Virus record (IMG/VR): IMGVR_UViG_3300045988_131275
Coordinates: 116,170 to 180,169 of that record
Length of the DNA stretch: 64,000 nucleotides
Reading direction: 5' to 3' (one strand)
From: a virus
A model generated the notes under the pieces. The model ran no database searches and was not told the origin of the DNA. It saw only the letters and a program-made list of their open reading frames with translations. How positions within the stretch are numbered: position 1 is the first letter of the stretch; each line of letters begins with the position of its first letter. Shown one piece after another: positions 1 through 64,000 of the stretch. Position numbers and translations under genes: made by a program.

Positions 1-55
1 GGATGTACTGTTTACCGTTAGTAATAAAACATTCCAACTGTATCTCTCCTTTCAT
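1..55 (-). CDS. N-terminal fragment of a CDS running off the left edge (hypothetical)
   Basis: Reverse-strand ATG at 55 opens frame MKGEIQLECFITNGKQYI, still open at base 1. No clear SD. Confidence 0.2.
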   Translation of the reverse strand, partial: MKGEIQLECFITNGKQYI

Positions 56-66
56 TTTTCTTTTAA

Positions 67-139
67 TGGAAACTATAGGACTTGAACCTATACCCTACAG
101 TTCTAAGACCGTCACTCTCCCAAATTGAGCTAAGTTTCC
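67..139 (-). tRNA. tRNA-like gene with non-canonical anticodon loop (identity undetermined)
   Basis: Cloverleaf: acceptor GGAAACU/AGUUUCC (7 bp), D arm GCUC..GAGU with GG loop, T arm AUAGG-UUCAAGU-CCUAU, 5-nt variable loop. The anticodon stem ACGGU/ACUGU leaves a 6-nt loop CUUAGA. Confidence 0.6.
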
Positions 140-255
140 AAAAAATGCGTACAAAAACAACGATGAAAGCCGACTTTCATTTGTGATATTTCTCTATATT
201 TAGTTGTAATTAATTGGAATAATCGCAGAAACGCTATGATTAATAAAGATTTTGC

Positions 256-284
256 TTGACATTTTTTGCCAAGAGTTCTAAACT
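256..284 (+). promoter_or_regulatory. sigmaA-type promoter (TTGACA-17-TAAACT)
   Basis: TTGACA at 256-261, 17-nt spacer, TAAACT at 279-284. Confidence 0.5.
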
Positions 285-290
285 AATTAT

Positions 291-389
291 AACATATTAG
301 ATTATTCCAGTAATCTTCTATGTTGTGTTGTTTGTAAGGTTCTTATCTCATATGGTGTTCCCGCACCGAGATAAGATCCTTACTTTTTT
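291..389 (+). ncRNA. candidate ~100-nt small RNA, convergent with the mazF operon
   Basis: Lies downstream of the 256-284 promoter. Ends in a 16-bp hairpin (GTAAGGtTCTTATCTC 334-349 / GAGATAAGAtCCTTAC 368-383) followed directly by T6 (384-389). No SD or credible ORF. Confidence 0.45.
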
Positions 390-474
390 ATTATCTTGTG
401 AAGATGTTCATATCATATACCAAACATTTGTTCGTGTCAATACTTTCCAGAACATTTGTTTGTATTTTTTGATT

Positions 475-753
475 TTATATTTTCATATGTCCCTTCTCAG
501 CAAATAATATCGTTTTCTCCTTATTTTTATCTTGTGTTTTTAATGTGGACATTATAAAGTTTCTATTATACGTGATCGGAAGCCCAGTTGTAATAGCTTT
601 AATTCCACAAGTAATACTAATTGGAATAGCTTCACAATCAGGAGATCTTGTATCTAAATCAAATGAGGAAAATAACACATTCTCTCCACCGTTTTTCTTA
701 TACTCAGTTAATAACCTTATCGCTTCATCTACGGACACAATTCTTCCACTCAT
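475..753 (-). CDS. hypothetical protein, translationally coupled downstream of mazF
   Basis: ORF track. Its ATG overlaps the mazF stop as ATGA (750-753). No motif recognised. Confidence 0.6.
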   Translation of the reverse strand: MSGRIVSVDEAIRLLTEYKKNGGENVLFSSFDLDTRSPDCEAIPISITCGIKAITTGLPITYNRNFIMSTLKTQDKNKEKTILFAEKGHMKI

Positions 754-1139
754 GCTAATTCCTCCACTCTGATTTTCTTTTTACCATATAAGTTTGCAAG
801 GAAACATTTTTCTACTAAAAGTCTATCCTCTTCATTGTCAATATTTCCCCATTTTTCAACTACATCACGCTTATCAATAGTAAAAATTTGTTCCCCTAAA
901 ACCATTGAGTCACATTTTAAACCATTAGATTTACTAGCTTTAATTACTTCGTGAGTGGGCTGCTCAACCTTTTTGATTTTACTGGTTAAGCACATGACAA
1001 TCAAAGTAGGAGCAAACTTATTTCCAGAATCATTCTGAATTATAACAACAGGTCTTTCGATCTGCTGAACGTGTGATTTAGCTGATGTATTAACATTTGT
1101 TTTGACATAAAGAATATCAAATATATTAAACTCCATCAT
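750..1139 (-). CDS. mazF: MazF/PemK-family endoribonuclease toxin
   Basis: RPVVIIQNDSGNKFAPTLIVMCLTSKIKKVEQPTHEVI...DSMVLGEQIFTIDKRDV is collinear with the B. subtilis EndoA/MazF core (RPVLVIQND.GN..SPT.IVAAIT....K.PTHVEI...DSVILLEQIRTIDK). Confidence 0.85.
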   Translation of the reverse strand: MMEFNIFDILYVKTNVNTSAKSHVQQIERPVVIIQNDSGNKFAPTLIVMCLTSKIKKVEQPTHEVIKASKSNGLKCDSMVLGEQIFTIDKRDVVEKWGNIDNEEDRLLVEKCFLANLYGKKKIRVEELA

Positions 1140-1279
1140 ATCGTGTGTGCAGCTCCTTTCTTTATCTTATGTACCCTATTATATTACTCTTTACAATAAC
1201 TGTCAAGAATTATTTTAAAGAATTATTGTTAAAAATAACTTTTTATGATATACTTTTAAACATAACGGAGGTGTAATAT

Positions 1280-1696
1280 ATGCTGAAATTAGATGTTAAA
1301 AAATATGTTGATAAACAGTTTGATAACCTGAATCAATTTGCTAAAGCTACAGGATTAAACTATCAAGCTGCTCAAAAAATTTACAATGGCGAAACAACCA
1401 GAATTACATTTGACAATCTTGAATCTATATGTAAAACTTTAAAGGTTACGCCAAATGACATCTTTACATTTGAAGATGTTAAGTCTCCAACAAAAAATGA
1501 AGCAAATGATACTTCTATGCCATCCATATCTAAAAATATTTTACATTCAATACAAATAAATCCAAAGAATATAAAAACAGATGGCGATTCTGATAAACTT
1601 CTTATAGAACTTATACAACAAATTGTTGATAATTCTATAGAGGAGCAATTAAAACAATATTCCATTAATGTTAAAAGTAAAAGCGATGACAAATAG
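1280..1696 (+). CDS. XRE/Cro-type helix-turn-helix transcriptional regulator
   Basis: N-terminus NLNQFAKATGLNYQAAQKIYNGETTRITFDNLESICKTLKVTPNDIF is a typical HTH_XRE. Divergent from mazF. Confidence 0.8.
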   Translation: MLKLDVKKYVDKQFDNLNQFAKATGLNYQAAQKIYNGETTRITFDNLESICKTLKVTPNDIFTFEDVKSPTKNEANDTSMPSISKNILHSIQINPKNIKTDGDSDKLLIELIQQIVDNSIEEQLKQYSINVKSKSDDK

Positions 1697-1736
1697 TCAT
1701 CGCCTACATAGTTATTGCTTAAAAGCAACCTTTCAT

Positions 1737-2006
1737 CTAATCTTTTTCTTCTACATCATAACCATATAAATCCTTTAACATATCCATTTCTTCAAATGAA
1801 CTTAGAACTTCTTTGCCACCTTTATAAAAATATTTCTCAACAGCAACATCATTTCCATTTTGTAATACTGAAAAGACGTATTCAATTTCACCGTTCTTCA
1901 TATACACATATCGTTTTAAATCAGCATCGTTAATATATTTAATTTCTTCTTTTGTTGCTTTCGATACGTCCTTAAACATAATATCTTTTAATCTCATATA
2001 GACCAC
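1737..2006 (-). CDS. hypothetical protein
   Basis: ORF track, leftward early-gene array. No motif recognised. Confidence 0.6.
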   Translation of the reverse strand: MVYMRLKDIMFKDVSKATKEEIKYINDADLKRYVYMKNGEIEYVFSVLQNGNDVAVEKYFYKGGKEVLSSFEEMDMLKDLYGYDVEEKD

Positions 2007-2036
2007 CTCACTTGAAAGCTGGATTTCAGCGTTGTA

Positions 2037-2429
2037 TTATTCAATTCTAATTTCCGTCACACTACCATGCATTTCGTCATATAACTGAGAAGCAATAGTT
2101 TCTAAGTCATCAAAATAATAATCCCATAAATCACATTGGAATCCATCTGGTGTGTCATTAATATAATATGTCGTGTCTAAATCCGTATCAATTGCCACAA
2201 CAATACTATCGAATCCACGTTTCTCTGCATCTACATACGCAGATGTAACTTGTTCTAAAAACTCGTCCTGATCCATAGGTTCATCAAGTAAATCATATCC
2301 CACACTAATATTTCTATTTGCATACTCATCTGCAAATTTTTCTAAATCTTCTTCTGTTTTTACCCATTCTGGAACTGTAATAATATCTCCACCGCTTAAT
2401 CCTACCCATACTTTTATTTTCTTAACCAT
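2037..2429 (-). CDS. hypothetical acidic protein
   Basis: ORF track 2037..2474. The internal ATG at 2429 (MVKKIKV) follows GGAGGT and avoids overlap with the upstream gene. Confidence 0.6.
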   Translation of the reverse strand: MVKKIKVWVGLSGGDIITVPEWVKTEEDLEKFADEYANRNISVGYDLLDEPMDQDEFLEQVTSAYVDAEKRGFDSIVVAIDTDLDTTYYINDTPDGFQCDLWDYYFDDLETIASQLYDEMHGSVTEIRIE

Positions 2430-2460
2430 TTTTATACCTCCATGAAAGTCGAATTTCAAC

Positions 2461-2877
2461 TTAGTAAAATCCACTTTCTGATAATTTTTTATTATTTATC
2501 TCTTCTAAAAATTCATCATTTCTAATCTTTGCCATATCTACTCTTATTTTTGCTTCTGATATTCGTTCACGAATACTCCAAGTATAATAAGATGAAATTT
2601 CACAATCGTCCAATATTTTACAAAGATTTGCTAATTCATAAGATATATTTGATAATTGCGTATCTAAAATATTATTAATATCAAATAGTTTTGTCTGTTG
2701 AGTATTACTTATATTCATAAAATCACTTCCATTCCATAAAATCAGTCTTTCATTCCAACTTTTTGCTTCACTCCTTATTATACTTCTCCGCACATTCTCT
2801 ACAATAGAACTGATCTTCTTTACTGACATAATAGCCATCCTCATAACTTCCTTTAACACATCGGATTTCGTCATCAT
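2461..2877 (-). CDS. hypothetical protein
   Basis: ORF track, leftward array. No motif recognised. Confidence 0.6.
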   Translation of the reverse strand: MMTKSDVLKEVMRMAIMSVKKISSIVENVRRSIIRSEAKSWNERLILWNGSDFMNISNTQQTKLFDINNILDTQLSNISYELANLCKILDDCEISSYYTWSIRERISEAKIRVDMAKIRNDEFLEEINNKKLSESGFY

Positions 2878-2936
2878 TTCCTTTTTCTTCTGTAAGAATG
2901 AATTTACCGCATTTACAACAATAAATATCGTTAATA

Positions 2937-3356
2937 TCAGGCATTATTTATTCCTCCAGTTTCAATGTTATTCTTTTCATCACAATACTTTTTTGCATCA
3001 TCATATGTTTCAAACAAATGAATTTCATCTGATAATTCTTTAACTCTACCGTAATATGAATCGAATCCTATTAATTTATAGGAAATAATTGGATTATTAT
3101 TTTCATTGACTGTAATTTTAATAGCAACAATCTTCCAGTTGATATTATGCACATCATAATAATTCACGGTTTTTTCGTTAAATCTTAGACCTTTTCCACC
3201 ACATTTGGGACACTGACATCTTTCTTGTTTATAAATAAAGAATCCATTACCTTCACAAAATGTACATGGTGTATAATTTGCTATTGTCTTTCTACGTTTA
3301 TACACAAGACGTACTTCCTGTCCTACTTTAAACTTTGTGTTAATATGTAAATCCAT
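2937..3356 (-). CDS. hypothetical zinc-finger protein (CxxCxGxG type)
   Basis: CTFCEGNG...CQCPKCGGKG resembles DnaJ-type zinc-finger repeats. Confidence 0.65.
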   Translation of the reverse strand: MDLHINTKFKVGQEVRLVYKRRKTIANYTPCTFCEGNGFFIYKQERCQCPKCGGKGLRFNEKTVNYYDVHNINWKIVAIKITVNENNNPIISYKLIGFDSYYGRVKELSDEIHLFETYDDAKKYCDEKNNIETGGINNA

Positions 3357-3366
3357 AATTTTCCCT

Positions 3367-3519
3367 CTATTCTTTCTTCTTCAAAATCTTAGTCACTTCT
3401 CCAACACTTATGCAGAATCTTTTAGCAATATCTTTCTTGTCTCCACTTCTATTATAAGCATTCACAATATCATCGTATGTAAATTCTTTCTCTACTGGTA
3501 GATTCATAAAGCTATCCAT
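3367..3519 (-). CDS. small putative HTH protein (50 aa, possible excisionase-like)
   Basis: Not in ORF track (<60 aa). GGAGGA SD, then ATG at 3519. MDSFMNLPVEKEFTYDDIVNAYNRSGDKKDIAKRFCISVGEVTKILKKKE. Lies just downstream of the integrase. Confidence 0.4.
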   Translation of the reverse strand: MDSFMNLPVEKEFTYDDIVNAYNRSGDKKDIAKRFCISVGEVTKILKKKE

Positions 3520-3580
3520 AATCTATATTCCTCCGTATTCTTGCTATAATATACTTCTCTGTTGATCTCATATAATACCT

Positions 3581-4405
3581 CTATTCTATCATATCTGGAT
3601 CATCTTGTGGACATAAATAATCTTCTGGTGTTTCTTCTTCATTCGAGAAAATGCACATTCTTTCCTGGTTTTTAAATATTTCTTCATCAGTGATACAAAT
3701 ATATCTTAAAGTAATACGCATATCAGAATGTCCGAAAATTGTCATAAGCTGTATAAGAGCCTGTTGTTTGTCTGGTGCTGCTAAATAATAACTATGTCCA
3801 AAAGTCTTACGAAGTCCATGAGTACCAATAGACTGTTTAATACCTGCTTTTATTCTATTCCTCTCAACAGTTCTGTACCATGTCATTTCTCCAATATGTT
3901 CACCTTTATTAGAAGAAAAGATATAATCAGTCAACTCAGGTGTTTCATTATGATCTTCTAACCACTTATGCCAATTCTGAATTGCCATTTTAAAATCACT
4001 GTCGTATCTTAATTTAACATATTTTCTTTTAATTACATTTCCACACCTATCTCTACGCTCTGTTTTTTCTGGAACAAACTTCTGTGACTTTTTAATTTTC
4101 CATCCATCTTCATATACATCTTTCCATGTGAATTTACAAAAATCCCCACCACGTAATCCAATATTAATTGCACATATGAACATTGTGAGATTTCGCATAG
4201 CATTCTTTTCTTTATTAACAGTAGTTGCACTATCAACATCTGCTTTAAATACATTGTATACAGATAAAATTTCATCCTTAGTATACAAGCATTCCATCTC
4301 TGTTGACTTTCCACGCCGTAATGTTTTCTGTTTTGGAAAGTTATATATCGTTGCTTTCTGTTTCTGACTAATATAATATGGCTGTTGAACTGCTAAAGCT
4401 TGCAT
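3581..4405 (-). CDS. int: tyrosine recombinase / phage integrase
   Basis: GLRGGDF (Arg), HGLRKTFGH (HxxR) and GHSDMRITLRYI (catalytic Tyr) in the expected order. Confidence 0.85.
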   Translation of the reverse strand: MQALAVQQPYYISQKQKATIYNFPKQKTLRRGKSTEMECLYTKDEILSVYNVFKADVDSATTVNKEKNAMRNLTMFICAINIGLRGGDFCKFTWKDVYEDGWKIKKSQKFVPEKTERRDRCGNVIKRKYVKLRYDSDFKMAIQNWHKWLEDHNETPELTDYIFSSNKGEHIGEMTWYRTVERNRIKAGIKQSIGTHGLRKTFGHSYYLAAPDKQQALIQLMTIFGHSDMRITLRYICITDEEIFKNQERMCIFSNEEETPEDYLCPQDDPDMIE

Positions 4406-4416
4406 AATTCCACCTC

Positions 4417-4602
4417 CTAATATACATCATTCTTCCGTATCTTCTCTAATTTCTCTTTCTTTTGATTAAGATGTCGCACTCTTGCCCTTGGTTTATACTT
4501 GTCACATCTCTGACAATAATGCCAATGGTTTGCATCTCTGCCTTTCTTGCATTCACCCATACAGATATAGTACAGGCATGGTGTCTCTCTATCTTTTGCC
4601 AT
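4417..4602 (-). CDS. small Cys/His-rich protein
   Basis: ORF track. CLYYICMGECKKGRDANHWHYCQRCDKY suggests metal binding. Confidence 0.55.
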   Translation of the reverse strand: MAKDRETPCLYYICMGECKKGRDANHWHYCQRCDKYKPRARVRHLNQKKEKLEKIRKNDVY

Positions 4603-4694
4603 ATTGGTTTCCTCCGTATATTTTTATAACTGCTTCTTTTGTCAAGAGAAGCATAGAACTTGCTTAACGCATATACAGCGTTAATAATATGTAT

Positions 4695-5603
4695 TTAACT
4701 TACCATTGGTGTCTGTCCTACCATTTCAGTAGGTGATTTATCGTATGATTCACATAATGCAGCGAATGTTTTAAGAACTTTACTCCATTCATCTTCCTTA
4801 ATCCATTGAAGATATGGAGATTTACCACGTTGTTTTAACGCAATTCCGTATTTGTACTGCAAGTTTCTATATAGCTCATTCCACATATCAGGGTAGCGAT
4901 TATGTGTCACAAGAGCAAGTTTTCTAATTCCTGCATTAAGAACACTTCTGTCTTTCCATTCAAGAATATCACCTGCAAGGGCTTTATTATCTTTCTCCAA
5001 CTTGTCAATATGCCGATTCTTAAATGCAATTAATTTTGATGTTGCTACCGCCGCTGCACTCGGATCACCACTTGATATTGCCATCCCAACTTCTAACATA
5101 AGTTTCTGTTCTTCTGTAATATCAATAATTTTGGTTTCGGATGAGGTCTTTTCTTCTATATTAAGAAGTTGTGTTCTGACTTCTTTTGCTACATCAGATT
5201 GTTGTAATAACATTCCGATTCTTAAAACAGCTCTTCTACTAAACGCTTTAAGCCCACGATTATTAATTGTGATGATTTGTCCATCCTCAAAAGTATATGT
5301 AACGGAAGTTTGTTTCTTTTCAACGGAAGTAATATTTAGTTTACTTCCGTCATAATAGCTTCTTGGGAACATCTCAACGCCATCTAAATCAATTTCACCT
5401 TTATTATTAGAATATAAAATCTTTATATATTCCGGTGTTACTTCATAATAATCTGCAACTTGATCAATAGACATCATATTTGTTCCAGGTAAAAGCAATA
5501 ATTGTTTTACCTTTTCAAGAACTTCATAATGATTAACGCACTTATCTCTAAGTGTTCTATCGTTACATAGTGGGCTTTCATCTTGATTTTTAATTCTACT
5601 CAT
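4695..5603 (-). CDS. putative antirepressor-like / DNA-binding regulatory protein
   Basis: ORF track. N-terminal HTH-like segment MMSIDQVADYYEVTPEYIKILYSNNKGEI. Sits in the Ant position of an RHH-sRNA-Ant cassette. Function is weakly supported. Confidence 0.6.
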   Translation of the reverse strand: MSRIKNQDESPLCNDRTLRDKCVNHYEVLEKVKQLLLLPGTNMMSIDQVADYYEVTPEYIKILYSNNKGEIDLDGVEMFPRSYYDGSKLNITSVEKKQTSVTYTFEDGQIITINNRGLKAFSRRAVLRIGMLLQQSDVAKEVRTQLLNIEEKTSSETKIIDITEEQKLMLEVGMAISSGDPSAAAVATSKLIAFKNRHIDKLEKDNKALAGDILEWKDRSVLNAGIRKLALVTHNRYPDMWNELYRNLQYKYGIALKQRGKSPYLQWIKEDEWSKVLKTFAALCESYDKSPTEMVGQTPMVS

Positions 5604-5746
5604 ATTAAAATCCTTTCGTATGTAAAATTGTTAATAGTTACTTCTAAACAGTATTTCTCCATTTAGTTTGTAAATATTTGCAATCACATAAGCGATCATT
5701 TCAATATTTAGTTATCAAGGTACAATTTATGTATGGAAAATATGAC

Positions 5747-5775
5747 TTGAAATAGTCCTAGGAATGTAATATAAT
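5747..5775 (+). promoter_or_regulatory. sigmaA-type promoter (TTGAAA-17-TATAAT) for an antisense sRNA
   Basis: TTGAAA at 5747-5752, 17-nt spacer, TATAAT at 5770-5775. Confidence 0.6.
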
Positions 5776-5781
5776 GAAAAA

Positions 5782-5857
5782 GACTAGAACTTTGGTTCAA
5801 GTTGTTGTAGTGTAGGTTGTCGCTTTGGTCGGTTGAGAACCTACACTATTTTATTTT
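5782..5857 (+). ncRNA. candidate ~75-nt antisense sRNA (sar-like) between the RHH and antirepressor-like genes
   Basis: Follows the consensus promoter. Hairpin AGTGTAGGTT (5809-5818) / AACCTACACT (5838-5847), then ATTTTATTTT. Overlaps the 3' end of the convergent RHH gene. Confidence 0.5.
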
Positions 5858-6018
5858 CCACTATGGAAATACTTCATTTCCAGTTTAAAATCTTCATTAA
5901 TATAACCTTGCATAAATCGTTCCAATACTATATTAATTGGAAGTTTTTCTGTTTTGCATTTTTCTTTAAACTGTTCAAGTATTTCTGCATCAATGGAAGT
6001 ATTAAAAGCCTTCTTCAT
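5851..6018 (-). CDS. ribbon-helix-helix (Arc/CopG-like) DNA-binding protein
   Basis: ORF track 5851..6075. ATG at 6018 follows AAGGAGGT. MKKAFNTSIDAEILEQFKEKCKTEKLPINIVLERFMQGY has an RHH pattern and is a paralog of 13340..13522. Confidence 0.7.
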   Translation of the reverse strand: MKKAFNTSIDAEILEQFKEKCKTEKLPINIVLERFMQGYINEDFKLEMKYFHSGK

Positions 6019-6043
6019 AATGCTTACCTCCTTTGATATTGTC

Positions 6044-6072
6044 ATTATACATCTATATGTTGTTATTGTCAA
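6044..6072 (-). promoter_or_regulatory. consensus sigmaA promoter (TTGACA-17-TATAAT) driving the RHH-Ant cassette
   Basis: Reverse strand: TTGACA (6072-6067), 17-nt spacer, TATAAT (6049-6044). TGACAATA is repeated at the -35 and just after the -10, a possible operator. Confidence 0.65.
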
Positions 6073-6093
6073 CATATTTATTTGATTTTACAA

Positions 6094-6129
6094 CAAAAAA
6101 TACCACTAAATTTTTATTTTTAGTGGTAT
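6094..6129 (-). terminator. intrinsic terminator
   Basis: Reverse-strand hairpin ATACCACTAAA/TTTAGTGGTAT followed by T6. Confidence 0.6.
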
Positions 6130-6150
6130 TTTTCCGATGAAATGTCTGAT

Positions 6151-6354
6151 TTATCGGTTTAAAATTCTTTCAATATCATCAACAGTATATCTTATAGAAT
6201 CCATTAAATCACGCACATACTCTTCACCTCTTTTAGAATCGTATCCTAATCTAAGTAATTCAGATATTGCATTTATGATCTTATTATCAATTTCATTTCC
6301 TTTATTTAATAATAATTTTATAACTTCATTAGTTGACATTTTATTTTCACTCAT
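6151..6354 (-). CDS. hypothetical protein
   Basis: ORF track, leftward array. No motif recognised. Confidence 0.6.
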   Translation of the reverse strand: MSENKMSTNEVIKLLLNKGNEIDNKIINAISELLRLGYDSKRGEEYVRDLMDSIRYTVDDIERILNR

Positions 6355-6358
6355 CTTA

Positions 6359-6544
6359 TCACCTCTTAAAATTTAAAATAAATTGAAAATCTTTATCATT
6401 AATATCTACCTGAATCAATTCTCCGTTATCATCCATGATGTCAACCATAGGAGTTTCATATCTTACATAAACTTTTGTACATTCATATTCTTTTCCTTTT
6501 GTAAAATGTTCATCTGTTTTTCTACAAATATCCTTATTATTCAT
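6359..6544 (-). CDS. hypothetical protein
   Basis: ORF track 6359..6616. The internal ATG at 6544 (MNNKDIC) follows GGAGGT. Confidence 0.55.
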   Translation of the reverse strand: MNNKDICRKTDEHFTKGKEYECTKVYVRYETPMVDIMDDNGELIQVDINDKDFQFILNFKR

Positions 6545-6575
6545 CTTATACCTCCTATGAAAACAATCTTTCATT

Positions 6576-6839
6576 TTATTCTCTAATTGTTTTGTAATAA
6601 CTTCCAAACCAGACATGCACCGGAGGATTTTTAGCTCCTGGCATTAAAGAACCACTTATCATTTCCATAACTTGACCAGAATCATTCCAACCATCTGATT
6701 CCATTTCTTTTTTATGTTCCATCTTTTCTTTTTCTGAATCATAATAATACTGTTCTATAAACTCTGTATATTTATCTATGCAGTTATTTCCGTCCCATAC
6801 AAATTTTGTTGTATTATTTTTCATTTTAATTCTTTTCAC
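6576..6839 (-). CDS. hypothetical protein
   Basis: ORF track, leftward array. Confidence 0.6.
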   Translation of the reverse strand: MKRIKMKNNTTKFVWDGNNCIDKYTEFIEQYYYDSEKEKMEHKKEMESDGWNDSGQVMEMISGSLMPGAKNPPVHVWFGSYYKTIRE

Positions 6840-6876
6840 GTAATCAGCTCCATTCTATATTAAAAACAACTTAATC

Positions 6877-7062
6877 TCACAATATTATCCATAAATTTCT
6901 TCCATAGTATTCTCTTCTTATATGAGAAATATCATTATCAATTTTCGATAATTCAATTTTTTCAAAACTTACATTCTTGCAACTATTTATAGTTCTGTTG
7001 CCAAATCTATTTTTGGTACATTCAATTCCGTTTGTTGATTCTTCATACGTCATATAGATCAC
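6877..7062 (-). CDS. hypothetical protein
   Basis: ORF track, leftward array. Confidence 0.5.
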   Translation of the reverse strand: MIYMTYEESTNGIECTKNRFGNRTINSCKNVSFEKIELSKIDNDISHIRREYYGRNLWIIL

Positions 7063-7086
7063 ATCCTTTACAATGAAAGCAATTTT

Positions 7087-7296
7087 TCAACCTCGTTTTG
7101 TTTTATACTTTGCGTATTTCGACTCTCCATTGCATCCTTTATATAATTTCCGTAAAGCAGATCCCAACCCATCTTCCATATCTTTGTCTACTTGTTCATA
7201 TGTTTCAGATGCTTCACCTAAAATTTCTACTGCATCAAATACATAATCTCTAACCTGTTGTAATTCTTTATCCGTAAAATAAATACTTCTTCCCAT
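7087..7296 (-). CDS. hypothetical protein
   Basis: ORF track, leftward array. Confidence 0.6.
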   Translation of the reverse strand: MGRSIYFTDKELQQVRDYVFDAVEILGEASETYEQVDKDMEDGLGSALRKLYKGCNGESKYAKYKTKRG

Positions 7297-7320
7297 TATA
7301 TATCCTCTCTGAAACCGTCA

Positions 7321-7353
7321 TTTTATAGAAAATGGGTGATATTTCTATCACCC
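7321..7353 (-). terminator. intrinsic terminator
   Basis: Hairpin GGGTGATA (7334-7341) / TATCACCC (7346-7353) right after the stop of 7354..; the reverse strand continues ATTTTCT. Confidence 0.5.
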
Positions 7354-7629
7354 TTAACTTGTTCTTCCACGTATAAACCCTTGTACAAAATATAATCTAG
7401 CTGTTCTACAATCTTCCTCATTCCCGTCAACCAGAACTTCTCCAATAGAACTGGCATTTGACTCATATTGTAAAGCTAAATCTAATATACTTTGTAATGT
7501 ATCACTTTGCTTTTTCGCTTCTGACAAATTTAATATTTCTTGCATTTTATATTTTAAAATCGTTTTCTTTTTTGCTAACTTTCCAAGTTCTTCGCCCTGT
7601 TTAAAACAATACCACTTATTCACATCCAT
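7354..7629 (-). CDS. hypothetical protein
   Basis: ORF track 7354..7668. The start at 7629 (MDVNKWY) minimises overlap. Confidence 0.55.
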   Translation of the reverse strand: MDVNKWYCFKQGEELGKLAKKKTILKYKMQEILNLSEAKKQSDTLQSILDLALQYESNASSIGEVLVDGNEEDCRTARLYFVQGFIRGRTS

Positions 7630-7900
7630 CTTGTAACGCTCCCATCGTTTTATTATATAAATCATCACTATAATTATTTAATAATTCTTCGGCGGTTTTC
7701 TGCCATTGATATTCTTCTTCTGTTAATTGATTTAGAATTTCCTCATCAGGAATAGAATATTTTTCAAATGCAGCAACTTTACTACAGAATATTCTATGAT
7801 GATCTTTTACAAGATAAGTGTCAATGCCATAAATACAGTTATTAACAGTTGTAAGTTTATAGCCCATACTTTCTGCATACTTTAATGTACTTTCTAACAT
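7616..7900 (-). CDS. hypothetical protein
   Basis: ORF track 7616..7930. ATG at 7900 (MLESTLKY) follows AAGGAGGA. Confidence 0.55.
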   Translation of the reverse strand: MLESTLKYAESMGYKLTTVNNCIYGIDTYLVKDHHRIFCSKVAAFEKYSIPDEEILNQLTEEEYQWQKTAEELLNNYSDDLYNKTMGALQDGCE

Positions 7901-8036
7901 AATGTAATCCTCCTTATTTTTATGTTCCAATATGGTTCTACTTTAAATAATGTAAAATTTTATAATACTTTTTACATTCCAATATGGGACTACTAAACTT
8001 TACTATATTATATCACATATAAAAGTGACTTGAAAG

Positions 8037-8396
8037 TTAAATTTCATCTACAATTTTCTTTCCACAAATCGGACAATAACCAATCTTTATCTTTTTGCTA
8101 AATGCATCTTCTCCGAAATCATAACCACAACAAGATGTTACTCCATCTTCAACTGTTGTAGTATCTTTCATATCTAAATTACGTTTATAATTTTTATAAA
8201 CTCTATCCCATAAAGATTTCAAATAGTTTTCTGCATCGACTTTCGCTTCATCAATATTTGACGATTTCATTTTTACTTTTAATCCTGTTGCCGAATCTGT
8301 TAATTGAAAATCTTTATATCTTAATACTGCAACATTTTCACTAATTCCATTAATAAATAAAGCACTATTTTCTTCATAATCTTTCCATCTAAACAT
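8037..8396 (-). CDS. hypothetical protein with C-terminal zinc ribbon
   Basis: ORF track. CCGYDF...YCPICGKK. Confidence 0.6.
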   Translation of the reverse strand: MFRWKDYEENSALFINGISENVAVLRYKDFQLTDSATGLKVKMKSSNIDEAKVDAENYLKSLWDRVYKNYKRNLDMKDTTTVEDGVTSCCGYDFGEDAFSKKIKIGYCPICGKKIVDEI

Positions 8397-9723
8397 AATA
8401 TTTCCTCTATCTTGAAACTATTCTTCTATCGTATCATTTATAAATACGTTCATAGTAAATCATGTAACTTACGCTACATTTATAACTATAGGCGTTAGAA
8501 TAGCCTCTATCCCATATCGACTAATCGCATTTGGAAATGCTTTCTTCATAATCTGAAATGATCCATTTACATCGCTATTAATTAACAATCCAGAATTACT
8601 TTTGAATAAGCCTCTTTGAATACGTCTATTCTTATTATAATTCTCTTTAATTGGATTTTCTTCATCTAAGAAACTCGTTCCAGATGTATAACCTTCTTCT
8701 TGTTCAATATAATTAATTCCAACATTTTCACACTTATATTTAAGTTGTCGTAATAATATTTGGTATGGAATCATTATAAAATTCTGATTAGATTTTTTAC
8801 TCATTATGGATTCTTGTTTCCATTTGTCATTTTTTCCAACAATTAATGTATCTATATTATTTTCAATACACCAATTTATAATATAATGACTTGTATTGTG
8901 CATATAATTCTTAATTCTTTGAAATCTCTTAAAAGTAATTATATCTAATTTCTTTGACCAATCTTTATTGTGCCGTATCTTCAATAATGATTTCTCTTTC
9001 GCAAGTCTCTTATTATAATACTGATTTATGCTTTTGACTCCCTTGCCGTTAATAATAATTGGATTTGATCCGATATTATTTGTCATAGTTACAAGATTAT
9101 TTACGCCTAAATCAATAGCTACTATATTTTTTGATTCTTTATTTATATCGGGAATTTCTATTTCATAGACAATTTCCATTACATAACAAGAGCCTTTTGG
9201 AATAAATCTAACTTGAATTATTCTACCTAAACAACGACATTTCCATTCATAATCATTTACTAAACGATTACTTATATGAATCGTCCCCTTTTCATAATTA
9301 TAATGAAGTTGATTATTTGGAATCATCCAAAGGAATCTCCCATCTTTTTTAAGATATTTAGGTAATTTTGGTATACCTAGATATTTAGATGGATTCCTCT
9401 TCCAATCTTTAATTGCCACAAAATAAGACTTCCAATTTTTATCTAACAACCTCAATGTGCAATTTGCTGGTTGACTAAATGTAAGTTTATAATTTTCATG
9501 TGTTTTAAATTCTTTATTCATATCATAGTAACTTATATATTTGTTATTATTTATAAATTCCTGTCGTAATACATAGTTTGCTTCGTTATATAAATTCTTG
9601 GAATGAAAACACTGTTGATCTATAACTTTAAATTTAGGATGATTCCTTTTAATTATTATTTGTTCACATCTTTGTATTTTTATATTTTATGCACATCCTT
9701 TCGTGTAAAATTATATTACCACC
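8397..9723 (-). mobile_element. IS200/IS605-family (IS1341-like) solo-tnpB element, ends not defined
   Basis: tnpB without a neighbouring Y1 tnpA, wedged between two short phage genes. The boundaries are simply the flanking intergenic limits. Confidence 0.45.
8469..9521 (-). CDS. tnpB: TnpB (IS605 OrfB-type RuvC-like RNA-guided nuclease), 5' end apparently damaged
   Basis: RuvC triad contexts IAIDLGVNNL (D), EEGYTSGTSFLD (E) and NSDVNGSFQIMKKA (D). Another 55 family-typical codons (..CFHSKNLYNEANYVLRQEF..) are in frame upstream (9522-9686) but contain no ATG/GTG/TTG. Confidence 0.8.
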   Translation of the reverse strand: MNKEFKTHENYKLTFSQPANCTLRLLDKNWKSYFVAIKDWKRNPSKYLGIPKLPKYLKKDGRFLWMIPNNQLHYNYEKGTIHISNRLVNDYEWKCRCLGRIIQVRFIPKGSCYVMEIVYEIEIPDINKESKNIVAIDLGVNNLVTMTNNIGSNPIIINGKGVKSINQYYNKRLAKEKSLLKIRHNKDWSKKLDIITFKRFQRIKNYMHNTSHYIINWCIENNIDTLIVGKNDKWKQESIMSKKSNQNFIMIPYQILLRQLKYKCENVGINYIEQEEGYTSGTSFLDEENPIKENYNKNRRIQRGLFKSNSGLLINSDVNGSFQIMKKAFPNAISRYGIEAILTPIVINVA

Positions 9724-9804
9724 TTATAAATCTAGTAACGCAGCTATAATTACCACTACAAATCCAAAACAAGCAATACATCCTAATGTATATACATATC
9801 CCAT
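9724..9804 (-). CDS. 26-aa hydrophobic micro-protein (family member A)
   Basis: AGGAGA SD, then ATG at 9804. MGYVYTLGCIACFGFVVVIIAALLDL. Paralogs at 10169..10243 and 13945..14013. Confidence 0.5.
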   Translation of the reverse strand: MGYVYTLGCIACFGFVVVIIAALLDL

Positions 9805-9811
9805 TCTCCTT

Positions 9812-10150
9812 TTAAATTATTCTACATTTATTATATTCATCTTCTGTAAGTAAACCTTCATCGTACATATCTTCAAGTGTTCTAAATACCGCAAAAGCTC
9901 TTCTACTTAACCAACAGAATCCATCAAATTCACCTATAAGTGCATCTGTATTTTCTTCTTCTTGCTTCTGTAATTTTATTGCTATGTCACTCTCACGAAA
10001 GAAAAATGCTTTATATTTAGCAGCTTTGATTCTTAATATTTCTATTTCGTATTCTTGTGAAATTAATTCCCGTTGAGCATCTAATAATTTCAATCCTGCA
10101 CTTTCTAATGGACTGTTCTCAATTCTATTCTTAAAATATTTGTCATTCAT
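9812..10150 (-). CDS. hypothetical protein
   Basis: ORF track, leftward array. Confidence 0.6.
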   Translation of the reverse strand: MNDKYFKNRIENSPLESAGLKLLDAQRELISQEYEIEILRIKAAKYKAFFFRESDIAIKLQKQEEENTDALIGEFDGFCWLSRRAFAVFRTLEDMYDEGLLTEDEYNKCRII

Positions 10151-10168
10151 AATTATCCTCCAATTATA

Positions 10169-10243
10169 TTAACTTAACAGTGCAATAATAAATACCGCAA
10201 TTCCTACATATGCAATTATACATCCTAAAGTGTACATATTCAT
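10169..10243 (-). CDS. 24-aa hydrophobic micro-protein (family member B)
   Basis: GGAGGA SD, then ATG at 10243. MNMYTLGCIIAYVGIAVFIIALLS. Confidence 0.5.
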   Translation of the reverse strand: MNMYTLGCIIAYVGIAVFIIALLS

Positions 10244-10253
10244 TCCTCCAATA

Positions 10254-10808
10254 TCATTTATAAATATTACTTGTAATATGAACAGTCGCATAATATGTTC
10301 TTCCAATCTCTTTTGCGATTTCCACATTACCCTTATTCTGTTTCATAAGAACTTTAATTCTTCTTCGTTCTTCTGGTGTGATCTTATTTCTATGCCTTTC
10401 TGGTATGTACGAATTTTTTATACTACACATCCAATCTGGCTCTGGTAATATAGAACCAGCTTCATATTTACGCCAGTTGATTTCTGTTTTATGATTTTTC
10501 GCCCATTCCCAAAAGTTATCAGGATCAATCAGATATCGTGTCGAATTGGATACTTTAAACTTCTTACATGGAAGTTCTAACTTTTCAATCCATCTGATCA
10601 CAACAGATACGTCACAATTGAATGCTTTTGCTATTGTTTTAGCAGCAAGGCATTCTCCGCAGTAATGATTAAGACCTAATTTCCTCGCCTTATGTTTAAC
10701 AGATGATACACTTCTGTTCAAAAATTTTGCTGTAGTTTCAACTGATTGATATAGATACCTTCTATACATATAAGTTTCCTCATCTTTTGTCCATTCTCTT
10801 CTTCCCAT
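10254..10808 (-). CDS. putative HTH DNA-binding protein
   Basis: ORF track. N-terminus WTKDEETYMYRRYLYQSVETTAKFLNRSVSSVKHKARKLGL resembles a Myb/sigma-region-4-like HTH. Confidence 0.6.
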   Translation of the reverse strand: MGRREWTKDEETYMYRRYLYQSVETTAKFLNRSVSSVKHKARKLGLNHYCGECLAAKTIAKAFNCDVSVVIRWIEKLELPCKKFKVSNSTRYLIDPDNFWEWAKNHKTEINWRKYEAGSILPEPDWMCSIKNSYIPERHRNKITPEERRRIKVLMKQNKGNVEIAKEIGRTYYATVHITSNIYK

Positions 10809-10835
10809 ACAATACCTCTTAAAACCTAATATAAT

Positions 10836-10991
10836 TCACCTATGCAACATTTCCCTCAACCATACGTTAAAATTGAAGTTCTCCATATTTTCTTCTCTTT
10901 CTGTATAATTTCCATTATAATTACGGAAACAGTTTCCAGAATCACGTTTGTCTTTATCCCAACATGATACGTGCTTATTTGTCCTTTTCAT
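10836..10991 (-). CDS. small hypothetical protein (51 aa)
   Basis: Not in track. Its ATG overlaps the upstream stop as ATGA. MKRTNKHVSCWDKDKRDSGNCF... Confidence 0.4.
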   Translation of the reverse strand: MKRTNKHVSCWDKDKRDSGNCFRNYNGNYTEREENMENFNFNVWLREMLHR

Positions 10992-11206
10992 TCTTTCTTC
11001 ACCTCTTCCATCAGATATGACAGTCCTTTACTATGGTGGCAGTTGAACCAATCATATACTTCATTTTTATTAGTTCCTTTTGAAAATGCATACCATGCAG
11101 TTTTAAGATTTCCGTTACGATCAACAGGAACGCTCTGAAATTTTTTCCATAATGCTTCTACATTTTTATCAATCGTGTCTTGTAATGTTAATTCTATTTC
11201 TTCCAT
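10988..11206 (-). CDS. hypothetical protein
   Basis: ORF track, leftward array. Confidence 0.6.
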   Translation of the reverse strand: MEEIELTLQDTIDKNVEALWKKFQSVPVDRNGNLKTAWYAFSKGTNKNEVYDWFNCHHSKGLSYLMEEVKKE

Positions 11207-11418
11207 ATAGTTCTCCCATCATTTATGAATTTATTGTATGTTTTGCAAAAAGGATTAAAGCATCTATCTACTAACACAAATTTCCCATTAACAAAATCAA
11301 AATACTGTTTTCTGCTTTTCTGTCCGCATACATAACAATAAATCATATTATCACTCCATTCTTGATATTGAATTACAAATTTTCTTATTGAGTCTCTGAT
11401 ATATTTCCGCTGACTCAT
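11194..11418 (-). CDS. hypothetical Cys-rich protein
   Basis: ORF track. CYVCGQ...CFNPFC. Confidence 0.55.
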   Translation of the reverse strand: MSQRKYIRDSIRKFVIQYQEWSDNMIYCYVCGQKSRKQYFDFVNGKFVLVDRCFNPFCKTYNKFINDGRTIWKK

Positions 11419-11557
11419 CTAATGCTTTAATTACAGATGTTTCACATGTTAATTTTTCTGCTTTGTAAACATTGTCAATTAAACAAATCAAACCATTTGA
11501 TAAAATACTTATTTCCTTTGATGTAAGTTCCAATTTGATTTTTCCATTATTATTCAT
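11351..11557 (-). CDS. hypothetical protein
   Basis: ORF track. Overlaps the start of 11194..11418, so the true extent is uncertain. Confidence 0.5.
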   Translation of the reverse strand: MNNNGKIKLELTSKEISILSNGLICLIDNVYKAEKLTCETSVIKALDESAEIYQRLNKKICNSISRME

Positions 11558-11605
11558 ATTTTCTCCTTTTCTGAAATCATCATTTCATTAACCTAAATAA
11601 TGTTC

Positions 11606-11968
11606 TCAATCTTTCATTAAGAAGTAATCAGCACCTTCCACATATCTCTGTGCGTTTATATTTTCAATAATCTGTTCCTTTGTAATTCCATAGTCTACAC
11701 ACTGTTCAAGATCAGCTCCATTATCGCAAAGTTTAAAATACGTTACTATATATTTCCCATTTGGTAATTCATTTTCATTCTGAATTTCATCAATATATCC
11801 TTCCATATCTTCATATAAAGCAGACCTTTCACAACGATGAAAATCTGTTTCTTCATCAATATCCAATATACACTCAACATCTGTTTTTTTATAATCAACG
11901 CCCCATTCTGGATCATCATAAAAGAAATACTGTTTTCCGTCTTCTGATTTTATAATTGCTCTTTCCAT
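11606..11968 (-). CDS. hypothetical acidic protein
   Basis: ORF track, leftward array. Confidence 0.6.
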   Translation of the reverse strand: MERAIIKSEDGKQYFFYDDPEWGVDYKKTDVECILDIDEETDFHRCERSALYEDMEGYIDEIQNENELPNGKYIVTYFKLCDNGADLEQCVDYGITKEQIIENINAQRYVEGADYFLMKD

Positions 11969-12004
11969 GTTGTTCTCCTCTATCTTTCTAATAAAACTCT
12001 TGTT

Positions 12005-12352
12005 TCATTCTAATTTATCAAGTGCAGATTCTAATGTATTAAATCTGTTTTTTACATTTACATTTTCATTGAAATTATTCATTATGTGCAAAAATGCACT
12101 TTCTGAATCTATATATCTTCTGCTAAACCTTTCATGCGTTCCAATCTTTTTACCTGATACAGAAAATTTATATGGTGAATAAATATTTTCCTCTCTTCTA
12201 AATATCAATTCCCATTCACTTCCGCAAAATGTAGTGTGTCTAAGCATAACACATTGACCTTCTTTCCATGAATCACATTCTCTAATAATATTCAATACAA
12301 ATTCTTTATTCATATTATTAACATTCCTTTCTTTATAAAATATCTCTTTCAT
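12005..12352 (-). CDS. hypothetical protein
   Basis: ORF track, leftward array. Confidence 0.6.
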   Translation of the reverse strand: MKEIFYKERNVNNMNKEFVLNIIRECDSWKEGQCVMLRHTTFCGSEWELIFRREENIYSPYKFSVSGKKIGTHERFSRRYIDSESAFLHIMNNFNENVNVKNRFNTLESALDKLE

Positions 12353-12370
12353 CTATTGATTCTCTGTTAA

Positions 12371-12407
12371 TTAAAACAGGTGATACCCTTTGACAAGTAC
12401 CACCTGT
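12371..12407 (-). terminator. intrinsic terminator
   Basis: Hairpin ACAGGTG (12376-12382) / CACCTGT (12401-12407). The reverse strand continues TTTTAA. Confidence 0.5.
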
Positions 12408-12419
12408 AAGTATGTAATA

Positions 12420-13163
12420 TTATCGTTCTATATATTCCCATTCAGCAATAAAGTCAAATGCTTCATTGTAATACATAGGGTTTAAATCCTTGTAAGAACT
12501 ACATCCAAACTTTTCTTTTAACTCATTCCACATATTAATGAAATAGCTTTTAGAGTAACATTTATATTTAGTTCCATGCGCTCCATCCAGAAGTTTATTG
12601 ATTCTGTCTTTCGCTGCTTTATATAACTTCTGTTGCTGTCTAGTGGATAACGTCATATTTTCCACCATTTTGTTGAGCATTTCCGTCTGTTCTCCTAGAA
12701 GATCTTCCATTGCGTTAATCTGGACTTGCATTCCTTCAATGCGTCCTGTAAGTCCTAAATCATTATGTAATGTTTCTTTCTGTTCTTCTGTCTCATAAAA
12801 TGCCTTGTGAAGAACATCCGCAGCGTTTAATTGATATTCAAGAAGATTTTTCACCGCTTCTGGGTTTTCTCTTTTCATTGTTGGTGTTAAACGAATTTGA
12901 GCTAACCACATAGGAACGAATTTTTCCACTAAAACTAGCGTATTTCGTACCTGACCGTCAAATTTGACGGGTAGGTTTGTCCAACCATTCTCAAATAAAA
13001 CATTTGACTTCACCTTCTTAACTTCGTTATCTGATTGATTCTCATTAAGTCCAATATCAATACTTGCCTTTCTAATAGCCAACCAAACTTTTCCATCAGA
13101 TGTTCTTACACCTAAAAGTTCATCTTCTCCGAATGGGATTAATTTTACTTCCATTTCGCTCAT
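12420..13163 (-). CDS. antirepressor-like protein (P22 Ant N-terminal-type domain)
   Basis: LIPFGEDELLGVRTSDGKVWLAIRKASIDIGLNENQSDNEVKKVK..., followed by VPMWLAQI, matches the recalled P22_AR_N pattern (lpF.g..L.......G..yva.k.i...lGl....Q..kl). Confidence 0.7.
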   Translation of the reverse strand: MSEMEVKLIPFGEDELLGVRTSDGKVWLAIRKASIDIGLNENQSDNEVKKVKSNVLFENGWTNLPVKFDGQVRNTLVLVEKFVPMWLAQIRLTPTMKRENPEAVKNLLEYQLNAADVLHKAFYETEEQKETLHNDLGLTGRIEGMQVQINAMEDLLGEQTEMLNKMVENMTLSTRQQQKLYKAAKDRINKLLDGAHGTKYKCYSKSYFINMWNELKEKFGCSSYKDLNPMYYNEAFDFIAEWEYIER

Positions 13164-13235
13164 AATTGATTCCTCCTGTACTTGCGTGTTATTTAGTTCT
13201 CAATGTGCATTTGTAAAATATTGGAAATTTTCTGA

Positions 13236-13264
13236 TTGACTAACCAGTAAGAATTAGATATACT
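13236..13264 (+). promoter_or_regulatory. sigmaA-type promoter (TTGACT-17-TATACT) for the second antisense sRNA
   Basis: TTGACT at 13236-13241, 17-nt spacer, TATACT at 13259-13264. Confidence 0.6.
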
Positions 13265-13270
13265 AGAATA

Positions 13271-13341
13271 GTCAATCCGCTTTGGCGATTGATGTCTGGA
13301 AGAGGTTTGTTGCTGTGGTAGGTGCTAACCTCTTCTTTTTT
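13271..13341 (+). ncRNA. candidate ~70-nt antisense sRNA (sar-like), paralogous arrangement to 5782..5857
   Basis: Hairpin GAAGAGGTT (13299-13307) / AACCTCTTC (13327-13335), then T6. Shares CGCTTTGG with the first sRNA. Overlaps the stop of RHH gene 13340..13522. Confidence 0.5.
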
Positions 13342-13522
13342 ATTTTTCCTGTTGATATATGTCGTAGGAAATATTCTTCTTGATCTGAATTTTTCCATCA
13401 ACAAAACCTTGCATTAATACTTCTATAGCTTCATTGAGTTTAAAACCTTGTTTCTTGCATTCAGCCTTAAAAGCGTTCTGTATAGTTTCCTCAACAGGAG
13501 TTGCAAAATTCTTTCTTGCCAT
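13340..13522 (-). CDS. ribbon-helix-helix (Arc/CopG-like) DNA-binding protein
   Basis: MARKNFATPVEETIQNAFKAECKKQGFKLNEAIEVLMQGF is a paralog of 5851..6018. Confidence 0.7.
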   Translation of the reverse strand: MARKNFATPVEETIQNAFKAECKKQGFKLNEAIEVLMQGFVDGKIQIKKNISYDIYQQEK

Positions 13523-13546
13523 TGCTTTATCTCCTTTACAATTAGT

Positions 13547-13575
13547 ATATTATCATTATTTTACTTATTTGTCAA
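13547..13575 (-). promoter_or_regulatory. sigmaA-type promoter (TTGACA-17-TAATAT) driving RHH-Ant cassette 2
   Basis: Reverse strand: TTGACA (13575-13570), 17-nt spacer, TAATAT (13552-13547). Confidence 0.6.
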
Positions 13576-13669
13576 CTAGCTTTTTATTATTTCTTTACTT
13601 ATTTCCAATTCATAAGCACTATCGCAACTGCTAAAATTTCCATTCTAGCAGCCACTAACTACAAATGAA

Positions 13670-13945
13670 TCATGCTATATGTAATCCAGATACTTTCAAT
13701 AACGCTTCAAATGCATTGATTAATTCCATACGCATTCTTCTTTTAGAAGTAACACCTTTTCCACCGATTCTTATACTATCGTCCATGCGTGTTTTATATT
13801 TCTTTCCTTTAGAATCCGTAAACATATCGACTTCTTCTATTGTTCCATTATCTAATTGCATCCGCATAAATGTATGTGTATATGGTTTATTACCATCTGT
13901 ATACTCTATAAAGCTTGCCAAATTCTGCATATGTATTTCCTCCAT
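13670..13945 (-). CDS. hypothetical protein
   Basis: ORF track. Its start overlaps the micro-ORF stop (TAATG). Confidence 0.6.
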   Translation of the reverse strand: MEEIHMQNLASFIEYTDGNKPYTHTFMRMQLDNGTIEEVDMFTDSKGKKYKTRMDDSIRIGGKGVTSKRRMRMELINAFEALLKVSGLHIA

Positions 13946-14013
13946 TAACTAAATATCGCAATAATAATCAATATTGCTAGACCAATTCCCAAACAATAAC
14001 CTAATTCATACAT
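13945..14013 (-). CDS. 22-aa hydrophobic micro-protein (family member C)
   Basis: GAGGAAG SD, then ATG at 14013. MYELGYCLGIGLAILIIIAIFS. Confidence 0.5.
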   Translation of the reverse strand: MYELGYCLGIGLAILIIIAIFS

Positions 14014-14014
14014 C

Positions 14015-14452
14015 TCAATCTTCCTCTCTAATCTCATAATCACTTCCAAGAAAATGATCTATTGTATATGTTTCCACTTCTTCAATCCAGTCAGATTCTT
14101 CATATTTTCCATTTTCAAAATCAATTGCCATCTTTGCAATTTCCGTTGTCAATGCCATACTATCAACTTTTTCACTGCTTACAGGATATACAGTTCCATC
14201 TTGAACCATATCGTTATAGCATTGCATCATAAGTGCTGATGTTTCTGATATTTTCCGTTCACGTTCTGTTCTTTCTCCAAAACGAATCATTTTTAAAATT
14301 TCCAGAATCCTATTAGTATATCCATGAATACCTTCGTACATTAACCAACAATCAAGAATTTCATATTCTGTATATTTCTGTTTTATTTCCTCTAATGTTG
14401 TATAATTTGTTTCATTTATACAATTGAAGGCTTCAAGCAAAGATTTTTCCAT
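14015..14452 (-). CDS. hypothetical protein
   Basis: ORF track, leftward array. Confidence 0.6.
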   Translation of the reverse strand: MEKSLLEAFNCINETNYTTLEEIKQKYTEYEILDCWLMYEGIHGYTNRILEILKMIRFGERTERERKISETSALMMQCYNDMVQDGTVYPVSSEKVDSMALTTEIAKMAIDFENGKYEESDWIEEVETYTIDHFLGSDYEIREED

Positions 14453-14476
14453 CGTTCATTCCTCCTGTTTTTTGGT

Positions 14477-14513
14477 ATAAAAATAGCCTTATAGATTTAT
14501 TCTCTACAAGGCT
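14477..14513 (-). terminator. intrinsic terminator
   Basis: Hairpin AGCCTT..AAGGCT (14485-14513). The reverse strand continues ATTTTTAT. Confidence 0.5.
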
Positions 14514-14656
14514 ACATAGTTTCCATTATTCTATTAATTACAAAAGCCCTCAAATATTTCTATTCAAGAGCTTATCATGGGAGTTAATACCATACACATC
14601 ATTCTCAAACATCACTCCCGTATACTCTGTAAGTATATATAAATAATAGTATGTTG

Positions 14657-15199
14657 TCAATCAAAGATATATCTGATATTATCCAGATCAATCATAGTTC
14701 CATCGTCATTAATCCCTCTGAAAAAATTAAACGAGTCACCTTTCATTAACTTTGCTGTTCTAGCAAACTTTTCTAAAATTTCCTTTGAAGCTTTATCATG
14801 CCCGTTTTCTGTCCAACAATCTGTTTCAATTCCACACCAACAAACTATTATATTTTTTGGAATACTTACATAAGGCTTAAATATTTCTGGAATTAAAATT
14901 CTCTTAATTTGTGAAGGAGTCACTTTCTCTGTGATATATTTTATGTAATCATCTTTATGTATTTCAATATCTGACATTTCATGCTCTGTTGCTGAACAAT
15001 CTACTTCCAATAAAGCTGCGCCGTAGTTAGGAAATGAGTTTTGATTTTTAATGGGTGAAAATAGATATACAACAGATGTGCTATTATCACTACGTTTTCC
15101 ATCACTCCAATTATTATTTCCGCATTCATTCATGCTCAAAATTCCATTCTTACAAATGGATTCTAAGTCACAAATATCTACATTCTTATATAATATCAT
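14657..15199 (-). CDS. hypothetical protein
   Basis: ORF track. N-terminus ILYKNVDICDLESICKNGILS is only faintly reminiscent of ART/DarT-type openings, so no function is called. Confidence 0.6.
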   Translation of the reverse strand: MILYKNVDICDLESICKNGILSMNECGNNNWSDGKRSDNSTSVVYLFSPIKNQNSFPNYGAALLEVDCSATEHEMSDIEIHKDDYIKYITEKVTPSQIKRILIPEIFKPYVSIPKNIIVCWCGIETDCWTENGHDKASKEILEKFARTAKLMKGDSFNFFRGINDDGTMIDLDNIRYIFD

Positions 15200-15262
15200 A
15201 AGATTAACTCCTTCCGTTTTCTTCTATTATATCATTCCTATTTCCAATTTGAAAGATACATT

Positions 15263-15556
15263 TCATGGTATATAATCAAATTCCGCTAAACCGCCACTAT
15301 CCATCACATAAGCCTGTACAGCTTCGGTATATGTTCCATCAAAATTTCCGTTCTCTGTATCATAATCACTAACATGATCTCCAATTTCTTCTTCATAGTA
15401 TGAAAATATCATTGTGATTAAATTTTCCATTGATGTTTTTGGTGTATATCCCTGTTCTCTAATCCAGATTGCCATATAATCATAATCACATAATTTTTCT
15501 TTTGGATATGTACTATAATCTTTTTCCTCTGTCCATCTTCCGTATGTGTCTACCAT
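15263..15556 (-). CDS. hypothetical acidic protein
   Basis: ORF track, leftward array. Confidence 0.6.
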   Translation of the reverse strand: MVDTYGRWTEEKDYSTYPKEKLCDYDYMAIWIREQGYTPKTSMENLITMIFSYYEEEIGDHVSDYDTENGNFDGTYTEAVQAYVMDSGGLAEFDYIP

Positions 15557-15557
15557 T

Positions 15558-15821
15558 CTAACAAACCTCCTTCAAAAATATGAATGTACAATACTGAGTA
15601 TTATTTTTCTGATATCGTTTTAAATCTTTTATTGTTCCGTTTCCAAAATTAAAAGCACTTTTAATTCTTTCTGGTGTCCAACATAAAAACCAACCATCAT
15701 TATATTGTTTCTGTATTGTCTTTTTTGTTCCGTTGATTTCAATAGCTATACAATCATCTGGAATTTCATGTTTCCATTTCTCTAAATTAATCATTTTAAT
15801 TTCCTCCCTATGCACAAACAC
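15558..15821 (-). CDS. hypothetical protein
   Basis: ORF track, leftward array. Confidence 0.55.
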   Translation of the reverse strand: MFVHREEIKMINLEKWKHEIPDDCIAIEINGTKKTIQKQYNDGWFLCWTPERIKSAFNFGNGTIKDLKRYQKNNTQYCTFIFLKEVC

Positions 15822-16314
15822 AACAATCTAATACGTTCTTTAAACTTTCCAACTGATTCTCTGATTCTGTTCTTGCGTATTCATCCACATAGAACTGTTT
15901 TCTTTCCTGTCTGCATTCTTCCAGAATACCCTGTAACTTTATATCTGTACTGTTAATAATAACTATTTCCGCAGCTTCCCAATCCTCTACATCTTGCAAT
16001 TCTCTTTCCGCTAAATAAACGTTATATAAGTCACGTTCCTGTAACTTCTGCTCTATATCATTGTCAGGGATAGGATCATCAATCCAATTCTGCATACAGA
16101 AATGTAACAATTCTATAGATTTTCCATTGTATGTAGACATATGGAAACTATTTCCTCCGGCAATGTCATACCATGTGGTTATTTCTCCATTTGTATTTAT
16201 TTCCACAATATAGCGCAACTGAGTATTCTCAATTGCTTCTTTATACGCTTCGATTCCAGTGTTGATAATCTGTTCTTCATTCCGTTCTATTAACTCTAAC
16301 CACTCATTCATCAT
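15808..16314 (-). CDS. hypothetical acidic protein
   Basis: ORF track, leftward array. Confidence 0.6.
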   Translation of the reverse strand: MMNEWLELIERNEEQIINTGIEAYKEAIENTQLRYIVEINTNGEITTWYDIAGGNSFHMSTYNGKSIELLHFCMQNWIDDPIPDNDIEQKLQERDLYNVYLAERELQDVEDWEAAEIVIINSTDIKLQGILEECRQERKQFYVDEYARTESENQLESLKNVLDCCVCA

Positions 16315-16336
16315 GTTTACCTCCAGAAATTTTCCA

Positions 16337-16371
16337 ACAAAAAAAAGGAATCCAGTTCAAACGGATTCCTT
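16337..16371 (-). terminator. intrinsic terminator
   Basis: Hairpin AAGGAATCC (16345-16353) / GGATTCCTT (16363-16371). The reverse strand continues with a run of 8-9 T. Confidence 0.65.
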
Positions 16372-16401
16372 TAGTCATTCTCTGTTATTCTGTATTCTGT
16401 T

Positions 16402-16668
16402 TTAATTCCATTCATATCCATACTGATCACAACCGCGTCCATAAAAATAACACTGATTACCTGCACATTGATGACCATGTATTAACCCAATTGATTCCTT
16501 ATACCATTTTTGCATACAGACCATTTCAGATTTTTTAGGTTTTCCATTCTTACAATAATTATCGTTATTATGCCTAAATTCTTTTTCTTCTTTTGTTAAT
16601 GGTTTTTCTTCACAAATTTTATATCCGCCAATATTAACCCATGTAATCCTATATCTTTTCTGAGACAT
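16402..16668 (-). CDS. hypothetical protein
   Basis: ORF track, leftward array. Confidence 0.55.
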   Translation of the reverse strand: MSQKRYRITWVNIGGYKICEEKPLTKEEKEFRHNNDNYCKNGKPKKSEMVCMQKWYKESIGLIHGHQCAGNQCYFYGRGCDQYGYEWN

Positions 16669-16973
16669 TTAATTTCCTCCAATTCTTCTATCTTATCCCA
16701 CAAACTTCCATAATAATATGTGTTTAATGTTTCCAAAATCTCATATTGTATAATATTATAAGGATATACATTATCTTCATTATGAGATGTGATATCAGGT
16801 ATAACCACACCTTTACGTTTCCATTCATTTTTGTCATATTCGCCCCATGTTTTATTAGCACAATCAACAAATAAATGTTCTACGTCGTCCCAATATATGT
16901 AAGCGATCGATTTACTTAATATTATCTTATTCTTATCAAATATCGTTCTTTCCGCTCTAACTAATGAATACAT
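16596..16973 (-). CDS. hypothetical protein
   Basis: ORF track. Overlaps the next gene by about 70 nt, so the start of 16402..16668 may be internal. Confidence 0.55.
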   Translation of the reverse strand: MYSLVRAERTIFDKNKIILSKSIAYIYWDDVEHLFVDCANKTWGEYDKNEWKRKGVVIPDITSHNEDNVYPYNIIQYEILETLNTYYYGSLWDKIEELEEIKCLRKDIGLHGLILADIKFVKKNH

Positions 16974-16988
16974 ATGTACCTCCTGTTC

Positions 16989-17207
16989 TCATATTCCATA
17001 GAAAATACTTTCTTTCCTATGCCTGTCTCTTTCAAAATCTTCTTTGACATAATTCCATCTTATAGCGTTTTCTATAGCGTTTAATTCGTCCATAGACAGC
17101 TTTTTGTTTCCGTTCCATATGTATATAGGATCAACTTTAAACTTGATGTATTCAAGCGGTAAATCGTATTTTTCCGCTAATAGTTTATAGAATGTTCTTT
17201 TGTTCAT
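16989..17207 (-). CDS. hypothetical protein
   Basis: ORF track, leftward array. Confidence 0.6.
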   Translation of the reverse strand: MNKRTFYKLLAEKYDLPLEYIKFKVDPIYIWNGNKKLSMDELNAIENAIRWNYVKEDFERDRHRKESIFYGI

Positions 17208-17244
17208 AATATTTTAATTTCTTTCACATTCCATGTGATTCTTG

Positions 17245-17667
17245 TTAAATCATTATATAAGTTTCGCCTTCTCCCTCGTAATTGTTCGCTGCTTTTTCCG
17301 CGTCTTCCAGACTGGAGCAAACAGCTATTCTTTTATAACTCGGGATCTCGACTACTTCAATTTTCATCGGGGTTGTTTCCAAGGTGTCCACGAAGTCCGT
17401 CTGTACGAACTCGTTTTCGTCATCGTCAAACTCGAACTCGTTTTCCTCAATCACATATTCCTCAACTGAGTAAAACGTCATATTGTGATTTTCAAACTTG
17501 CTGACGCTTGTCTTGCGTTTTGCAAGTTCCTTTTTAGCCTCTTCCAGATCGTCAAACGTTTTTATGTATTCAGGGGAAGGATCTAACGCTGTGCATCCTT
17601 CTTCAATGTTCTTTCTGTTTTTGTAGTTAAATTCCGCTGTTCTTTTTACCAGATCATATTTTTTCAT
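17245..17667 (-). CDS. hypothetical acidic protein (locally GC-richer gene)
   Basis: ORF track. Visibly higher G+C than its neighbours. The plus-strand ORFs 17235../17242.. are shadows of it. Confidence 0.6.
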   Translation of the reverse strand: MKKYDLVKRTAEFNYKNRKNIEEGCTALDPSPEYIKTFDDLEEAKKELAKRKTSVSKFENHNMTFYSVEEYVIEENEFEFDDDENEFVQTDFVDTLETTPMKIEVVEIPSYKRIAVCSSLEDAEKAANNYEGEGETYIMI

Positions 17668-17712
17668 GTTCTATTCCTCCATCACGTTCTAATCTTTATA
17701 TTATTGATTATA

Positions 17713-17997
17713 TTACAATGCTTTTAATTTCACAATACCATTATATATAGTAAATTTTCCATATACATAATTGTCTTGTGTAAAGTCATAGTCGTAAACG
17801 TGCCATAATTCTTCTGTATTACATTTCCATCTGTTTTCATTTAAAATATCACAAATTTTCTTTGCGCTTCTATCCGAAGCAAAGAAAGCATATGTTTTTG
17901 AATGTAAGTACTCTTTTCCTTTTACCGCCATTGCAATTAATTTCATATTATTAATTCCTTCCTTATATAATATAATGCATTCTGTTTGATCGTTCAA
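17713..17997 (-). CDS. hypothetical protein
   Basis: ORF track, leftward array. Confidence 0.55.
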   Translation of the reverse strand: MNDQTECIILYKEGINNMKLIAMAVKGKEYLHSKTYAFFASDRSAKKICDILNENRWKCNTEELWHVYDYDFTQDNYVYGKFTIYNGIVKLKAL

Positions 17998-18034
17998 TCG
18001 GCATACAGAAAGACTTCCGTATGCCTATCAGCGG

Positions 18035-18244
18035 TCAAACTTGATTGTATAAACGGTCAATCACTTTCATGATCTTCATCATCAAGCCGTATTCCGTCAG
18101 ACCTTCCCACATGATAATAGAAGTCTTTCCGTTTACAGTAACAAACACGCTTTCTGATTCTTCTGAATACTCCACTGTTACACGCTTGTTATTTGTATAT
18201 GGGTTTTCTTCTAACATTTCATTCATTTTTATAATCCAGTTCAT
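18035..18244 (-). CDS. hypothetical protein
   Basis: ORF track, leftward array. Confidence 0.55.
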   Translation of the reverse strand: MNWIIKMNEMLEENPYTNNKRVTVEYSEESESVFVTVNGKTSIIMWEGLTEYGLMMKIMKVIDRLYNQV

Positions 18245-18265
18245 TTTTCTTTCCTCCCTTGTGAT

Positions 18266-18619
18266 TTAATGAACTTTCCAACATTGCCAATAATAATCTT
18301 CTTTTGTCGCAATTTCTTCCGCAATCATATCAGGATTAAACATTTGCGTTCTTCTGATAAAGTCTTCGTACTGTTCATTAAAATCATCACAATATGTGAT
18401 TTCTTCTGATAAAATTCTACCATCATCACTCGCATATTCATAAATAACACTTGATTCATCACTATTGTACGTTTCCAAAAATTTATTAATTGTTCTGCCG
18501 TCTTCTGTTTCTATTAAATAATCTTGTAAACATTCTTTTGTAATTTTAAATTTTACTTCTCTTTCTACATCCAAAGTATCATCAATATTACAAATTTTTA
18601 ATTCTACAAACTTATTCAT
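18266..18619 (-). CDS. hypothetical acidic protein
   Basis: ORF track, leftward array. Confidence 0.6.
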   Translation of the reverse strand: MNKFVELKICNIDDTLDVEREVKFKITKECLQDYLIETEDGRTINKFLETYNSDESSVIYEYASDDGRILSEEITYCDDFNEQYEDFIRRTQMFNPDMIAEEIATKEDYYWQCWKVH

Positions 18620-18653
18620 ACCAGTTTACCTCCCGTTAAAATGCGAATTTCAT

Positions 18654-18905
18654 TTATAACATATCCGAAAATTCTTTCATTTTGGGATGTGTAAAACCAA
18701 TGGTAACCAATGCGTTATAAATGCCTTCCGCATAACTTATTCCGTCCTGGAATTTCCGAAAATATGTTTCTGCTGAAACTAAATCATTTTCTTTCTTATA
18801 ACGTTCATATGCTTTCCAATCATCATTTGTATCCTGATAGTTTCTAATTGCTTTAATTACTTCGTCAATAAGCTTTTCCGCTTTGTCTTTTTCCAATTTT
18901 GTCAT
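18654..18905 (-). CDS. hypothetical protein
   Basis: ORF track, leftward array. Confidence 0.6.
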   Translation of the reverse strand: MTKLEKDKAEKLIDEVIKAIRNYQDTNDDWKAYERYKKENDLVSAETYFRKFQDGISYAEGIYNALVTIGFTHPKMKEFSDML

Positions 18906-18922
18906 GATTTAATCTTCACCTC

Positions 18923-19165
18923 CTAAAATTCCGCTTTTCGTGTATTCTGATACTTTTCAGTGTATTCAAATTCAGGTTCACCGTAATAAAATCCTGTTAC
19001 TTCTGTACTAATGCAACGATTTGTTTTCTTTTCGATTATATCCGACATAATAAAGGTTGCATCTGCTTCTGATGAATAACATCCATACACAACTTTTTTA
19101 TATGCATCTGCTTCGCCTCCATCGTATGTAATAGTTTTGTTTTTCTTATCTTTAATTATAAACAT
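18923..19165 (-). CDS. hypothetical protein
   Basis: ORF track, leftward array. Confidence 0.6.
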   Translation of the reverse strand: MFIIKDKKNKTITYDGGEADAYKKVVYGCYSSEADATFIMSDIIEKKTNRCISTEVTGFYYGEPEFEYTEKYQNTRKAEF

Positions 19166-19177
19166 ATTACTTCCTCC

Positions 19178-19528
19178 TTAAAATCCATACCATCCGTTAT
19201 TATCTGCTATAAAATTTAGTTTGCTGTTTCTTTCACATATTCTTTTAAAATCCAAGTTTGGCTCACATGACCATCTATCAGCTATATATTTATCTGTTTC
19301 GTATATATCAAATCTAATTGCAGATTCTTCTTTTGATAAATCAACAAGTAATTTTTCACAATATTCTTTCGATATATCAGATACTAAATAACCTACGGAA
19401 CATATTTTTCCACTAAGTTTAACTAAATCCCACATGAAATGAATTTCTCCATCATGTTCTTGAATTATTGCAAAAGAAATTTTCATATTCTTTGATATTA
19501 CATTTAAATATTTATTTATATCTTTCAT
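19178..19528 (-). CDS. hypothetical protein
   Basis: ORF track, leftward array. Confidence 0.6.
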   Translation of the reverse strand: MKDINKYLNVISKNMKISFAIIQEHDGEIHFMWDLVKLSGKICSVGYLVSDISKEYCEKLLVDLSKEESAIRFDIYETDKYIADRWSCEPNLDFKRICERNSKLNFIADNNGWYGF

Positions 19529-19530
19529 TG

Positions 19531-19740
19531 TTATTCTTTCTTCTTTCCTTCATAATCAAAAAATCTTATTAAATCTTGCTCTATATCGTACAACTCAAAA
19601 TTTGATATTTCTATGTCTGTACATTCATCCTCTGTTATTGCATAGCGTTTAATTTCTCTTGCTACAAATTCAGCTAAAGCCTTTACAACCTCCTCTTTCC
19701 CTCTTATTCCTTTTCTTAATATCTTTTCATAATTTGTCAT
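19531..19740 (-). CDS. hypothetical protein
   Basis: ORF track, leftward array. Confidence 0.6.
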   Translation of the reverse strand: MTNYEKILRKGIRGKEEVVKALAEFVAREIKRYAITEDECTDIEISNFELYDIEQDLIRFFDYEGKKKE

Positions 19741-19758
19741 TCTACAATTCCTCTCTTC

Positions 19759-20118
19759 CTATTGCACTGTTACTTCTCTTAGTTTCTCTGAAATGATTGT
19801 CTGTATTGCCGGATATACAGAACCCCATTCATTGATTTCAAAATTTCCATATACGCATGATGTCATTTCGTTATTGTAAACCATTGAAACAATGTGTTGA
19901 CGGCGAATTTTGTGACCATCATATTCTTGATCAATTCTATCTTCTGTTCCGTCATCATACAGCATGTCGTAATATTCTTCTGGTTTAAAACCTTGTTGTA
20001 AATTCTCAATAAAACAGTCCAGATAATCCAGAAGATTCTTTCTTGTATCAAATTCCACTACGCTTGTACAATCAATACTTGGAATGATAAATTTCCTGTT
20101 TTCTTGTGCCTTTTTCAT
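19759..20118 (-). CDS. hypothetical protein
   Basis: ORF track, leftward array. Confidence 0.6.
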   Translation of the reverse strand: MKKAQENRKFIIPSIDCTSVVEFDTRKNLLDYLDCFIENLQQGFKPEEYYDMLYDDGTEDRIDQEYDGHKIRRQHIVSMVYNNEMTSCVYGNFEINEWGSVYPAIQTIISEKLREVTVQ

Positions 20119-20156
20119 ACTGTTCCCTCCCTTGAAATTGTACTTTTATCTGTTCT

Positions 20157-20321
20157 TTATTTCTCTAAACTGTTTAAATAGTTCCATACAGAACTGTTAA
20201 ATTCGTTTCTTGATACGTCCATATCAGTAAAATTCTTTTCCGATACGGCAGAAACATTATAACCGTTTCTGTTATCGTCTACGTGTATCACCTGTCCATC
20301 TTCAAAAATATTTATATTCAA
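20157..20321 (-). CDS. possible small protein (54 aa, TTG start)
   Basis: Fills the 200-nt gap. TTG overlaps the upstream TGA (TTGA). ..NINIFEDGQVIHVDDNRNGYNVSAVSEKNF.. Confidence 0.3.
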   Translation of the reverse strand: MNINIFEDGQVIHVDDNRNGYNVSAVSEKNFTDMDVSRNEFNSSVWNYLNSLEK

Positions 20322-20545
20322 GCCTTGCACGTTTCCACCACCTCTCTGATATAATAGTCTTTCAGATAGTAACGACTTGAGCGTGGGTTATTACGCTTTA
20401 TAACGTAACCTCTTCCATATCTTCCCTTATAAGGTTCTTTGATTTCTTTTCCTACTGGGATATATCCTCTATCGCTTGCAGTGTGGTGATAGTTGTATTT
20501 AATTTCTTTCATGCTTTCCACCTTCCTTACTGTATAAAGTCCCAA
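20318..20545 (-). CDS. hypothetical basic protein
   Basis: ORF track, leftward array. Confidence 0.55.
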   Translation of the reverse strand: MGLYTVRKVESMKEIKYNYHHTASDRGYIPVGKEIKEPYKGRYGRGYVIKRNNPRSSRYYLKDYYIREVVETCKA

Positions 20546-20934
20546 CGTTCTATAACGTCGTCGTCATAATTTGAAAATGGATTATATACGCAATAAGTAA
20601 TAATCAGATCGCCTTTTCTCGCCCCTTTTACGCTTGCATATGAGATATAATAACCGCCATCGACAGGAGGATTGAGTACAGTTCCGTTCTTTTCATTATC
20701 AGTTACTTTTCCGATAATGCGTTCTATGTACATAACGTTATGATCTTTCCGTGTCGTAAGCATTTCCTCTGTTAAGTCGTTGCAATCAATGATTTTTACC
20801 ATAGGTGCAGCTTTTACCGCTTCCGTGTATTCTGTAGCGTTTACAGGTGCGCTTGTTGTGTTTCCGATAACTGTTAAGGTTGCAAGTGTAGCAAGTAATA
20901 CCTTCTTAATTCTGTTCTTCATAATTGTTTCCAC
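20527..20934 (-). CDS. secreted hypothetical protein (signal peptide)
   Basis: N-terminus KKVLLATLATLTVIGNTTSAPVNA looks like a Sec signal peptide with an AxA-type cleavage site. Confidence 0.6.
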   Translation of the reverse strand: METIMKNRIKKVLLATLATLTVIGNTTSAPVNATEYTEAVKAAPMVKIIDCNDLTEEMLTTRKDHNVMYIERIIGKVTDNEKNGTVLNPPVDGGYYISYASVKGARKGDLIITYCVYNPFSNYDDDVIERWDFIQ

Positions 20935-20949
20935 CTTTCTTATATATAA

Positions 20950-21111
20950 TTAATATCCTTTTGCAATGTAGTCTAAAAACATCCAAACAGGCATTGTAAA
21001 CAGGAAGAAAGCGCAAATATATGTAAGTGCTTTCTTGATTTTCTGTTTACGTTCCTGTTTAAATACTGCTTTCCAATAGGCTCTTTCTTCTTTGTAAATA
21101 GTTCTTTCCAT
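20950..21111 (-). CDS. small single-TM membrane protein (53 aa)
   Basis: GAGGGAG SD, then ATG at 21111. MERTIYKEERAYWKAVFKQERKQKIKKALTYICAFFLFTMPVWMFLDYIAKGY. Preferred over the track ORF 20973..21191 in another frame. Confidence 0.5.
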   Translation of the reverse strand: MERTIYKEERAYWKAVFKQERKQKIKKALTYICAFFLFTMPVWMFLDYIAKGY

Positions 21112-21217
21112 ATTAGTCTCCCTCTTTTCTTGTTGTGTTGTTTGCCATTATAAGCACTATAAAAGGCACGAATGATATAATTCCCATTCATGCCCTATTT
21201 AGTGATTATAAGTGTGC

Positions 21218-21571
21218 TTAACGTCTTTCAAACGTATATTTACGGACAATTTTCGTTTCCTTGTCGGGCGAAATACTAATTGATACAATCGGAATATATC
21301 CTGCGATTGTATACGTCATCTCTACACGTTCATAACCGCCTAAATTTTTGAAGAATGGGACAGCATCAAACACGTTGCAATAAAACTCTACACTTGTTTC
21401 TTTCTCTGTCTTTTCGGTTTCTTTCCAACGTGAACCAACTTTGTTGTATTCTGTTTTTGTTTCCGTGATTTTATATATGTTTTCAGTTCCATAAAGCCCT
21501 GAAATTTCTGGATATTTCTTTAAGAGTGCCTTATATGTATTTTTAAATTCTGTATATGTCATAGTTTCCAC
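21218..21571 (-). CDS. hypothetical protein
   Basis: ORF track, leftward array. Confidence 0.6.
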   Translation of the reverse strand: METMTYTEFKNTYKALLKKYPEISGLYGTENIYKITETKTEYNKVGSRWKETEKTEKETSVEFYCNVFDAVPFFKNLGGYERVEMTYTIAGYIPIVSISISPDKETKIVRKYTFERR

Positions 21572-21585
21572 CTGTTTAACCTTTC

Positions 21586-21756
21586 TTATTTAATCTCTGT
21601 GAACATCTCAATAGGTGCTGTTATAGTTGCATCTTCACAAGTTGCGGAAATAACAATTTCTCCGTCCTTTGTGATTCTGTAGTTACCTGTATAAATGCAT
21701 TCAATCGAATGCACTTTGTCGTTATTACCATAAATAAGTTTCTGTCCTTTTGTCAT
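21586..21756 (-). CDS. small hypothetical protein (56 aa)
   Basis: Not in track. GGAGGT SD, then ATG at 21756. MTKGQKLIYGNNDKVHSIECIYTGNYRITKDGEIV.. Confidence 0.45.
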   Translation of the reverse strand: MTKGQKLIYGNNDKVHSIECIYTGNYRITKDGEIVISATCEDATITAPIEMFTEIK

Positions 21757-21761
21757 GATGT

Positions 21762-21914
21762 TTACCTCCCCATCAAAGCGTTGATTGTTTCAACGTTCTT
21801 CAAAACCTGTTTACGTGTCTCTTCATACTGTTTTGACATTGCTTTAATTTCTGCAATGTCTTTCCTGATAGCTGTCGTATATGAATTTTTACGACGGAAT
21901 AACTTTTTGAGCAT
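21762..21914 (-). CDS. small hypothetical protein (50 aa)
   Basis: Not in track. GGAGGTG SD, then ATG at 21914. MLKKLFRRKNSYTTAIRKDIAEIKAMSKQYEETRKQV.. Confidence 0.45.
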   Translation of the reverse strand: MLKKLFRRKNSYTTAIRKDIAEIKAMSKQYEETRKQVLKNVETINALMGR

Positions 21915-21927
21915 TCTGTACACCTCC

Positions 21928-22137
21928 TCACATGCACCGACAAATCAAACCACCTCTTGTGCGGTTACGTTTCAGAGTTGCTAACTCTCTTTCAAGAGTG
22001 TTTGATCTTTCGATCAGGTCAACGGGCACAGACTCCTGATTCCAGAAGTCATAGCAAGCGGAAATTTGACTTTCCACTTCTGAAAGTTCTTTCTCAAGAG
22101 TGTTGATGGTTGTATATTCTCCAAAATATTTAATCAT
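21928..22137 (-). CDS. hypothetical protein
   Basis: ORF track 21928..22209. The internal ATG at 22137 (MIKYFGEY) follows AGGAGA. Confidence 0.5.
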   Translation of the reverse strand: MIKYFGEYTTINTLEKELSEVESQISACYDFWNQESVPVDLIERSNTLERELATLKRNRTRGGLICRCM

Positions 22138-22247
22138 GGCATATTCTCCTTTTCTTATTCTCTGTTTATAAGCATTACAAAAGGCACAACGTTTACTTTG
22201 TTGTGCCATCTCTAAAACCTATAACGCTTTTTTATAAAACATGGATT

Positions 22248-22817
22248 TCATCTTGTATAATATTTCTGGACGTTTATTGTGTCCTCTAAGTCACACATCT
22301 TACATCCCTTGACGTTTTCAAGTTCTTCTTTAATATCTACTGGAAAAGCAAGACTTTTGAAAGTCTCTTCACATTCTGCAAGAATTTGATTCTGAATCAT
22401 ATCTGGTAATTCACATACATATGTATGGGCTGTAATTTTTGTTATTTCGGTTTCAATCTCCTGTTCTTCCTGTTCATTATTATTTGAAAATCTAAAGAAA
22501 TCACCTTCACCAAAATGTAAATCATACTCCCATAATTTATGCAACTTACTTTCGTTTGGCTTACGATGGAAAACAAGTTCCCCGTCGTTATCGTCTGCCC
22601 ATACGCTAAAGGAGCAACGTGTACCCTGTAATGTAATGTACCAACCTTCTTTATAACAGGTTAATGTGCCATGCTCTAATATCCATGAGGAAGTTAATTC
22701 AAAGTTACGTTCTAAAGCGTTAATCAAAACACACTTTTTATTTTCTGGCATTTCCTCTAATATCCATGTAACAATGTTTTTTAAATCTCTTTCAAATTTT
22801 GTTAAATCCTTAATCAT
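22248..22817 (-). CDS. hypothetical protein (first gene of the leftward array)
   Basis: ORF track. GGAGGA SD. Confidence 0.6.
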   Translation of the reverse strand: MIKDLTKFERDLKNIVTWILEEMPENKKCVLINALERNFELTSSWILEHGTLTCYKEGWYITLQGTRCSFSVWADDNDGELVFHRKPNESKLHKLWEYDLHFGEGDFFRFSNNNEQEEQEIETEITKITAHTYVCELPDMIQNQILAECEETFKSLAFPVDIKEELENVKGCKMCDLEDTINVQKYYTR

Positions 22818-22902
22818 TTTTAAATCCTCCTGTTATATTATGTATTCTCTTTTTGTTTTCATTTTTGCAAGCCATTGTATGAAGTCAATTCAAACACTTT
22901 CA

Positions 22903-22920
22903 ACTACTACTCACTACTCA
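22903..22920 (+). repeat. tandem ACTACTC motif (ACTACTACTCACTACTCA)
   Basis: Core of the dispersed ACTACTCTYCTAT family, lying in the divergent control region. Confidence 0.4.
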
Positions 22921-23396
22921 GGTACAAGCCTTTCATTTTTGCCCGTTAAATTTATGTCCTGTGCTTCAATGCCTTGCAAAGTCAAAACAAAAAAGTAAGT
23001 ATTTAATTGATATAAGATCAACTCTGTACTTGCTTGAAAAAGTTTGGTCATCACAATCTTTTATTTATCTGACTTTTGACTGTCAGTGGAAATTATTATG
23101 TACAATCATGTGTATCATCACTCCTTTACTTATAAGCTGTATATTTTTGTATACCGTAATTGCCAACGGTTGAGTGCTCCACTCATTTTTATACTTGCTT
23201 TTGTAATCGGTTTACTTTTTGCAAGTGAGATACATTTGTATTACGGGAGTGTCTCCCCCGATTTTTAATTTTGATATACCAGATAAAATTATCTAAAGAA
23301 CTGGTATGGTATAGGCGATACCGCTATATTCAATTTTTAATTTTGCCTTATGTATCAACTTGTGTCAGATTATAAAACTTACATTAAGATATAGGA

Positions 23397-23446
23397 CTTA
23401 TTGACTCTGCCTGTATCATATTTTTAATGGTCTTATTGACTCTGCC
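23397..23446. repeat. 15-bp direct repeat CTTATTGACTCTGCC x2
   Basis: Exact copies at 23397-23411 and 23432-23446. Confidence 0.7.
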
Positions 23447-23504
23447 ATTAAAAACTGTATTTTGTTTTTTATCTCTGTCCCTCTGTTGATGGTATTACTA
23501 TATC

Positions 23505-23594
23505 ATAGGGTACCCTATTAGTCAATAGGTTACCCTATGATTTTTTATGTTTGTGAATTGTGTATAATTTACATATTTATATAGGGTACCCTAT
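23505..23594. promoter_or_regulatory. three palindromic operator-like sites ATAGG(G/T)TACCCTAT
   Basis: Perfect 14-bp palindrome ATAGGGTACCCTAT at 23505-23518 and 23581-23594. Variant ATAGGTTACCCTAT at 23525-23538. All lie just upstream of the rightward promoter. Confidence 0.55.
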
Positions 23595-23626
23595 TAGTAC
23601 AATATACACAAATGTCAATAGAAAAG

Positions 23627-23655
23627 TTGACAGGATAAAGCTATAATGTTAATAT
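23627..23655 (+). promoter_or_regulatory. sigmaA-type promoter (TTGACA-17-TAATAT) for the rightward genes
   Basis: TTGACA at 23627-23632, 17-nt spacer, TAATAT at 23650-23655. About 70 nt upstream of 23725. Confidence 0.6.
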
Positions 23656-23660
23656 GTAAT

Positions 23661-23670
23661 ACTACTCTTA
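23661..23670 (+). repeat. ACTACTCTTA copy of the dispersed motif at the predicted +1 of the rightward promoter
   Basis: aatACTACTCTTAcacc. CTCTT can pair with AAGAG 13 nt downstream. Confidence 0.35.
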
Positions 23671-23724
23671 CACCAAAATAAAAAGAGAATTATTACATAT
23701 ATAAATAAAGGAAGGTGTAAGAAT

Positions 23725-23913
23725 ATGGCATATAGCCCAAAATCACAAAAAGATTATAATGATAGATGTACAGTTGTAAAACTTAAATATACACCAGAAG
23801 AAACGGAAGAATGTGCAAGAATGAAACGGTATGCAAAAGATAATAACATACCAATGAGCGTATATATTAAGAAGCTAATACAGGATGATCTTGACAGAAA
23901 AGGTTATAAATAA
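23725..23913 (+). CDS. putative ribbon-helix-helix regulator
   Basis: ORF track. GGAAGGTG SD. C-terminal IPMSVYIKKLIQDDL is typical of CopG/MobC-like RHH proteins. Confidence 0.6.
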   Translation: MAYSPKSQKDYNDRCTVVKLKYTPEETEECARMKRYAKDNNIPMSVYIKKLIQDDLDRKGYK

Positions 23914-23917
23914 ATAT

Positions 23918-24364
23918 ATGATAGACGATAAAATAACAAAAGAGCACATAGAACATTTAAGAGACATAAACTATTATGATGCTTTAAAGTTGTTTGATAA
24001 TGGAAATATACGTTATTTATATGATGATTTATTTATAGAGTATATACGCCATATAATAAGGAAATGTTTATTTATAACTGACACTGACAGCATAACAGAT
24101 ATAATATATAAATTTTTTATTGTATCTGGTAACGTGTCAAGATGTTTAGATATGCTTAGATATAATAATATACAGTATAATCAAAAGTTATCAAATGGAA
24201 GATATAGAATCAATAAAGAAGATATATACAACGCCTTAAATAATGGAAGATGTGCAGATATAGAAATAGATTTTGTTGCACATTTATTGTGGTATGGAAG
24301 AAATTACAATGAATTAGATAGTTATATAGATACTATGTTGTCAAAGATAAAACAGTTGTATTAA
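23918..24364 (+). CDS. hypothetical protein
   Basis: ORF track 23885..24364. ATG at 23918 (MIDDKITKEH) avoids overlap with the RHH gene. Confidence 0.55.
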   Translation: MIDDKITKEHIEHLRDINYYDALKLFDNGNIRYLYDDLFIEYIRHIIRKCLFITDTDSITDIIYKFFIVSGNVSRCLDMLRYNNIQYNQKLSNGRYRINKEDIYNALNNGRCADIEIDFVAHLLWYGRNYNELDSYIDTMLSKIKQLY

Positions 24365-24429
24365 CCACATATAATAGGAAGTAACACAATCAACCTATTA
24401 TGATCTGCATAACCTGTTATCATGCTCAA

Positions 24430-25560
24430 AATGTACAGATAGCGTTATAAGCGTGTATTTGACGTTTTAAGGCGTTTTAATGCTTATATGATAATTATAT
24501 AGGCTCTTGCGCTTAAAGTCGTTTATATGGCGTTTTAGAGTGTTGTTTTTAGAGTAGGTTGTACTTATGAGCGTATATCTGGGTAAGTTTAGAGCGTGCA
24601 GCATGATGATATTTTAGTATCATTTTAATATATTTTTAAGTGTATTTTTACGTCGAAATGTGCGCTATTTTATGCAAGAATATTGTATATTTATACAGTT
24701 TATTTGATGTATTTTTATGCAAAAAAGTGTATAGAATAGCGTTGTTTTTTGTGTCTGGAAATAGGGAAAATATTGCGGTAAAGTGTGCGGAAAATTGTCT
24801 GATTTATGGCGTGAAGGTGGTGTAAATTTGTCTGTTTGGAGTGTGGTTTTTTATGTGATTATTGGATAATTTTATCTTGTTTTTATGTGGTTTTTATGCC
24901 ATGTAATGGGATAATTTTATTATGATCTGCTGTTATATTTTAATGCCTGGATGGTGTTAGAATGTAGTATCTATAGGCGTTTATGATGGTAGAATTGTGA
25001 TGGAATTGTTATGCAGATATGATGTAATTGTACATTGTTTAGTGTGTTAATCTATGTGTATTTACGTTGGATTATGTGAGTATTTGTGTTGTGTATTGCA
25101 TGGTATATTTAGGCATTATAATGGTAATATTATGAGCGTAATGTCAGGCGTATAGTGTGGCATATCATGGATAGATATAGATGTATATTGTAGGTTATAT
25201 GTGTAATGTGGTGTGAGATATAATGTATATTATATTGTATATTAGTGTGGATTATGTATGATATATTTGATGTTATTATGTGGGTGTGGTGTATTGAGTT
25301 AATATGATTTTGTAGTGTGTTTGGGATGTGATTTTGTCTGCTGTTGTGCGTCCAGATTGTTTTATTTCGTCCAGATTTGTGTGTTATGTGAGTGTGTTAC
25401 AATTTTTGTGTTACATTTGTGTATTATGGTGTAGTGGTGGGCTATCCCATTTTTACCGCTGTTTTTGATGGTAAAGTGGAGTGTATTAGTCTATTTTATT
25501 ACATTTTTGTGGTGTAAGTGGTGATATGATTTTGTGTTATGATTTTGTATTATAATCTTG
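24430..25560. other. ORF-free G+T-rich, C-depleted arm (plus strand)
   Basis: Direct reading: 25201-25320 contains no C at all. Short dispersed repeats occur (GGATAATTTTAT x2, ATTATGATCTGC x2, CGTCCAGATT x2). Confidence 0.8.
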
Positions 25561-25570
25561 TAATTTAATT

Positions 25571-25592
25571 TTTAGGTGTAATTACACCTAAA
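25571..25592. repeat. 22-bp perfect palindrome TTTAGGTGTAATTACACCTAAA at the end of the GT-rich arm
   Basis: Checked base by base. Same outer arms (TTTAGGT/ACCTAAA) as the palindromes at 28933 and 29132. Confidence 0.9.
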
Positions 25593-25630
25593 CGAACAGA
25601 ATTGACCAATAGTCATTTATACGCATTTTT

Positions 25631-25680
25631 TCTCTCATTTTCTCTTGTTTTCTCTAATTTTCTCACTTTTTCATTTTTCG
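25631..25680 (+). repeat. five tandem 10-bp units TCTCnnnTTT (helical phasing)
   Basis: tctctcattt / tctcttgttt / tctctaattt / tctcactttt / tcatttttcg, exactly 10 bp apart. Confidence 0.8.
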
Positions 25681-26039
25681 AGTATACTATAATAATATTT
25701 ATAATTGTCTATACAATTCAATCTGCCCGTCCCGTGATCCTGTCCAGAATCATGATAAAATTTTAGTTTCATCACACTAACTTTTGTTTATCTGGTATAC
25801 CGCCCCTTGTTTTTTGCCATGTTAAAAATGTCAAGAAATAACAAAACTTGACTTTTTTACACTTCCCTCAAAAGTGTGAAAGTTAGTTTTAGTCAACAAT
25901 AGCAAGGCTTTTCGGGATTTTATATCAGAGTACATTAATCCAATTTTATAATCATGTTTTACTATTGTATACCAATATGATGGGGATAGTTTACATTTAT
26001 AGAAATAACACAATACTGTCATATTCCCTGATGTGTTCA

Positions 26040-26930
26040 ACTCACACTGCTCGTCCAAAAATCAAAACTGGTAATCTATCCACACTCCACACTCACCTCA
26101 ACAAAAAATTCCTATCCTCATCCCACATTACAAATTGTATAAAATCTACACACAATTCTCCAAAATAATCAAAATGAGTTCGACACCGACTTCGACCGCA
26201 CCCTTACATATCAACGCAAAATAAATTTTCTGACAATTCTAAAACACCAATTTTCACCCAAAATTACCTGCCCTAAATCACAAAATCCCTTGCAAATCCT
26301 ATCTATTATCGAAGTCCTCTCGAAGTGATGCCAATGTGATCACAATTACAATTCCAGATATTTCACTCCATCTTAATCCTGTATTATCACAAATTTCCTT
26401 ATATTTCCTATCTAAAACGCAGCAATCACTTCCTATAATAAGCACATATCACCACCCCATTTTAACCAAAATAACCACCCAAAACACCTATCTCGAAGTC
26501 CATATTTTTACATCCTCAAAAACATCTATCTGAATTGTGTCAAACTTTCACACAATTCTAATTGATAAAATTCACTCAAAAAATACATCATAGCAATCTC
26601 TAAAATCAATTCTATACTCACTATTCTAATGTACAACTTAAAATAAACATTACAACTACCCTCACCTGAACAACTTAGCATCTGTACATTACAATTTTCA
26701 AATTAAATCTACATCATATAATCTACAACAAAATATCTCAAACAGAGAATCTTGTATAGGAAAATAAGAAGGGGGGGTACTTTTACATCTATAGAAAACC
26801 ACTACTCTCATATCCCATCTATCCCCAAATTTTCACCAGTAAAAAATAGATCCTATTTATTTCAAATGGAGAATCTATAACCAGAAACATATAAACCAAA
26901 TATGAGAGAAATATTAATCATCAAAATAAA
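26040..26930. other. ORF-free A+C-rich, G-depleted arm (plus strand)
   Basis: Direct reading: 26101-26160 has a single G and 26581-26640 has two. Rare G islands are TCGAAGT(C/G) x3 (26309, 26320, 26493) and a G7 run (26771-26777). Confidence 0.8.
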
Positions 26931-26951
26931 ATAAAAAAGGAGATTACTCAA

Positions 26952-27554
26952 ATGACATATTCAATTAACGATTTAATATCAACATTAATTTGTTCATCAT
27001 CCAATTATCCGATTATATCTTTTTCAGCATATTTAAGAAATAAGTATAACAATTTCGATTGTGATTACTGGGAAAGACATTTATATGAATCTGGATTATT
27101 GAATGATAAATATGAATACTTATCTGAGATATTTAACAATTATAAAATTGAGATATCATCGGCAGCATACAATCAGATTGAAATGATAACAAACAAATAT
27201 CTTACCGATAAGAAAATATACATACCAGGATTAACATCAAAACCATATTATTACTATCCATCAAGAGGAAATAGTAAATCAATCAGAGAGATATGTTATT
27301 TCATAAAGTCAATATCAGATTTAGAAAAAGAAAAGAATCAATTTTCATATAATCCGTATTTAGCAAAATATACAGCACAAAATTATAAAGCTGATATAGA
27401 GAATTTATACAAGAGAAGAATTTCTCAAAAGATACTTAACTCATATGAAACACAAAATAACTCTACAAAACAGAGAAGTAATAACAAAGAAGAAATGAGC
27501 TGCTTAAAAATTATTGCCGATAGAAACAATACAAATAAGAAATTTCACAAATAA
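26952..27554 (+). CDS. hypothetical protein
   Basis: ORF track. AAGGAG SD. First gene after the non-coding region. Confidence 0.6.
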   Translation: MTYSINDLISTLICSSSNYPIISFSAYLRNKYNNFDCDYWERHLYESGLLNDKYEYLSEIFNNYKIEISSAAYNQIEMITNKYLTDKKIYIPGLTSKPYYYYPSRGNSKSIREICYFIKSISDLEKEKNQFSYNPYLAKYTAQNYKADIENLYKRRISQKILNSYETQNNSTKQRSNNKEEMSCLKIIADRNNTNKKFHK

Positions 27555-27569
27555 AGGAGATTAACCATT

Positions 27570-28433
27570 ATGAGAAAATCAAAAGACAACAAAAATAATA
27601 CAACAACTACTATCACACCATCAGCATCTGATAAAACACCTATTGAGATTGCATTACAGATTGATTCAGATGGAATGACAACGGCAAGTAAATTATATTC
27701 ATTTTTAGAATTGAATCCAAGTAATTTTGCATCCTGGTGCAGAAGAAATATTACTAGAAATAAATTTGCTACTGAAAATGAAGATTATATAGTTTTCGTA
27801 GTGGAGAACGAAAACCCTAAATTAGGCGGTAGACCAAAAACAGATTACAAACTCACATCTGAATTTGCAAAGAAACTTTCAATGACAGGTAATACCGAGA
27901 AACATGAGCAAGCAAGAGATTATTTTATTGCTTGTGAGCAAGGATTAAAAATCGCTACTATTAAATTGCAAGCAAGAAATGATGATATTCAAGCTTTAGC
28001 GCAGAGTGTAAATAATCTTGTGCAAAAGATTGATAATAAATTTGATTCATTAGAATCAAGAGTATTTACATTAGAAAATACCGCTACTACTCTAAAATCA
28101 TTACCAAAGAAACGACGATTTACATACTGGTCATCAAAAATGTTTCCTAAATATCAAGCATTAGCAGAATATTTTGAAATTCAACTGAAAGATCTCTATA
28201 AGAATCTATATAGAGAATTTCAGAATATGTATCCTGATATTGAGCTAAACCAGATTGTAGATGATTATTGCTATGAGAATAAATTAGAAACTTGTTACAC
28301 CTTAGATGCAATAGAGCATGATAAAACCGTAAGAGTATTATTTGAGCAGTTGGTAGATACTCTTTTGGAGAAATATGATTTAGTACTTCATAAAGAGAAA
28401 CTTGTAGTGTCAACAATTTTTGACACAAAATAA
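27570..28433 (+). CDS. AntA/AntB-type phage antirepressor
   Basis: TASKLYSFLELNPSNFASWCRRNITRNKFATENEDY...GGRPKTDYKLTSEFAKKLSMTGNTEKHEQARDYFIACE follows the recalled AntA domain pattern (..GGr.k.dY.Lt.d.AK.l.M.......g.qaR.YFI.cE). Confidence 0.7.
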   Translation: MRKSKDNKNNTTTTITPSASDKTPIEIALQIDSDGMTTASKLYSFLELNPSNFASWCRRNITRNKFATENEDYIVFVVENENPKLGGRPKTDYKLTSEFAKKLSMTGNTEKHEQARDYFIACEQGLKIATIKLQARNDDIQALAQSVNNLVQKIDNKFDSLESRVFTLENTATTLKSLPKKRRFTYWSSKMFPKYQALAEYFEIQLKDLYKNLYREFQNMYPDIELNQIVDDYCYENKLETCYTLDAIEHDKTVRVLFEQLVDTLLEKYDLVLHKEKLVVSTIFDTK

Positions 28434-28496
28434 TTATCCTTTGTGAGAATAAATAAAAAATACACCAAAAATCAATTTGAAGGGAGAAACACATAA

Positions 28497-28703
28497 ATGT
28501 CCACTAAGAGCAAGAAAATCAAAAATAGCACTAAAGGTTATAAGAATTTAAGGAAAGATTTGGAAAAACAATCCACCGATACTATCTTAGAATGGAAAAT
28601 CTATTTCGATAATCTTAAATATAATGTCAAATGTGATACTGGTTACTTTGTAATGGCGATTAAAACATGTGATGAGATTCTAAAAGAAAGAAAAGAGAAA
28701 TAA
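28497..28703 (+). CDS. hypothetical protein
   Basis: ORF track, rightward array. Confidence 0.55.
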   Translation: MSTKSKKIKNSTKGYKNLRKDLEKQSTDTILEWKIYFDNLKYNVKCDTGYFVMAIKTCDEILKERKEK

Positions 28704-28708
28704 TACAT

Positions 28709-28918
28709 ATGAATGATTTAGAGAAGAAGAAATTAAACAAGATTTACAACTATGCTGATTTAATCCATTCGGAGAATCTACTAATACTATCAATTATTGG
28801 ATCTCTGTTAAGAGAGTCTGATAAACCAGAGATTGAAAAATGTATTAAGGCTTATATTCAGCAAAGAGAGAATATTCAAAAAGGAGTATACGAAGATGAT
28901 GTTGAGATTACACAATAA
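28709..28918 (+). CDS. hypothetical protein
   Basis: ORF track, rightward array. Confidence 0.55.
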   Translation: MNDLEKKKLNKIYNYADLIHSENLLILSIIGSLLRESDKPEIEKCIKAYIQQRENIQKGVYEDDVEITQ

Positions 28919-28932
28919 TTCTAGTTAAAATT

Positions 28933-28958
28933 TTTAGGTATAAATATATGTACCTAAA
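28933..28958. repeat. inverted repeat TTTAGGTA-N10-TACCTAAA
   Basis: 8-bp arms at 28933-28940 and 28951-28958. Member of the TTTAGGT..ACCTAAA family. Confidence 0.7.
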
Positions 28959-29131
28959 TAAAGATAATTTTAGAGAAGATAAAAATAAGATAGTTTTAAA
29001 GAAAAACAAAGACAAAATCAAACAAAATACACGAAGTGTAAATATTCTTCTCTTGTTATATATGAGTCTATATGGATATTGACTGCACAAACTGACTATA
29101 TATATGTACCCAAATGAAGAAAAAATATACT

Positions 29132-29157
29132 TTTAGGTACATATATATGTACCTAAA
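29132..29157. repeat. 26-bp perfect palindrome TTTAGGTACATATATATGTACCTAAA
   Basis: Checked base by base. Lies in the 455-bp non-coding stretch upstream of the initiator-like gene. A half-site-like ATATGTACCCAAA is at about 29100-29113. Confidence 0.9.
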
Positions 29158-29374
29158 CGGGGTTTTCTTTACAACTTTACTATGATAAAGAATTTGAGGT
29201 GATGATATTGATTGTATGAGAATTGATTTTTGGAGAATGTATAAATGTAATAAATAAAGTTTGTGACAAATTGCCATAAGCTTGAAGAATAATAAAAAGG
29301 AGTATAAATTTGAGAGAATTAAAAATTGATCCAGAATTGAGAGACTTATCATTAATTAGACGAGGTGAATAAAC

Positions 29375-30154
29375 TTGCCTAATTATGTAAAGATTCCAAA
29401 AGAAATAATTTATGATACATCTCTTACGGACAAACGAGTGATTATCTTTTCATATTTATGTGCAAGACGTTCACTTGATGATTCAGTGGCATTCTCAATT
29501 ACTGAGCTTTGCCACTGGTCAAAACTCAAACCAAACTATAGAGATGGAAAAATCAATCAAAAGTATTATAAAACATTACTTTTACTCTCCCACATGGATT
29601 ATTTTACTGAATATCCTGACTTTGAATCACTTATATCTGAGCATAAAAATTCCATAGAGTATTTGAAAGTAGAATTGAATATAGAGAAATTTGATATACC
29701 AGATAAATTTGCAATAATTTATTTTGATGAATTAGAAGCAATTTTGAATTATAAGGAAGAATTACAATACTCTGATATAGATTTATCTCGTATGTCATCA
29801 GCTTATATCTTATTGGTATTGTCTTATATCAGGCTAAATATGAATCGTTCAATTGACAAACCACTTTGCTGCTATCGTCAATATAAAACCATTTCTGATG
29901 AAATAGGAATATCTGAGAGATATGTAAGTCGTGCGGTAGAAATATTAGATGCATTAAACATTATTAAATATGTTCCGATGAAGAGAAGAAAATATACGAG
30001 TAATGGAAAAGAAAAATTTATTACTACATCAAAAGTATTTGCGGATTATAGACATTTCAAGAAATATGGAGATAATCACATTATTGATCAAAATTATGAC
30101 TATAAAGATGAAATATCGAAACAGGTGGAGCTTTTAGAGAATATACACATATAA
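29375..30154 (+). CDS. putative replication initiator / replisome-organiser-like winged-helix protein
   Basis: ORF track (TTG start after GAGGTG). C-terminal HTH-like ISDEIGISERYVSRAVEILDALNIIKY. Positioned after palindrome-rich non-coding DNA. Function is inferred. Confidence 0.45.
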   Translation: MPNYVKIPKEIIYDTSLTDKRVIIFSYLCARRSLDDSVAFSITELCHWSKLKPNYRDGKINQKYYKTLLLLSHMDYFTEYPDFESLISEHKNSIEYLKVELNIEKFDIPDKFAIIYFDELEAILNYKEELQYSDIDLSRMSSAYILLVLSYIRLNMNRSIDKPLCCYRQYKTISDEIGISERYVSRAVEILDALNIIKYVPMKRRKYTSNGKEKFITTSKVFADYRHFKKYGDNHIIDQNYDYKDEISKQVELLENIHI

Positions 30155-30224
30155 CTATTAACCAGTATCACAAAAATGAGGAGTGATGCAACTATGAATT
30201 TTAAATCAAAGGAGAACTTAAATT

Positions 30225-30479
30225 ATGACAGAAACAGAAACCAGAAGAAACCATGAATACAACTACAACAAATATTATACCATGCCAAGTAGAGAAGAAT
30301 TACATAGAGAGTATGGTGGAAATATTTGTGAATCAGATTTTAATATTGTGAGAGGTAAAAATCAGAGTCGTTCAATCAATGCTGATAAAATCGGATCTGC
30401 TTGGAGTTTTGATATTCGGTGCTTACAGAATATTGAGAAAAGAGATAGAAAGGTTGAAGAAAATAATGGAAACAATTAA
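30225..30479 (+). CDS. hypothetical protein
   Basis: ORF track, rightward array. Confidence 0.55.
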   Translation: MTETETRRNHEYNYNKYYTMPSREELHREYGGNICESDFNIVRGKNQSRSINADKIGSAWSFDIRCLQNIEKRDRKVEENNGNN

Positions 30480-30783
30480 AAATTTATCAGTGGGAATTGA
30501 AGAACAAGAAACACATATTAGTTATATGAGAGATGAATCTTATGCGAAAGTTTACACATCTGATTCTACTCAAATGACTAGGTTGGATAAACTTTGTAAA
30601 ACAAATCCTGATATGTATGAACTCATCGAAAATACAGGTCGTGGAAAAAGTTATTTAATTTCAGATAAAGGACTTATCTCATTTAGGGCAAAGAAACGAG
30701 AAATGACAGAAGAACAAAAACGTATTGCTGCGGATCGTATGAGAAAACTACATGACAGTGGATTAATGTCAAAAAATAAATAA
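30466..30783 (+). CDS. hypothetical protein
   Basis: ORF track 30379..30783. ATG at 30466 (METIKNLSV) overlaps the end of the upstream gene. Confidence 0.55.
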   Translation: METIKNLSVGIEEQETHISYMRDESYAKVYTSDSTQMTRLDKLCKTNPDMYELIENTGRGKSYLISDKGLISFRAKKREMTEEQKRIAADRMRKLHDSGLMSKNK

Positions 30784-30786
30784 TTT

Positions 30787-30800
30787 ACTACTCTTCTACT
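30787..30800 (+). repeat. ACTACTCTTCTACT copy of the dispersed intergenic motif
   Basis: Immediately after the stop of 30466..30783. No obvious partner arm. Confidence 0.35.
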
Positions 30801-30985
30801 TATCTGGTTATATCAACCAAAAAATTCCTAAATAAAACTATTTTAGAATATCGTTTCTACTCAGAAAACATTATATGTAGATTAACGTAGAAAATTTCAC
30901 AATAAAATTGGATAAGTTGTTAGGGTAAATAATTTAATTTTTAAAACATTATATACAGATTAGAATAGAAAGCAAGTTTAATATT

Positions 30986-31426
30986 ATGAGAAAAATGGAT
31001 TACAAATATTTCTCAAAAGCCAAGCAGATTGCACAGGTGTCTGATTTTCCAAAGGTACATATCGGATGTATTGCCGTTTATCAGAATCGAATTATTGGAA
31101 TTGGTTGTAATACAAATAAAACCCACCCAACTCAGAAGTATTATAACCGATACAGAATAGATGACAACGATTTTGATAATTCTGAATCACTTCTACCAAA
31201 ACTCCACGCAGAAATTAATTGCATAAATCAACTGAAACATTTGAACATTAATTTTTCAAAAGTGAAGTTGTACATATATCGTACTAGGAAAGATATTGTG
31301 TGCGGAATGGCTAGACCTTGTGCAAGCTGTATGCAAGCAATAAGAGATTTGGGGATTAGAGAAATATATTATACGACAAATGATGGTTATTCATATGAAA
31401 AATTAGAGAAAGGATGTGTTGCTTAA
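30986..31426 (+). CDS. dCMP / cytidine deaminase (zinc-dependent)
   Basis: HAEINCI and PCASCMQAI (HAE...PCxxC) motifs at the right spacing, with a ComEB-like length. Confidence 0.85.
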   Translation: MRKMDYKYFSKAKQIAQVSDFPKVHIGCIAVYQNRIIGIGCNTNKTHPTQKYYNRYRIDDNDFDNSESLLPKLHAEINCINQLKHLNINFSKVKLYIYRTRKDIVCGMARPCASCMQAIRDLGIREIYYTTNDGYSYEKLEKGCVA

Positions 31427-31651
31427 TGGTGTGAGCAGGTTGTCACATAAGCTATTGTCCATCAACGTGTCCTAACTATATTCCTGAGAATGTAACTCAC
31501 TACTGCTCTATTTGCGGTAATGGAATTTACAACGGAGAAGAATATATTAGGAACGATGACGACGATTATGCTCATTGGGAATGTATTGATTATAAGAAAG
31601 ACTTAGCTGAATGGCTAGGTTATGAGATTAGAATTATGGAGGAAGATTAAA

Positions 31652-32518
31652 ATGTTAACTGGGAAAATAGGAAACGAAATCATAAATTGTTATGATGGAA
31701 CACACTCAAAAGAACAGTTAAAAAAATGGACTAAGAAGAAAATTATTTTATGTCCTGTATGTAATAGACCATATGAATATTGTCATGGTAAAGTTAAAAC
31801 GCCATATTTTAGGCATATGGATAAAGAAAAATGTGAAGATAAATATTCTGAATCAGAAACAGAAGAACATATTCAAGGTAAACGAGATTTATATGAATGG
31901 ATCAAGAAACAAAACGGTGTTACAAATGCAATATTAGAAGGATGGATACCAGAAACAAAACAACGTCCTGATATTATATTTGAGTATAATAATAAACGAT
32001 ATGTAATTGAATATCAGTGCTCTCCTATTGCTTCTGAATATTTTGAAAGACATGAATTATATCAAGCAGTTGGGATATGTGATATTTGGATTTGTGGAAC
32101 TGAAAAGTATCTTGGATCAAATAAAAGAATAAATACATTAGAAAAAATGTCACATATTTATTATGATTTTAAAAATAAATTTTTATACGTTATTGATGAT
32201 ATTTCTGAGACGACATTTAAGGAAATAGGAAAACTTAATTCATGGAGAGGATATTTAAAAACTAAATATAAACAACAAAAATATTTTAAAAGGACGTTTC
32301 ATGTAATGATGAATATATTTGATTATACTGTTGGATATAAAAATTATATTAAAATCAAAAACATTTCAAATAGTTATTATTGTTGCGGATCTCATTATCC
32401 ATCTCCAACAGGTAGACCTTCGAATAAATATCCGTATCCAGTAAGAGATTATGCATATTTAAGGAATTACTCTTATGCAACTTGTTATAAATTATCCAAT
32501 ATTAAATTAAAAATGTAA
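31652..32518 (+). CDS. CoiA-like competence-family nuclease
   Basis: ORF track 31622..32518. ATG at 31652 follows GGAGGAAG. CPVCNRPY...YFRHM...SETEEHIQGKRDLYEWI...QRPDIIFEYNNKRYVIEYQCSPI matches the recalled CoiA pattern (CP.C...HF.H...ES..H...K..l....rpDv....aiEiQ.S.i). Confidence 0.6.
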   Translation: MLTGKIGNEIINCYDGTHSKEQLKKWTKKKIILCPVCNRPYEYCHGKVKTPYFRHMDKEKCEDKYSESETEEHIQGKRDLYEWIKKQNGVTNAILEGWIPETKQRPDIIFEYNNKRYVIEYQCSPIASEYFERHELYQAVGICDIWICGTEKYLGSNKRINTLEKMSHIYYDFKNKFLYVIDDISETTFKEIGKLNSWRGYLKTKYKQQKYFKRTFHVMMNIFDYTVGYKNYIKIKNISNSYYCCGSHYPSPTGRPSNKYPYPVRDYAYLRNYSYATCYKLSNIKLKM

Positions 32519-32534
32519 TTGGAGGTATCATAAT

Positions 32535-35303
32535 TTGAGTAAACATTTGACATCACAAAGATATGTATTTAAAATTCATTCTTCAAGACTTAGAAGAAAA
32601 AAATGGAATTTAAAATTGACACCAAATCAAGCAAGAGAAAATCAAGAGCTTATTGCTTTAAGCGAAAGTCAAATAATGAGATTTATTGATGAGATAAATA
32701 ATATCACAGATACAGAACTTAAAATTTCAAATATTAAATCTGAAATCAAGAAATTAAAATTTGAGAAAAATTTATCTATATCAAGACCTAAAATCAAGAA
32801 GTTATATAATGATTTAGATAAATATCAATTCAAAAAGGATTATGTGTGTGTTGTAATTGATAAGGTTAAAGATTTTGAATACATTTATAAACATGGCTTT
32901 AAAATCAACAATGTTACATATAGATGGTTACTTGGAACTACTGGTGGAGTAAAAAACAATACTGTAGTATTTGTAAATGAAAAATTACTACCTGAATTAA
33001 AAAAACGTATAGATAACGGTCGAAATTTACAAAAAGAATTTGCTCCTGCAAAACTTGAAGCTTATATTGCTCTGGTATGCAGCTCTTCTATTCCTGTATC
33101 AATGCCAAATGGGATCGTTGTTGTTCATGATTGTATTACAAAATTCAAATCAGATGTAATTGAATTAGATGATACTGGACTTGATCAACCAAGTATGAAA
33201 TTTATTAAAAATAAAGATGTAGAGCTAAACGATAGTGACGGATATGGACTTGCTATGCCATCTCTTATGGAACGTTGGGGATATGAAATCGGAGAAGATT
33301 TTTTATTACCTGGTTGTGTTATTAGAAATTCATTTTGTAAAGGTGCTGTATTTCCTATTGATTTTCAGAAGTTTGCACAAGATCATGGTTTTACAGAAAT
33401 AACAGATGTGTGGGGAAATACATATGACATTAATGAAATAGAACTCATTTTAACAGAGTCGATGCTAAAATTGTGGGACTCCTATTCTTCTCTTGAATCA
33501 TATCTTGAAAATTGTGAAAAGAATCATTACACATTTGCAATTACAAAAGCTTCGGAAGAAGAATTAGAAAATGTAAGAACAATGAATTACCAGTTTTTAC
33601 AAAGTTATGATTTTACAGATGAACAAATTGATGAATTAATCGCACCAACTGTAAATGAAATTAAAGAAATTTTAGATGATGATTATAGAAAAACAATATT
33701 ATACACAAAAGGTATAGGACTTAATGAGAAAAATATTCAACATTTAGATAGTTCATTTGCAACAGCATTGATGATTGAACCTGAAATGGCTAATGATCCA
33801 TTTATCAAATCCCAGATTCACTCCATGATTAGAAAGCGTATTGATGAAGCTAAAGTTGGGGTTTTAAAAGTTCCTGCAAATTATTCCTTAGTATCAGGAG
33901 ATCCGTATTCTCTATGTCAGTCCATGTTTGGAATGAAAGTTACTGGACTATTAAAAGCTGGACAAGTCTATTCTAAATATTGGATTGATAAAGGTGTTGA
34001 TAAAATTGTAAGTTTTCGTGCGCCAATGACCTCGCATAATAATATCAGGCTTCTTGAAGTTGTACATAATGAAACAATGGATGAATTTTATCAATATATG
34101 ACAACTCCTACTATTTTTAATAGTTGGGATACATGTGCGGAAGCGATGAATGGTTTTGATAAAGACGGAGATTGTGTAATTAATACTTCATTTGATCTAT
34201 TAGTAAAAAATACTAAACGATTACCTGCTATTGTATGTGTGCAAAGAAAAGCTCCAAAATGTATTCCTACAGATGATGATATTATGAGATCAAATATTAA
34301 TAGTTTTGGAAATGCCGTAGGTGGAGTAACAAATAAAATTACATCAATGTTTGAAGTTAAATCGAATTTCGCACAAGGAACAAGAGAATATAATTTGCTC
34401 GATTATAGAATCAAATGTGGTCAGTTATACCAGCAAAATGCGATTGATAAAACTAAAGGGATTGAGGCGAAACCAATGCCTGATAATTGGTATAACTGGA
34501 TTTCAAATAAACTTACAAAAGCAAAAGACTCTCACCAGAAAAAAGAATTTTGGATCAACCGAAAAATTATCGCAGATAAAAAGCCTTATTTTATGCAATA
34601 TATTTATCCATCAGAACGCATAGAATTAAATAATTATCGTAAGAAAAATAATGAAAAGTGTCTTATGAGATTTAGAATTTCTCTTGATGAATTAATGTAC
34701 AAAGAGAATAAATCAAGAGAAGAAAATAAATTTATTAAGTGTTATTATGATCGAATGCCACTCGGTATGGGTAAATGTACAATTAATAAAATTTGTTGGA
34801 GAATTGAAGAAAAGTTTGATAACCTTGTTTACTCTTCTAATGAAAATTTTGATTATTCTATTATGAAGAGTAATGTAACATATTCGGATGCGGTGTATAA
34901 GAAAATTAAAAAAATATATGAAACTTATAGAAAAGAAATATCTAGTTACATGCAATATGCTAAATCCGAAAGGCTTAAATCAGATGAACGTCAAATTCAA
35001 AAATATATACTAAAAGAACAATTTAAAGAAAAATGCCTATTAGAGTGTCCTAATGAAGATGAGTTATGTAATATTGTTTTAGATTTATGTTATTCAAAAT
35101 CTAAATATAGTAAACAATTTGCATGGGATATTTGTGGTGAAGTATTTATACAGAATTTATTAAGACGTAAGAATTATAAAATCTCATATCCAACACTTGA
35201 TGATAATGGAAATATTGAGTATTTAGGCATGAAATTTTCTATGAAAGAAACTGAAATTAAAGTAAATGTAGATTTGGAGGACAATGAATGCCAGTTGTAT
35301 TAA
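32535..35303 (+). CDS. YonO / cellular-RdRP-like single-subunit (two double-psi beta-barrel) RNA polymerase
   Basis: Collinear signature blocks: VTYRWLLGTTGGVKNNTVVFV, NDSDGYGLAMPSL, VSFRAPMTSHNNIRLLEVV and FDKDGD (DxDGD metal site, nt 34158-34172). TTG start after GGAGGT. Confidence 0.7.
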   Translation: MSKHLTSQRYVFKIHSSRLRRKKWNLKLTPNQARENQELIALSESQIMRFIDEINNITDTELKISNIKSEIKKLKFEKNLSISRPKIKKLYNDLDKYQFKKDYVCVVIDKVKDFEYIYKHGFKINNVTYRWLLGTTGGVKNNTVVFVNEKLLPELKKRIDNGRNLQKEFAPAKLEAYIALVCSSSIPVSMPNGIVVVHDCITKFKSDVIELDDTGLDQPSMKFIKNKDVELNDSDGYGLAMPSLMERWGYEIGEDFLLPGCVIRNSFCKGAVFPIDFQKFAQDHGFTEITDVWGNTYDINEIELILTESMLKLWDSYSSLESYLENCEKNHYTFAITKASEEELENVRTMNYQFLQSYDFTDEQIDELIAPTVNEIKEILDDDYRKTILYTKGIGLNEKNIQHLDSSFATALMIEPEMANDPFIKSQIHSMIRKRIDEAKVGVLKVPANYSLVSGDPYSLCQSMFGMKVTGLLKAGQVYSKYWIDKGVDKIVSFRAPMTSHNNIRLLEVVHNETMDEFYQYMTTPTIFNSWDTCAEAMNGFDKDGDCVINTSFDLLVKNTKRLPAIVCVQRKAPKCIPTDDDIMRSNINSFGNAVGGVTNKITSMFEVKSNFAQGTREYNLLDYRIKCGQLYQQNAIDKTKGIEAKPMPDNWYNWISNKLTKAKDSHQKKEFWINRKIIADKKPYFMQYIYPSERIELNNYRKKNNEKCLMRFRISLDELMYKENKSREENKFIKCYYDRMPLGMGKCTINKICWRIEEKFDNLVYSSNENFDYSIMKSNVTYSDAVYKKIKKIYETYRKEISSYMQYAKSERLKSDERQIQKYILKEQFKEKCLLECPNEDELCNIVLDLCYSKSKYSKQFAWDICGEVFIQNLLRRKNYKISYPTLDDNGNIEYLGMKFSMKETEIKVNVDLEDNECQLY

Positions 35304-36040
35304 ATGAAATAAAACAAGCAGAAACAATATTAGAGAAAGGGGAAGTTGGTAATAAACCAACTTCCACCTTATTCTTACTATCTAAATATTATCGTCAAAA
35401 ATTAAAATTATCCGAGAATAAAACTTCTGAAAAACTTAATGAGTTTATGGATAACAATTATAAAAATTATAATCCTGTATTATGGGAAGATATAATTGAA
35501 GATATTTCTCGAAAAGGCAAAAAATATGAATTAAGGAATATTGAGCATATTGGAATTACTCAATCTGAATTAGATACTATTGAATCTACAAAAACGAAGA
35601 ATCATAAAAAATTACTATTTACAATGTTATGTTTTGCAAAATTATACAATATTATATCTATAAATAACAATAATTGGATCAATTCAGATATAAAAGAAAT
35701 ATTTAAAACTGCAAGAGTGATCGTTAAACATAGAGATGATAAATTCTTATTGCTAAATGATTTGGAATCGAATGGTTATATTTCTTTTTCTAGTAAGAAT
35801 GATAATCTTAATATGAAAATTAATTTTATTGATAATGTTAATGATTCAATATTATATATTACTGATTTTAGAGAATTAGGGTATGAATATCTTAATTATA
35901 CAAAAGATGGTAATTTTACAAGATGTAAAATTTGTAACAGATTAATAAGAAAAACAAGTAAAAATATTCAGTATTGTGCAGAATGTAAAGAAGATAAACG
36001 GCTTGAGACAAAAAGAAAATGGTGGAGTAATAAAGAATAA
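35288..36040 (+). CDS. hypothetical protein with C-terminal zinc ribbon
   Basis: ORF track. CKICNRLIRKTSKNIQYCAECK. Overlaps the end of the RNAP gene. Confidence 0.6.
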   Translation: MPVVLNEIKQAETILEKGEVGNKPTSTLFLLSKYYRQKLKLSENKTSEKLNEFMDNNYKNYNPVLWEDIIEDISRKGKKYELRNIEHIGITQSELDTIESTKTKNHKKLLFTMLCFAKLYNIISINNNNWINSDIKEIFKTARVIVKHRDDKFLLLNDLESNGYISFSSKNDNLNMKINFIDNVNDSILYITDFRELGYEYLNYTKDGNFTRCKICNRLIRKTSKNIQYCAECKEDKRLETKRKWWSNKE

Positions 36041-36222
36041 TTTGTAAAAATAATTTATGCACTAGACTTTTTTAAATGTCCGCAAACCCAGTATTTACAA
36101 GGGTTTCCGACACTATTGCCAATTTTCTTATTATGTAATAGATATATACGTGGATACATTGAAAATACAATGAAAGACGAAATATTTTAATAAAATAATC
36201 AATCAAAAAGGAGAATCAGTAC

Positions 36223-36834
36223 ATGATTTTAAAAGAATCATATCGCTATCAGAACTTTCTTACAAATCTTATTAGCAGCGCACAGACATATCTTGGAAAT
36301 GTATCATTCGTCATGACAACAACTCAAAAGCATATGAAAAGCAAAGCTAATCCAGAAGCATCTGATGATGATTTGGAAGTTCCAAAATCTTATAATGTAG
36401 ATTTTACGCCAACTCAACTGGTGGATTTTCTTATGGATGCAATTCAAGAAAAACAAAAGTTGTCTGATGCTATCACAGAAGCTAAGAAAAATACTGAAAT
36501 TGATTTAGATTCTTCTTATGCCATGAATAAAACAAAACAAAGTCTTGCTAAAGTTTTCAAGACAATGGCTGGCAGAAAAGCTACTGATACTGAAAAGCAA
36601 GGTCGAGATTATAGATTCAATGTCAATCAAGAGCAGGTTGCTTATACATACACTATCAAAGAAGTTACTCAACTGGATTATGATAGAAATGTAGTTAAAG
36701 CACTTGCAAAGAAATTAGCAAAAGAAACAGATGAAGTTTCAACTAAACTTGATCAGCTTGAGCTTACTACTCTTGTTAATCATGAACCAAAGTATGATAT
36801 GAATGATACATTAGAGGATATTGTGGTGAAGTAA
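36223..36834 (+). CDS. hypothetical protein
   Basis: ORF track. AAGGAGAA SD. Confidence 0.6.
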   Translation: MILKESYRYQNFLTNLISSAQTYLGNVSFVMTTTQKHMKSKANPEASDDDLEVPKSYNVDFTPTQLVDFLMDAIQEKQKLSDAITEAKKNTEIDLDSSYAMNKTKQSLAKVFKTMAGRKATDTEKQGRDYRFNVNQEQVAYTYTIKEVTQLDYDRNVVKALAKKLAKETDEVSTKLDQLELTTLVNHEPKYDMNDTLEDIVVK

Positions 36835-36842
36835 AATTCACC

Positions 36843-36856
36843 ACTACTCTTCTATT
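36843..36856 (+). repeat. ACTACTCTTCTATT copy of the dispersed intergenic motif
   Basis: Follows hairpin GTGGTGAA (36823-36830) / TTCACCAC (36837-36844) right after the stop of 36223..36834. Confidence 0.4.
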
Positions 36857-37459
36857 CGGATATTCACAAGAGACTAAGATTGATTTATGATGGTCAATCG
36901 GTTCAGATGCAGATGAACTGTGATGCTGCGAGGTAGGATGATAATACCAGAATTATCATAATTAAAATCTAAAAAAAGAATATGTCATACATATTATTAT
37001 AGATATTATTGGGTAAGTATAATTTATACTTAACATTGGAAAAATTCAAGATGATTCGTTAATCAACATTACGTTTCATTAATGCGAAAATGCAAGATTT
37101 TATTATTTCGGTATTTCAACAATTTGTAAATTTGATAAAACAATATACGTTTCGCTAATATTAATTCTTAAAAGAATATATCGGGCGAAAAGCCTAAACA
37201 TATAAAGGAACGAATTATTCAAATTCGATTGAAACATTTGTGTTTCAGATGAAAATTAAAAGATTTTGTGCAATTTTTGTACAGATTTTTAGCAAATTGG
37301 TTGAGATTATGAAGAAATCTTAGTCTGTTATGAATATTTGAATAAAAATACAGTTATAATTAGTTTGGAGACTAATTGGTATAATAATTGGCGGTTGCAC
37401 TATTATTTCCCCTTTCTTTAAAATGGTGTGATCGCTGATTTTCTGTTTATAAAAAATAA

Positions 37460-37533
37460 TGCAGAGTGGAGCAGTCTGGAAGCTCGTCTGGCTCATACCC
37501 AGAAGGTCATAGGTTCAAATCCTATCTCTGCTA
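37460..37533 (+). tRNA. tRNA-Met (anticodon CAU) with initiator-like features
   Basis: Cloverleaf: acceptor (U)GCAGAG/CUCUGC(U), U8, D stem GAGC/GCUC, anticodon arm UCUGG-CUCAUAC-CCAGA, T arm AUAGG-UUCAAAU-CCUAU, A73. No encoded CCA. U1xU72 mismatch and A11:U24. Confidence 0.8.
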
Positions 37534-37546
37534 TTACTCTCCTACT
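37533..37546 (+). repeat. ATTACTCTCCTACT copy of the dispersed motif abutting the tRNA 3' end
   Basis: TCTCC pairs with GGAGA 5 nt downstream (37547-37551). Confidence 0.35.
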
Positions 37547-37602
37547 TGGAGAAATAAATGCAAAGGACGTGAATTGTTATAAAAGCAATTAGTAAAAAAG
37601 AA

Positions 37603-37758
37603 ATGGAATATCTTATGAAGAAAGGTTTTAAATTTCATGAAGATATTTTTAAGACATATAGTGGTAAGAATAAATACTACTATAGAGAATGTAATGCTAT
37701 TAATAAGGCATTAGATGATTACCATAATGGATTAAATGTTGTGGAATATGTTAAGTAA
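37603..37758 (+). CDS. small hypothetical protein (51 aa)
   Basis: Not in track. MEYLMKKGFKFHEDIFKTYSGKNKYYYRECNAINKALDDYHNGLNVVEYVK. Weak SD. Confidence 0.35.
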   Translation: MEYLMKKGFKFHEDIFKTYSGKNKYYYRECNAINKALDDYHNGLNVVEYVK

Positions 37759-37793
37759 TTAAGAAACAAAAATATATTATGAAAGGTGGTAAA

Positions 37794-38041
37794 ATGCCAT
37801 CAGTACTTATTTTTACGATACAAATGCTCTGCTATTATTACAGAAAGATGTATTAAAAGAAAAATTTTATATTAGTTCTACATCACTTCAAGAACTAGAA
37901 CACATCAAAGTCTCACGTAACAAAGAAGAACAAGTTAAATATGCAGCACGTAAAATTCTACATATACTTGATGAAAACGAATCTTCATACGGTGTTATCG
38001 TTACCGATTCTAAGATTATAGATATTATCAATCAACATGGA
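37794..38041 (+). pseudogene. PIN-domain portion of a PIN-PhoH gene, out of frame with its ATG (1-nt discrepancy in a T5 run)
   Basis: AAAGGTGG SD, then ATG at 37794. The PIN-like frame (YFYDTNALLLLQKDV...SLQELEHIK..) is continuous with PhoH but has no start. One extra T at 37810-37814 would fuse ATG, PIN and PhoH. Confidence 0.55.
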
Positions 38042-39025
38042 TTGGAAAATACACCAGATAATCAAATATGTGCGTGTGCTTCGACAATTGAAGATGTCAT
38101 TTTTATTACAAATGACATTGCATGTAAATCAATTGCAAGACACATCTTTGGATTAAGAACAGAAACAGTTAAAGAAGAAGAAAAAGATTTATATACTGGT
38201 TTTATTGAAACGTCATTATCTGAAACAGAAATGGCTTATTTTTATGAACATTTACAAGAAAATATTTATGATTTATTAGACAATCAATATCTTGTATTAA
38301 AAGATAATGATAATAAAATTGTGGATATTATGGTTTGGCGTGATGAAATGTATCAGAATGTTAAATTCCCTACAATTCGTTCAAACTATTTTGGAAATGT
38401 AAAACCTTTAAATGGTGATGTTTTTCAACAAATGGCTTTAAATAGTTTTAGTAATAATCAAATTACTATGATTAAAGGCGCAGCTGGTACAGGAAAATCA
38501 TATTTAGCTGTTGGATATTTAATGTGGTTATTAGAGAAACGAAAAATCGAAAAAATTATTGTATTTTGTAATACTGTTGCTACTGCTAATTCTGCAAAGC
38601 TTGGGTATTACCCAGGGACAAAGGATGAGAAGTTGTTAGATTCATCAATCGGTAACATGTTATCTGCTAAACTTGGGGACAGTTTTGGACTTGAAGAAAT
38701 GATGGCAAAAGGCAGAATCCAACTCTTGCCAATGTCTGACATTAGAGGTTTTGATACTAATGGAATGTGTGCAGGTATTTATATTACAGAAGCGCAAAAC
38801 ATGGATATATCATTAATGAAACTTGCCTTACAAAGAATTGGAGAAGACTCAATTTGTATCATAGATGGTGATTACAACGCACAAGTTGATTTATCTCAAT
38901 ATGCAGGTTCTAATAATGGTATGCGTAGAATGTCAGAAGTTTTTAGAGGTCAAGACTTCTACGGAGAAGTAGAATTGCAAAATATTTATAGAAGCAAAAT
39001 TGCGAAAATCGCTGAAAATATGTGA
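38042..39025 (+). CDS. phoH: PhoH-like ATPase domain (C-terminal part of a PIN-PhoH/YlaK-like protein)
   Basis: Walker A MIKGAAGTGKSYLA, Walker B-like ICIIDGDYNAQVDL. The same frame is open upstream to 37794. Confidence 0.8.
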   Translation: MENTPDNQICACASTIEDVIFITNDIACKSIARHIFGLRTETVKEEEKDLYTGFIETSLSETEMAYFYEHLQENIYDLLDNQYLVLKDNDNKIVDIMVWRDEMYQNVKFPTIRSNYFGNVKPLNGDVFQQMALNSFSNNQITMIKGAAGTGKSYLAVGYLMWLLEKRKIEKIIVFCNTVATANSAKLGYYPGTKDEKLLDSSIGNMLSAKLGDSFGLEEMMAKGRIQLLPMSDIRGFDTNGMCAGIYITEAQNMDISLMKLALQRIGEDSICIIDGDYNAQVDLSQYAGSNNGMRRMSEVFRGQDFYGEVELQNIYRSKIAKIAENM

Positions 39026-39060
39026 TTAAAAATATTACGAAAATCGAGGTATTATAGCCT

Positions 39061-39690
39061 ATGAATAAAAGAAATATGGAATTATCGGATAAAGAATATG
39101 ATGAACTTGCTGAAAAATTAGATGCGGAGCAGGTCATTCTTGAAGATACGGATTTGATTAATAATCAATTTGAAAATCTTCTAAAGCATAGAATTATTCT
39201 TATTAACGACATTATTAGTAACCTTACAATTGATAAAATTGTTATGCCACTGTTACAGATGGATAATGACGGAACAGGTGAGAAAATTACTATTTATCTG
39301 AATAGTAATGGCGGATCTACATTTGACGGGTTGGTCTTATGTAATATTATTGAAAGATTAAAAACACCAACGGAAGTTATTGTGCTTGGATATGCATATT
39401 CTATGGGAAGTATTATTCTCATGTCTGGTAAAAACAATCCAAACGTAACTAGAAAATGTTATCCATTTAGTACAGCTCTTATTCATGGTGGTTCTGCTTA
39501 TATTGGTGGAACTTCCAGTCAAGTAAAAGATTATTTTAAATTCAATGAAAAATTTGAGAAACGTATTGCAGATTTTATTGTATCACATACAAATCTCTCA
39601 GAAGATGACTATGCCGCTATCGAGAGATATGAAGCATATATGGATTCTGATGAAATGTTAGAAAAAGGTTTAGTAGACGAAATTATCTAG
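39061..39690 (+). CDS. ClpP-family serine protease
   Basis: ITIYLNSNGGSTFDGL, GYAYSMGSIIL (Ser) and ALIHGG (His) are collinear with ClpP (INSPGG...G.AaSmg...imiHQP). Confidence 0.75.
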   Translation: MNKRNMELSDKEYDELAEKLDAEQVILEDTDLINNQFENLLKHRIILINDIISNLTIDKIVMPLLQMDNDGTGEKITIYLNSNGGSTFDGLVLCNIIERLKTPTEVIVLGYAYSMGSIILMSGKNNPNVTRKCYPFSTALIHGGSAYIGGTSSQVKDYFKFNEKFEKRIADFIVSHTNLSEDDYAAIERYEAYMDSDEMLEKGLVDEII

Positions 39691-39720
39691 GAAGAGTGGT
39701 TATTACTACTCTTCTATTTT
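39691..39720 (+). terminator. intrinsic terminator containing motif copy ACTACTCTTCTATT (39705-39718)
   Basis: GAAGAGTGGT (39691-39700) / ACTACTCTTC (39705-39714), loop TATT, then TATTTTT. Confidence 0.65.
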
Positions 39721-39753
39721 TATGAAAATATATAGATTCAAGGAGAAGAAAAC

Positions 39754-39954
39754 ATGATCAAGATAAACGAAACACCAGAAAAATTAAATCCACGCAAAAT
39801 TAATATCCAGCTTAAAAATATTTCTTTAAAAGATCTTCACTTAATCGACACTGATACAGGTGAAGATGTGACTCAGGAAGTAATTGATACTCTTCCAGAA
39901 GGAACAGAAACAATTGATTTTAAAATCACTAAAGATATTCCAGAAGAAGAATAA
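39754..39954 (+). CDS. hypothetical acidic protein
   Basis: ORF track. AAGGAGAAG SD. Confidence 0.6.
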   Translation: MIKINETPEKLNPRKINIQLKNISLKDLHLIDTDTGEDVTQEVIDTLPEGTETIDFKITKDIPEEE

Positions 39955-39959
39955 GTTGG

Positions 39960-41177
39960 GTGGTGGATGATATAAAGTCATATAAAAGATTAGACGGTGA
40001 AACACCAGAAGAATTAATTTATAGAGTATGTTCCGATAAGGATTCTATCGGATCTTGGAATGATGTTGCTGTAATTTTGAATACATTATTAAATCAAGAT
40101 TATGGAGAATCTACATACCGTAAAAAATTTCAAGCATTTAATAAAATGTTAACTGCAAATAGAAAGAAATTTTATGATTCAAGTAAACAGTTAGATGAAT
40201 TGAATAAGAAAATTAAAGAATATCGTCAAGAACAGATTAAACTTCAAACTCTTAATATTGAAAGAAATCGTTTAGATAGAAGTGAATCTCGACAAGAACT
40301 GTATTATCAATATGTTGGAAATGTTATTAATACACTACCATTACCAGAATTTAAAGATATTATAAGTTATGAAGACAATGGTTCTCGTGAATATATTCTA
40401 AATCTCAGCGACTTGCATTACGGTGCTTCATTCGTAAGCGAAAATAATATTTATTCACCAGAAATCACAAGAGAAAGATTATTCTATCTTACATCTTATA
40501 TGATTGATTTTATTAAATCACATAAGCTACATAAATTACATGTTTTATGTACAGGTGATGTATTACAAGGACTTATTCATTTAACTGATCTAAAAATAAA
40601 CGATAGTACAGTCGTAAAATCATGTGTGGAAATTTGTAGATTGATTGCACAAATGTTAAATACATTATCTGCTTATGTACAGATTGAATATTATCATACA
40701 CCATCAGCTAATCATACACAGATACGTGCATTAGGTGCGAAAGCAAATGAGTTAATGGATGAAGATATGGAATATCTGATTGGAAATTATATTAAAGATT
40801 TATGTGCCAATAACAATCGTATTATTGTTCATCTTGCAGAAGAAGGAAAACAATATGTAGCATTTAGTATCAATGAGTATAATATTGTTGCCATGCATGG
40901 ACACCAGATTAAAAACATTGAATCAGCAATTAAAGATATTTCTATGATGCGTAGAGAATTTGTAGATATTTTAATTTTAGGACATTATCACGCAGGAAAA
41001 CAAATAACTGTTGGTGAAGGATGTTGTGCAGATTGTGAAGTACTAATTAATCCATCATTTGTAGGAAGTGATCCATATTCTGATTCACTGATGAAAGGTA
41101 GCAAGGCTGCTGTAAATATATATGGTATACACAAAATCTACGGACATGATGAAACGCACAAAGTAATTTTAAATTAG
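39960..41177 (+). CDS. calcineurin-like metallophosphoesterase
   Basis: LSDLHYG, CTGDVLQG, VAMHGHQ and LGHYHAG motifs in the canonical order. GTG start. N-terminal ~130 aa is coiled-coil-like. Confidence 0.7.
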   Translation: MVDDIKSYKRLDGETPEELIYRVCSDKDSIGSWNDVAVILNTLLNQDYGESTYRKKFQAFNKMLTANRKKFYDSSKQLDELNKKIKEYRQEQIKLQTLNIERNRLDRSESRQELYYQYVGNVINTLPLPEFKDIISYEDNGSREYILNLSDLHYGASFVSENNIYSPEITRERLFYLTSYMIDFIKSHKLHKLHVLCTGDVLQGLIHLTDLKINDSTVVKSCVEICRLIAQMLNTLSAYVQIEYYHTPSANHTQIRALGAKANELMDEDMEYLIGNYIKDLCANNNRIIVHLAEEGKQYVAFSINEYNIVAMHGHQIKNIESAIKDISMMRREFVDILILGHYHAGKQITVGEGCCADCEVLINPSFVGSDPYSDSLMKGSKAAVNIYGIHKIYGHDETHKVILN

Positions 41178-41234
41178 TATTGAGCTAGATTATTTTTCTA
41201 GTACAGACCAATTTGTAATTGGATTAATTGACAT

Positions 41235-41262
41235 GGAGAGTACGCCGCTACTCTCCTATTTT
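41235..41262 (+). terminator. intrinsic terminator containing motif copy CTACTCTCCTATT (41248-41260)
   Basis: GGAGAGTA (41235-41242) / TACTCTCC (41249-41256), loop CGCCGC, then TATTTTA. Confidence 0.6.
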
Positions 41263-41294
41263 AGTATAAATATATAGAAGAAAGAGGTTTAAAA

Positions 41295-41570
41295 ATGACA
41301 AAAATTGAATTTGTAGATGCAGTCGCAAAAGAAACAGAATGGACAAAGAAAGATTCTGAGGAAGCTATTAATGCTGTGGTTAAAGTAATCACCAATGCTT
41401 TAGTAGCAGGTGAGAAACTTTCTATTGTTGGATTTGGAACATTTGAAGTTGTTGAAAGAGCAGCAAGAGAAGGGCGCAATCCTCAAACTGGCGAATCGCT
41501 TATGATCAAAGCGTGTAAAACAGCAAAGTTTAAACCAGGTAAAGCCTTCAAGGAACTTATCAATGCGTAA
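41295..41570 (+). CDS. hup: HU/IHF-family histone-like DNA-binding protein
   Basis: MTKIEFVDAVAKET...GEKLSIVGFGTFEVVERAAREGRNPQTGESLMIKACKTAKFKPGKAFKE is a near-textbook HU sequence. Confidence 0.9.
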   Translation: MTKIEFVDAVAKETEWTKKDSEEAINAVVKVITNALVAGEKLSIVGFGTFEVVERAAREGRNPQTGESLMIKACKTAKFKPGKAFKELINA

Positions 41571-41586
41571 TAAGAGGGCTGATTAT

Positions 41587-42183
41587 ATGAATAAAATTCC
41601 AACTATTTGTTTTGAAGATATTTATGAATTTTGTGAATCTATGGATTCTGAATTTAATAGACGATATTATGCATCTAAGTCAGATGAATCTGTAGATATT
41701 TCAATCTTTGCAAAATATGACAATGCAAGAAAAATCATTAATCTTCTTACTGACTATGATTATGAGCTTGCTAATATAAATTTTCATGATCCTGAGATTG
41801 ATGGATATGAAGATGAATTTATAATTACGTTATGCGCAAAAATCAGTAATCATGATACACCTGAAATCTGGGTTGAGCCTGCTAAACGAAAAGACGGTTA
41901 TCTTCTGAATGAAGCAGATGCAACTTATATTTTTGACGAATGTAATAGAGCACTTTTACCACAAGTAGAAACTGATAAGACTTACTTTGTTGAGTTAAAA
42001 GAAGATATTGACGATGAATATGATGATTTCGCAGATGACTTAGAATTAGGTAATTGTTACGATTGCTGTTACCATCATGATTGCATAGATTGTGATATGG
42101 ATGACGAAGAATATGTAAATGTGACTCTTCCTAAAGAAGATATTGAAACTTTACATATGCTTTGTCGTATTTTCAAAGTGTAA
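41587..42183 (+). CDS. hypothetical acidic protein
   Basis: ORF track 41563..42183. ATG at 41587 (MNKIPTICF). Confidence 0.55.
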   Translation: MNKIPTICFEDIYEFCESMDSEFNRRYYASKSDESVDISIFAKYDNARKIINLLTDYDYELANINFHDPEIDGYEDEFIITLCAKISNHDTPEIWVEPAKRKDGYLLNEADATYIFDECNRALLPQVETDKTYFVELKEDIDDEYDDFADDLELGNCYDCCYHHDCIDCDMDDEEYVNVTLPKEDIETLHMLCRIFKV

Positions 42184-42401
42184 TCTATCTTTATAATAGA
42201 CATAGATCTCCTTTTAGGGTGCGTGGGTGTCATAGCTTACGTACTATTTTTCTATCCATTGGATTGTTTTGTTCAATGGAGAATTGGATTATTCTCAAAA
42301 TGTGATTAGAGATTTTAAAAAAATATAGTGAAAAACAAAAAGAAGCAGTTTAATTATTGTAAATCTGCTTCTTTTATTATGTAAGAAATTTATGAAAGGA
42401 A

Positions 42402-43442
42402 GTGAGATTATTGGATGGTAAAATTGCAGATAGATCTGTTGAAATAACAGATGAAGAATGGCAAACAGTAAATGAATTTAATAGAGAAATGGTTGAGGAT
42501 TACCTTGATAATCAAGCTGACCTTTCTGTGAAAACTTTGCCAGCATATAAATCTGGATTAAGGATTTTCTTTACTTGGGTTAGGGACAATCTCAAGGACA
42601 AGAATTTTACAGATATTAAAAAGAAAGAATTTCAAAAATATCTTAATTGGTTAACCAAAAGAGGTTTTTCTGATTCTGGTATTAAATTTAAAAAATCTGC
42701 TGTAAGTACATTTTGCAATTATGTAATGATGATGTATGAGGAAGAATATCCTACATTTCGTAATTTCACAATTGGGCTTAAAGTAGTACAGACAGGATAT
42801 GTTCATGAAAAAGTTCCACTTACGCCAGATGAATATATTAATTTATGTCAAGAACTTGAAAAACGTGAAGAATGGCAAATGTTAGCATATCTTACATTTT
42901 CTTACAGTACAGGATGTAGACGTGCAGAAGCTAGACAATTACTCAAGGAAGTCATTGATTATTCTGCAAATGAAAAGAAAATCAAAGTTCTGGATGAAGA
43001 TGGACATGAATATGAAACTATTTCAAAGCAGTATTTGACTCACACTATTCGTTGCAAAGGTGCATCTCTTGTGGGTAAACCACGTAAACTTAAATTTGGT
43101 GATGATGCAATGCAATGGTTAAAGAAATGGATTGAAGTGCGTGGTGAAGATGACTGTCCTTATATGTTTGTAATTAAATCTAAAGATGGAAAAGAAGTTA
43201 GACAAGTGAGTGAAAGCACTTTTAATAATTGGTGTCAAGGATTATTTACACAAATTGTTGGACGTAGGGTGCATCCTCACCTATTCAGGGAGTCAAGAGC
43301 TACAAACCTTGTTGTGTTTCAGCATAAAGCACCAGAGGTAGCTCAGAAATTACTAGGACATAATCAAGTCACTACAACTTTAGATCATTATATTATTCGT
43401 AATGATGAAAATGATGAGTCTGATGAAGCATTTACTGATTGA
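42402..43442 (+). CDS. tyrosine site-specific recombinase (XerC/D-like, second copy in window)
   Basis: N-terminal SAM-like domain. TGCRRAEARQL (Arg), HPHLFRESRATNL (HxxR), LLGHNQVTTTLDHYI (Tyr). GTG start. Confidence 0.85.
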   Translation: MRLLDGKIADRSVEITDEEWQTVNEFNREMVEDYLDNQADLSVKTLPAYKSGLRIFFTWVRDNLKDKNFTDIKKKEFQKYLNWLTKRGFSDSGIKFKKSAVSTFCNYVMMMYEEEYPTFRNFTIGLKVVQTGYVHEKVPLTPDEYINLCQELEKREEWQMLAYLTFSYSTGCRRAEARQLLKEVIDYSANEKKIKVLDEDGHEYETISKQYLTHTIRCKGASLVGKPRKLKFGDDAMQWLKKWIEVRGEDDCPYMFVIKSKDGKEVRQVSESTFNNWCQGLFTQIVGRRVHPHLFRESRATNLVVFQHKAPEVAQKLLGHNQVTTTLDHYIIRNDENDESDEAFTD

Positions 43443-43627
43443 TGTAAAATACCCCCCCCCACATCAAAGCCCGTAGTGTAGACCAAACACACCTATATGG
43501 AAACAAGCGTAAGACATCGGACTGTCAAATCGCTTCGGGCAAATACATTTTTCTATATATTTTTCATATATATTCTTCAAAGAGACATAATTTTTCATAT
43601 GATCTCTTCTCCTGAAAAGGGCAGCTT

Positions 43628-43641
43628 ACTACTGCCCTATC
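43628..43641 (+). repeat. ACTACTGCCCTATC variant of the dispersed motif inside a hairpin
   Basis: AGGGCAG (43618-43624) / CTGCCCT (43632-43638). The stem sequence differs from other copies but the pairing is kept. Confidence 0.4.
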
Positions 43642-43718
43642 TAAAAGTAAACTTGTCCTTTACAATATTTTCCAATTGTGATAATGTAAAAATATCAAAA
43701 AATTGGAGGTGTTATATA

Positions 43719-44695
43719 TGGAGTTCAACAGAAAGACACAAACTGTCAAGTCATTTGCAAGAGATATGAAAAATAAAAAATACAATATGTTTCATAAACT
43801 GCAACGTAAAGAAGGTCAATGGAAGAATTATGAGCAGAGTTTATTAATTGACTCAATGCTTCGCAACTATCCTGTTGATCCTATTCGTTCAGAAGAAAAA
43901 GAAGATAAAATCAGATATGTATTTGATGGGGTTCAGCGTAGCACAACGATCAGAGATTTCTTAGCTGATGGTTTCAAATTAAATCAAAAGCTGAAACCAG
44001 TGGCAATTGAAGGCACTGTATATAACATTGCAGGTAAGAAATTCTCACAGTTGGATGAAGCTGTCCAGGATAAAATCAATGATTATGAAATGATACAGTA
44101 TATTTTTTCTGATTGTACAGATGAAGATATTCGTGAGATGTTCCGTAGACAGAATGGTGGTAAACCATTATCAAACACTCAAAAAAGAAAGTCATTAGAG
44201 AGTGATGAAGTTAGTGCAATTATCTTTGATGTTGCGAATCATCCATTCTTTGCAAAAGTGTTATCACCAACACAGTTAAAAAAAGATGTTGCGAATGATA
44301 TTGTGCGCCAGACGCTTATGCTGATTAACACTACAGATGATAATGATTTCACATCATTTAGAGCAAAAGATATTGATACATTTGTGGAATGGTATAATGA
44401 GCATGTTGATGAGAAAGATATTATTATATTGAAATCTGCTCTGTCATTCTTAGATGAAAAATTTGCAGAGAAACTTAACCTCAAGTCAACTTCTCTTCCG
44501 ATGATGTTATATGCTGCATATACATGTGTGAAGAATGAAAAGGACTTTGACGAATTTGTAAATATTGTACAGGCATTTGTAAACAGCTATGGTGATAATA
44601 TGGATTATATTCAGTATTGCACCAGTGGTACATCTTCTGCTCAGTCTGTCCAAGGAAGATTTAACTATTGGAAGAATCTTTGCAAGGGATTATAA
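43719..44695 (+). CDS. DUF262 / ParB-like nuclease-domain protein
   Basis: ORF track 43703..44695. ATG at 43719 follows GGAGGTG. YVFDGVQRSTTIRDF (DGQQR-type motif) and FRRQNGGKPLS. Confidence 0.65.
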
Positions 44696-44777
44696 TATAT
44701 AGAAACTTAATATTAAAATTTATGAGAAGTCGCCTTATTGGTGGCTTCTTTTTTGTATATAAAATGGAGATACGAAA

Positions 44778-45008
44778 ATGTATAATATATTAATCAAACA
44801 TAATGATAGTAAAACACTGTGGCAATTATATGGTACTACCACTTCTGCTGCATCAAATACGGAAACATTTACACCATTCGAGACAGATGATTTAGAAAAA
44901 TTAAAAGCAGAAGTTATTCGATTGGATGCAACGTATGGTCATGAAAACATTAAAGTTGTAAAAACTATTGAATATACAGTGGATGTAACTATCTCAGAAG
45001 ATAAATAA
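44778..45008 (+). CDS. hypothetical protein
   Basis: ORF track, rightward array. Confidence 0.6.
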   Translation: MYNILIKHNDSKTLWQLYGTTTSAASNTETFTPFETDDLEKLKAEVIRLDATYGHENIKVVKTIEYTVDVTISEDK

Positions 45009-45020
45009 GGAGGTGTCGCA

Positions 45021-45269
45021 GTGGCAGCTAATATATTAAAAGTTGGTAATGATCCAAACTCAGCAATCAAAACATTTTGCGTAGATGCTATTGAAGAAAT
45101 TGCAAAACTTCCTACGATGGAACATGGTGCAACAGGTGATTTTGCAAATATTCCTGGTCTTGAATCTCCTGCTCCAATGGGAAGTCAAGCTATTGTAGGA
45201 AATGAATCAGGCGCAGTGAAAATCTATATGTTATTCTCATTTGGTTGGAAAGATACAGGCACAGAATAA
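45021..45269 (+). CDS. hypothetical protein
   Basis: ORF track. GTG start after AGGAGGTG. Confidence 0.6.
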   Translation: MAANILKVGNDPNSAIKTFCVDAIEEIAKLPTMEHGATGDFANIPGLESPAPMGSQAIVGNESGAVKIYMLFSFGWKDTGTE

Positions 45270-45520
45270 TGGACGTATTATCTTATATTATTGCAAGTAG
45301 ACTTCTCTCCTGTCCTGGTGGAAATGGGGCAAATATTAAACTAGATGAAAATGGAAACATTATTACAGATGAAGATGTAACATTATATGTAGATTTTCCT
45401 ACCGCAAGTTTGATGACTGATGGAGATATATTCTCAGTTGAAAATAGTTATTTAATCGCAAAAATTATTGGTGATGTTGCTGAGTTAAATAAGAAAGCAT
45501 GGATTTATTCAATGTTGTAA
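45269..45520 (+). CDS. hypothetical protein
   Basis: ORF track 45245..45520. ATG at 45269 (MDVLSYII) overlaps the upstream stop (TAATG). Confidence 0.55.
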   Translation: MDVLSYIIASRLLSCPGGNGANIKLDENGNIITDEDVTLYVDFPTASLMTDGDIFSVENSYLIAKIIGDVAELNKKAWIYSML

Positions 45521-45583
45521 AAGAGTCATTCACGATGATGTGGGTGGCTCTTTTATTATGCAAAAATATTAATGTGTTATTTT

Positions 45584-45660
45584 GTGTAGGGTAATTGCCC
45601 ATAAATAATGATTGTTCATTATTCCGTTCAAGGATAACTGTTGCAGCGGTTATCCTACAC
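45584..45660 (+). ncRNA. candidate structured RNA (three-helix junction), function unknown
   Basis: Closing helix GTGTA(GG)/(CC)TACAC encloses AATAATGA/TCATTATT (45604-45623) and GGATAAC/GTTATCC (45632-45655). Lies between a weak terminator and motif copy 45672. Confidence 0.3.
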
Positions 45661-45671
45661 AAGATAACAAT

Positions 45672-45685
45672 ACTACTCTCCTATT
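45672..45685 (+). repeat. ACTACTCTCCTATT copy of the dispersed intergenic motif
   Basis: TCTCC pairs with GGAGA 9 nt downstream. Confidence 0.4.
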
Positions 45686-45808
45686 TTAATGGAGAAATAT
45701 ATATTGACTCTAAGCGGTTGGCGTTTGTTGTCCTGTCGGTGGGGCGTAGTTGAATCTTAATAGAGTGAGAAATCTTTGACTGATCATCTTAGGCATAGTA
45801 GATACTCG

Positions 45809-45830
45809 CACTACTGTCTCGCTCTATTTA
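45809..45830 (+). repeat. ACTACTgtctcgCTCTATTT variant of the dispersed motif (3' arm of a long hairpin)
   Basis: TAGAGTGAGA (45761-45770) pairs with TCTCGCTCTA (45817-45826). Lies just upstream of the GIY-YIG gene. Confidence 0.35.
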
Positions 45831-45866
45831 CTAAAGATGTTTGCGAGTGGAAAGCAAGAAATTAGA

Positions 45867-46823
45867 ATGGTAGGAATTTATAAAATAACAAATTTACAGA
45901 ATAATAAAGTTTATATTGGACAATCAATAAATATTCAAGAACGTTGGAAACAACATAAAAGTGAACTAAATTGTCACAGACATCAAAATGATCATTTACA
46001 AAGAGCTTGGGATATATATGGTAAAGATAATTTTAAGTTTGAAATTATTTGTGAATGTTCAAAAGATGAACTAGATGATAAAGAAATATTTTACATTTCA
46101 GAATACAATTCTATTAATAGAGACTACGGTTATAATATTCAAAATGGTGGAGCATCTAGTCCATCAGCACAAGAAACTATTGAGAAATTACGTGGATGTG
46201 GTTCAGACTTGTCAAAAGATGATGTTTATAGGATTAAAATTTGTATGTATCTTTTAATGGATAGAAAAGAAATTTCAAATAAATATAATGTATCTCCAAA
46301 GGTATTAATAGCGATTTCACAAGGTAAAAATTTTGATTACATTCTTCCAGAATTAAATGAATCTATACATAACTTAAAACAAAATTTAATTGATGAGCGA
46401 AATCAAAAAATTGTTTTACTATACGATAACGGTAATTCAATTACTGAAATATGTAAAATTATGGATTTATCAGAAAGTATTGTTGAAAAAGCAATATATA
46501 AATATAGACAACCAAAATCTAAGGAATCTCAGATGAAAAAATATAATAAAATTTTTGAATTACATAATCAAGGAATAAACAATTATCAGATTTCTAAATT
46601 AGTATATGTATCACCAAGTACCGTAAAACGTTATCTTTCTGGTGAACAACATCCAATGAATAAACCTGGTAATTTAAAGGTTACAGATGATGTAAAAGAT
46701 AAAATTCTACAATTATATTTTAAAGACAGCTTAGGTTCAGTAGAAATCAGCAAACAATTAGATATGAGTAAGACAACTGTAATGAGTGTCATTAATCAAT
46801 ATAAAAATAAAATAAGCGCATAA
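45867..46823 (+). CDS. GIY-YIG homing endonuclease with C-terminal HTH repeats
   Basis: ORF track 45837..46823. MVGIYKITNLQNNKVYIGQSINIQERWKQHKSEL is a canonical GIY-YIG opening. Repeated HTH-like segments lie in the C-terminal half. Confidence 0.85.
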   Translation: MVGIYKITNLQNNKVYIGQSINIQERWKQHKSELNCHRHQNDHLQRAWDIYGKDNFKFEIICECSKDELDDKEIFYISEYNSINRDYGYNIQNGGASSPSAQETIEKLRGCGSDLSKDDVYRIKICMYLLMDRKEISNKYNVSPKVLIAISQGKNFDYILPELNESIHNLKQNLIDERNQKIVLLYDNGNSITEICKIMDLSESIVEKAIYKYRQPKSKESQMKKYNKIFELHNQGINNYQISKLVYVSPSTVKRYLSGEQHPMNKPGNLKVTDDVKDKILQLYFKDSLGSVEISKQLDMSKTTVMSVINQYKNKISA

Positions 46824-46835
46824 GGAGGTGGCGTT

Positions 46836-48053
46836 ATGCCTATTAAGAAAACTGGCGCAACGCCAACAAATCAACAAAAAGGAAAAAAGGTCTGCACTTG
46901 CTGCCACAATGAGAAACGATTAGTCGATGGATTTTACATAAGCAAATCACCATTATTTTCAATTGACGGACGATTACCTGTTTGCAAGGACTGTATTGCT
47001 GATATGTGTGTTGATTCAGATACAGGAGAAATTAATGAAGTTGAATTAAATAAATGTCTTAGAAAATTCGATAAGCCTTATTATAAAAATGATTTGATGA
47101 GTGCATATGAGCAATTTGAAAGAGAACATGCTTTTATTGATAAGGAAAATATCAAAAAGTATGGTAGAGATATTATAAAGTTATATTTTAAGAATATTAG
47201 TATGCGACAATGTATTAATAAAAGTTACGAAGATTCAGAGAAAGACGGATTTATTCATCAAAATACAAATACAGTTAAAAGCAAAATTAAAAAAATTGAT
47301 ACCATTTTCGCAGATGTGAATAATCCATCCCCTGTAATCAAAGCTAATGAAAATAATGAATGTGAAAACCCAACATCCGCATTTCAAAAAAAAGAAGAAC
47401 CTATTATATTAGCAAATGATGATAATTTTAATGTCACACCTGAAATTATTGATCTATTTGGCGAAGGTTATACGACTTCAATGTATAAAAAAATGCAAGA
47501 AAAATACGATAAGTTAAAAATCAATTATACATTGCAAACCAACATTCACCAAGAAGCTCTTGCTACATATGTAAGATTTAAAGTTCAAGAAGAACTTGCT
47601 ACTGCAAGAGGTGACGTAACTGAGGCGAAGAAATGGTACGATGCAGCCCAATCTTCTGCTCAAGATGCAAAGCTTACTCCAAAACAGCTTACGAAAGCAG
47701 ATTTAGATAGTGGAGTTACAAGTATGTCAGAATTAACAAAAGCTCTTGAACAGGCAGTTGATGTTATTAAAATTCTTCCTCGGTTTAAATATAGACCAAA
47801 TGATGCTGTTGATTTTAATATATGGTGCTATGTTAATTATGAACGTAGACTTAATGGACAACCAGAAGTCGCTTATGAAGATGTATATAAATTTTATGAT
47901 GAGAAGAAGAAACAATATATTGAACAAAATGGCGATCCTTATGGTATTTTCTCAAATGATACAACCGAAAAAAATAGAGATACTGTAAAAACATTTATTA
48001 ACTTGCCAGATGATTATGATGATTTAGGTGGTGAAGATAATGAAAACACATGA
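46836..48053 (+). CDS. hypothetical protein, possible small terminase / DNA-recognition subunit (by position)
   Basis: AAGGAGGTG SD. N-terminal CTCC...CKDC zinc ribbon. Immediately upstream of and overlapping terL. Confidence 0.35.
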   Translation: MPIKKTGATPTNQQKGKKVCTCCHNEKRLVDGFYISKSPLFSIDGRLPVCKDCIADMCVDSDTGEINEVELNKCLRKFDKPYYKNDLMSAYEQFEREHAFIDKENIKKYGRDIIKLYFKNISMRQCINKSYEDSEKDGFIHQNTNTVKSKIKKIDTIFADVNNPSPVIKANENNECENPTSAFQKKEEPIILANDDNFNVTPEIIDLFGEGYTTSMYKKMQEKYDKLKINYTLQTNIHQEALATYVRFKVQEELATARGDVTEAKKWYDAAQSSAQDAKLTPKQLTKADLDSGVTSMSELTKALEQAVDVIKILPRFKYRPNDAVDFNIWCYVNYERRLNGQPEVAYEDVYKFYDEKKKQYIEQNGDPYGIFSNDTTEKNRDTVKTFINLPDDYDDLGGEDNENT

Positions 48054-49746
48054 TGAAATTAACTTCGCTACGCAATGTGAACAGGATAGAATTATTCAAT
48101 TAGAAGATGAAAGTATATTTGGCAAGCATTTGTGGAATTATTATGAGTTTATTAGTTGGGCGAAATGGTATCCAGATTTATATGTAGAGCTTTTTAAAGG
48201 GAAAGATAGTAATAGGCAATTGCATTTTGACCAAAGAACATTTATGAGAGCTGATATGCGTTTTATGAGTATGTATGGTACATTCAGTCGTGGATATGCG
48301 AAAACATATACAGAAATGCTTGATGATATGATCGCAGGAACTTTGTTTCCCAATATTACGATGTCTGTAACGGCTCAAACACGTGAAAACAGTGCCGCTT
48401 TAATGGAAGACAAATACAATGAAATTTTAACTGATTTCCCTCTTTTCGAAAATGAAATTGAGAAAGTACGATTTTCAAAAAATGACGCACTTATACAATT
48501 TAAAGGTGGAGCAAAAATTACAAATCTTGCAAATGCACAAACGTCAAAAGGTAGAAGAAGAAATCGCATTAAGATAGAAGAATCTGCACTTTTAAATAAT
48601 GCTCTTTTTGAAGATGCTCTAGCTCCTATTGTTGAAGTTGGTAGAACGACTTGTGGAAGTCTTGCGATTATTGATCCAGAAGAATTGAACCAACAAATTC
48701 ATTTCTTTACTACAAGTGGTTATAGAGGTACAGATGAGTATAATCGAAGTGTAAATATGGTAAAAGGAATGGTTTCGTGTAATGGCGAAATCGTACTAGG
48801 TTCTGACTGGATGCTTCCTTGCTATTATGGTCGTGGTTCTACAAAAGCACAGATTTTAAAGAAAAAGAAAACTTCTAATCCTATTTTCTTTGCTCAAAAC
48901 TATGAACAAAAATGGGTAGGATGTGCGGATAATGCTCTTGTTGATGTGAATAAACTAATGGCTTCTCGTATTCTTACAGAACCAATATTAGAAATGCAAC
49001 GAGAAACTGATGAGTTTTATATCGCAGTAGATGTTGCTCGTAGTGAAAATACAAGTAATAACCAGTCTGCTATTGTTGTATTAAAAGTATTAAGAAGTCC
49101 TGTAAATAAACGTGTCGTAGATATTCAAGCGGTGAATGTATTAGGTGTATCAAATAAAATGAATTTCAAAAATCAAGCTTGTCTAATAAAGAAATTGAAA
49201 CGTCAATATAAAGCAAAAATGGTAATTGTTGATGGAAATGGATTGGGATCTGGTCTTGTGGATCAGCTTTTATTAACATCTTATGATCCTGTTACAGGAG
49301 AAAATTTAGGGTGCTTTGATACAATTAATACAGATAATAAACCAGAAGTTGACAATGCGGAAAAATGTTTATTTGATATGAAAGCACAAGGTCAACAGAC
49401 AAAGGTTGTTTCATATTTCATTAATGCAGTAGATAGCAATATTTTACATATGCTTATTAGAAAGCAAGAACAAGATTTTACAGATAAAGAAAGAGAATTT
49501 TTTGATAAGAATGTTGCTCCGTTTATGAATACGGAGCTTTTATTTATGGAAATTACAAACTTACGATTAAAAGTTTTATCTGGAAATAATCTTACAGTAG
49601 AAAAAGTAGTTAAAAAAATTGATAAGGATAAATTTTCGGCTTTATCTTATGGAATATTTTATATTATGGAATTTTGTAATAAGGATAAAGAACCTGAAAC
49701 AGACTACTCTTCTGCCCCCATCTGTGCATCATCAATATCATTCTAA
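48040..49746 (+). CDS. terL: terminase large subunit
   Basis: ORF track 48028..49746. ATPase-like YGTFSRGYAKTY. Nuclease-fold acidic motifs YIAVDVARSE and MVIVDGNGLGSGLVDQL. Followed by the portal gene. Confidence 0.75.
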   Translation: MKTHDEINFATQCEQDRIIQLEDESIFGKHLWNYYEFISWAKWYPDLYVELFKGKDSNRQLHFDQRTFMRADMRFMSMYGTFSRGYAKTYTEMLDDMIAGTLFPNITMSVTAQTRENSAALMEDKYNEILTDFPLFENEIEKVRFSKNDALIQFKGGAKITNLANAQTSKGRRRNRIKIEESALLNNALFEDALAPIVEVGRTTCGSLAIIDPEELNQQIHFFTTSGYRGTDEYNRSVNMVKGMVSCNGEIVLGSDWMLPCYYGRGSTKAQILKKKKTSNPIFFAQNYEQKWVGCADNALVDVNKLMASRILTEPILEMQRETDEFYIAVDVARSENTSNNQSAIVVLKVLRSPVNKRVVDIQAVNVLGVSNKMNFKNQACLIKKLKRQYKAKMVIVDGNGLGSGLVDQLLLTSYDPVTGENLGCFDTINTDNKPEVDNAEKCLFDMKAQGQQTKVVSYFINAVDSNILHMLIRKQEQDFTDKEREFFDKNVAPFMNTELLFMEITNLRLKVLSGNNLTVEKVVKKIDKDKFSALSYGIFYIMEFCNKDKEPETDYSSAPICASSISF

Positions 49747-49761
49747 AGAAAGGAGGTTTCC

Positions 49762-51474
49762 ATGTCAAAATCAGAAGAACCAGAATATATTGACAATCCT
49801 GACAAGGATTATAAATTAACAATTGCTTCAAGCATAGAAGATAATGATGGAGATGAAACCGTCCTTGTTACAGCAGAAGCGATTAAAAAGCAATCTGAAA
49901 ATTGGATGTATGAAGCAATGCAAAGTTTTGATAAAGGCGGTCAACAATATTCCGTCAGATTCAATGAAGCATCCTCATCTTCCACATCTGAAACTACACT
50001 AGATGATATTAAAGAATTGGCGTTAAACGCTCAAAGTGATATATCTAAAATTCAGAAAATCAATCAATTAGTGCGACAAGCCGAAAATGAGGATGACATT
50101 ATTGGCAAGGTACATGAATCTATAGAATCTAATCTTAATGCAAATGTCAGATATTCATTTGACAATCTCCCGAAAGAATATGATCAGGATATAAAGAATA
50201 AAGCCGATGGCATTATCAAACGATTTCATAAAGAAGTAAATATAAATGATGTTATGACCACTTCTATCACTTCTACTTATGATGAAGGTAATTGTATTCA
50301 GTATCTTCGTTCAAAGAAAGCCAAAGGAATCTATCATCACGTAATTGACAAATATCCATTAGGTGTAGCTGTTATTTCCGATTATTCTTTAAATGGAATC
50401 CCATATGTATTAATTGATACAACAGAATTATCAAACAGACTTCAAAAGTCTACATTAAAAAATAAAAAGAATAAACCGTTATTCTTTAAGAATACAGCCG
50501 AAGAAATAAAAAATAACTATCCAAAAGAAGTTATTGATGCCTATGTCGCAAGAGAAAAATATGCACGACTTGACATTAGGCGCACAGGTGTTAATCGTTT
50601 TGGTAATCTTGGCAGAGCTTATGGACTCTCTCCTATTTTTAAGGCATTGAAGCCAAAACTTATGCTTGATACTTGTGACAAAGCGGATGCAGTTAATGCA
50701 AAAGCTAAAGCAAAAAAGATTATCACTCAGATTATGCGTAAAGAAACTATGGGTGACACTTACGATAAAAAAGGTCTTGAGGATATGGCTTATGCTCATA
50801 CCTGTTTAATGGCAGCATGGGCTAATCCTACAGTAGTTTATACTCCACCGCCATGTGTGGAAAAAGTCATGTATGTAGAACCGTCTGTAGAATTTACAAA
50901 TGAAAGCACTGTAAAGCAATATCGTTCTCGTGTTACTTCTGCATTAGGAATTTCATTTCTAAATACAGATGGTCAACAAACAGTAAGTACTGCAAACATT
51001 TCTATTAAACAGCTTATGCGTACTATCAATAAGATTGCTGAACGTCAAGAAGTAATTTTACAACGATGGTATGAAATTGTTTTGACAGAAGAAAAGATAC
51101 CTATTGAGTATTGCCCTACTCCACATATTCTCGATGCAGAATTATTAGAGTTTGAAATGAAAAAGGATCTTGCAGAGTTCTTGTATTCTAAATTGAATTG
51201 TTCATTCCGCACAGCATATGAAACATTGGATATGAATTTCAATGATGAAATGGAACGCAGAAAAGCAGAACAAGATAATGGAGTTGATGAAATCTTTATT
51301 CCACATCCAACATCTTATAACTCTTCTGGAAATCAAGATGAACAAGAAGATGTACAACAGGAAGAAAAAGATTCTAAAGGTGGAAGACCTAAAGGAAGTA
51401 CATCAAAGGGAAATTCTGTAAACGAATCGAAACAAGAATATGATAGTAACTATCAAGAGTCTAAAACAACTTAA
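49762..51474 (+). CDS. portal protein (by size and position)
   Basis: 570 aa directly after terL, with an acidic C-terminus. No motif independently recognised. Confidence 0.6.
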   Translation: MSKSEEPEYIDNPDKDYKLTIASSIEDNDGDETVLVTAEAIKKQSENWMYEAMQSFDKGGQQYSVRFNEASSSSTSETTLDDIKELALNAQSDISKIQKINQLVRQAENEDDIIGKVHESIESNLNANVRYSFDNLPKEYDQDIKNKADGIIKRFHKEVNINDVMTTSITSTYDEGNCIQYLRSKKAKGIYHHVIDKYPLGVAVISDYSLNGIPYVLIDTTELSNRLQKSTLKNKKNKPLFFKNTAEEIKNNYPKEVIDAYVAREKYARLDIRRTGVNRFGNLGRAYGLSPIFKALKPKLMLDTCDKADAVNAKAKAKKIITQIMRKETMGDTYDKKGLEDMAYAHTCLMAAWANPTVVYTPPPCVEKVMYVEPSVEFTNESTVKQYRSRVTSALGISFLNTDGQQTVSTANISIKQLMRTINKIAERQEVILQRWYEIVLTEEKIPIEYCPTPHILDAELLEFEMKKDLAEFLYSKLNCSFRTAYETLDMNFNDEMERRKAEQDNGVDEIFIPHPTSYNSSGNQDEQEDVQQEEKDSKGGRPKGSTSKGNSVNESKQEYDSNYQESKTT

Positions 51475-51488
51475 ACGAGGTGATTGAA

Positions 51489-53078
51489 ATGGATAATGAA
51501 CATATTATTCTAAACAGTCGCCCCATATCTATAGCGTCTTATACCAATTATAAGGAAGCTGTCTTTTTAATCAGTGTGTTAGATGAACCTGATTCATATG
51601 GAAGAATTATTCCAGAAGAAGCAGGTAAAAAATATTTTGACACAATCATTGGGTATCCAATTGTAGCCAAACTTAAAAAGAATATTTTCGGACAACCTGT
51701 AGATTTTGGTGGTCATGAATTGATCATTCAAAAGACTAAAGATGGGAAAAAGAAAAGTCATTTTGACACTGTTCCGATTGGTAGTGTGACAGACGCATGG
51801 ATTGAGGAACGTGAAGTAGATGGTTATGATGGTACGCCAAAATGTATTTTAATCAAAACTAAACTATGGACTTCACGATTCCCAGAATACTTTAAAGTAT
51901 TCGATAAATTATGGGACGATGGAGAAATTAGCAGCTCATGGGAATTAACTGCAACGGATGTAGTTACTGAGGGTGCTAATAAAATTTATAAAGTTTTTGA
52001 ATTTATTGGCAATTGCATTTTAGGTAGCAATAGGAATCCTGCCGTTCCAGGAGCAGGTGTAATTGAGTATGCCGAAATGGATGATTTAGAAGAACAATTA
52101 TCTTCTGCTCTTCTTGCTGATATTTCAAATACTGATATAGCAAACTATGAAGATATTGAAGAAAAGGAGGACATGAATTTGGCTGGAAAAGCAAAAACTA
52201 ATGTCTCTGCGAATACAGAAGAAAAGGAAGTTACTACTCCTGTAGAACAAGCAGAGAACGAAAAAAATCAGAAAGAAACTGCTGAAAATACAAATGTAAC
52301 AGATCCAGGAACAAAAGAAACTGCTGAATCTAATGTTGAACCAGAGAACAACCCAGAAGAACCAGAAACAGCTTCTTTAACGGATTGCGATTTATTCACA
52401 AAGATTAATAAAGCTTGTGAAGATGCAATTAAAGGTTGGGGATATCTTTCTTATTGGTTTCCAGAAGAACATACTGTTTGGTTTCATGCGGATAATGCTC
52501 CAACACAGTTAGACTATAAGTTATTTACATATACAGTTGAAAATAATGAAGTGACTGTTTCTGAACCGCAAGATGTAAAACTTACTGTTTCTGTATCAGA
52601 TATTAATACTGTTCTTGCTGAAAAAGATGAGAAAATTGAAACATTAACCGCAGAGCTTGAAATCAAAGATAAAGCTGTTATCTCCGCAGGTGAAAAAATC
52701 GGAAAACTCAATGTGCAGATTTCTGAATTACAACCATATAAAGAACAGGTCGAAAAAGCAGAACAAGAAAAGATTGAAGCTGAAATTGCAGAGGAAAAAG
52801 AATCTTTAAAGAAAAATATGCTTAAAGGTGGATTATTCACCGAGGAAGAAATCGCAAAAGCTGAAATTGCAGAATTAATTGAAGCAAGAGACAAAACTGC
52901 CATCAATAGTTTAATCGCAGAAAAATATATTGCTTCTTTTGATAAAGAAGAGGCTGATGTAGCAGAGGATATTGAAACAGAAGAACCAAATCCTGTGACC
53001 GCAACAGCAAGTTTAGAAACTGATGATGTGAATGAAAGCGCAGGTTCTTTCATGACTAAATTTTTATTAAGACGATAA
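51489..53078 (+). CDS. putative scaffolding protein (possibly with an N-terminal protease-like domain)
   Basis: ORF track 51480..53078. The C-terminal half is very acidic and coiled-coil (EKIEAEIAEEKESLKK..). Lies between portal and capsid. Confidence 0.45.
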   Translation: MDNEHIILNSRPISIASYTNYKEAVFLISVLDEPDSYGRIIPEEAGKKYFDTIIGYPIVAKLKKNIFGQPVDFGGHELIIQKTKDGKKKSHFDTVPIGSVTDAWIEEREVDGYDGTPKCILIKTKLWTSRFPEYFKVFDKLWDDGEISSSWELTATDVVTEGANKIYKVFEFIGNCILGSNRNPAVPGAGVIEYAEMDDLEEQLSSALLADISNTDIANYEDIEEKEDMNLAGKAKTNVSANTEEKEVTTPVEQAENEKNQKETAENTNVTDPGTKETAESNVEPENNPEEPETASLTDCDLFTKINKACEDAIKGWGYLSYWFPEEHTVWFHADNAPTQLDYKLFTYTVENNEVTVSEPQDVKLTVSVSDINTVLAEKDEKIETLTAELEIKDKAVISAGEKIGKLNVQISELQPYKEQVEKAEQEKIEAEIAEEKESLKKNMLKGGLFTEEEIAKAEIAELIEARDKTAINSLIAEKYIASFDKEEADVAEDIETEEPNPVTATASLETDDVNESAGSFMTKFLLRR

Positions 53079-53093
53079 TAGGAGGAAAATGTA

Positions 53094-53570
53094 ATGATTC
53101 GTGATATTAGACGTAATGGCGCACAGCCAAAAGATACAATGCACAAAGCTGGTGTAGCACTTGTTACAGGTATGGGTGTTGTAATCAAAGATGCTACTAC
53201 TGTTGAGCTTCCAAAAGCTGAAACTGTAGCAAATATTTATGTGGCAACAAAAGAGCGTATTCCAACTGGCATTAATGCAGCAAGAGTGGATATGTCAGAT
53301 TATGATGAAGATTTTGTAAAGATTGCCAAAGGTGAGTTCCTTGGGCTTGAAAGATATACAGATGGTGAAAAATTTGCGACAGACCAGTACAAGGCAGAAG
53401 ATTTTTCTGGTGAAGTTGCTGATGGTACACCTGTATCTGTAGGTGCAGATGGAAAATGGCAGAAACTTACAACTGGATCTTCCAAATATGTATATGAGAA
53501 ACCATTTAAAGATAATGGTCATGATCTCATTATGATTCGTGTAGAAGCTGATGCAGTTGCACAGGCGTAA
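53094..53570 (+). CDS. hypothetical head protein (possible decoration protein, by position)
   Basis: AGGAGGAAAATG context. Lies between the scaffold and major capsid genes. Confidence 0.35.
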   Translation: MIRDIRRNGAQPKDTMHKAGVALVTGMGVVIKDATTVELPKAETVANIYVATKERIPTGINAARVDMSDYDEDFVKIAKGEFLGLERYTDGEKFATDQYKAEDFSGEVADGTPVSVGADGKWQKLTTGSSKYVYEKPFKDNGHDLIMIRVEADAVAQA

Positions 53571-53594
53571 TTAAGATAAGGAGGAATTAACACA

Positions 53595-54587
53595 ATGGCT
53601 ATTAATACAGAAATCAAAGACATTATGAGCAAAGAGGGTGTACTCTTTGATGTCGCTGAAAAAATTGAATATAAAAGAGAACTTAATGCCGAAGAAAAAG
53701 AAATTGCTGAAATCTCTGATGCATGGGCTAGAGAAATTGGAAAAACTGGAAAAGATCCAGAATGTACAATTGCTGAGTTCATTAATAGAACTGTAAATGA
53801 AGAAATCTACAATGCACCAGATGAACTTCTGGATCAAATTTTTGAAAGAGGTTCTGTTGGTGAGTTTGATGATTATGAAGGTCACAAAGATCCAAAGAAT
53901 ACACTTGTCGCATATGAGGCAGCCCGTGGCGGTAATGTAGATCGTTCCTACATTGATATTTCCGTACTGAAACCTACATGGAAGAATCGTCAAGTTGAAA
54001 CGGATTTAAGTTATACAGATCTGAGAAAAAATGGCTTTAAATCAATTGCTACTCTTACTACTTTCATGAAAGAAGCTTGTCAGAATGCACTCTTCTTTGA
54101 TGCACTTGCATTAGCTGATGAAGCTGTAACAGGTGGTGAGCAACTTATTGCTGTTTCTGGTGCAACACCTACACTTGAAGCTATGGATAAACTTTCTCTA
54201 TATCTTAATGATAGAGCAAGCGATAGTGTGATTGTTACACTTAACAAATATGCTCAGGCTATTAGACGTATGCCAAACTTCGCTCAGTATATGAGTAATA
54301 CAATGAAAGATGATTTCAATAGATATGGTCTTGCTAAAACATATGATTCAATTGGTATTGCTGGCATTTCTGGTGCAAAGAAAACTGGTACAGGTTCTCT
54401 CCTGATTCCAGACAAACGTATTTATGGAATCGCAGGTAAAATTGGAAACCTTGATATGAAGGGTGAAATTCATACATATCAAGATATGAATAACCAGAGT
54501 GAAAAAGTTCATATCATGCTGAAAGATTTCACATATGGATTCATGCTTACAAATATTGAAAACTTCGCAAAGGTTACTTTACAGTAA
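53595..54587 (+). CDS. major capsid protein (by position and size)
   Basis: 330 aa, AAGGAGGA SD, follows the scaffold and decoration-like genes and is followed by a hairpin. Confidence 0.55.
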   Translation: MAINTEIKDIMSKEGVLFDVAEKIEYKRELNAEEKEIAEISDAWAREIGKTGKDPECTIAEFINRTVNEEIYNAPDELLDQIFERGSVGEFDDYEGHKDPKNTLVAYEAARGGNVDRSYIDISVLKPTWKNRQVETDLSYTDLRKNGFKSIATLTTFMKEACQNALFFDALALADEAVTGGEQLIAVSGATPTLEAMDKLSLYLNDRASDSVIVTLNKYAQAIRRMPNFAQYMSNTMKDDFNRYGLAKTYDSIGIAGISGAKKTGTGSLLIPDKRIYGIAGKIGNLDMKGEIHTYQDMNNQSEKVHIMLKDFTYGFMLTNIENFAKVTLQ

Positions 54588-54660
54588 GTAGTCTTTTTTT
54601 ATTGCAAAAAAATTTTAAGGAGGGTGTGCAAACGCCCTCCTAATATTAGGAGGAATCGTT

Positions 54661-55341
54661 ATTAATATTCAAGAAACAAAACATATTTCTGTTTTAAATT
54701 ATAATGACAATTGCGTTTGTATTAATGTTGCCCCAGGCAAAAGCACCCTATTTGAAGCTGCTGTAGATGGTCAACCAAATATCATTCCACTGACACTTGA
54801 CGAAATTCGTTATGCAAATAATGGAAGTGCGTTTAGAACAGGAACACTAGAGTTCCCAGAGGATATTGAGGATGAATTATACAATGAACTTCGTATTGAT
54901 AAATCAAAAGTATTAAAAGCTAATGAGATTAGAGAGATTTTATTAAATCCAACCAAAGAAGGATTGATTAGAATTATTTCTATTCCTACACTTTCTGATT
55001 TTGATAGAGTGCGTAGTCAGTTCCAGAAACTTAAAACAGAGGGATATAAACTCACACTGGATATGGCAAATGTTATTGAAACACGCACAAGAGAATTATT
55101 TAATAATCATATTAAATCAAATATTTCTGTAGACGATGCAGATGTAGTAGCTCCAAGCAATAAAAAAGTTGAAGAACTTGAACAGCAATTAGCTGAAATG
55201 AAAGCACTTCTACTACAGATGAATGCATCTAAACAGGAAGATAAAAAGGAAGTAGTTGATACTGCTTCTGCTAAAACTGAGGAAGTAAAGACAGTAACGA
55301 AATCTACTAGAAAGTCCCCAGGTAGACCTAGAAAAAATTAA
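54661..55341 (+). CDS. hypothetical protein, probably initiated at ATT
   Basis: Track lists only 54964..55341 (TTG). The same frame is open from 54619 with no ATG/GTG/TTG. A perfect AGGAGG (54649-54654) sits 6 nt before ATT at 54661. Confidence 0.45.
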   Translation: MNIQETKHISVLNYNDNCVCINVAPGKSTLFEAAVDGQPNIIPLTLDEIRYANNGSAFRTGTLEFPEDIEDELYNELRIDKSKVLKANEIREILLNPTKEGLIRIISIPTLSDFDRVRSQFQKLKTEGYKLTLDMANVIETRTRELFNNHIKSNISVDDADVVAPSNKKVEELEQQLAEMKALLLQMNASKQEDKKEVVDTASAKTEEVKTVTKSTRKSPGRPRKN

Positions 55342-55359
55342 TATGGGAGGTGAACTCAA

Positions 55360-55863
55360 TTGCCTCAAGAAATTACAAAATTTGAAAAAATTCTCAACAA
55401 ATTCTATGATCGTATAGAAAAGGATGAGGACTTTTTTAGTTATTATAATATAGATGTTAGTGAAGCGATACAAATTGCTCAGACTCGTGCTACTAATTAT
55501 CTATGTGAGGCACTTGATGAATTATCATGCCTCTCGAATTTGGATGTAGATTTTTCAGATTATGATGAAGATGTACAACAAATTGGTTTTAAATTATTGC
55601 CTAAAGAAATCAAACTGGTTGTTGAAATTATGTTTCTTATTTATATGAAAAGGGATGAATCTCTCCTTCATGCAATGGAAATTAATTTTACGCCATCTGA
55701 TTTGAGTGTATTTTCACCAGGAAATGAAAGAACAAGTTACCGTAATTTTATTGCTAAATTGGAACATGATGTATCTATCAAGATTGACGATTACAAAAAT
55801 CGAGATAGAAAAACTAATGCATTAAAACAGTTTATTAATTATGCTCAGTACGAGGAGGATTAA
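55360..55863 (+). CDS. hypothetical structural protein (head-tail connector region)
   Basis: ORF track. TTG start after GGGAGGTG. Confidence 0.55.
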   Translation: MPQEITKFEKILNKFYDRIEKDEDFFSYYNIDVSEAIQIAQTRATNYLCEALDELSCLSNLDVDFSDYDEDVQQIGFKLLPKEIKLVVEIMFLIYMKRDESLLHAMEINFTPSDLSVFSPGNERTSYRNFIAKLEHDVSIKIDDYKNRDRKTNALKQFINYAQYEED

Positions 55864-55866
55864 CCT

Positions 55867-56880
55867 ATGGATATTGAGTATTATATGAAATTGCAAAATG
55901 CTTATGGTACAAAAAATAAACGTGAGAAAAATTTAGCAAAAATAAACAAACATGCTGATAGACATTTTGAAGATACATTTGATACTCAAGATGTTCTAGT
56001 AAATAATGAACCTATGCAGTTAATGATTATCAGAGATACCGACAATAATACATATAAGAAAAAAATAAAATCAAGACATAATGATATTATCAGACTTGGT
56101 GACTATGTTAAATGGAATGATCAAATTTGGATAATTACATTACTTGATACTGATGATAAAGTATGGAATCGTGGATATATGTATTTATGCCAGTTGATGA
56201 TTAGATGGCAAAATGTAGATGGTAAAATTGTTGAGCGTTGGGGATATTCAGAAGACTACACTAAATATAGTATGGGTGAAAAAGGTAATTCCACTATTAC
56301 CGTTGGTGATTATCAATATGGTCTGACTATACCTGTTGATGAAGAAACGAAACAACTCAATCGTACAAATAGATTTATCATAGACTATGAGGGAGTATAT
56401 CCACCAGACGCATATAGAATGACTGGTAAGAAAGGTTTCTTATCTGATGTTAGATATGTCGATAAAGGTGGTGTTATGACCGTTACATTATCTTATGAGC
56501 AATTTAATGAAGTCACAGATAAACTGATTGAGTTAGAAAATGGAACAAAAGCGTGGATCTGTAACTACAAATCCCCCACCACTCCTACTCTCCCACCATC
56601 AAAACCAGACAATCCACCAACATCTGTTACAATTACAGGCGGTGACACTCTCCGATATGGAAGAGCAAAAACATGGACTGTCACTTTCCCTGATGTTGAA
56701 AATCAACCATCATTCACATGGAACGTCAAATCAGACTTCAAAATCACTCAAAATATCACAGGTAATAAAATACAATTAAAATGTACAGATGATAAATCAA
56801 TTGACTGTACGTTTATATTACAAGTTTTTGACAATGAAAGTAACATTTTATCTGAAACAACTATTACTATTATAATGTAA
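55867..56880 (+). CDS. hypothetical structural protein with C-terminal Ig-like domain
   Basis: ORF track. PPTSVTITGGDTLRYGRAKTWTVTF resembles Big_2-type Ig domains. Confidence 0.55.
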   Translation: MDIEYYMKLQNAYGTKNKREKNLAKINKHADRHFEDTFDTQDVLVNNEPMQLMIIRDTDNNTYKKKIKSRHNDIIRLGDYVKWNDQIWIITLLDTDDKVWNRGYMYLCQLMIRWQNVDGKIVERWGYSEDYTKYSMGEKGNSTITVGDYQYGLTIPVDEETKQLNRTNRFIIDYEGVYPPDAYRMTGKKGFLSDVRYVDKGGVMTVTLSYEQFNEVTDKLIELENGTKAWICNYKSPTTPTLPPSKPDNPPTSVTITGGDTLRYGRAKTWTVTFPDVENQPSFTWNVKSDFKITQNITGNKIQLKCTDDKSIDCTFILQVFDNESNILSETTITIIM

Positions 56881-56893
56881 TCGGAGGTATATT

Positions 56894-57382
56894 ATGGCAC
56901 AGTCAGTTGCTAGAGACTTGGCTTTTGTCAAGTCAAAAGTAATTTCTCGCCTATTAGAATCTGATGAGTTTGCAAAAGTAATGTTGCGAAAGGAAGATTT
57001 TACTGATGACGAGAGATACAACATGGAGTATAAACAAGTATTTGATTATCCTTATGTTGATGGTACACAGGAAGAAGTTATGCCTTTTGTCTGTGTGGAA
57101 ACAGTTTGTAGAGGTACGAATCGTACCGTAAAATCTATGGATTTATATATCTGGATTTTCGTGCATCGTAACTGCATGAAAATGGATAAAACATGCACCA
57201 GTTATGGTGGTAATCGTGCAGACGTTCTTGCAGATATTATAGAAAGACTTCTACGTGATTCTGATGATTTAGGAATTGGTAAACCAAGTCTTGATAACAT
57301 TGATTATACTGCTCCACAGTCAAGTTACTACGGACGTGAACTCAAATATAGCATTCCTGATTTCAAAATCAAGGAGGTCTGA
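56894..57382 (+). CDS. hypothetical structural protein
   Basis: ORF track. GGAGGT SD. Confidence 0.55.
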   Translation: MAQSVARDLAFVKSKVISRLLESDEFAKVMLRKEDFTDDERYNMEYKQVFDYPYVDGTQEEVMPFVCVETVCRGTNRTVKSMDLYIWIFVHRNCMKMDKTCTSYGGNRADVLADIIERLLRDSDDLGIGKPSLDNIDYTAPQSSYYGRELKYSIPDFKIKEV

Positions 57383-57385
57383 TAT

Positions 57386-58177
57386 ATGAAAGGATTTTCA
57401 GATTATGATTATCTCTGTGATGAACCTTATTTTTATGAAGGTATAGGTCATGTTAAATGTCCTACTCTTAGGGACATAAGACGTATAACCTATGGACAAT
57501 TCAATATTTTTCTCTCTTATATTTCTATTACTCAGAAACAATTTCTTGAAACATTTGATCTTACTGAAAAATTCAATTCCCTCAGTGATGAAGAAAAAGA
57601 AAAAAATACTATTTACAATTTACTTACATTCGGAATGAATCGTGCAGATTTTCTTGCCTACATGATTAGTTTCTTTGTTGTAGATGATTTTCAGTATAAT
57701 CCAGAGCAAAATGCTTTTCTCATTGGCACTTATGAGAAGGACGATAATGGAAAGGAAATCTTTAACGAAACGGGGAAAATTGATAATAGCAATTTTGATG
57801 AATTTCGTGCGTTTCTGCAAGTTATATTAGGAATTAAATCTGAGAAAGAAGTTGAAAAACCTAAATATAAAAATAAGTTAGCTCAACGTATTGCTGAGAA
57901 ATTAGCAAAACATAAGAGTGAACAAAAAGAAAAACAAACATCTGCGGATGATGATTATACATTGCCAAATATGATTGTAAAATATTGTACTCATAACAAG
58001 GTGGGAATCAATATATTAAATGTTTGGAATATGACATATTATCAATTCATGAAGATGTTTTTAGAATATAGAGTGGGAAGACAAGCAGATATAAATGATA
58101 TGATGGCTGCTAATTCATTCTCATTCAAAAACTCTAAGGATTATAAACCTATGGAGTATATGAACAAAATTAAATAA
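57386..58177 (+). CDS. hypothetical structural protein
   Basis: ORF track. AAGGAGGT SD. Confidence 0.55.
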   Translation: MKGFSDYDYLCDEPYFYEGIGHVKCPTLRDIRRITYGQFNIFLSYISITQKQFLETFDLTEKFNSLSDEEKEKNTIYNLLTFGMNRADFLAYMISFFVVDDFQYNPEQNAFLIGTYEKDDNGKEIFNETGKIDNSNFDEFRAFLQVILGIKSEKEVEKPKYKNKLAQRIAEKLAKHKSEQKEKQTSADDDYTLPNMIVKYCTHNKVGINILNVWNMTYYQFMKMFLEYRVGRQADINDMMAANSFSFKNSKDYKPMEYMNKIK

Positions 58178-58194
58178 CGAAAACTATTAATTAA

Positions 58195-58228
58195 AAGTCG
58201 CTGATATTCAGTGGCTTATTTTATTTTT
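58195..58228 (+). terminator. intrinsic terminator
   Basis: AAGTCGCTG / CAGTGGCTT hairpin, then ATTTTATTTTT. Confidence 0.6.
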
Positions 58229-58243
58229 AAGGAGGAACAAAGA

Positions 58244-58984
58244 ATGGGTAACATCAATACCGATTTAAACATGGCTAATCGTCAGTGCTGTGATCTTGAC
58301 ATTAGAGATTATAAAACTAAAGCACCTTGGATGTTTGCAGATTTCTGTAATACTACTACTGCTAACATTTCTGCGGATGCTGTATATGCAAATAAGAAAG
58401 GTGCTAAATGCATCAAATTCGATAATCCATTAGAAGGTACTATTACTATGGAGTTCCAGGTATCTCCATTCAGAATTTATGCAATGCTTTCTGACGGAGA
58501 AATTGAGACATCTGCTGTAATCGCACGTAGAGAAAGCCTCACAGGTGAAGCTGGCGGTGTTCTTAATCTTACAAAGACTCCTGTGGCAGGAAGTGTATTT
58601 GCGATTGATCCAGTTACAGGTAAAACAATCGAAGGCACAGTTGTAGATAAAAAATTCACAGCAAAAACAACTTCTGATATTGTAGCAGATACTACATATG
58701 AAGTGGCTTACCTTGAATCCAAAACTACTGGTATTAAGAAAATCACATTTAATAATAAGAAACTTCCAAAAGATTTCTTTATTCAAATGTCTACTCTTAA
58801 CAAAGATGAGAATGGTGATCAAGTACCTATGAGACTGACAGCTTATAAAGCTTCTCCACAAAGAAACTTTGAAATTTCTTTTGCGTCTGATGGAGATCCT
58901 TCCAGCGTAACACTAACTTGTGATCTACTCGAAGATCATGATGGAAATGTTCTTGATATGATTGAGATTACATCTGAGGAATAA
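58244..58984 (+). CDS. possible major tail (tube) protein (by position)
   Basis: ORF track 58211..58984. ATG at 58244 follows AAGGAGGA. Bracketed by strong terminators, which suggests high expression. Confidence 0.4.
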   Translation: MGNINTDLNMANRQCCDLDIRDYKTKAPWMFADFCNTTTANISADAVYANKKGAKCIKFDNPLEGTITMEFQVSPFRIYAMLSDGEIETSAVIARRESLTGEAGGVLNLTKTPVAGSVFAIDPVTGKTIEGTVVDKKFTAKTTSDIVADTTYEVAYLESKTTGIKKITFNNKKLPKDFFIQMSTLNKDENGDQVPMRLTAYKASPQRNFEISFASDGDPSSVTLTCDLLEDHDGNVLDMIEITSEE

Positions 58985-58995
58985 ATTTATTTTTA

Positions 58996-59032
58996 TAGTA
59001 GGATGATACAACATCATCCTACTATATTTATT
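58996..59032 (+). terminator. intrinsic terminator
   Basis: 12-bp stem TAGTAGGATGAT / ATCATCCTACTA, then TATTTATT. Confidence 0.7.
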
Positions 59033-59047
59033 AAAAGGAGTTAAATA

Positions 59048-60343
59048 TTGAGTAATCAAAAAATAATGCCTAAATTCAAATTAGAAATTGGAGCATTCTT
59101 AGTTTCTGATAAAAGACAACTTCAAATTATTGATCGTGAATATAGACCTAAGATAAAATATAAAAACGATAAACCATTTACATCAAATGAAAAATGGTAC
59201 AAATATAAATGTTATAAGTGTGGAAATACTGATTGGGTTATAGAGCAAGCATTATGTGGAAAACAAAAGATTGGATGTAACGTATGTTGCAACTCTCCAT
59301 CAAAAGTTGTTAGTGGTATAAATGATTTAACTATTACCGCAAGATGGATGATTAAATATTTTGAAAATCCAAAAGATGCAGAAAAATATACCAGAGGTTC
59401 AAGTAAAATTGTTGATATGGTTTGCCCCGATTGTGGTAGACATCACAAGAATAAAATATCCACAGTATATGCGAATCATAATCTTTCATGTCCATGTCAA
59501 GATGGTTGGAGTTATCCAAATAAATTTATGTATTCAGTTTTAGAACAATCAGGTGTGAACTTTGAAACTGAGAAAGTTTTCGATTGGTCTAAAGGAAGAA
59601 TGTACGATGATTATATAGAATATAATGGTTTAAAGATTATTACTGAACAGCATGGAATACAACATTATATAGATCATCCACTTAATAAAAAATCACGCAA
59701 TCTTAAAGAAGAACAAGAAAATGATAAACTGAAATACAATTTAGCTATACAAAATGGTATAGATTATTATTTTACAATTGATTGCAGAGAATCTACAAAA
59801 GAACATATTAAAAATTCTATCATAAATTCTGAATTATTTAAAATCTTAAATATAAATCCAGAAAATATCAATTTTGATAAATGTGATAAATTTGCTTCAT
59901 CAAATATGGCTAAACAAGTATGTGATTATCGTAATGAACATCCTGGTATGACAATGAAAGAAATTGCGCCATTATTTCATGTATGTCACGATACTATAAG
60001 AAATTGGGTTAAAAAAGGTGCAAAACTTGGTTGGTGTACATATAAGAAATTTGATGATTTAAAATTACACTATCGACGTGAAGATATACCTGTGAATAAT
60101 TGTCCTATCCACTGTATCACTACCGATACATACCATCGTAGTGCAACAAAATTTGTAGAATATTATCAATCTCTTACAGGAAAGAAACTTTGTGCAAGAA
60201 ATATTCGTTCAGTATGTACAGGTAAACGTAATCATGTCAATAATATGAAATTTGAATACATTACTCAAGAACAATTCAATCAATTAAAAGAAGAATATCC
60301 AAACAAAGTATACGGAGAACTATTTGTATCTCACGCATCATAA
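59048..60343 (+). CDS. putative free-standing homing-endonuclease-like protein (zinc ribbons plus HTH)
   Basis: CYKCG..CNVCC and CPDCG..CPC zinc ribbons. VVSGINDLTITARW resembles the G.NDL.T..P motif of phage zinc-ribbon endonuclease-associated domains. HTH MTMKEIAPLFHVCHDTIRNWVKKG. Interrupts the tail module. Confidence 0.45.
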   Translation: MSNQKIMPKFKLEIGAFLVSDKRQLQIIDREYRPKIKYKNDKPFTSNEKWYKYKCYKCGNTDWVIEQALCGKQKIGCNVCCNSPSKVVSGINDLTITARWMIKYFENPKDAEKYTRGSSKIVDMVCPDCGRHHKNKISTVYANHNLSCPCQDGWSYPNKFMYSVLEQSGVNFETEKVFDWSKGRMYDDYIEYNGLKIITEQHGIQHYIDHPLNKKSRNLKEEQENDKLKYNLAIQNGIDYYFTIDCRESTKEHIKNSIINSELFKILNINPENINFDKCDKFASSNMAKQVCDYRNEHPGMTMKEIAPLFHVCHDTIRNWVKKGAKLGWCTYKKFDDLKLHYRREDIPVNNCPIHCITTDTYHRSATKFVEYYQSLTGKKLCARNIRSVCTGKRNHVNNMKFEYITQEQFNQLKEEYPNKVYGELFVSHAS

Positions 60344-60360
60344 AGGAGAATATAATCACA

Positions 60361-60636
60361 ATGACAAAAGAATGTAAAGTATTACTACGCAATCAGTATG
60401 TTATGGTTGTTGATTTTGATGGAAAAGAAATTCAGATGCCATCTGACCACACAGATAAAGATAATGTATTCGTAAAGTATAAAAATGATAGATATTCTAT
60501 CACTTGTAAATTAGAAGAAGAAAAGAAGCCTACAAAGGTGAAACCTGTTTCAAGAGTAAAGAAACAAAAGAAAGTAACGGAAGTTGAGTTAGCTGATGAT
60601 GTTACAACAGAGGAACAAAAAGATGAATCTGAATAA
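60361..60636 (+). CDS. hypothetical protein
   Basis: ORF track. AAGGAGAA SD. Confidence 0.55.
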   Translation: MTKECKVLLRNQYVMVVDFDGKEIQMPSDHTDKDNVFVKYKNDRYSITCKLEEEKKPTKVKPVSRVKKQKKVTEVELADDVTTEEQKDESE

Positions 60637-60731
60637 ATTAATCGTAGTTAGTATAAATAATTAGTAGGGATACTAGCTATGAATTAATGGCTTGTATCCC
60701 TATTTTTTACGATTTTGGGAGAAGATATGAT

Positions 60732-60980
60732 ATGAAAAAACAAGTATTTGATAGCTTAGAAGAAGTGTTTGAGGCGTTTGGAGAAGATGGAGTTATTCCT
60801 ATCACTTATATGCCACAGATTATTTTTTATTTAAGTAATTATAAAATTCAACCCGTATGGACTATTCCATCAGAAACAAATGAGGGGAAATTAGCTTTTT
60901 ATTTTATTAAAGCAGAAACTAAAAAGCCATATGAAGCATGGCAAAAACTTAGACTAGAGAAAGAACATAATAAATTGTAG
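60732..60980 (+). CDS. hypothetical protein
   Basis: ORF track 60687..60980. ATG at 60732 (MKKQVFDS) follows GGGAGAAG. Confidence 0.5.
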   Translation: MKKQVFDSLEEVFEAFGEDGVIPITYMPQIIFYLSNYKIQPVWTIPSETNEGKLAFYFIKAETKKPYEAWQKLRLEKEHNKL

Positions 60981-60999
60981 TTTCAAGGAGAAAATTAAT

Positions 61000-61239
61000 A
61001 TGGAAACAATGACTATCACATATGAGAAGCCAGATAAAATATTGAGAACTGCACAATTCCACACACTTAAACAAGCAATGTCGTTTTATCTTACAGACAA
61101 ATTAAAAGATGTTAGTAAAATTCATGCGGATTTTCGTGGAGAATTTTATCATGATAGTATAACATTTGCAAATCCGACAACCTTTCAGATATGGATTAAA
61201 TTACAGTTATTATCTCATAATGTAAGGAAATATGAATAA
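61000..61239 (+). CDS. hypothetical protein
   Basis: ORF track. AAGGAGAA SD. Confidence 0.55.
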   Translation: METMTITYEKPDKILRTAQFHTLKQAMSFYLTDKLKDVSKIHADFRGEFYHDSITFANPTTFQIWIKLQLLSHNVRKYE

Positions 61240-61763
61240 TGGCAAGAAGTGTAGGTAAACAATTTGAAGATAATTTTAAAAACAGTGTACCAAAGTATAT
61301 GCTATCCCATCGACCACCTGATTCAGCACAAGGTTTTGATGTGGGAGCAAGTAACAAACTTAGATTCAGTCGTCACAGCCCATGCGATTTGATGATATTT
61401 GATTGGACACGAAATCTTTTTCTTACGCTTGAATTAAAAACATTTCAAGGTTCATGTAGTTTTGAGCGTGATAAAAACAAAAAGGTTAAGAAAATAATTC
61501 ACTATCATCAGATTAAGAGTTTAAAAGATTTTGCACAATATAATCGTGTTATAAGCGGATTAGTATTAGACTTTCGATCAAGTGATAATACATATTTCTT
61601 AAATATTAATCAATGGGATGATTTCATCTCACATATAGAAAAGAAAAGTTTTAACGAAAAGGATTTGCTTGAATATGCAAGTCCTATTTTAATTCACAAA
61701 GAGAAATTAAAAGTAAATTATAGATATGATTTAGAATCATTTTTAAATGATGTCAATTATTAA
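61239..61763 (+). CDS. recU: RecU-like Holliday-junction resolvase (PD-(D/E)xK)
   Basis: N-terminal GKQFEDNFKNS, then CDLMIF...LTLELKTF (D...E.K) and HYHQIKSL, collinear with the recalled RecU layout. Confidence 0.5.
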   Translation: MARSVGKQFEDNFKNSVPKYMLSHRPPDSAQGFDVGASNKLRFSRHSPCDLMIFDWTRNLFLTLELKTFQGSCSFERDKNKKVKKIIHYHQIKSLKDFAQYNRVISGLVLDFRSSDNTYFLNINQWDDFISHIEKKSFNEKDLLEYASPILIHKEKLKVNYRYDLESFLNDVNY

Positions 61764-61786
61764 AATTGTAGTTAGGAGAAGAAAAT

Positions 61787-62542
61787 ATGAAGAAAAGCTT
61801 ACTCAAGGTAAAAAATACAATCACATTTGAAGATAAACTCAATGCAATTGATCTCATTCTTGGTTCATTTTGGGATGATAACACAGGAGAATATATTCCG
61901 TGGATGGAAGAACCTGCGAGAATTATTGCCGTTGCAAAATATTTTATTGAAGGATATGAACTTGAAAAAGGAGAAAATCTGTATAAGTTATATCTTTCAG
62001 ACGATGATTTAAAAGGTCTGGTTGATAATTTTATTAATCCTGACACTGATTCAAGAAATGGAAGTTATAAAAGATATATTAAGGTTATGGATTTTGTAGA
62101 TGAAATGGTTCATGACAAACTTGAATGGACTAAGCAGAATATCATTCATGTACATCCAGATATGGATAAAATTGTAGAATGTGCAAATGTCATTATTGAT
62201 TCGTTTAAAAATTTTGCTAATCTTGACCTTACTGCTCTCACACCAGAAATGATTGAGAATGGGAAAACATTTATTGATAAATTAAAAGAAACTGGTTTTG
62301 ATGTTTCACCAGAGAATCTTACTAAGATTGTAAAAGATGCTGCCGCTTTTGATATCGACAAAGCAAGCCAAGATATTATTGATGCTAAGAATGAGCAGAT
62401 TAAGAAATTACAAGAAGAAAATCGAGAACTCAAAAAAGTTAAAGGAAATTTTAGTGCTAGAAATGTAATGAATGATGGTTCTGGTAATAAAAACAATAAC
62501 AAGACTGGAACTAAAGTAACAACAATGGATAAAAAGAAATAA
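61787..62542 (+). CDS. hypothetical protein (coiled-coil C-terminus)
   Basis: ORF track. AGGAGAAG SD. Confidence 0.55.
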   Translation: MKKSLLKVKNTITFEDKLNAIDLILGSFWDDNTGEYIPWMEEPARIIAVAKYFIEGYELEKGENLYKLYLSDDDLKGLVDNFINPDTDSRNGSYKRYIKVMDFVDEMVHDKLEWTKQNIIHVHPDMDKIVECANVIIDSFKNFANLDLTALTPEMIENGKTFIDKLKETGFDVSPENLTKIVKDAAAFDIDKASQDIIDAKNEQIKKLQEENRELKKVKGNFSARNVMNDGSGNKNNNKTGTKVTTMDKKK

Positions 62543-62593
62543 AAATTAACATTTGATACTGGTAAAATATTTCGCCACACCAGTTCTCAACTA

Positions 62594-62683
62594 TTAGCGT
62601 GAAACGTGATCGTAAATATTTAAGCCCACGTTTACCATATTTACCACTAAGCTAATTAGTGATATTACAATACCGTAATTCAT
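62594..62683 (-). CDS. 29-aa hydrophobic peptide, type I toxin-like
   Basis: GGAGG (62694-62698) 10 nt before ATG at 62683. MNYGIVISLISLVVNMVNVGLNIYDHVSR. Opposite strand to all surrounding genes, with its own promoter and a ~170-nt structured leader. Confidence 0.5.
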   Translation of the reverse strand: MNYGIVISLISLVVNMVNVGLNIYDHVSR

Positions 62684-62858
62684 GTATGTATACCTCCTTA
62701 CCAAAATAATATATCTATGATAAAAAGTCATAGAAACTTTCAGCGTAGAGGATATGGGTTCACGCCTGCCCGTAGGCGACCGCATAGTTGAGAAACTGGT
62801 TCCCTGAGAATGGAAGTACATTCTCAAGATATCTTTTGAATATCTCCACCCAAGGAAT

Positions 62859-62887
62859 ATTTTACCAGATTATATTATGTAGTTCAA
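62859..62887 (-). promoter_or_regulatory. sigmaA-type promoter (TTGAAC-17-TAAAAT) for the reverse-strand peptide transcript
   Basis: Reverse strand: TTGAAC (62887-62882), 17-nt spacer, TAAAAT (62864-62859). Confidence 0.6.
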
Positions 62888-62912
62888 TACAGAACATTTG
62901 TTTAAGAAGAGT

Positions 62913-62926
62913 ACTACTCTTCTATC
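62913..62926 (+). repeat. ACTACTCTTCTATC copy of the dispersed motif
   Basis: Near-palindrome AGAAGAGTA-C-TACTCTTCT. About 20 nt upstream of the GGAGG of 62946..63311. Confidence 0.4.
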
Positions 62927-62945
62927 TCATATGGAGGAAATTATT

Positions 62946-63311
62946 ATGGGAATAATTATGGATGCAATTGATGCACAAATTATTAGACCAAGAGTTGAAG
63001 CTGCTGAACAAGAAGGTTTTCAAATGACTCAGACAGATATTCAGAATTTTTATTCAAGTGGATCGCCTGTAAAATATATCAGAACTGGGACATATGAAAG
63101 TTCACCCCGTTCATCTGGTGTATCTGGTGGTAACGGAAATTACCATTATGATATTCATTTGAATGTAGCGGAATATCCCTACGGACAACATAGTGGTTTG
63201 CAGATTATGACAGATATCCAAAACAATGGTAGCGGAGTTTTGGGTACTCCTGGCACATGGGATGATGCTGTACAAGATATTATAGAAGCCGTAAAAGCTA
63301 ATTTTAGCTAA
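62946..63311 (+). CDS. hypothetical structural-module protein
   Basis: ORF track 62898..63311. ATG at 62946 (MGIIMDAIDAQ) follows GGAGGAAATTATT. Confidence 0.55.
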   Translation: MGIIMDAIDAQIIRPRVEAAEQEGFQMTQTDIQNFYSSGSPVKYIRTGTYESSPRSSGVSGGNGNYHYDIHLNVAEYPYGQHSGLQIMTDIQNNGSGVLGTPGTWDDAVQDIIEAVKANFS

Positions 63312-63590
63312 GAGGTTAGCCACCAAGAATCTATAAGAAATGTCATAAACCTTTATCAGAGAGTTTAATCCAAGACTCAAGATTAGGAAGTTATCTTACC
63401 TATTTGGTAAGGATCGCCAATGCTCTGACACATGTTCCCATCTTTGCAGACGAAAACGCCAGTAGGCATTGACATGTACTATGTATGGGTAAGCACACAT
63501 AAACATGTAATCACCTTCCTTTCCTTAATATTTGCATATCTTGGAAAACTTGGTGGCTTAGATATGGAACAGATACGTTCCACGATTGGT

Positions 63591-63619
63591 ATTATAACAT
63601 ACTTTGTGGAACGTATCAA
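63591..63619 (-). promoter_or_regulatory. consensus-like sigmaA promoter (TTGATA-17-TATAAT) embedded in a 12-bp inverted repeat
   Basis: Reverse strand: TTGATA (63619-63614), 17-nt spacer, TATAAT (63596-63591). Flanked by GATACGTTCCAC (63572-63583) / GTGGAACGTATC (63606-63617). Confidence 0.6.
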
Positions 63620-63700
63620 ATAAAAATAATGCAACAATTAAACAAAAATGAATTCTAAATTTCATCGTGCGATATTTAGACAATTCAAGAAGTATAGTTT

Positions 63701-63731
63701 ACTCTCCTTTCTTTCGGAGAGTTTTATTTTT
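63701..63731 (+). terminator. hairpin plus T-run containing an ACTCTCC motif copy
   Basis: ACTCTCC (63701-63707) / GGAGAGT (63716-63722), then TTTTATTTTT. Immediately upstream of the RBS of the next gene. Confidence 0.5.
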
Positions 63732-63754
63732 GTAAGAAAGGAGAATAAATTATT

Positions 63755-64000
63755 ATGGGAGCACAATTTCAAGTTGACGTAAGTGTTGTTACTCATGGTG
63801 CGGAAAAAGTCAATGAGCTTGAACAGAAATTAAGTAAAATGCAAAATAAACCTGTATCTGTTAACTTTCAGGTTAAAGGGCAAAAGCAGCTTACTAATTT
63901 AATGAACCAAATTAAACAAGTTCAAAATATGCTTAAAGGTATTCCTACCCCAAATATACCGAATAATAATTTACCCAGAAATAACAATCCTGGTAGAAAC
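63755..64000 (+). CDS. 5' part of a large ORF running off the right edge (possible tape-measure protein)
   Basis: AAAGGAGAA SD, then ATG at 63755. MGAQFQVDVSVVTHGAEKVNELEQKLSKMQNKP.. is open to base 64000. Position after the tail genes suggests a tape measure. Confidence 0.45.
   Translation, partial: MGAQFQVDVSVVTHGAEKVNELEQKLSKMQNKPVSVNFQVKGQKQLTNLMNQIKQVQNMLKGIPTPNIPNNNLPRNNNPGRN

Follow-up and report, generated by a model that had tools for sequence, protein, structure and literature searches.

A YonO-family two-barrel RNA polymerase and its zinc-ribbon neighbour in a predicted SPbeta-like phage

The 922-aa ORF at the centre of the window (the whole 64,000-nucleotide stretch of viral DNA that we analysed) is a phage YonO/RdRP-like two-barrel RNA polymerase, as judged from its sequence, its invariant residues, its fold and the order of the surrounding genes. 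It is a member of the known YonO family and not a new lineage. To our knowledge, SPbeta YonO is the only characterised phage member of this family. YonO-type enzymes serve as a model of the ancestral polymerase and are the smallest relatives of cellular RNA polymerases that we know of.

The explanation that we favour, and consider likely as a whole, is that of a YonO-family enzyme that is DNA-dependent, transcribes late genes and probably has a partner, a zinc-ribbon protein that we call ZnR. We infer the template specificity, the late-gene targets and the interaction with ZnR, whether physical or functional. The polymerase is a single chain of ~105 kDa with its active site between two double-psi beta-barrels, the first contributing D235, R264 and K269 and the second R495, P497 and the Mg2+ triad D542/D544/D546. 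SPbeta YonO is its closest characterised relative, and on this analogy it would most likely be DNA-dependent. A large (~130-180 kb) temperate phage of gut Clostridia, similar to SPbeta, would produce it in the early or middle part of the lytic cycle, and the enzyme would then transcribe the downstream same-strand late (structural and lysis) cluster independently of the host polymerase, working with ZnR, the product of the next gene.

Table 1. Features of the polymerase locus (window coordinates)
Feature	Position	Strand	Remarks
CoiA-like nuclease gene	31622..32518	+	directly upstream of the polymerase; Pfam CoiA_nuc E=4.4e-29
Polymerase ribosome-binding site GGAGG	32521..32525	+	9 nt 5' of TTG; read from sequence
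YonO-family two-barrel RNA polymerase gene	32535..35303	+	922 aa, TTG start, uninterrupted
Block 1 VTYRWLLGTTGGVKNNTVVFV	32913..32975	+	aa 127-147; aligns with the corresponding YonO block
Block 2 NDSDGYGLAMPSL	33228..33266	+	aa 232-244; holds D235, the fourth catalytic Asp
VIRNSFCKG	33318..33344	+	aa 262-270; first-barrel basic pair R264/K269
Block 3 VSFRAPMTSHNNIRLLEVV	34008..34064	+	aa 492-510; R495-x-P497
FDKDGD	34155..34172	+	aa 541-546; DxDGD Mg2+-binding triad D542/D544/D546
QQNAIDKTKG	34431..34460	+	aa 633-642; conserved I637-D638-xx-K641 block
ZnR ribosome-binding site GGAGG	35276..35280	+	within the polymerase gene, at its 3' end; read from sequence
ZnR gene	35288..36040	+	250 aa; homolog after the polymerase in all related loci; overlaps the polymerase stop by 16 nt
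ZnR Cys4 zinc ribbon	35924..35986	+	C213, C216, C230, C233, all invariant
YonJ homolog	39960..41177	+	E=1e-69 and 36% identity with SPbeta YonJ; an early gene in the SPbeta-like late cluster
HU-like DNA-binding protein (YonN homolog)	41295..41567	+	50.5% identical to YonN

Family assignment and catalytic residues

The ORF was found exactly where the original prediction had placed it (Table 1). Its product begins with MSKHLTSQRY, an N-terminus common to its homologs. The polymerase has a dN/dS ratio of 0.08-0.10 and ZnR one of 0.13-0.27, and both genes have strong ribosome-binding sites. By these sequence measures the polymerase and ZnR are real, expressed genes, and both are under purifying selection.

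BLASTP aligned the protein with SPbeta YonO at E=2e-35 (27% identity over aa 121-732) and tblastn found SPbeta yonO at E=7e-29. The search against Pfam RdRP (PF05183) that had been proposed as a check gave a divided answer: the window protein itself had no match, its single-sequence search returning noise only, but a relative with 82% identity (P0002) scored 45.4 bits over aa 112-556 against a cut-off of 23.8, and PF05183 matches are precomputed for many close relatives. Homologs with 82% identity are also encoded in bacterial genomes, for example those of Clostridium sp. Marseille-P7770 and MCC344. A single-sequence PDB search with the window protein also returned noise only, a profile of 45 family sequences matched no PDB sequence, and NCBIfam holds no model for the polymerase, YonO or ZnR.

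The AlphaFold/Foldseek comparison, another of the proposed checks, put the eukaryotic relatives on top. The AF2 model has a pLDDT of 71.7, with values below 50 at aa 496-502 and 538-545, the two catalytic loops. The first 21 matches in the PDB were to RDR2 or QDE-1 without exception (E=2e-14 to 4e-10, probability 1.00, ~760-940 columns); they were made on the whole chain, with the catalytic loops at low confidence. Among the predicted viral protein structures of BFVD, the top matches were phage "RdRP" proteins (E=3.5e-35 and 7e-32). The polymerase of Thermus phage P23-45 (A7XX94) gave a weak but significant fold match (E=5e-4), and the significant PDB matches included no crAss-phage virion polymerase structure. 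The P23-45 and crAss-like enzymes belong to the same superfamily, but they are much more distant and have other genomic roles, being virion-packaged or active in early/middle transcription.

Other types of polymerase did not appear. The Pfam and Foldseek matches included no T7-like right-hand (Pol I-like) fold and no Pfam RNA_pol domain, and bacterial beta' chains of the multi-subunit beta/beta' enzymes turned up in Foldseek at no better than E=0.6 and TM <0.1. That the window lacks a T7-like polymerase and a recognisable sigma factor had been claimed from the outset. Apart from the polymerase, the ORFs of the window reach at most 572 aa, which leaves no room for a T7-like polymerase, and Pfam recognised no sigma domain among the 20 larger ORFs scanned.

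The suggestion of a new lineage did not survive. The deposited record of Clostridium phage c-st names its polymerase CST179, 42% identical to the window protein, as a YonO homolog, and the protein has been called YonO-like since 2005; the c-st enzyme is also listed as YonO-like in the literature (PMC7824862; PMC2919709). The family comprises 1,896 clusters at 50% identity. The c-st (CST179/CST178) and Enterocloster phage PMBT24 polymerases fall in the same clade as the window protein, to which they are 42% and 40% identical in alignments that cover 94-99% of the length. Both phages also have the same polymerase-ZnR pair (CST177 in c-st), with HU downstream.

The four blocks named in the original prediction are present and collinear, each aligns with the corresponding SPbeta YonO block, and DKDGD lies at 34158-34172 just as described. 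A fifth block, VIRNSFCKG, had been missed. In a 45-sequence alignment spanning two clades with only 24-25% mutual identity, the invariant positions are Y129 in block 1 (where conservation of G137 and F146 is 90% or higher), D235, G236 and G238 in block 2, R264, K269 and G270 in VIRNSFCKG, R495 and P497 in block 3, D542, D544, G545 and D546 in the metal-binding block, and I637, D638 and K641 in QQNAIDKTKG. Because each block aligns with SPbeta YonO and the key residues are invariant across two distant clades, the blocks are not due to chance. FDKDGD aligns with FDNDGD of YonO, in which the aspartate triad is essential and a 3D>3N mutant is inactive (PMC5467207).

Eight residues are invariant across all two-barrel polymerases, QDE-1 D709, R738, K743, R962 and P964 being among them (PMC2919709). 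The window protein has all eight (D235, R264, K269, R495, P497, D542, D544 and D546), and they are invariant in our alignments A1 and A2. By motif and spacing, as opposed to residue-level structural alignment, D235 is equivalent to QDE-1 D709, R264/K269 to R738/K743 and R495/P497 to R962/P964. The distances in the window protein and in QDE-1 are 29 versus 29 residues for D235-R264, 5 versus 5 for R264-K269 and 47 versus 45 for R495-D542. Every catalytic block is found within the 922-aa ORF, in the order known from YonO and QDE-1, with both barrels in one polypeptide.

The empty single-sequence Pfam and PDB searches would also fit a decaying or catalytically dead relic without polymerase function. 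We regard this as extremely improbable, given the eight intact catalytic residues, the dN/dS of the gene, and the relatives with 99% identity to the polymerase, which are found on several phage contigs and as 161 database members. The ORF is also uninterrupted, whereas relatives tolerate insertions at the catalytic site. These intron-like insertions lie between D544 and G545. The c-st gene, interrupted where the window gene is intact, carries a 317-nt insertion at exactly this point and has IS elements around it. A second hot spot follows D638, with ~1.1 kb inserted in three relatives (L015, L018 and L054). At the gathering score, Rfam found no intron in the inserted segments of the relatives; in permissive mode, L017 gave a group I match (16 bits, E=0.12) and L015 gave none. 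If they are introns, the insertions at the catalytic site would have to be spliced out.

Template preference and gene neighbourhood

The window polymerase and SPbeta YonO are homologous over the whole polymerase body and share five catalytic blocks and the eight invariant residues. Both come from large temperate siphovirus-type Firmicutes phages, and both genes lie 5' of yonN (HU), yonJ and yonG/F/D on the same strand. The window protein differs in being 83 aa longer, in having an unlike N-terminal 120 aa and in sharing only 27% identity. YonO itself is a strict DNA-dependent RNA polymerase that strongly prefers DNA templates (PMC5467207), a preference that we would extend to the window enzyme by extrapolating across that 27% identity.

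The enzyme might instead be RNA-dependent and copy or amplify RNA, for example in regulation or counter-defence, and not transcribe phage DNA. The Pfam family of its relatives is named "RdRP", its best structural matches (RDR2 and QDE-1) are enzymes named RNA-dependent, and in the records of PMBT24 and Perkons the homologs carry the name RNA-dependent RNA polymerase. These annotations, however, are transfers of the Pfam name and not experiments, and the PDB matches include QDE-1 complexes with DNA templates (7y7r, 7y7t). Neurospora QDE-1 and plant RDR2 (PF05183) do match almost from end to end (TM 0.36-0.47, probability 1.0) and share the DxDGD, R-x-P, D and R..K residues at near-identical spacing, yet they are only 12-15% identical to the window protein, are eukaryotic, and serve RNA silencing, with RNA or ssDNA as the template. 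They also have extra head and neck domains and no zinc-ribbon partner. YonO, which strongly prefers DNA, is far closer in sequence, and the window gene heads an SPbeta-like late cluster. An RNA-dependent function thus seems quite unlikely to us.

A DNA-dependent enzyme would have late targets close at hand. YonO transcribes the SPbeta late operon from upstream of yonK, and 37 late genes depend on it (PMC5467207). Downstream of the window polymerase, homologs of yonJ, yonN, yonG, yonF and yonD follow on its strand and in SPbeta order, and this position supports a corresponding late-operon role, inferred by analogy. The CoiA-like and HU neighbours of the original prediction were both recovered (Table 1), the HU-like gene also matching NCBIfam HU/IHF models at E ~1e-22. 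Among 80 related loci, CoiA is linked to the polymerase in the close clade only (16/80), a YonJ homolog follows the polymerase-ZnR pair in 68 and the HU-like gene is found in 49. Unlike the SPbeta locus, that of the window has CoiA, PhoH, ClpP-like and tRNA genes interleaved; a deaminase-like ORF is also nearby.

The slot behind the polymerase-ZnR pair raises the question of other targets. In the window it holds a tRNA-Met and a strongly folding 620-nt ORF-free stretch, and Rfam had no match at E<=1 in this gap, neither ROOL nor GOLLD; in relatives, ROOL or GOLLD RNAs and tRNAs directly follow the pair. In SPbeta, an unannotated ncRNA lies downstream of the point where the YonO transcript starts (PMC5467207). 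An active DNA-dependent polymerase could thus be directed mainly at this tRNA/structured-RNA slot or, considering its DNA-metabolism neighbours (CoiA, the deaminase-like ORF and PhoH), at replication primers, and not at late structural genes. We think this unlikely: the late genes that depend on YonO in SPbeta are syntenic here, and the slot is filled differently from locus to locus, with ncRNA, tRNA or ORFs, whereas the polymerase, ZnR and the YonJ-like gene stay constant.

The zinc-ribbon protein encoded after the polymerase

A ZnR homolog lies directly 3' of the polymerase in 80/80 related viral loci. The zinc-ribbon protein of the original prediction is confirmed, with its four invariant cysteines. 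The term "single-subunit" may oversimplify the enzyme, as all related loci examined have a gene for such a protein immediately behind that of the polymerase. The position of the ZnR ribosome-binding site within the polymerase gene suggests translational coupling. The closest named homologs are c-st CST177 (30% identical, E=4e-31) and the ORF after the PMBT24 polymerase (E=2e-10).

ZnR consists of a helical N-domain, a winged-helix-like domain, the Cys4 zinc ribbon and a C-terminal helix. Its AF2 model has a pLDDT of 89 and a pTM of 0.81. Against the PDB only partial winged-helix matches were found, the whole chain giving nothing significant (best E=0.05); we regard the winged-helix domain as probable.

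The C-terminus of YonO is a Cys4 zinc ribbon (about aa 786-839) and that of the window polymerase is a beta-hairpin module. The fused ribbon that marks YonO in the strict sense is absent from the window polymerase; a separate 250-aa protein, ZnR, supplies it, and SPbeta is without that protein. A CxxC..CxxC pattern occurs in the last 80 aa of 102/103 YonO-clade proteins versus 0/115 window-clade polymerases. The ZnR profile matches 63 YonO-clade proteins at E<1e-3, 61 of them at the extreme C-terminus, and none of 120 window-clade polymerases. A ribbon-only profile found SPbeta yonO at E=1.5e-5, the next match being an unrelated ORF at E=0.065. From these comparisons the ZnR ribbon and the C-terminal tail of Bacillus YonO proteins appear homologous, in a similarity that is partly set by Cys spacing, zinc ribbons being short. 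In one representative, P0336, the polymerase and ZnR are fused in full (E=7.5e-19). This sole case could be an artefact, produced by a frameshift where the ORFs overlap.

The c-st annotation implies that ZnR is the detached C-terminal part of YonO. We rejected this idea: only the last ~55 residues (ribbon and tail) match, the N-terminal body of ZnR has no SPbeta homolog, and aa 736-790 of YonO align with the C-terminal helices of the window polymerase itself and not with ZnR.

ZnR is missing from a related phage with a different polymerase allele type. MT835469.1 has a 956-aa polymerase of the same superfamily at the same locus (24% identity, E=4e-20), with flanking proteins that are 93-99% identical. 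Its metal motif is DFDSD (GADFDSD) versus DKDGD in the window, and it has neither ZnR nor CoiA; tRNAs and a GOLLD RNA follow the polymerase.

Taken together, these patterns suggest that ZnR probably works with the polymerase in the window clade. Bacillus YonO has the same ribbon fused at its own C-terminus, which makes ZnR a candidate for an accessory subunit in DNA binding or initiation. A further-reaching proposal, which we make tentatively and hold to be possible though somewhat doubtful, is that the Clostridial-branch polymerase is a two-protein enzyme, with ZnR as its dedicated DNA-binding, initiation or promoter-specificity subunit, and that Bacillus YonO keeps the ribbon alone, in cis.

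Promoter searches and significance

Neither a sigma-70 scan nor an intergenic motif search identified a promoter for the window polymerase; the sigma-70 consensus scan found 100 sites versus 129 in shuffled sequence. In the ~50%-identity clade, a box-hairpin-TTGATG cassette follows the ZnR stop in 30/46 unique intergenic sequences, 19 of the 30 having a strong hairpin. This cassette resembles an ordinary terminator and may include a host-type promoter. In the window there is just a weaker hairpin (~36077-36113), and all three matches to the TTGATG box are inside ORFs. Allele-specific promoter recognition just 5' of the YonK/YonJ-like genes seems doubtful, because the DNA there is identical in a phage whose polymerase shares only 24% identity. 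For YonO, the transcription start is given as a coordinate, without sequence (PMC5467207).

The window polymerase adds no new lineage to the picture of the ancestral polymerase; it documents a very abundant gut-phage branch. The strict gene pair, the fusion or fission of the ribbon and the whole-cassette swap between near-identical backbones provide a concrete candidate for a YonO factor. Forrest et al. left open in 2017 whether YonO needs additional factors (PMC5467207). If our proposal is true, ZnR would be that "additional factor" and the first known initiation factor of a minimal two-barrel polymerase. As an initiation factor, it would make compact rifampicin-independent polymerases more usable as orthogonal transcription tools.

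Identity of the window polymerase

Searched as a single sequence, the window polymerase gave no useful match in Pfam or among PDB sequences, and PHROGs assigned it to three families, all of "unknown function". BLASTP against YonO gave E=2e-35 with 27% identity across aa 121–732, and tblastn against phage genomes matched SPbeta yonO at E=7e-29. P0002, a database representative 82% identical to the window protein, passed the Pfam RdRP model (PF05183) with 45.4 bits against a cut-off of 23.8, whereas the window polymerase gave no match to it even at E≤10, probably an effect of the HMMER speed filter. Automated annotation of the family is thus erratic.

The four sequence blocks named in the original prediction were found at aa 127–147, 232–244, 492–510 and 541–546, with DKDGD exactly at nt 34158–34172. 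Eight residues are invariant across every two-barrel polymerase (QDE-1 D709, R738, K743, R962, P964, D1007, D1009 and D1011; Ruprich-Robert and Thuriaux, PMC2919709). Their window counterparts (D235, R264, K269, R495, P497, D542, D544 and D546) have nearly identical spacing and are all invariant in a 45-sequence alignment covering two clades with a mutual identity of only 24–25%. A GGAGG lies 9 nt 5′ of the start codon, the N-terminus is common to homologs, and a dN/dS of 0.08–0.10 indicates purifying selection.

The AlphaFold2 model was of moderate confidence (pLDDT 71.7, pTM 0.59). Its significant PDB matches were exclusively cellular two-barrel RdRPs, RDR2 (maize, Arabidopsis) and QDE-1 (Neurospora, Thielavia); these 21 matches had E=2e-14 to 4e-10, probability 1.00 and ∼760–940 aligned columns. 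Bacterial β′ chains came next, with non-significant E values. The top matches in a viral structure library were RdRP-annotated phage proteins (E=3.5e-35 and 7e-32), and a Thermus phage P23-45 protein matched at E=5e-4. Taken together, the YonO match, PF05183 in the close relative, the invariant residues and the RDR2/QDE-1 fold matches support a phage YonO/RdRP-like polymerase. Neither the lack of a double-psi barrel fold nor a non-catalytic placement of DKDGD was encountered, so this interpretation stands.

The suggestion that the gene founds a new lineage overstated its novelty. The Clostridium phage c-st ortholog (42% identical) carries a YonO-homolog annotation in the deposited genome and has been cited as a YonO-like single-subunit enzyme (Iyer et al. 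2021, PMC7824862), the ortholog of Enterocloster phage PMBT24 is annotated as RdRP, and a 2010 catalogue already included YonO-like proteins from phages and genomes of Firmicutes (PMC2919709). The window gene therefore belongs to a known lineage. An exhaustive search yielded 1,896 family clusters at 50% identity (E≤1e-3), 552 of them at E≤1e-30.

Phage context and likely role

The window comes from a large phage; among GenBank records, the nearest is that of a "Bacteriophage sp." (176 kb) from human faeces. Copies of the polymerase 99% identical to it occur on 134–145 kb viral contigs in IMG/VR, and Clostridium sp. genomes hold 82%-identical homologs. The predicted neighbors were confirmed: a CoiA-like nuclease 5′ (Pfam CoiA_nuc, E=4.4e-29), a Cys4 zinc-ribbon protein 3′, and HU at 41295–41567. 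As also predicted, no T7-like RNAP or sigma factor was recognized; the largest other window ORF is ≤572 aa, and a Pfam scan covering 20 larger ORFs detected no sigma domain.

SPbeta YonO is a strictly DNA-dependent, highly processive RNA polymerase with an essential Asp triad; it is needed for plaque formation and drives transcription of 37 late genes, beginning upstream of yonK (PMC5467207). The window polymerase is followed, on its own strand, by homologs of SPbeta yonJ, yonN (HU), yomM, yonG, yonF and yonD. By homology and synteny, the window polymerase would most likely have the role of YonO, a host-independent phage-encoded late-gene transcriptase. Promoter searches for the polymerase were uninformative.

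Variation and structured RNAs around the locus

A cassette swap distinguishes the window (∼31640–39680) from the 176-kb phage MT835469.1 (8490–16060 of its reverse complement, L004). The flanking proteins are 88–99% identical (Cys-rich 78-aa ORF, deaminase-like ORF, YonJ-like gene and downstream genes). The MT835469.1 polymerase at the same position has 956 aa, a GADFDSD motif and only 24% identity, and its locus lacks CoiA and ZnR, the zinc-ribbon protein. Both phages have a nearly identical hairpin and leader 5′ of the YonK-like ORF (window 39690–39753).

Insertions in relatives' polymerase genes hit exactly two catalytic-motif sites, D544/G545 (317–880 nt) and after D638 (∼1.1 kb), at which the window gene is uninterrupted. 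These sites are also where many database "proteins" and two PHROGs start or end. A 214-aa ORF for a GIY-YIG-like homing endonuclease lies within the L015 insert. The insertions are probably mobile introns; Rfam gave only a 16-bit group I match (E=0.12), leaving introns unconfirmed.

The slot just after the polymerase or the polymerase–ZnR pair repeatedly holds tRNAs and giant structured RNAs: ROOL in three relatives (290–321 bits) and GOLLD in MT835469.1 (172.6 bits). In SPbeta, the yonN–yonK gap at the start of the YonO transcript carries a DUF3800-VIII RNA motif. Whether such RNAs and YonO-type polymerases are connected may be worth testing. The ORF-free window stretch folds at −149.5 kcal/mol (z=−5.4), far better than shuffled sequences (only 20 shuffles). 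Comparison with two 83–86% identical copies (L005, L082) kept 176 predicted pairs, 7 with compensatory changes, and Rfam returned no family at E≤1; the stretch, which occupies the ROOL/GOLLD slot, is possibly a structured RNA as yet unclassified.

Coordinates of the polymerase, its candidate partner gene and associated features
Feature	Location	Strand	Remarks
Polymerase ORF	window 32535–35303	+	922 aa, TTG start
ZnR ORF	window 35288–36040	+	250 aa; 16-nt overlap with the polymerase ORF through its stop codon
Polymerase-gene insertions in relatives	L002 (c-st) 7672–7988; L017 8633–9000; L054 8633–9514, 9812–10927; L015 6707–7827; L018 ∼8915–10030
tRNA/structured-RNA slot features	L007 10909–11511; L015 9521–10119; L018 11726–12321; L004 12365–12855; L001 10006–10071
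ORF-free 620-nt stretch	window 36840–37459	+	directly 5′ of tRNA-Met 37460–37533
tRNA, identity undetermined by ARAGORN	window 66–140	-	odd two-base anticodon call "ta"; Rfam confirms tRNA, 56 bits
TnpB/IS605-family element	window 8469–9521	-	350-aa ORF; Pfam OrfB_IS605 and Cas12f1-like TNB; in phage minus-strand gene block
Mobile or defence-type genes among SPbeta-like late genes	window 42402–43442; 43703–44695; 45837–46823; 59048–60343	+	tyrosine-integrase-like YomM homolog; GmrSD_N-domain protein; GIY-YIG homing endonuclease; ORF with homing-endonuclease segment
RAGATH-18 RNA motif	L002 (c-st) 11965–12025		64 bits; just 5′ of HU gene CST174, downstream of YonO-like gene pair

ZnR, a candidate partner of the polymerase

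The GGAGG of ZnR sits within the polymerase gene 3′ end. A ZnR homolog lies directly 3′ of the polymerase in 80/80 related IMG/VR loci, whose polymerases range from 47% to 99% identity; YonJ is downstream in 68/80, HU is present in 49/80 and CoiA in only 16/80. The pairing also occurs in c-st (CST177, E=4e-31) and PMBT24. None of the 578 ZnR family members is named or has a Pfam domain, and a dN/dS of 0.13–0.27 indicates purifying selection. The AlphaFold2 model is confident (pLDDT 89, pTM 0.81). It had no significant whole-chain match in the PDB; partial matches were consistently winged-helix DNA-binding domains (ORC2-WH, with probability 0.96 and TM 0.54; Fur/PerR; TubR).

Between the ZnR stop codon and the YonK/YonJ-like genes, a cassette is conserved in 30 of 46 unique intergenic sequences (loci L019–L081, e.g. 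L025, L029, L035). It consists, in order, of a box resembling TGTTGACAAAAAT, a long hairpin with covarying arms and a TTTGATGRG box, probably a terminator followed possibly by a promoter. The window counterpart is only a weaker hairpin at about 36077–36113.

In Bacillus-type YonO proteins, the extreme C-terminus matches the short Cys4 ribbon and tail of ZnR. A profile built from ZnR matched 63 YonO-clade proteins at E<1e-3, ≤15 aa from the C-terminus in 61, and none of 120 window-clade polymerases. CxxC..CxxC occurred within the last 80 aa of 102/103 YonO-clade proteins and 0/115 window-clade polymerases. Among 8,282 ORF segments, a ribbon-only profile ranked ZnR orthologs first, followed by SPbeta yonO (E=1.5e-5); the best unrelated ORF reached only E=0.065. 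The ZnR body had no homolog in SPbeta. A single database representative, the 1,173-aa P0336, is a complete polymerase–ZnR fusion (E=7.5e-19), which could be an artefact of a frameshift in the overlapping ORFs. Compared with the type enzyme YonO, the window polymerase lacks a fused ribbon and has a dedicated partner gene.

Gene linkage and ribbon fusion/fission are classic indirect evidence of two proteins acting together. We therefore propose, with moderate confidence, that the window clade may use a two-protein enzyme, with ZnR as a candidate DNA-binding or initiation accessory factor. Such a partner would bear on how YonO-type polymerases initiate, as the promoter and a possible requirement for extra factors were left open for YonO (PMC5467207).
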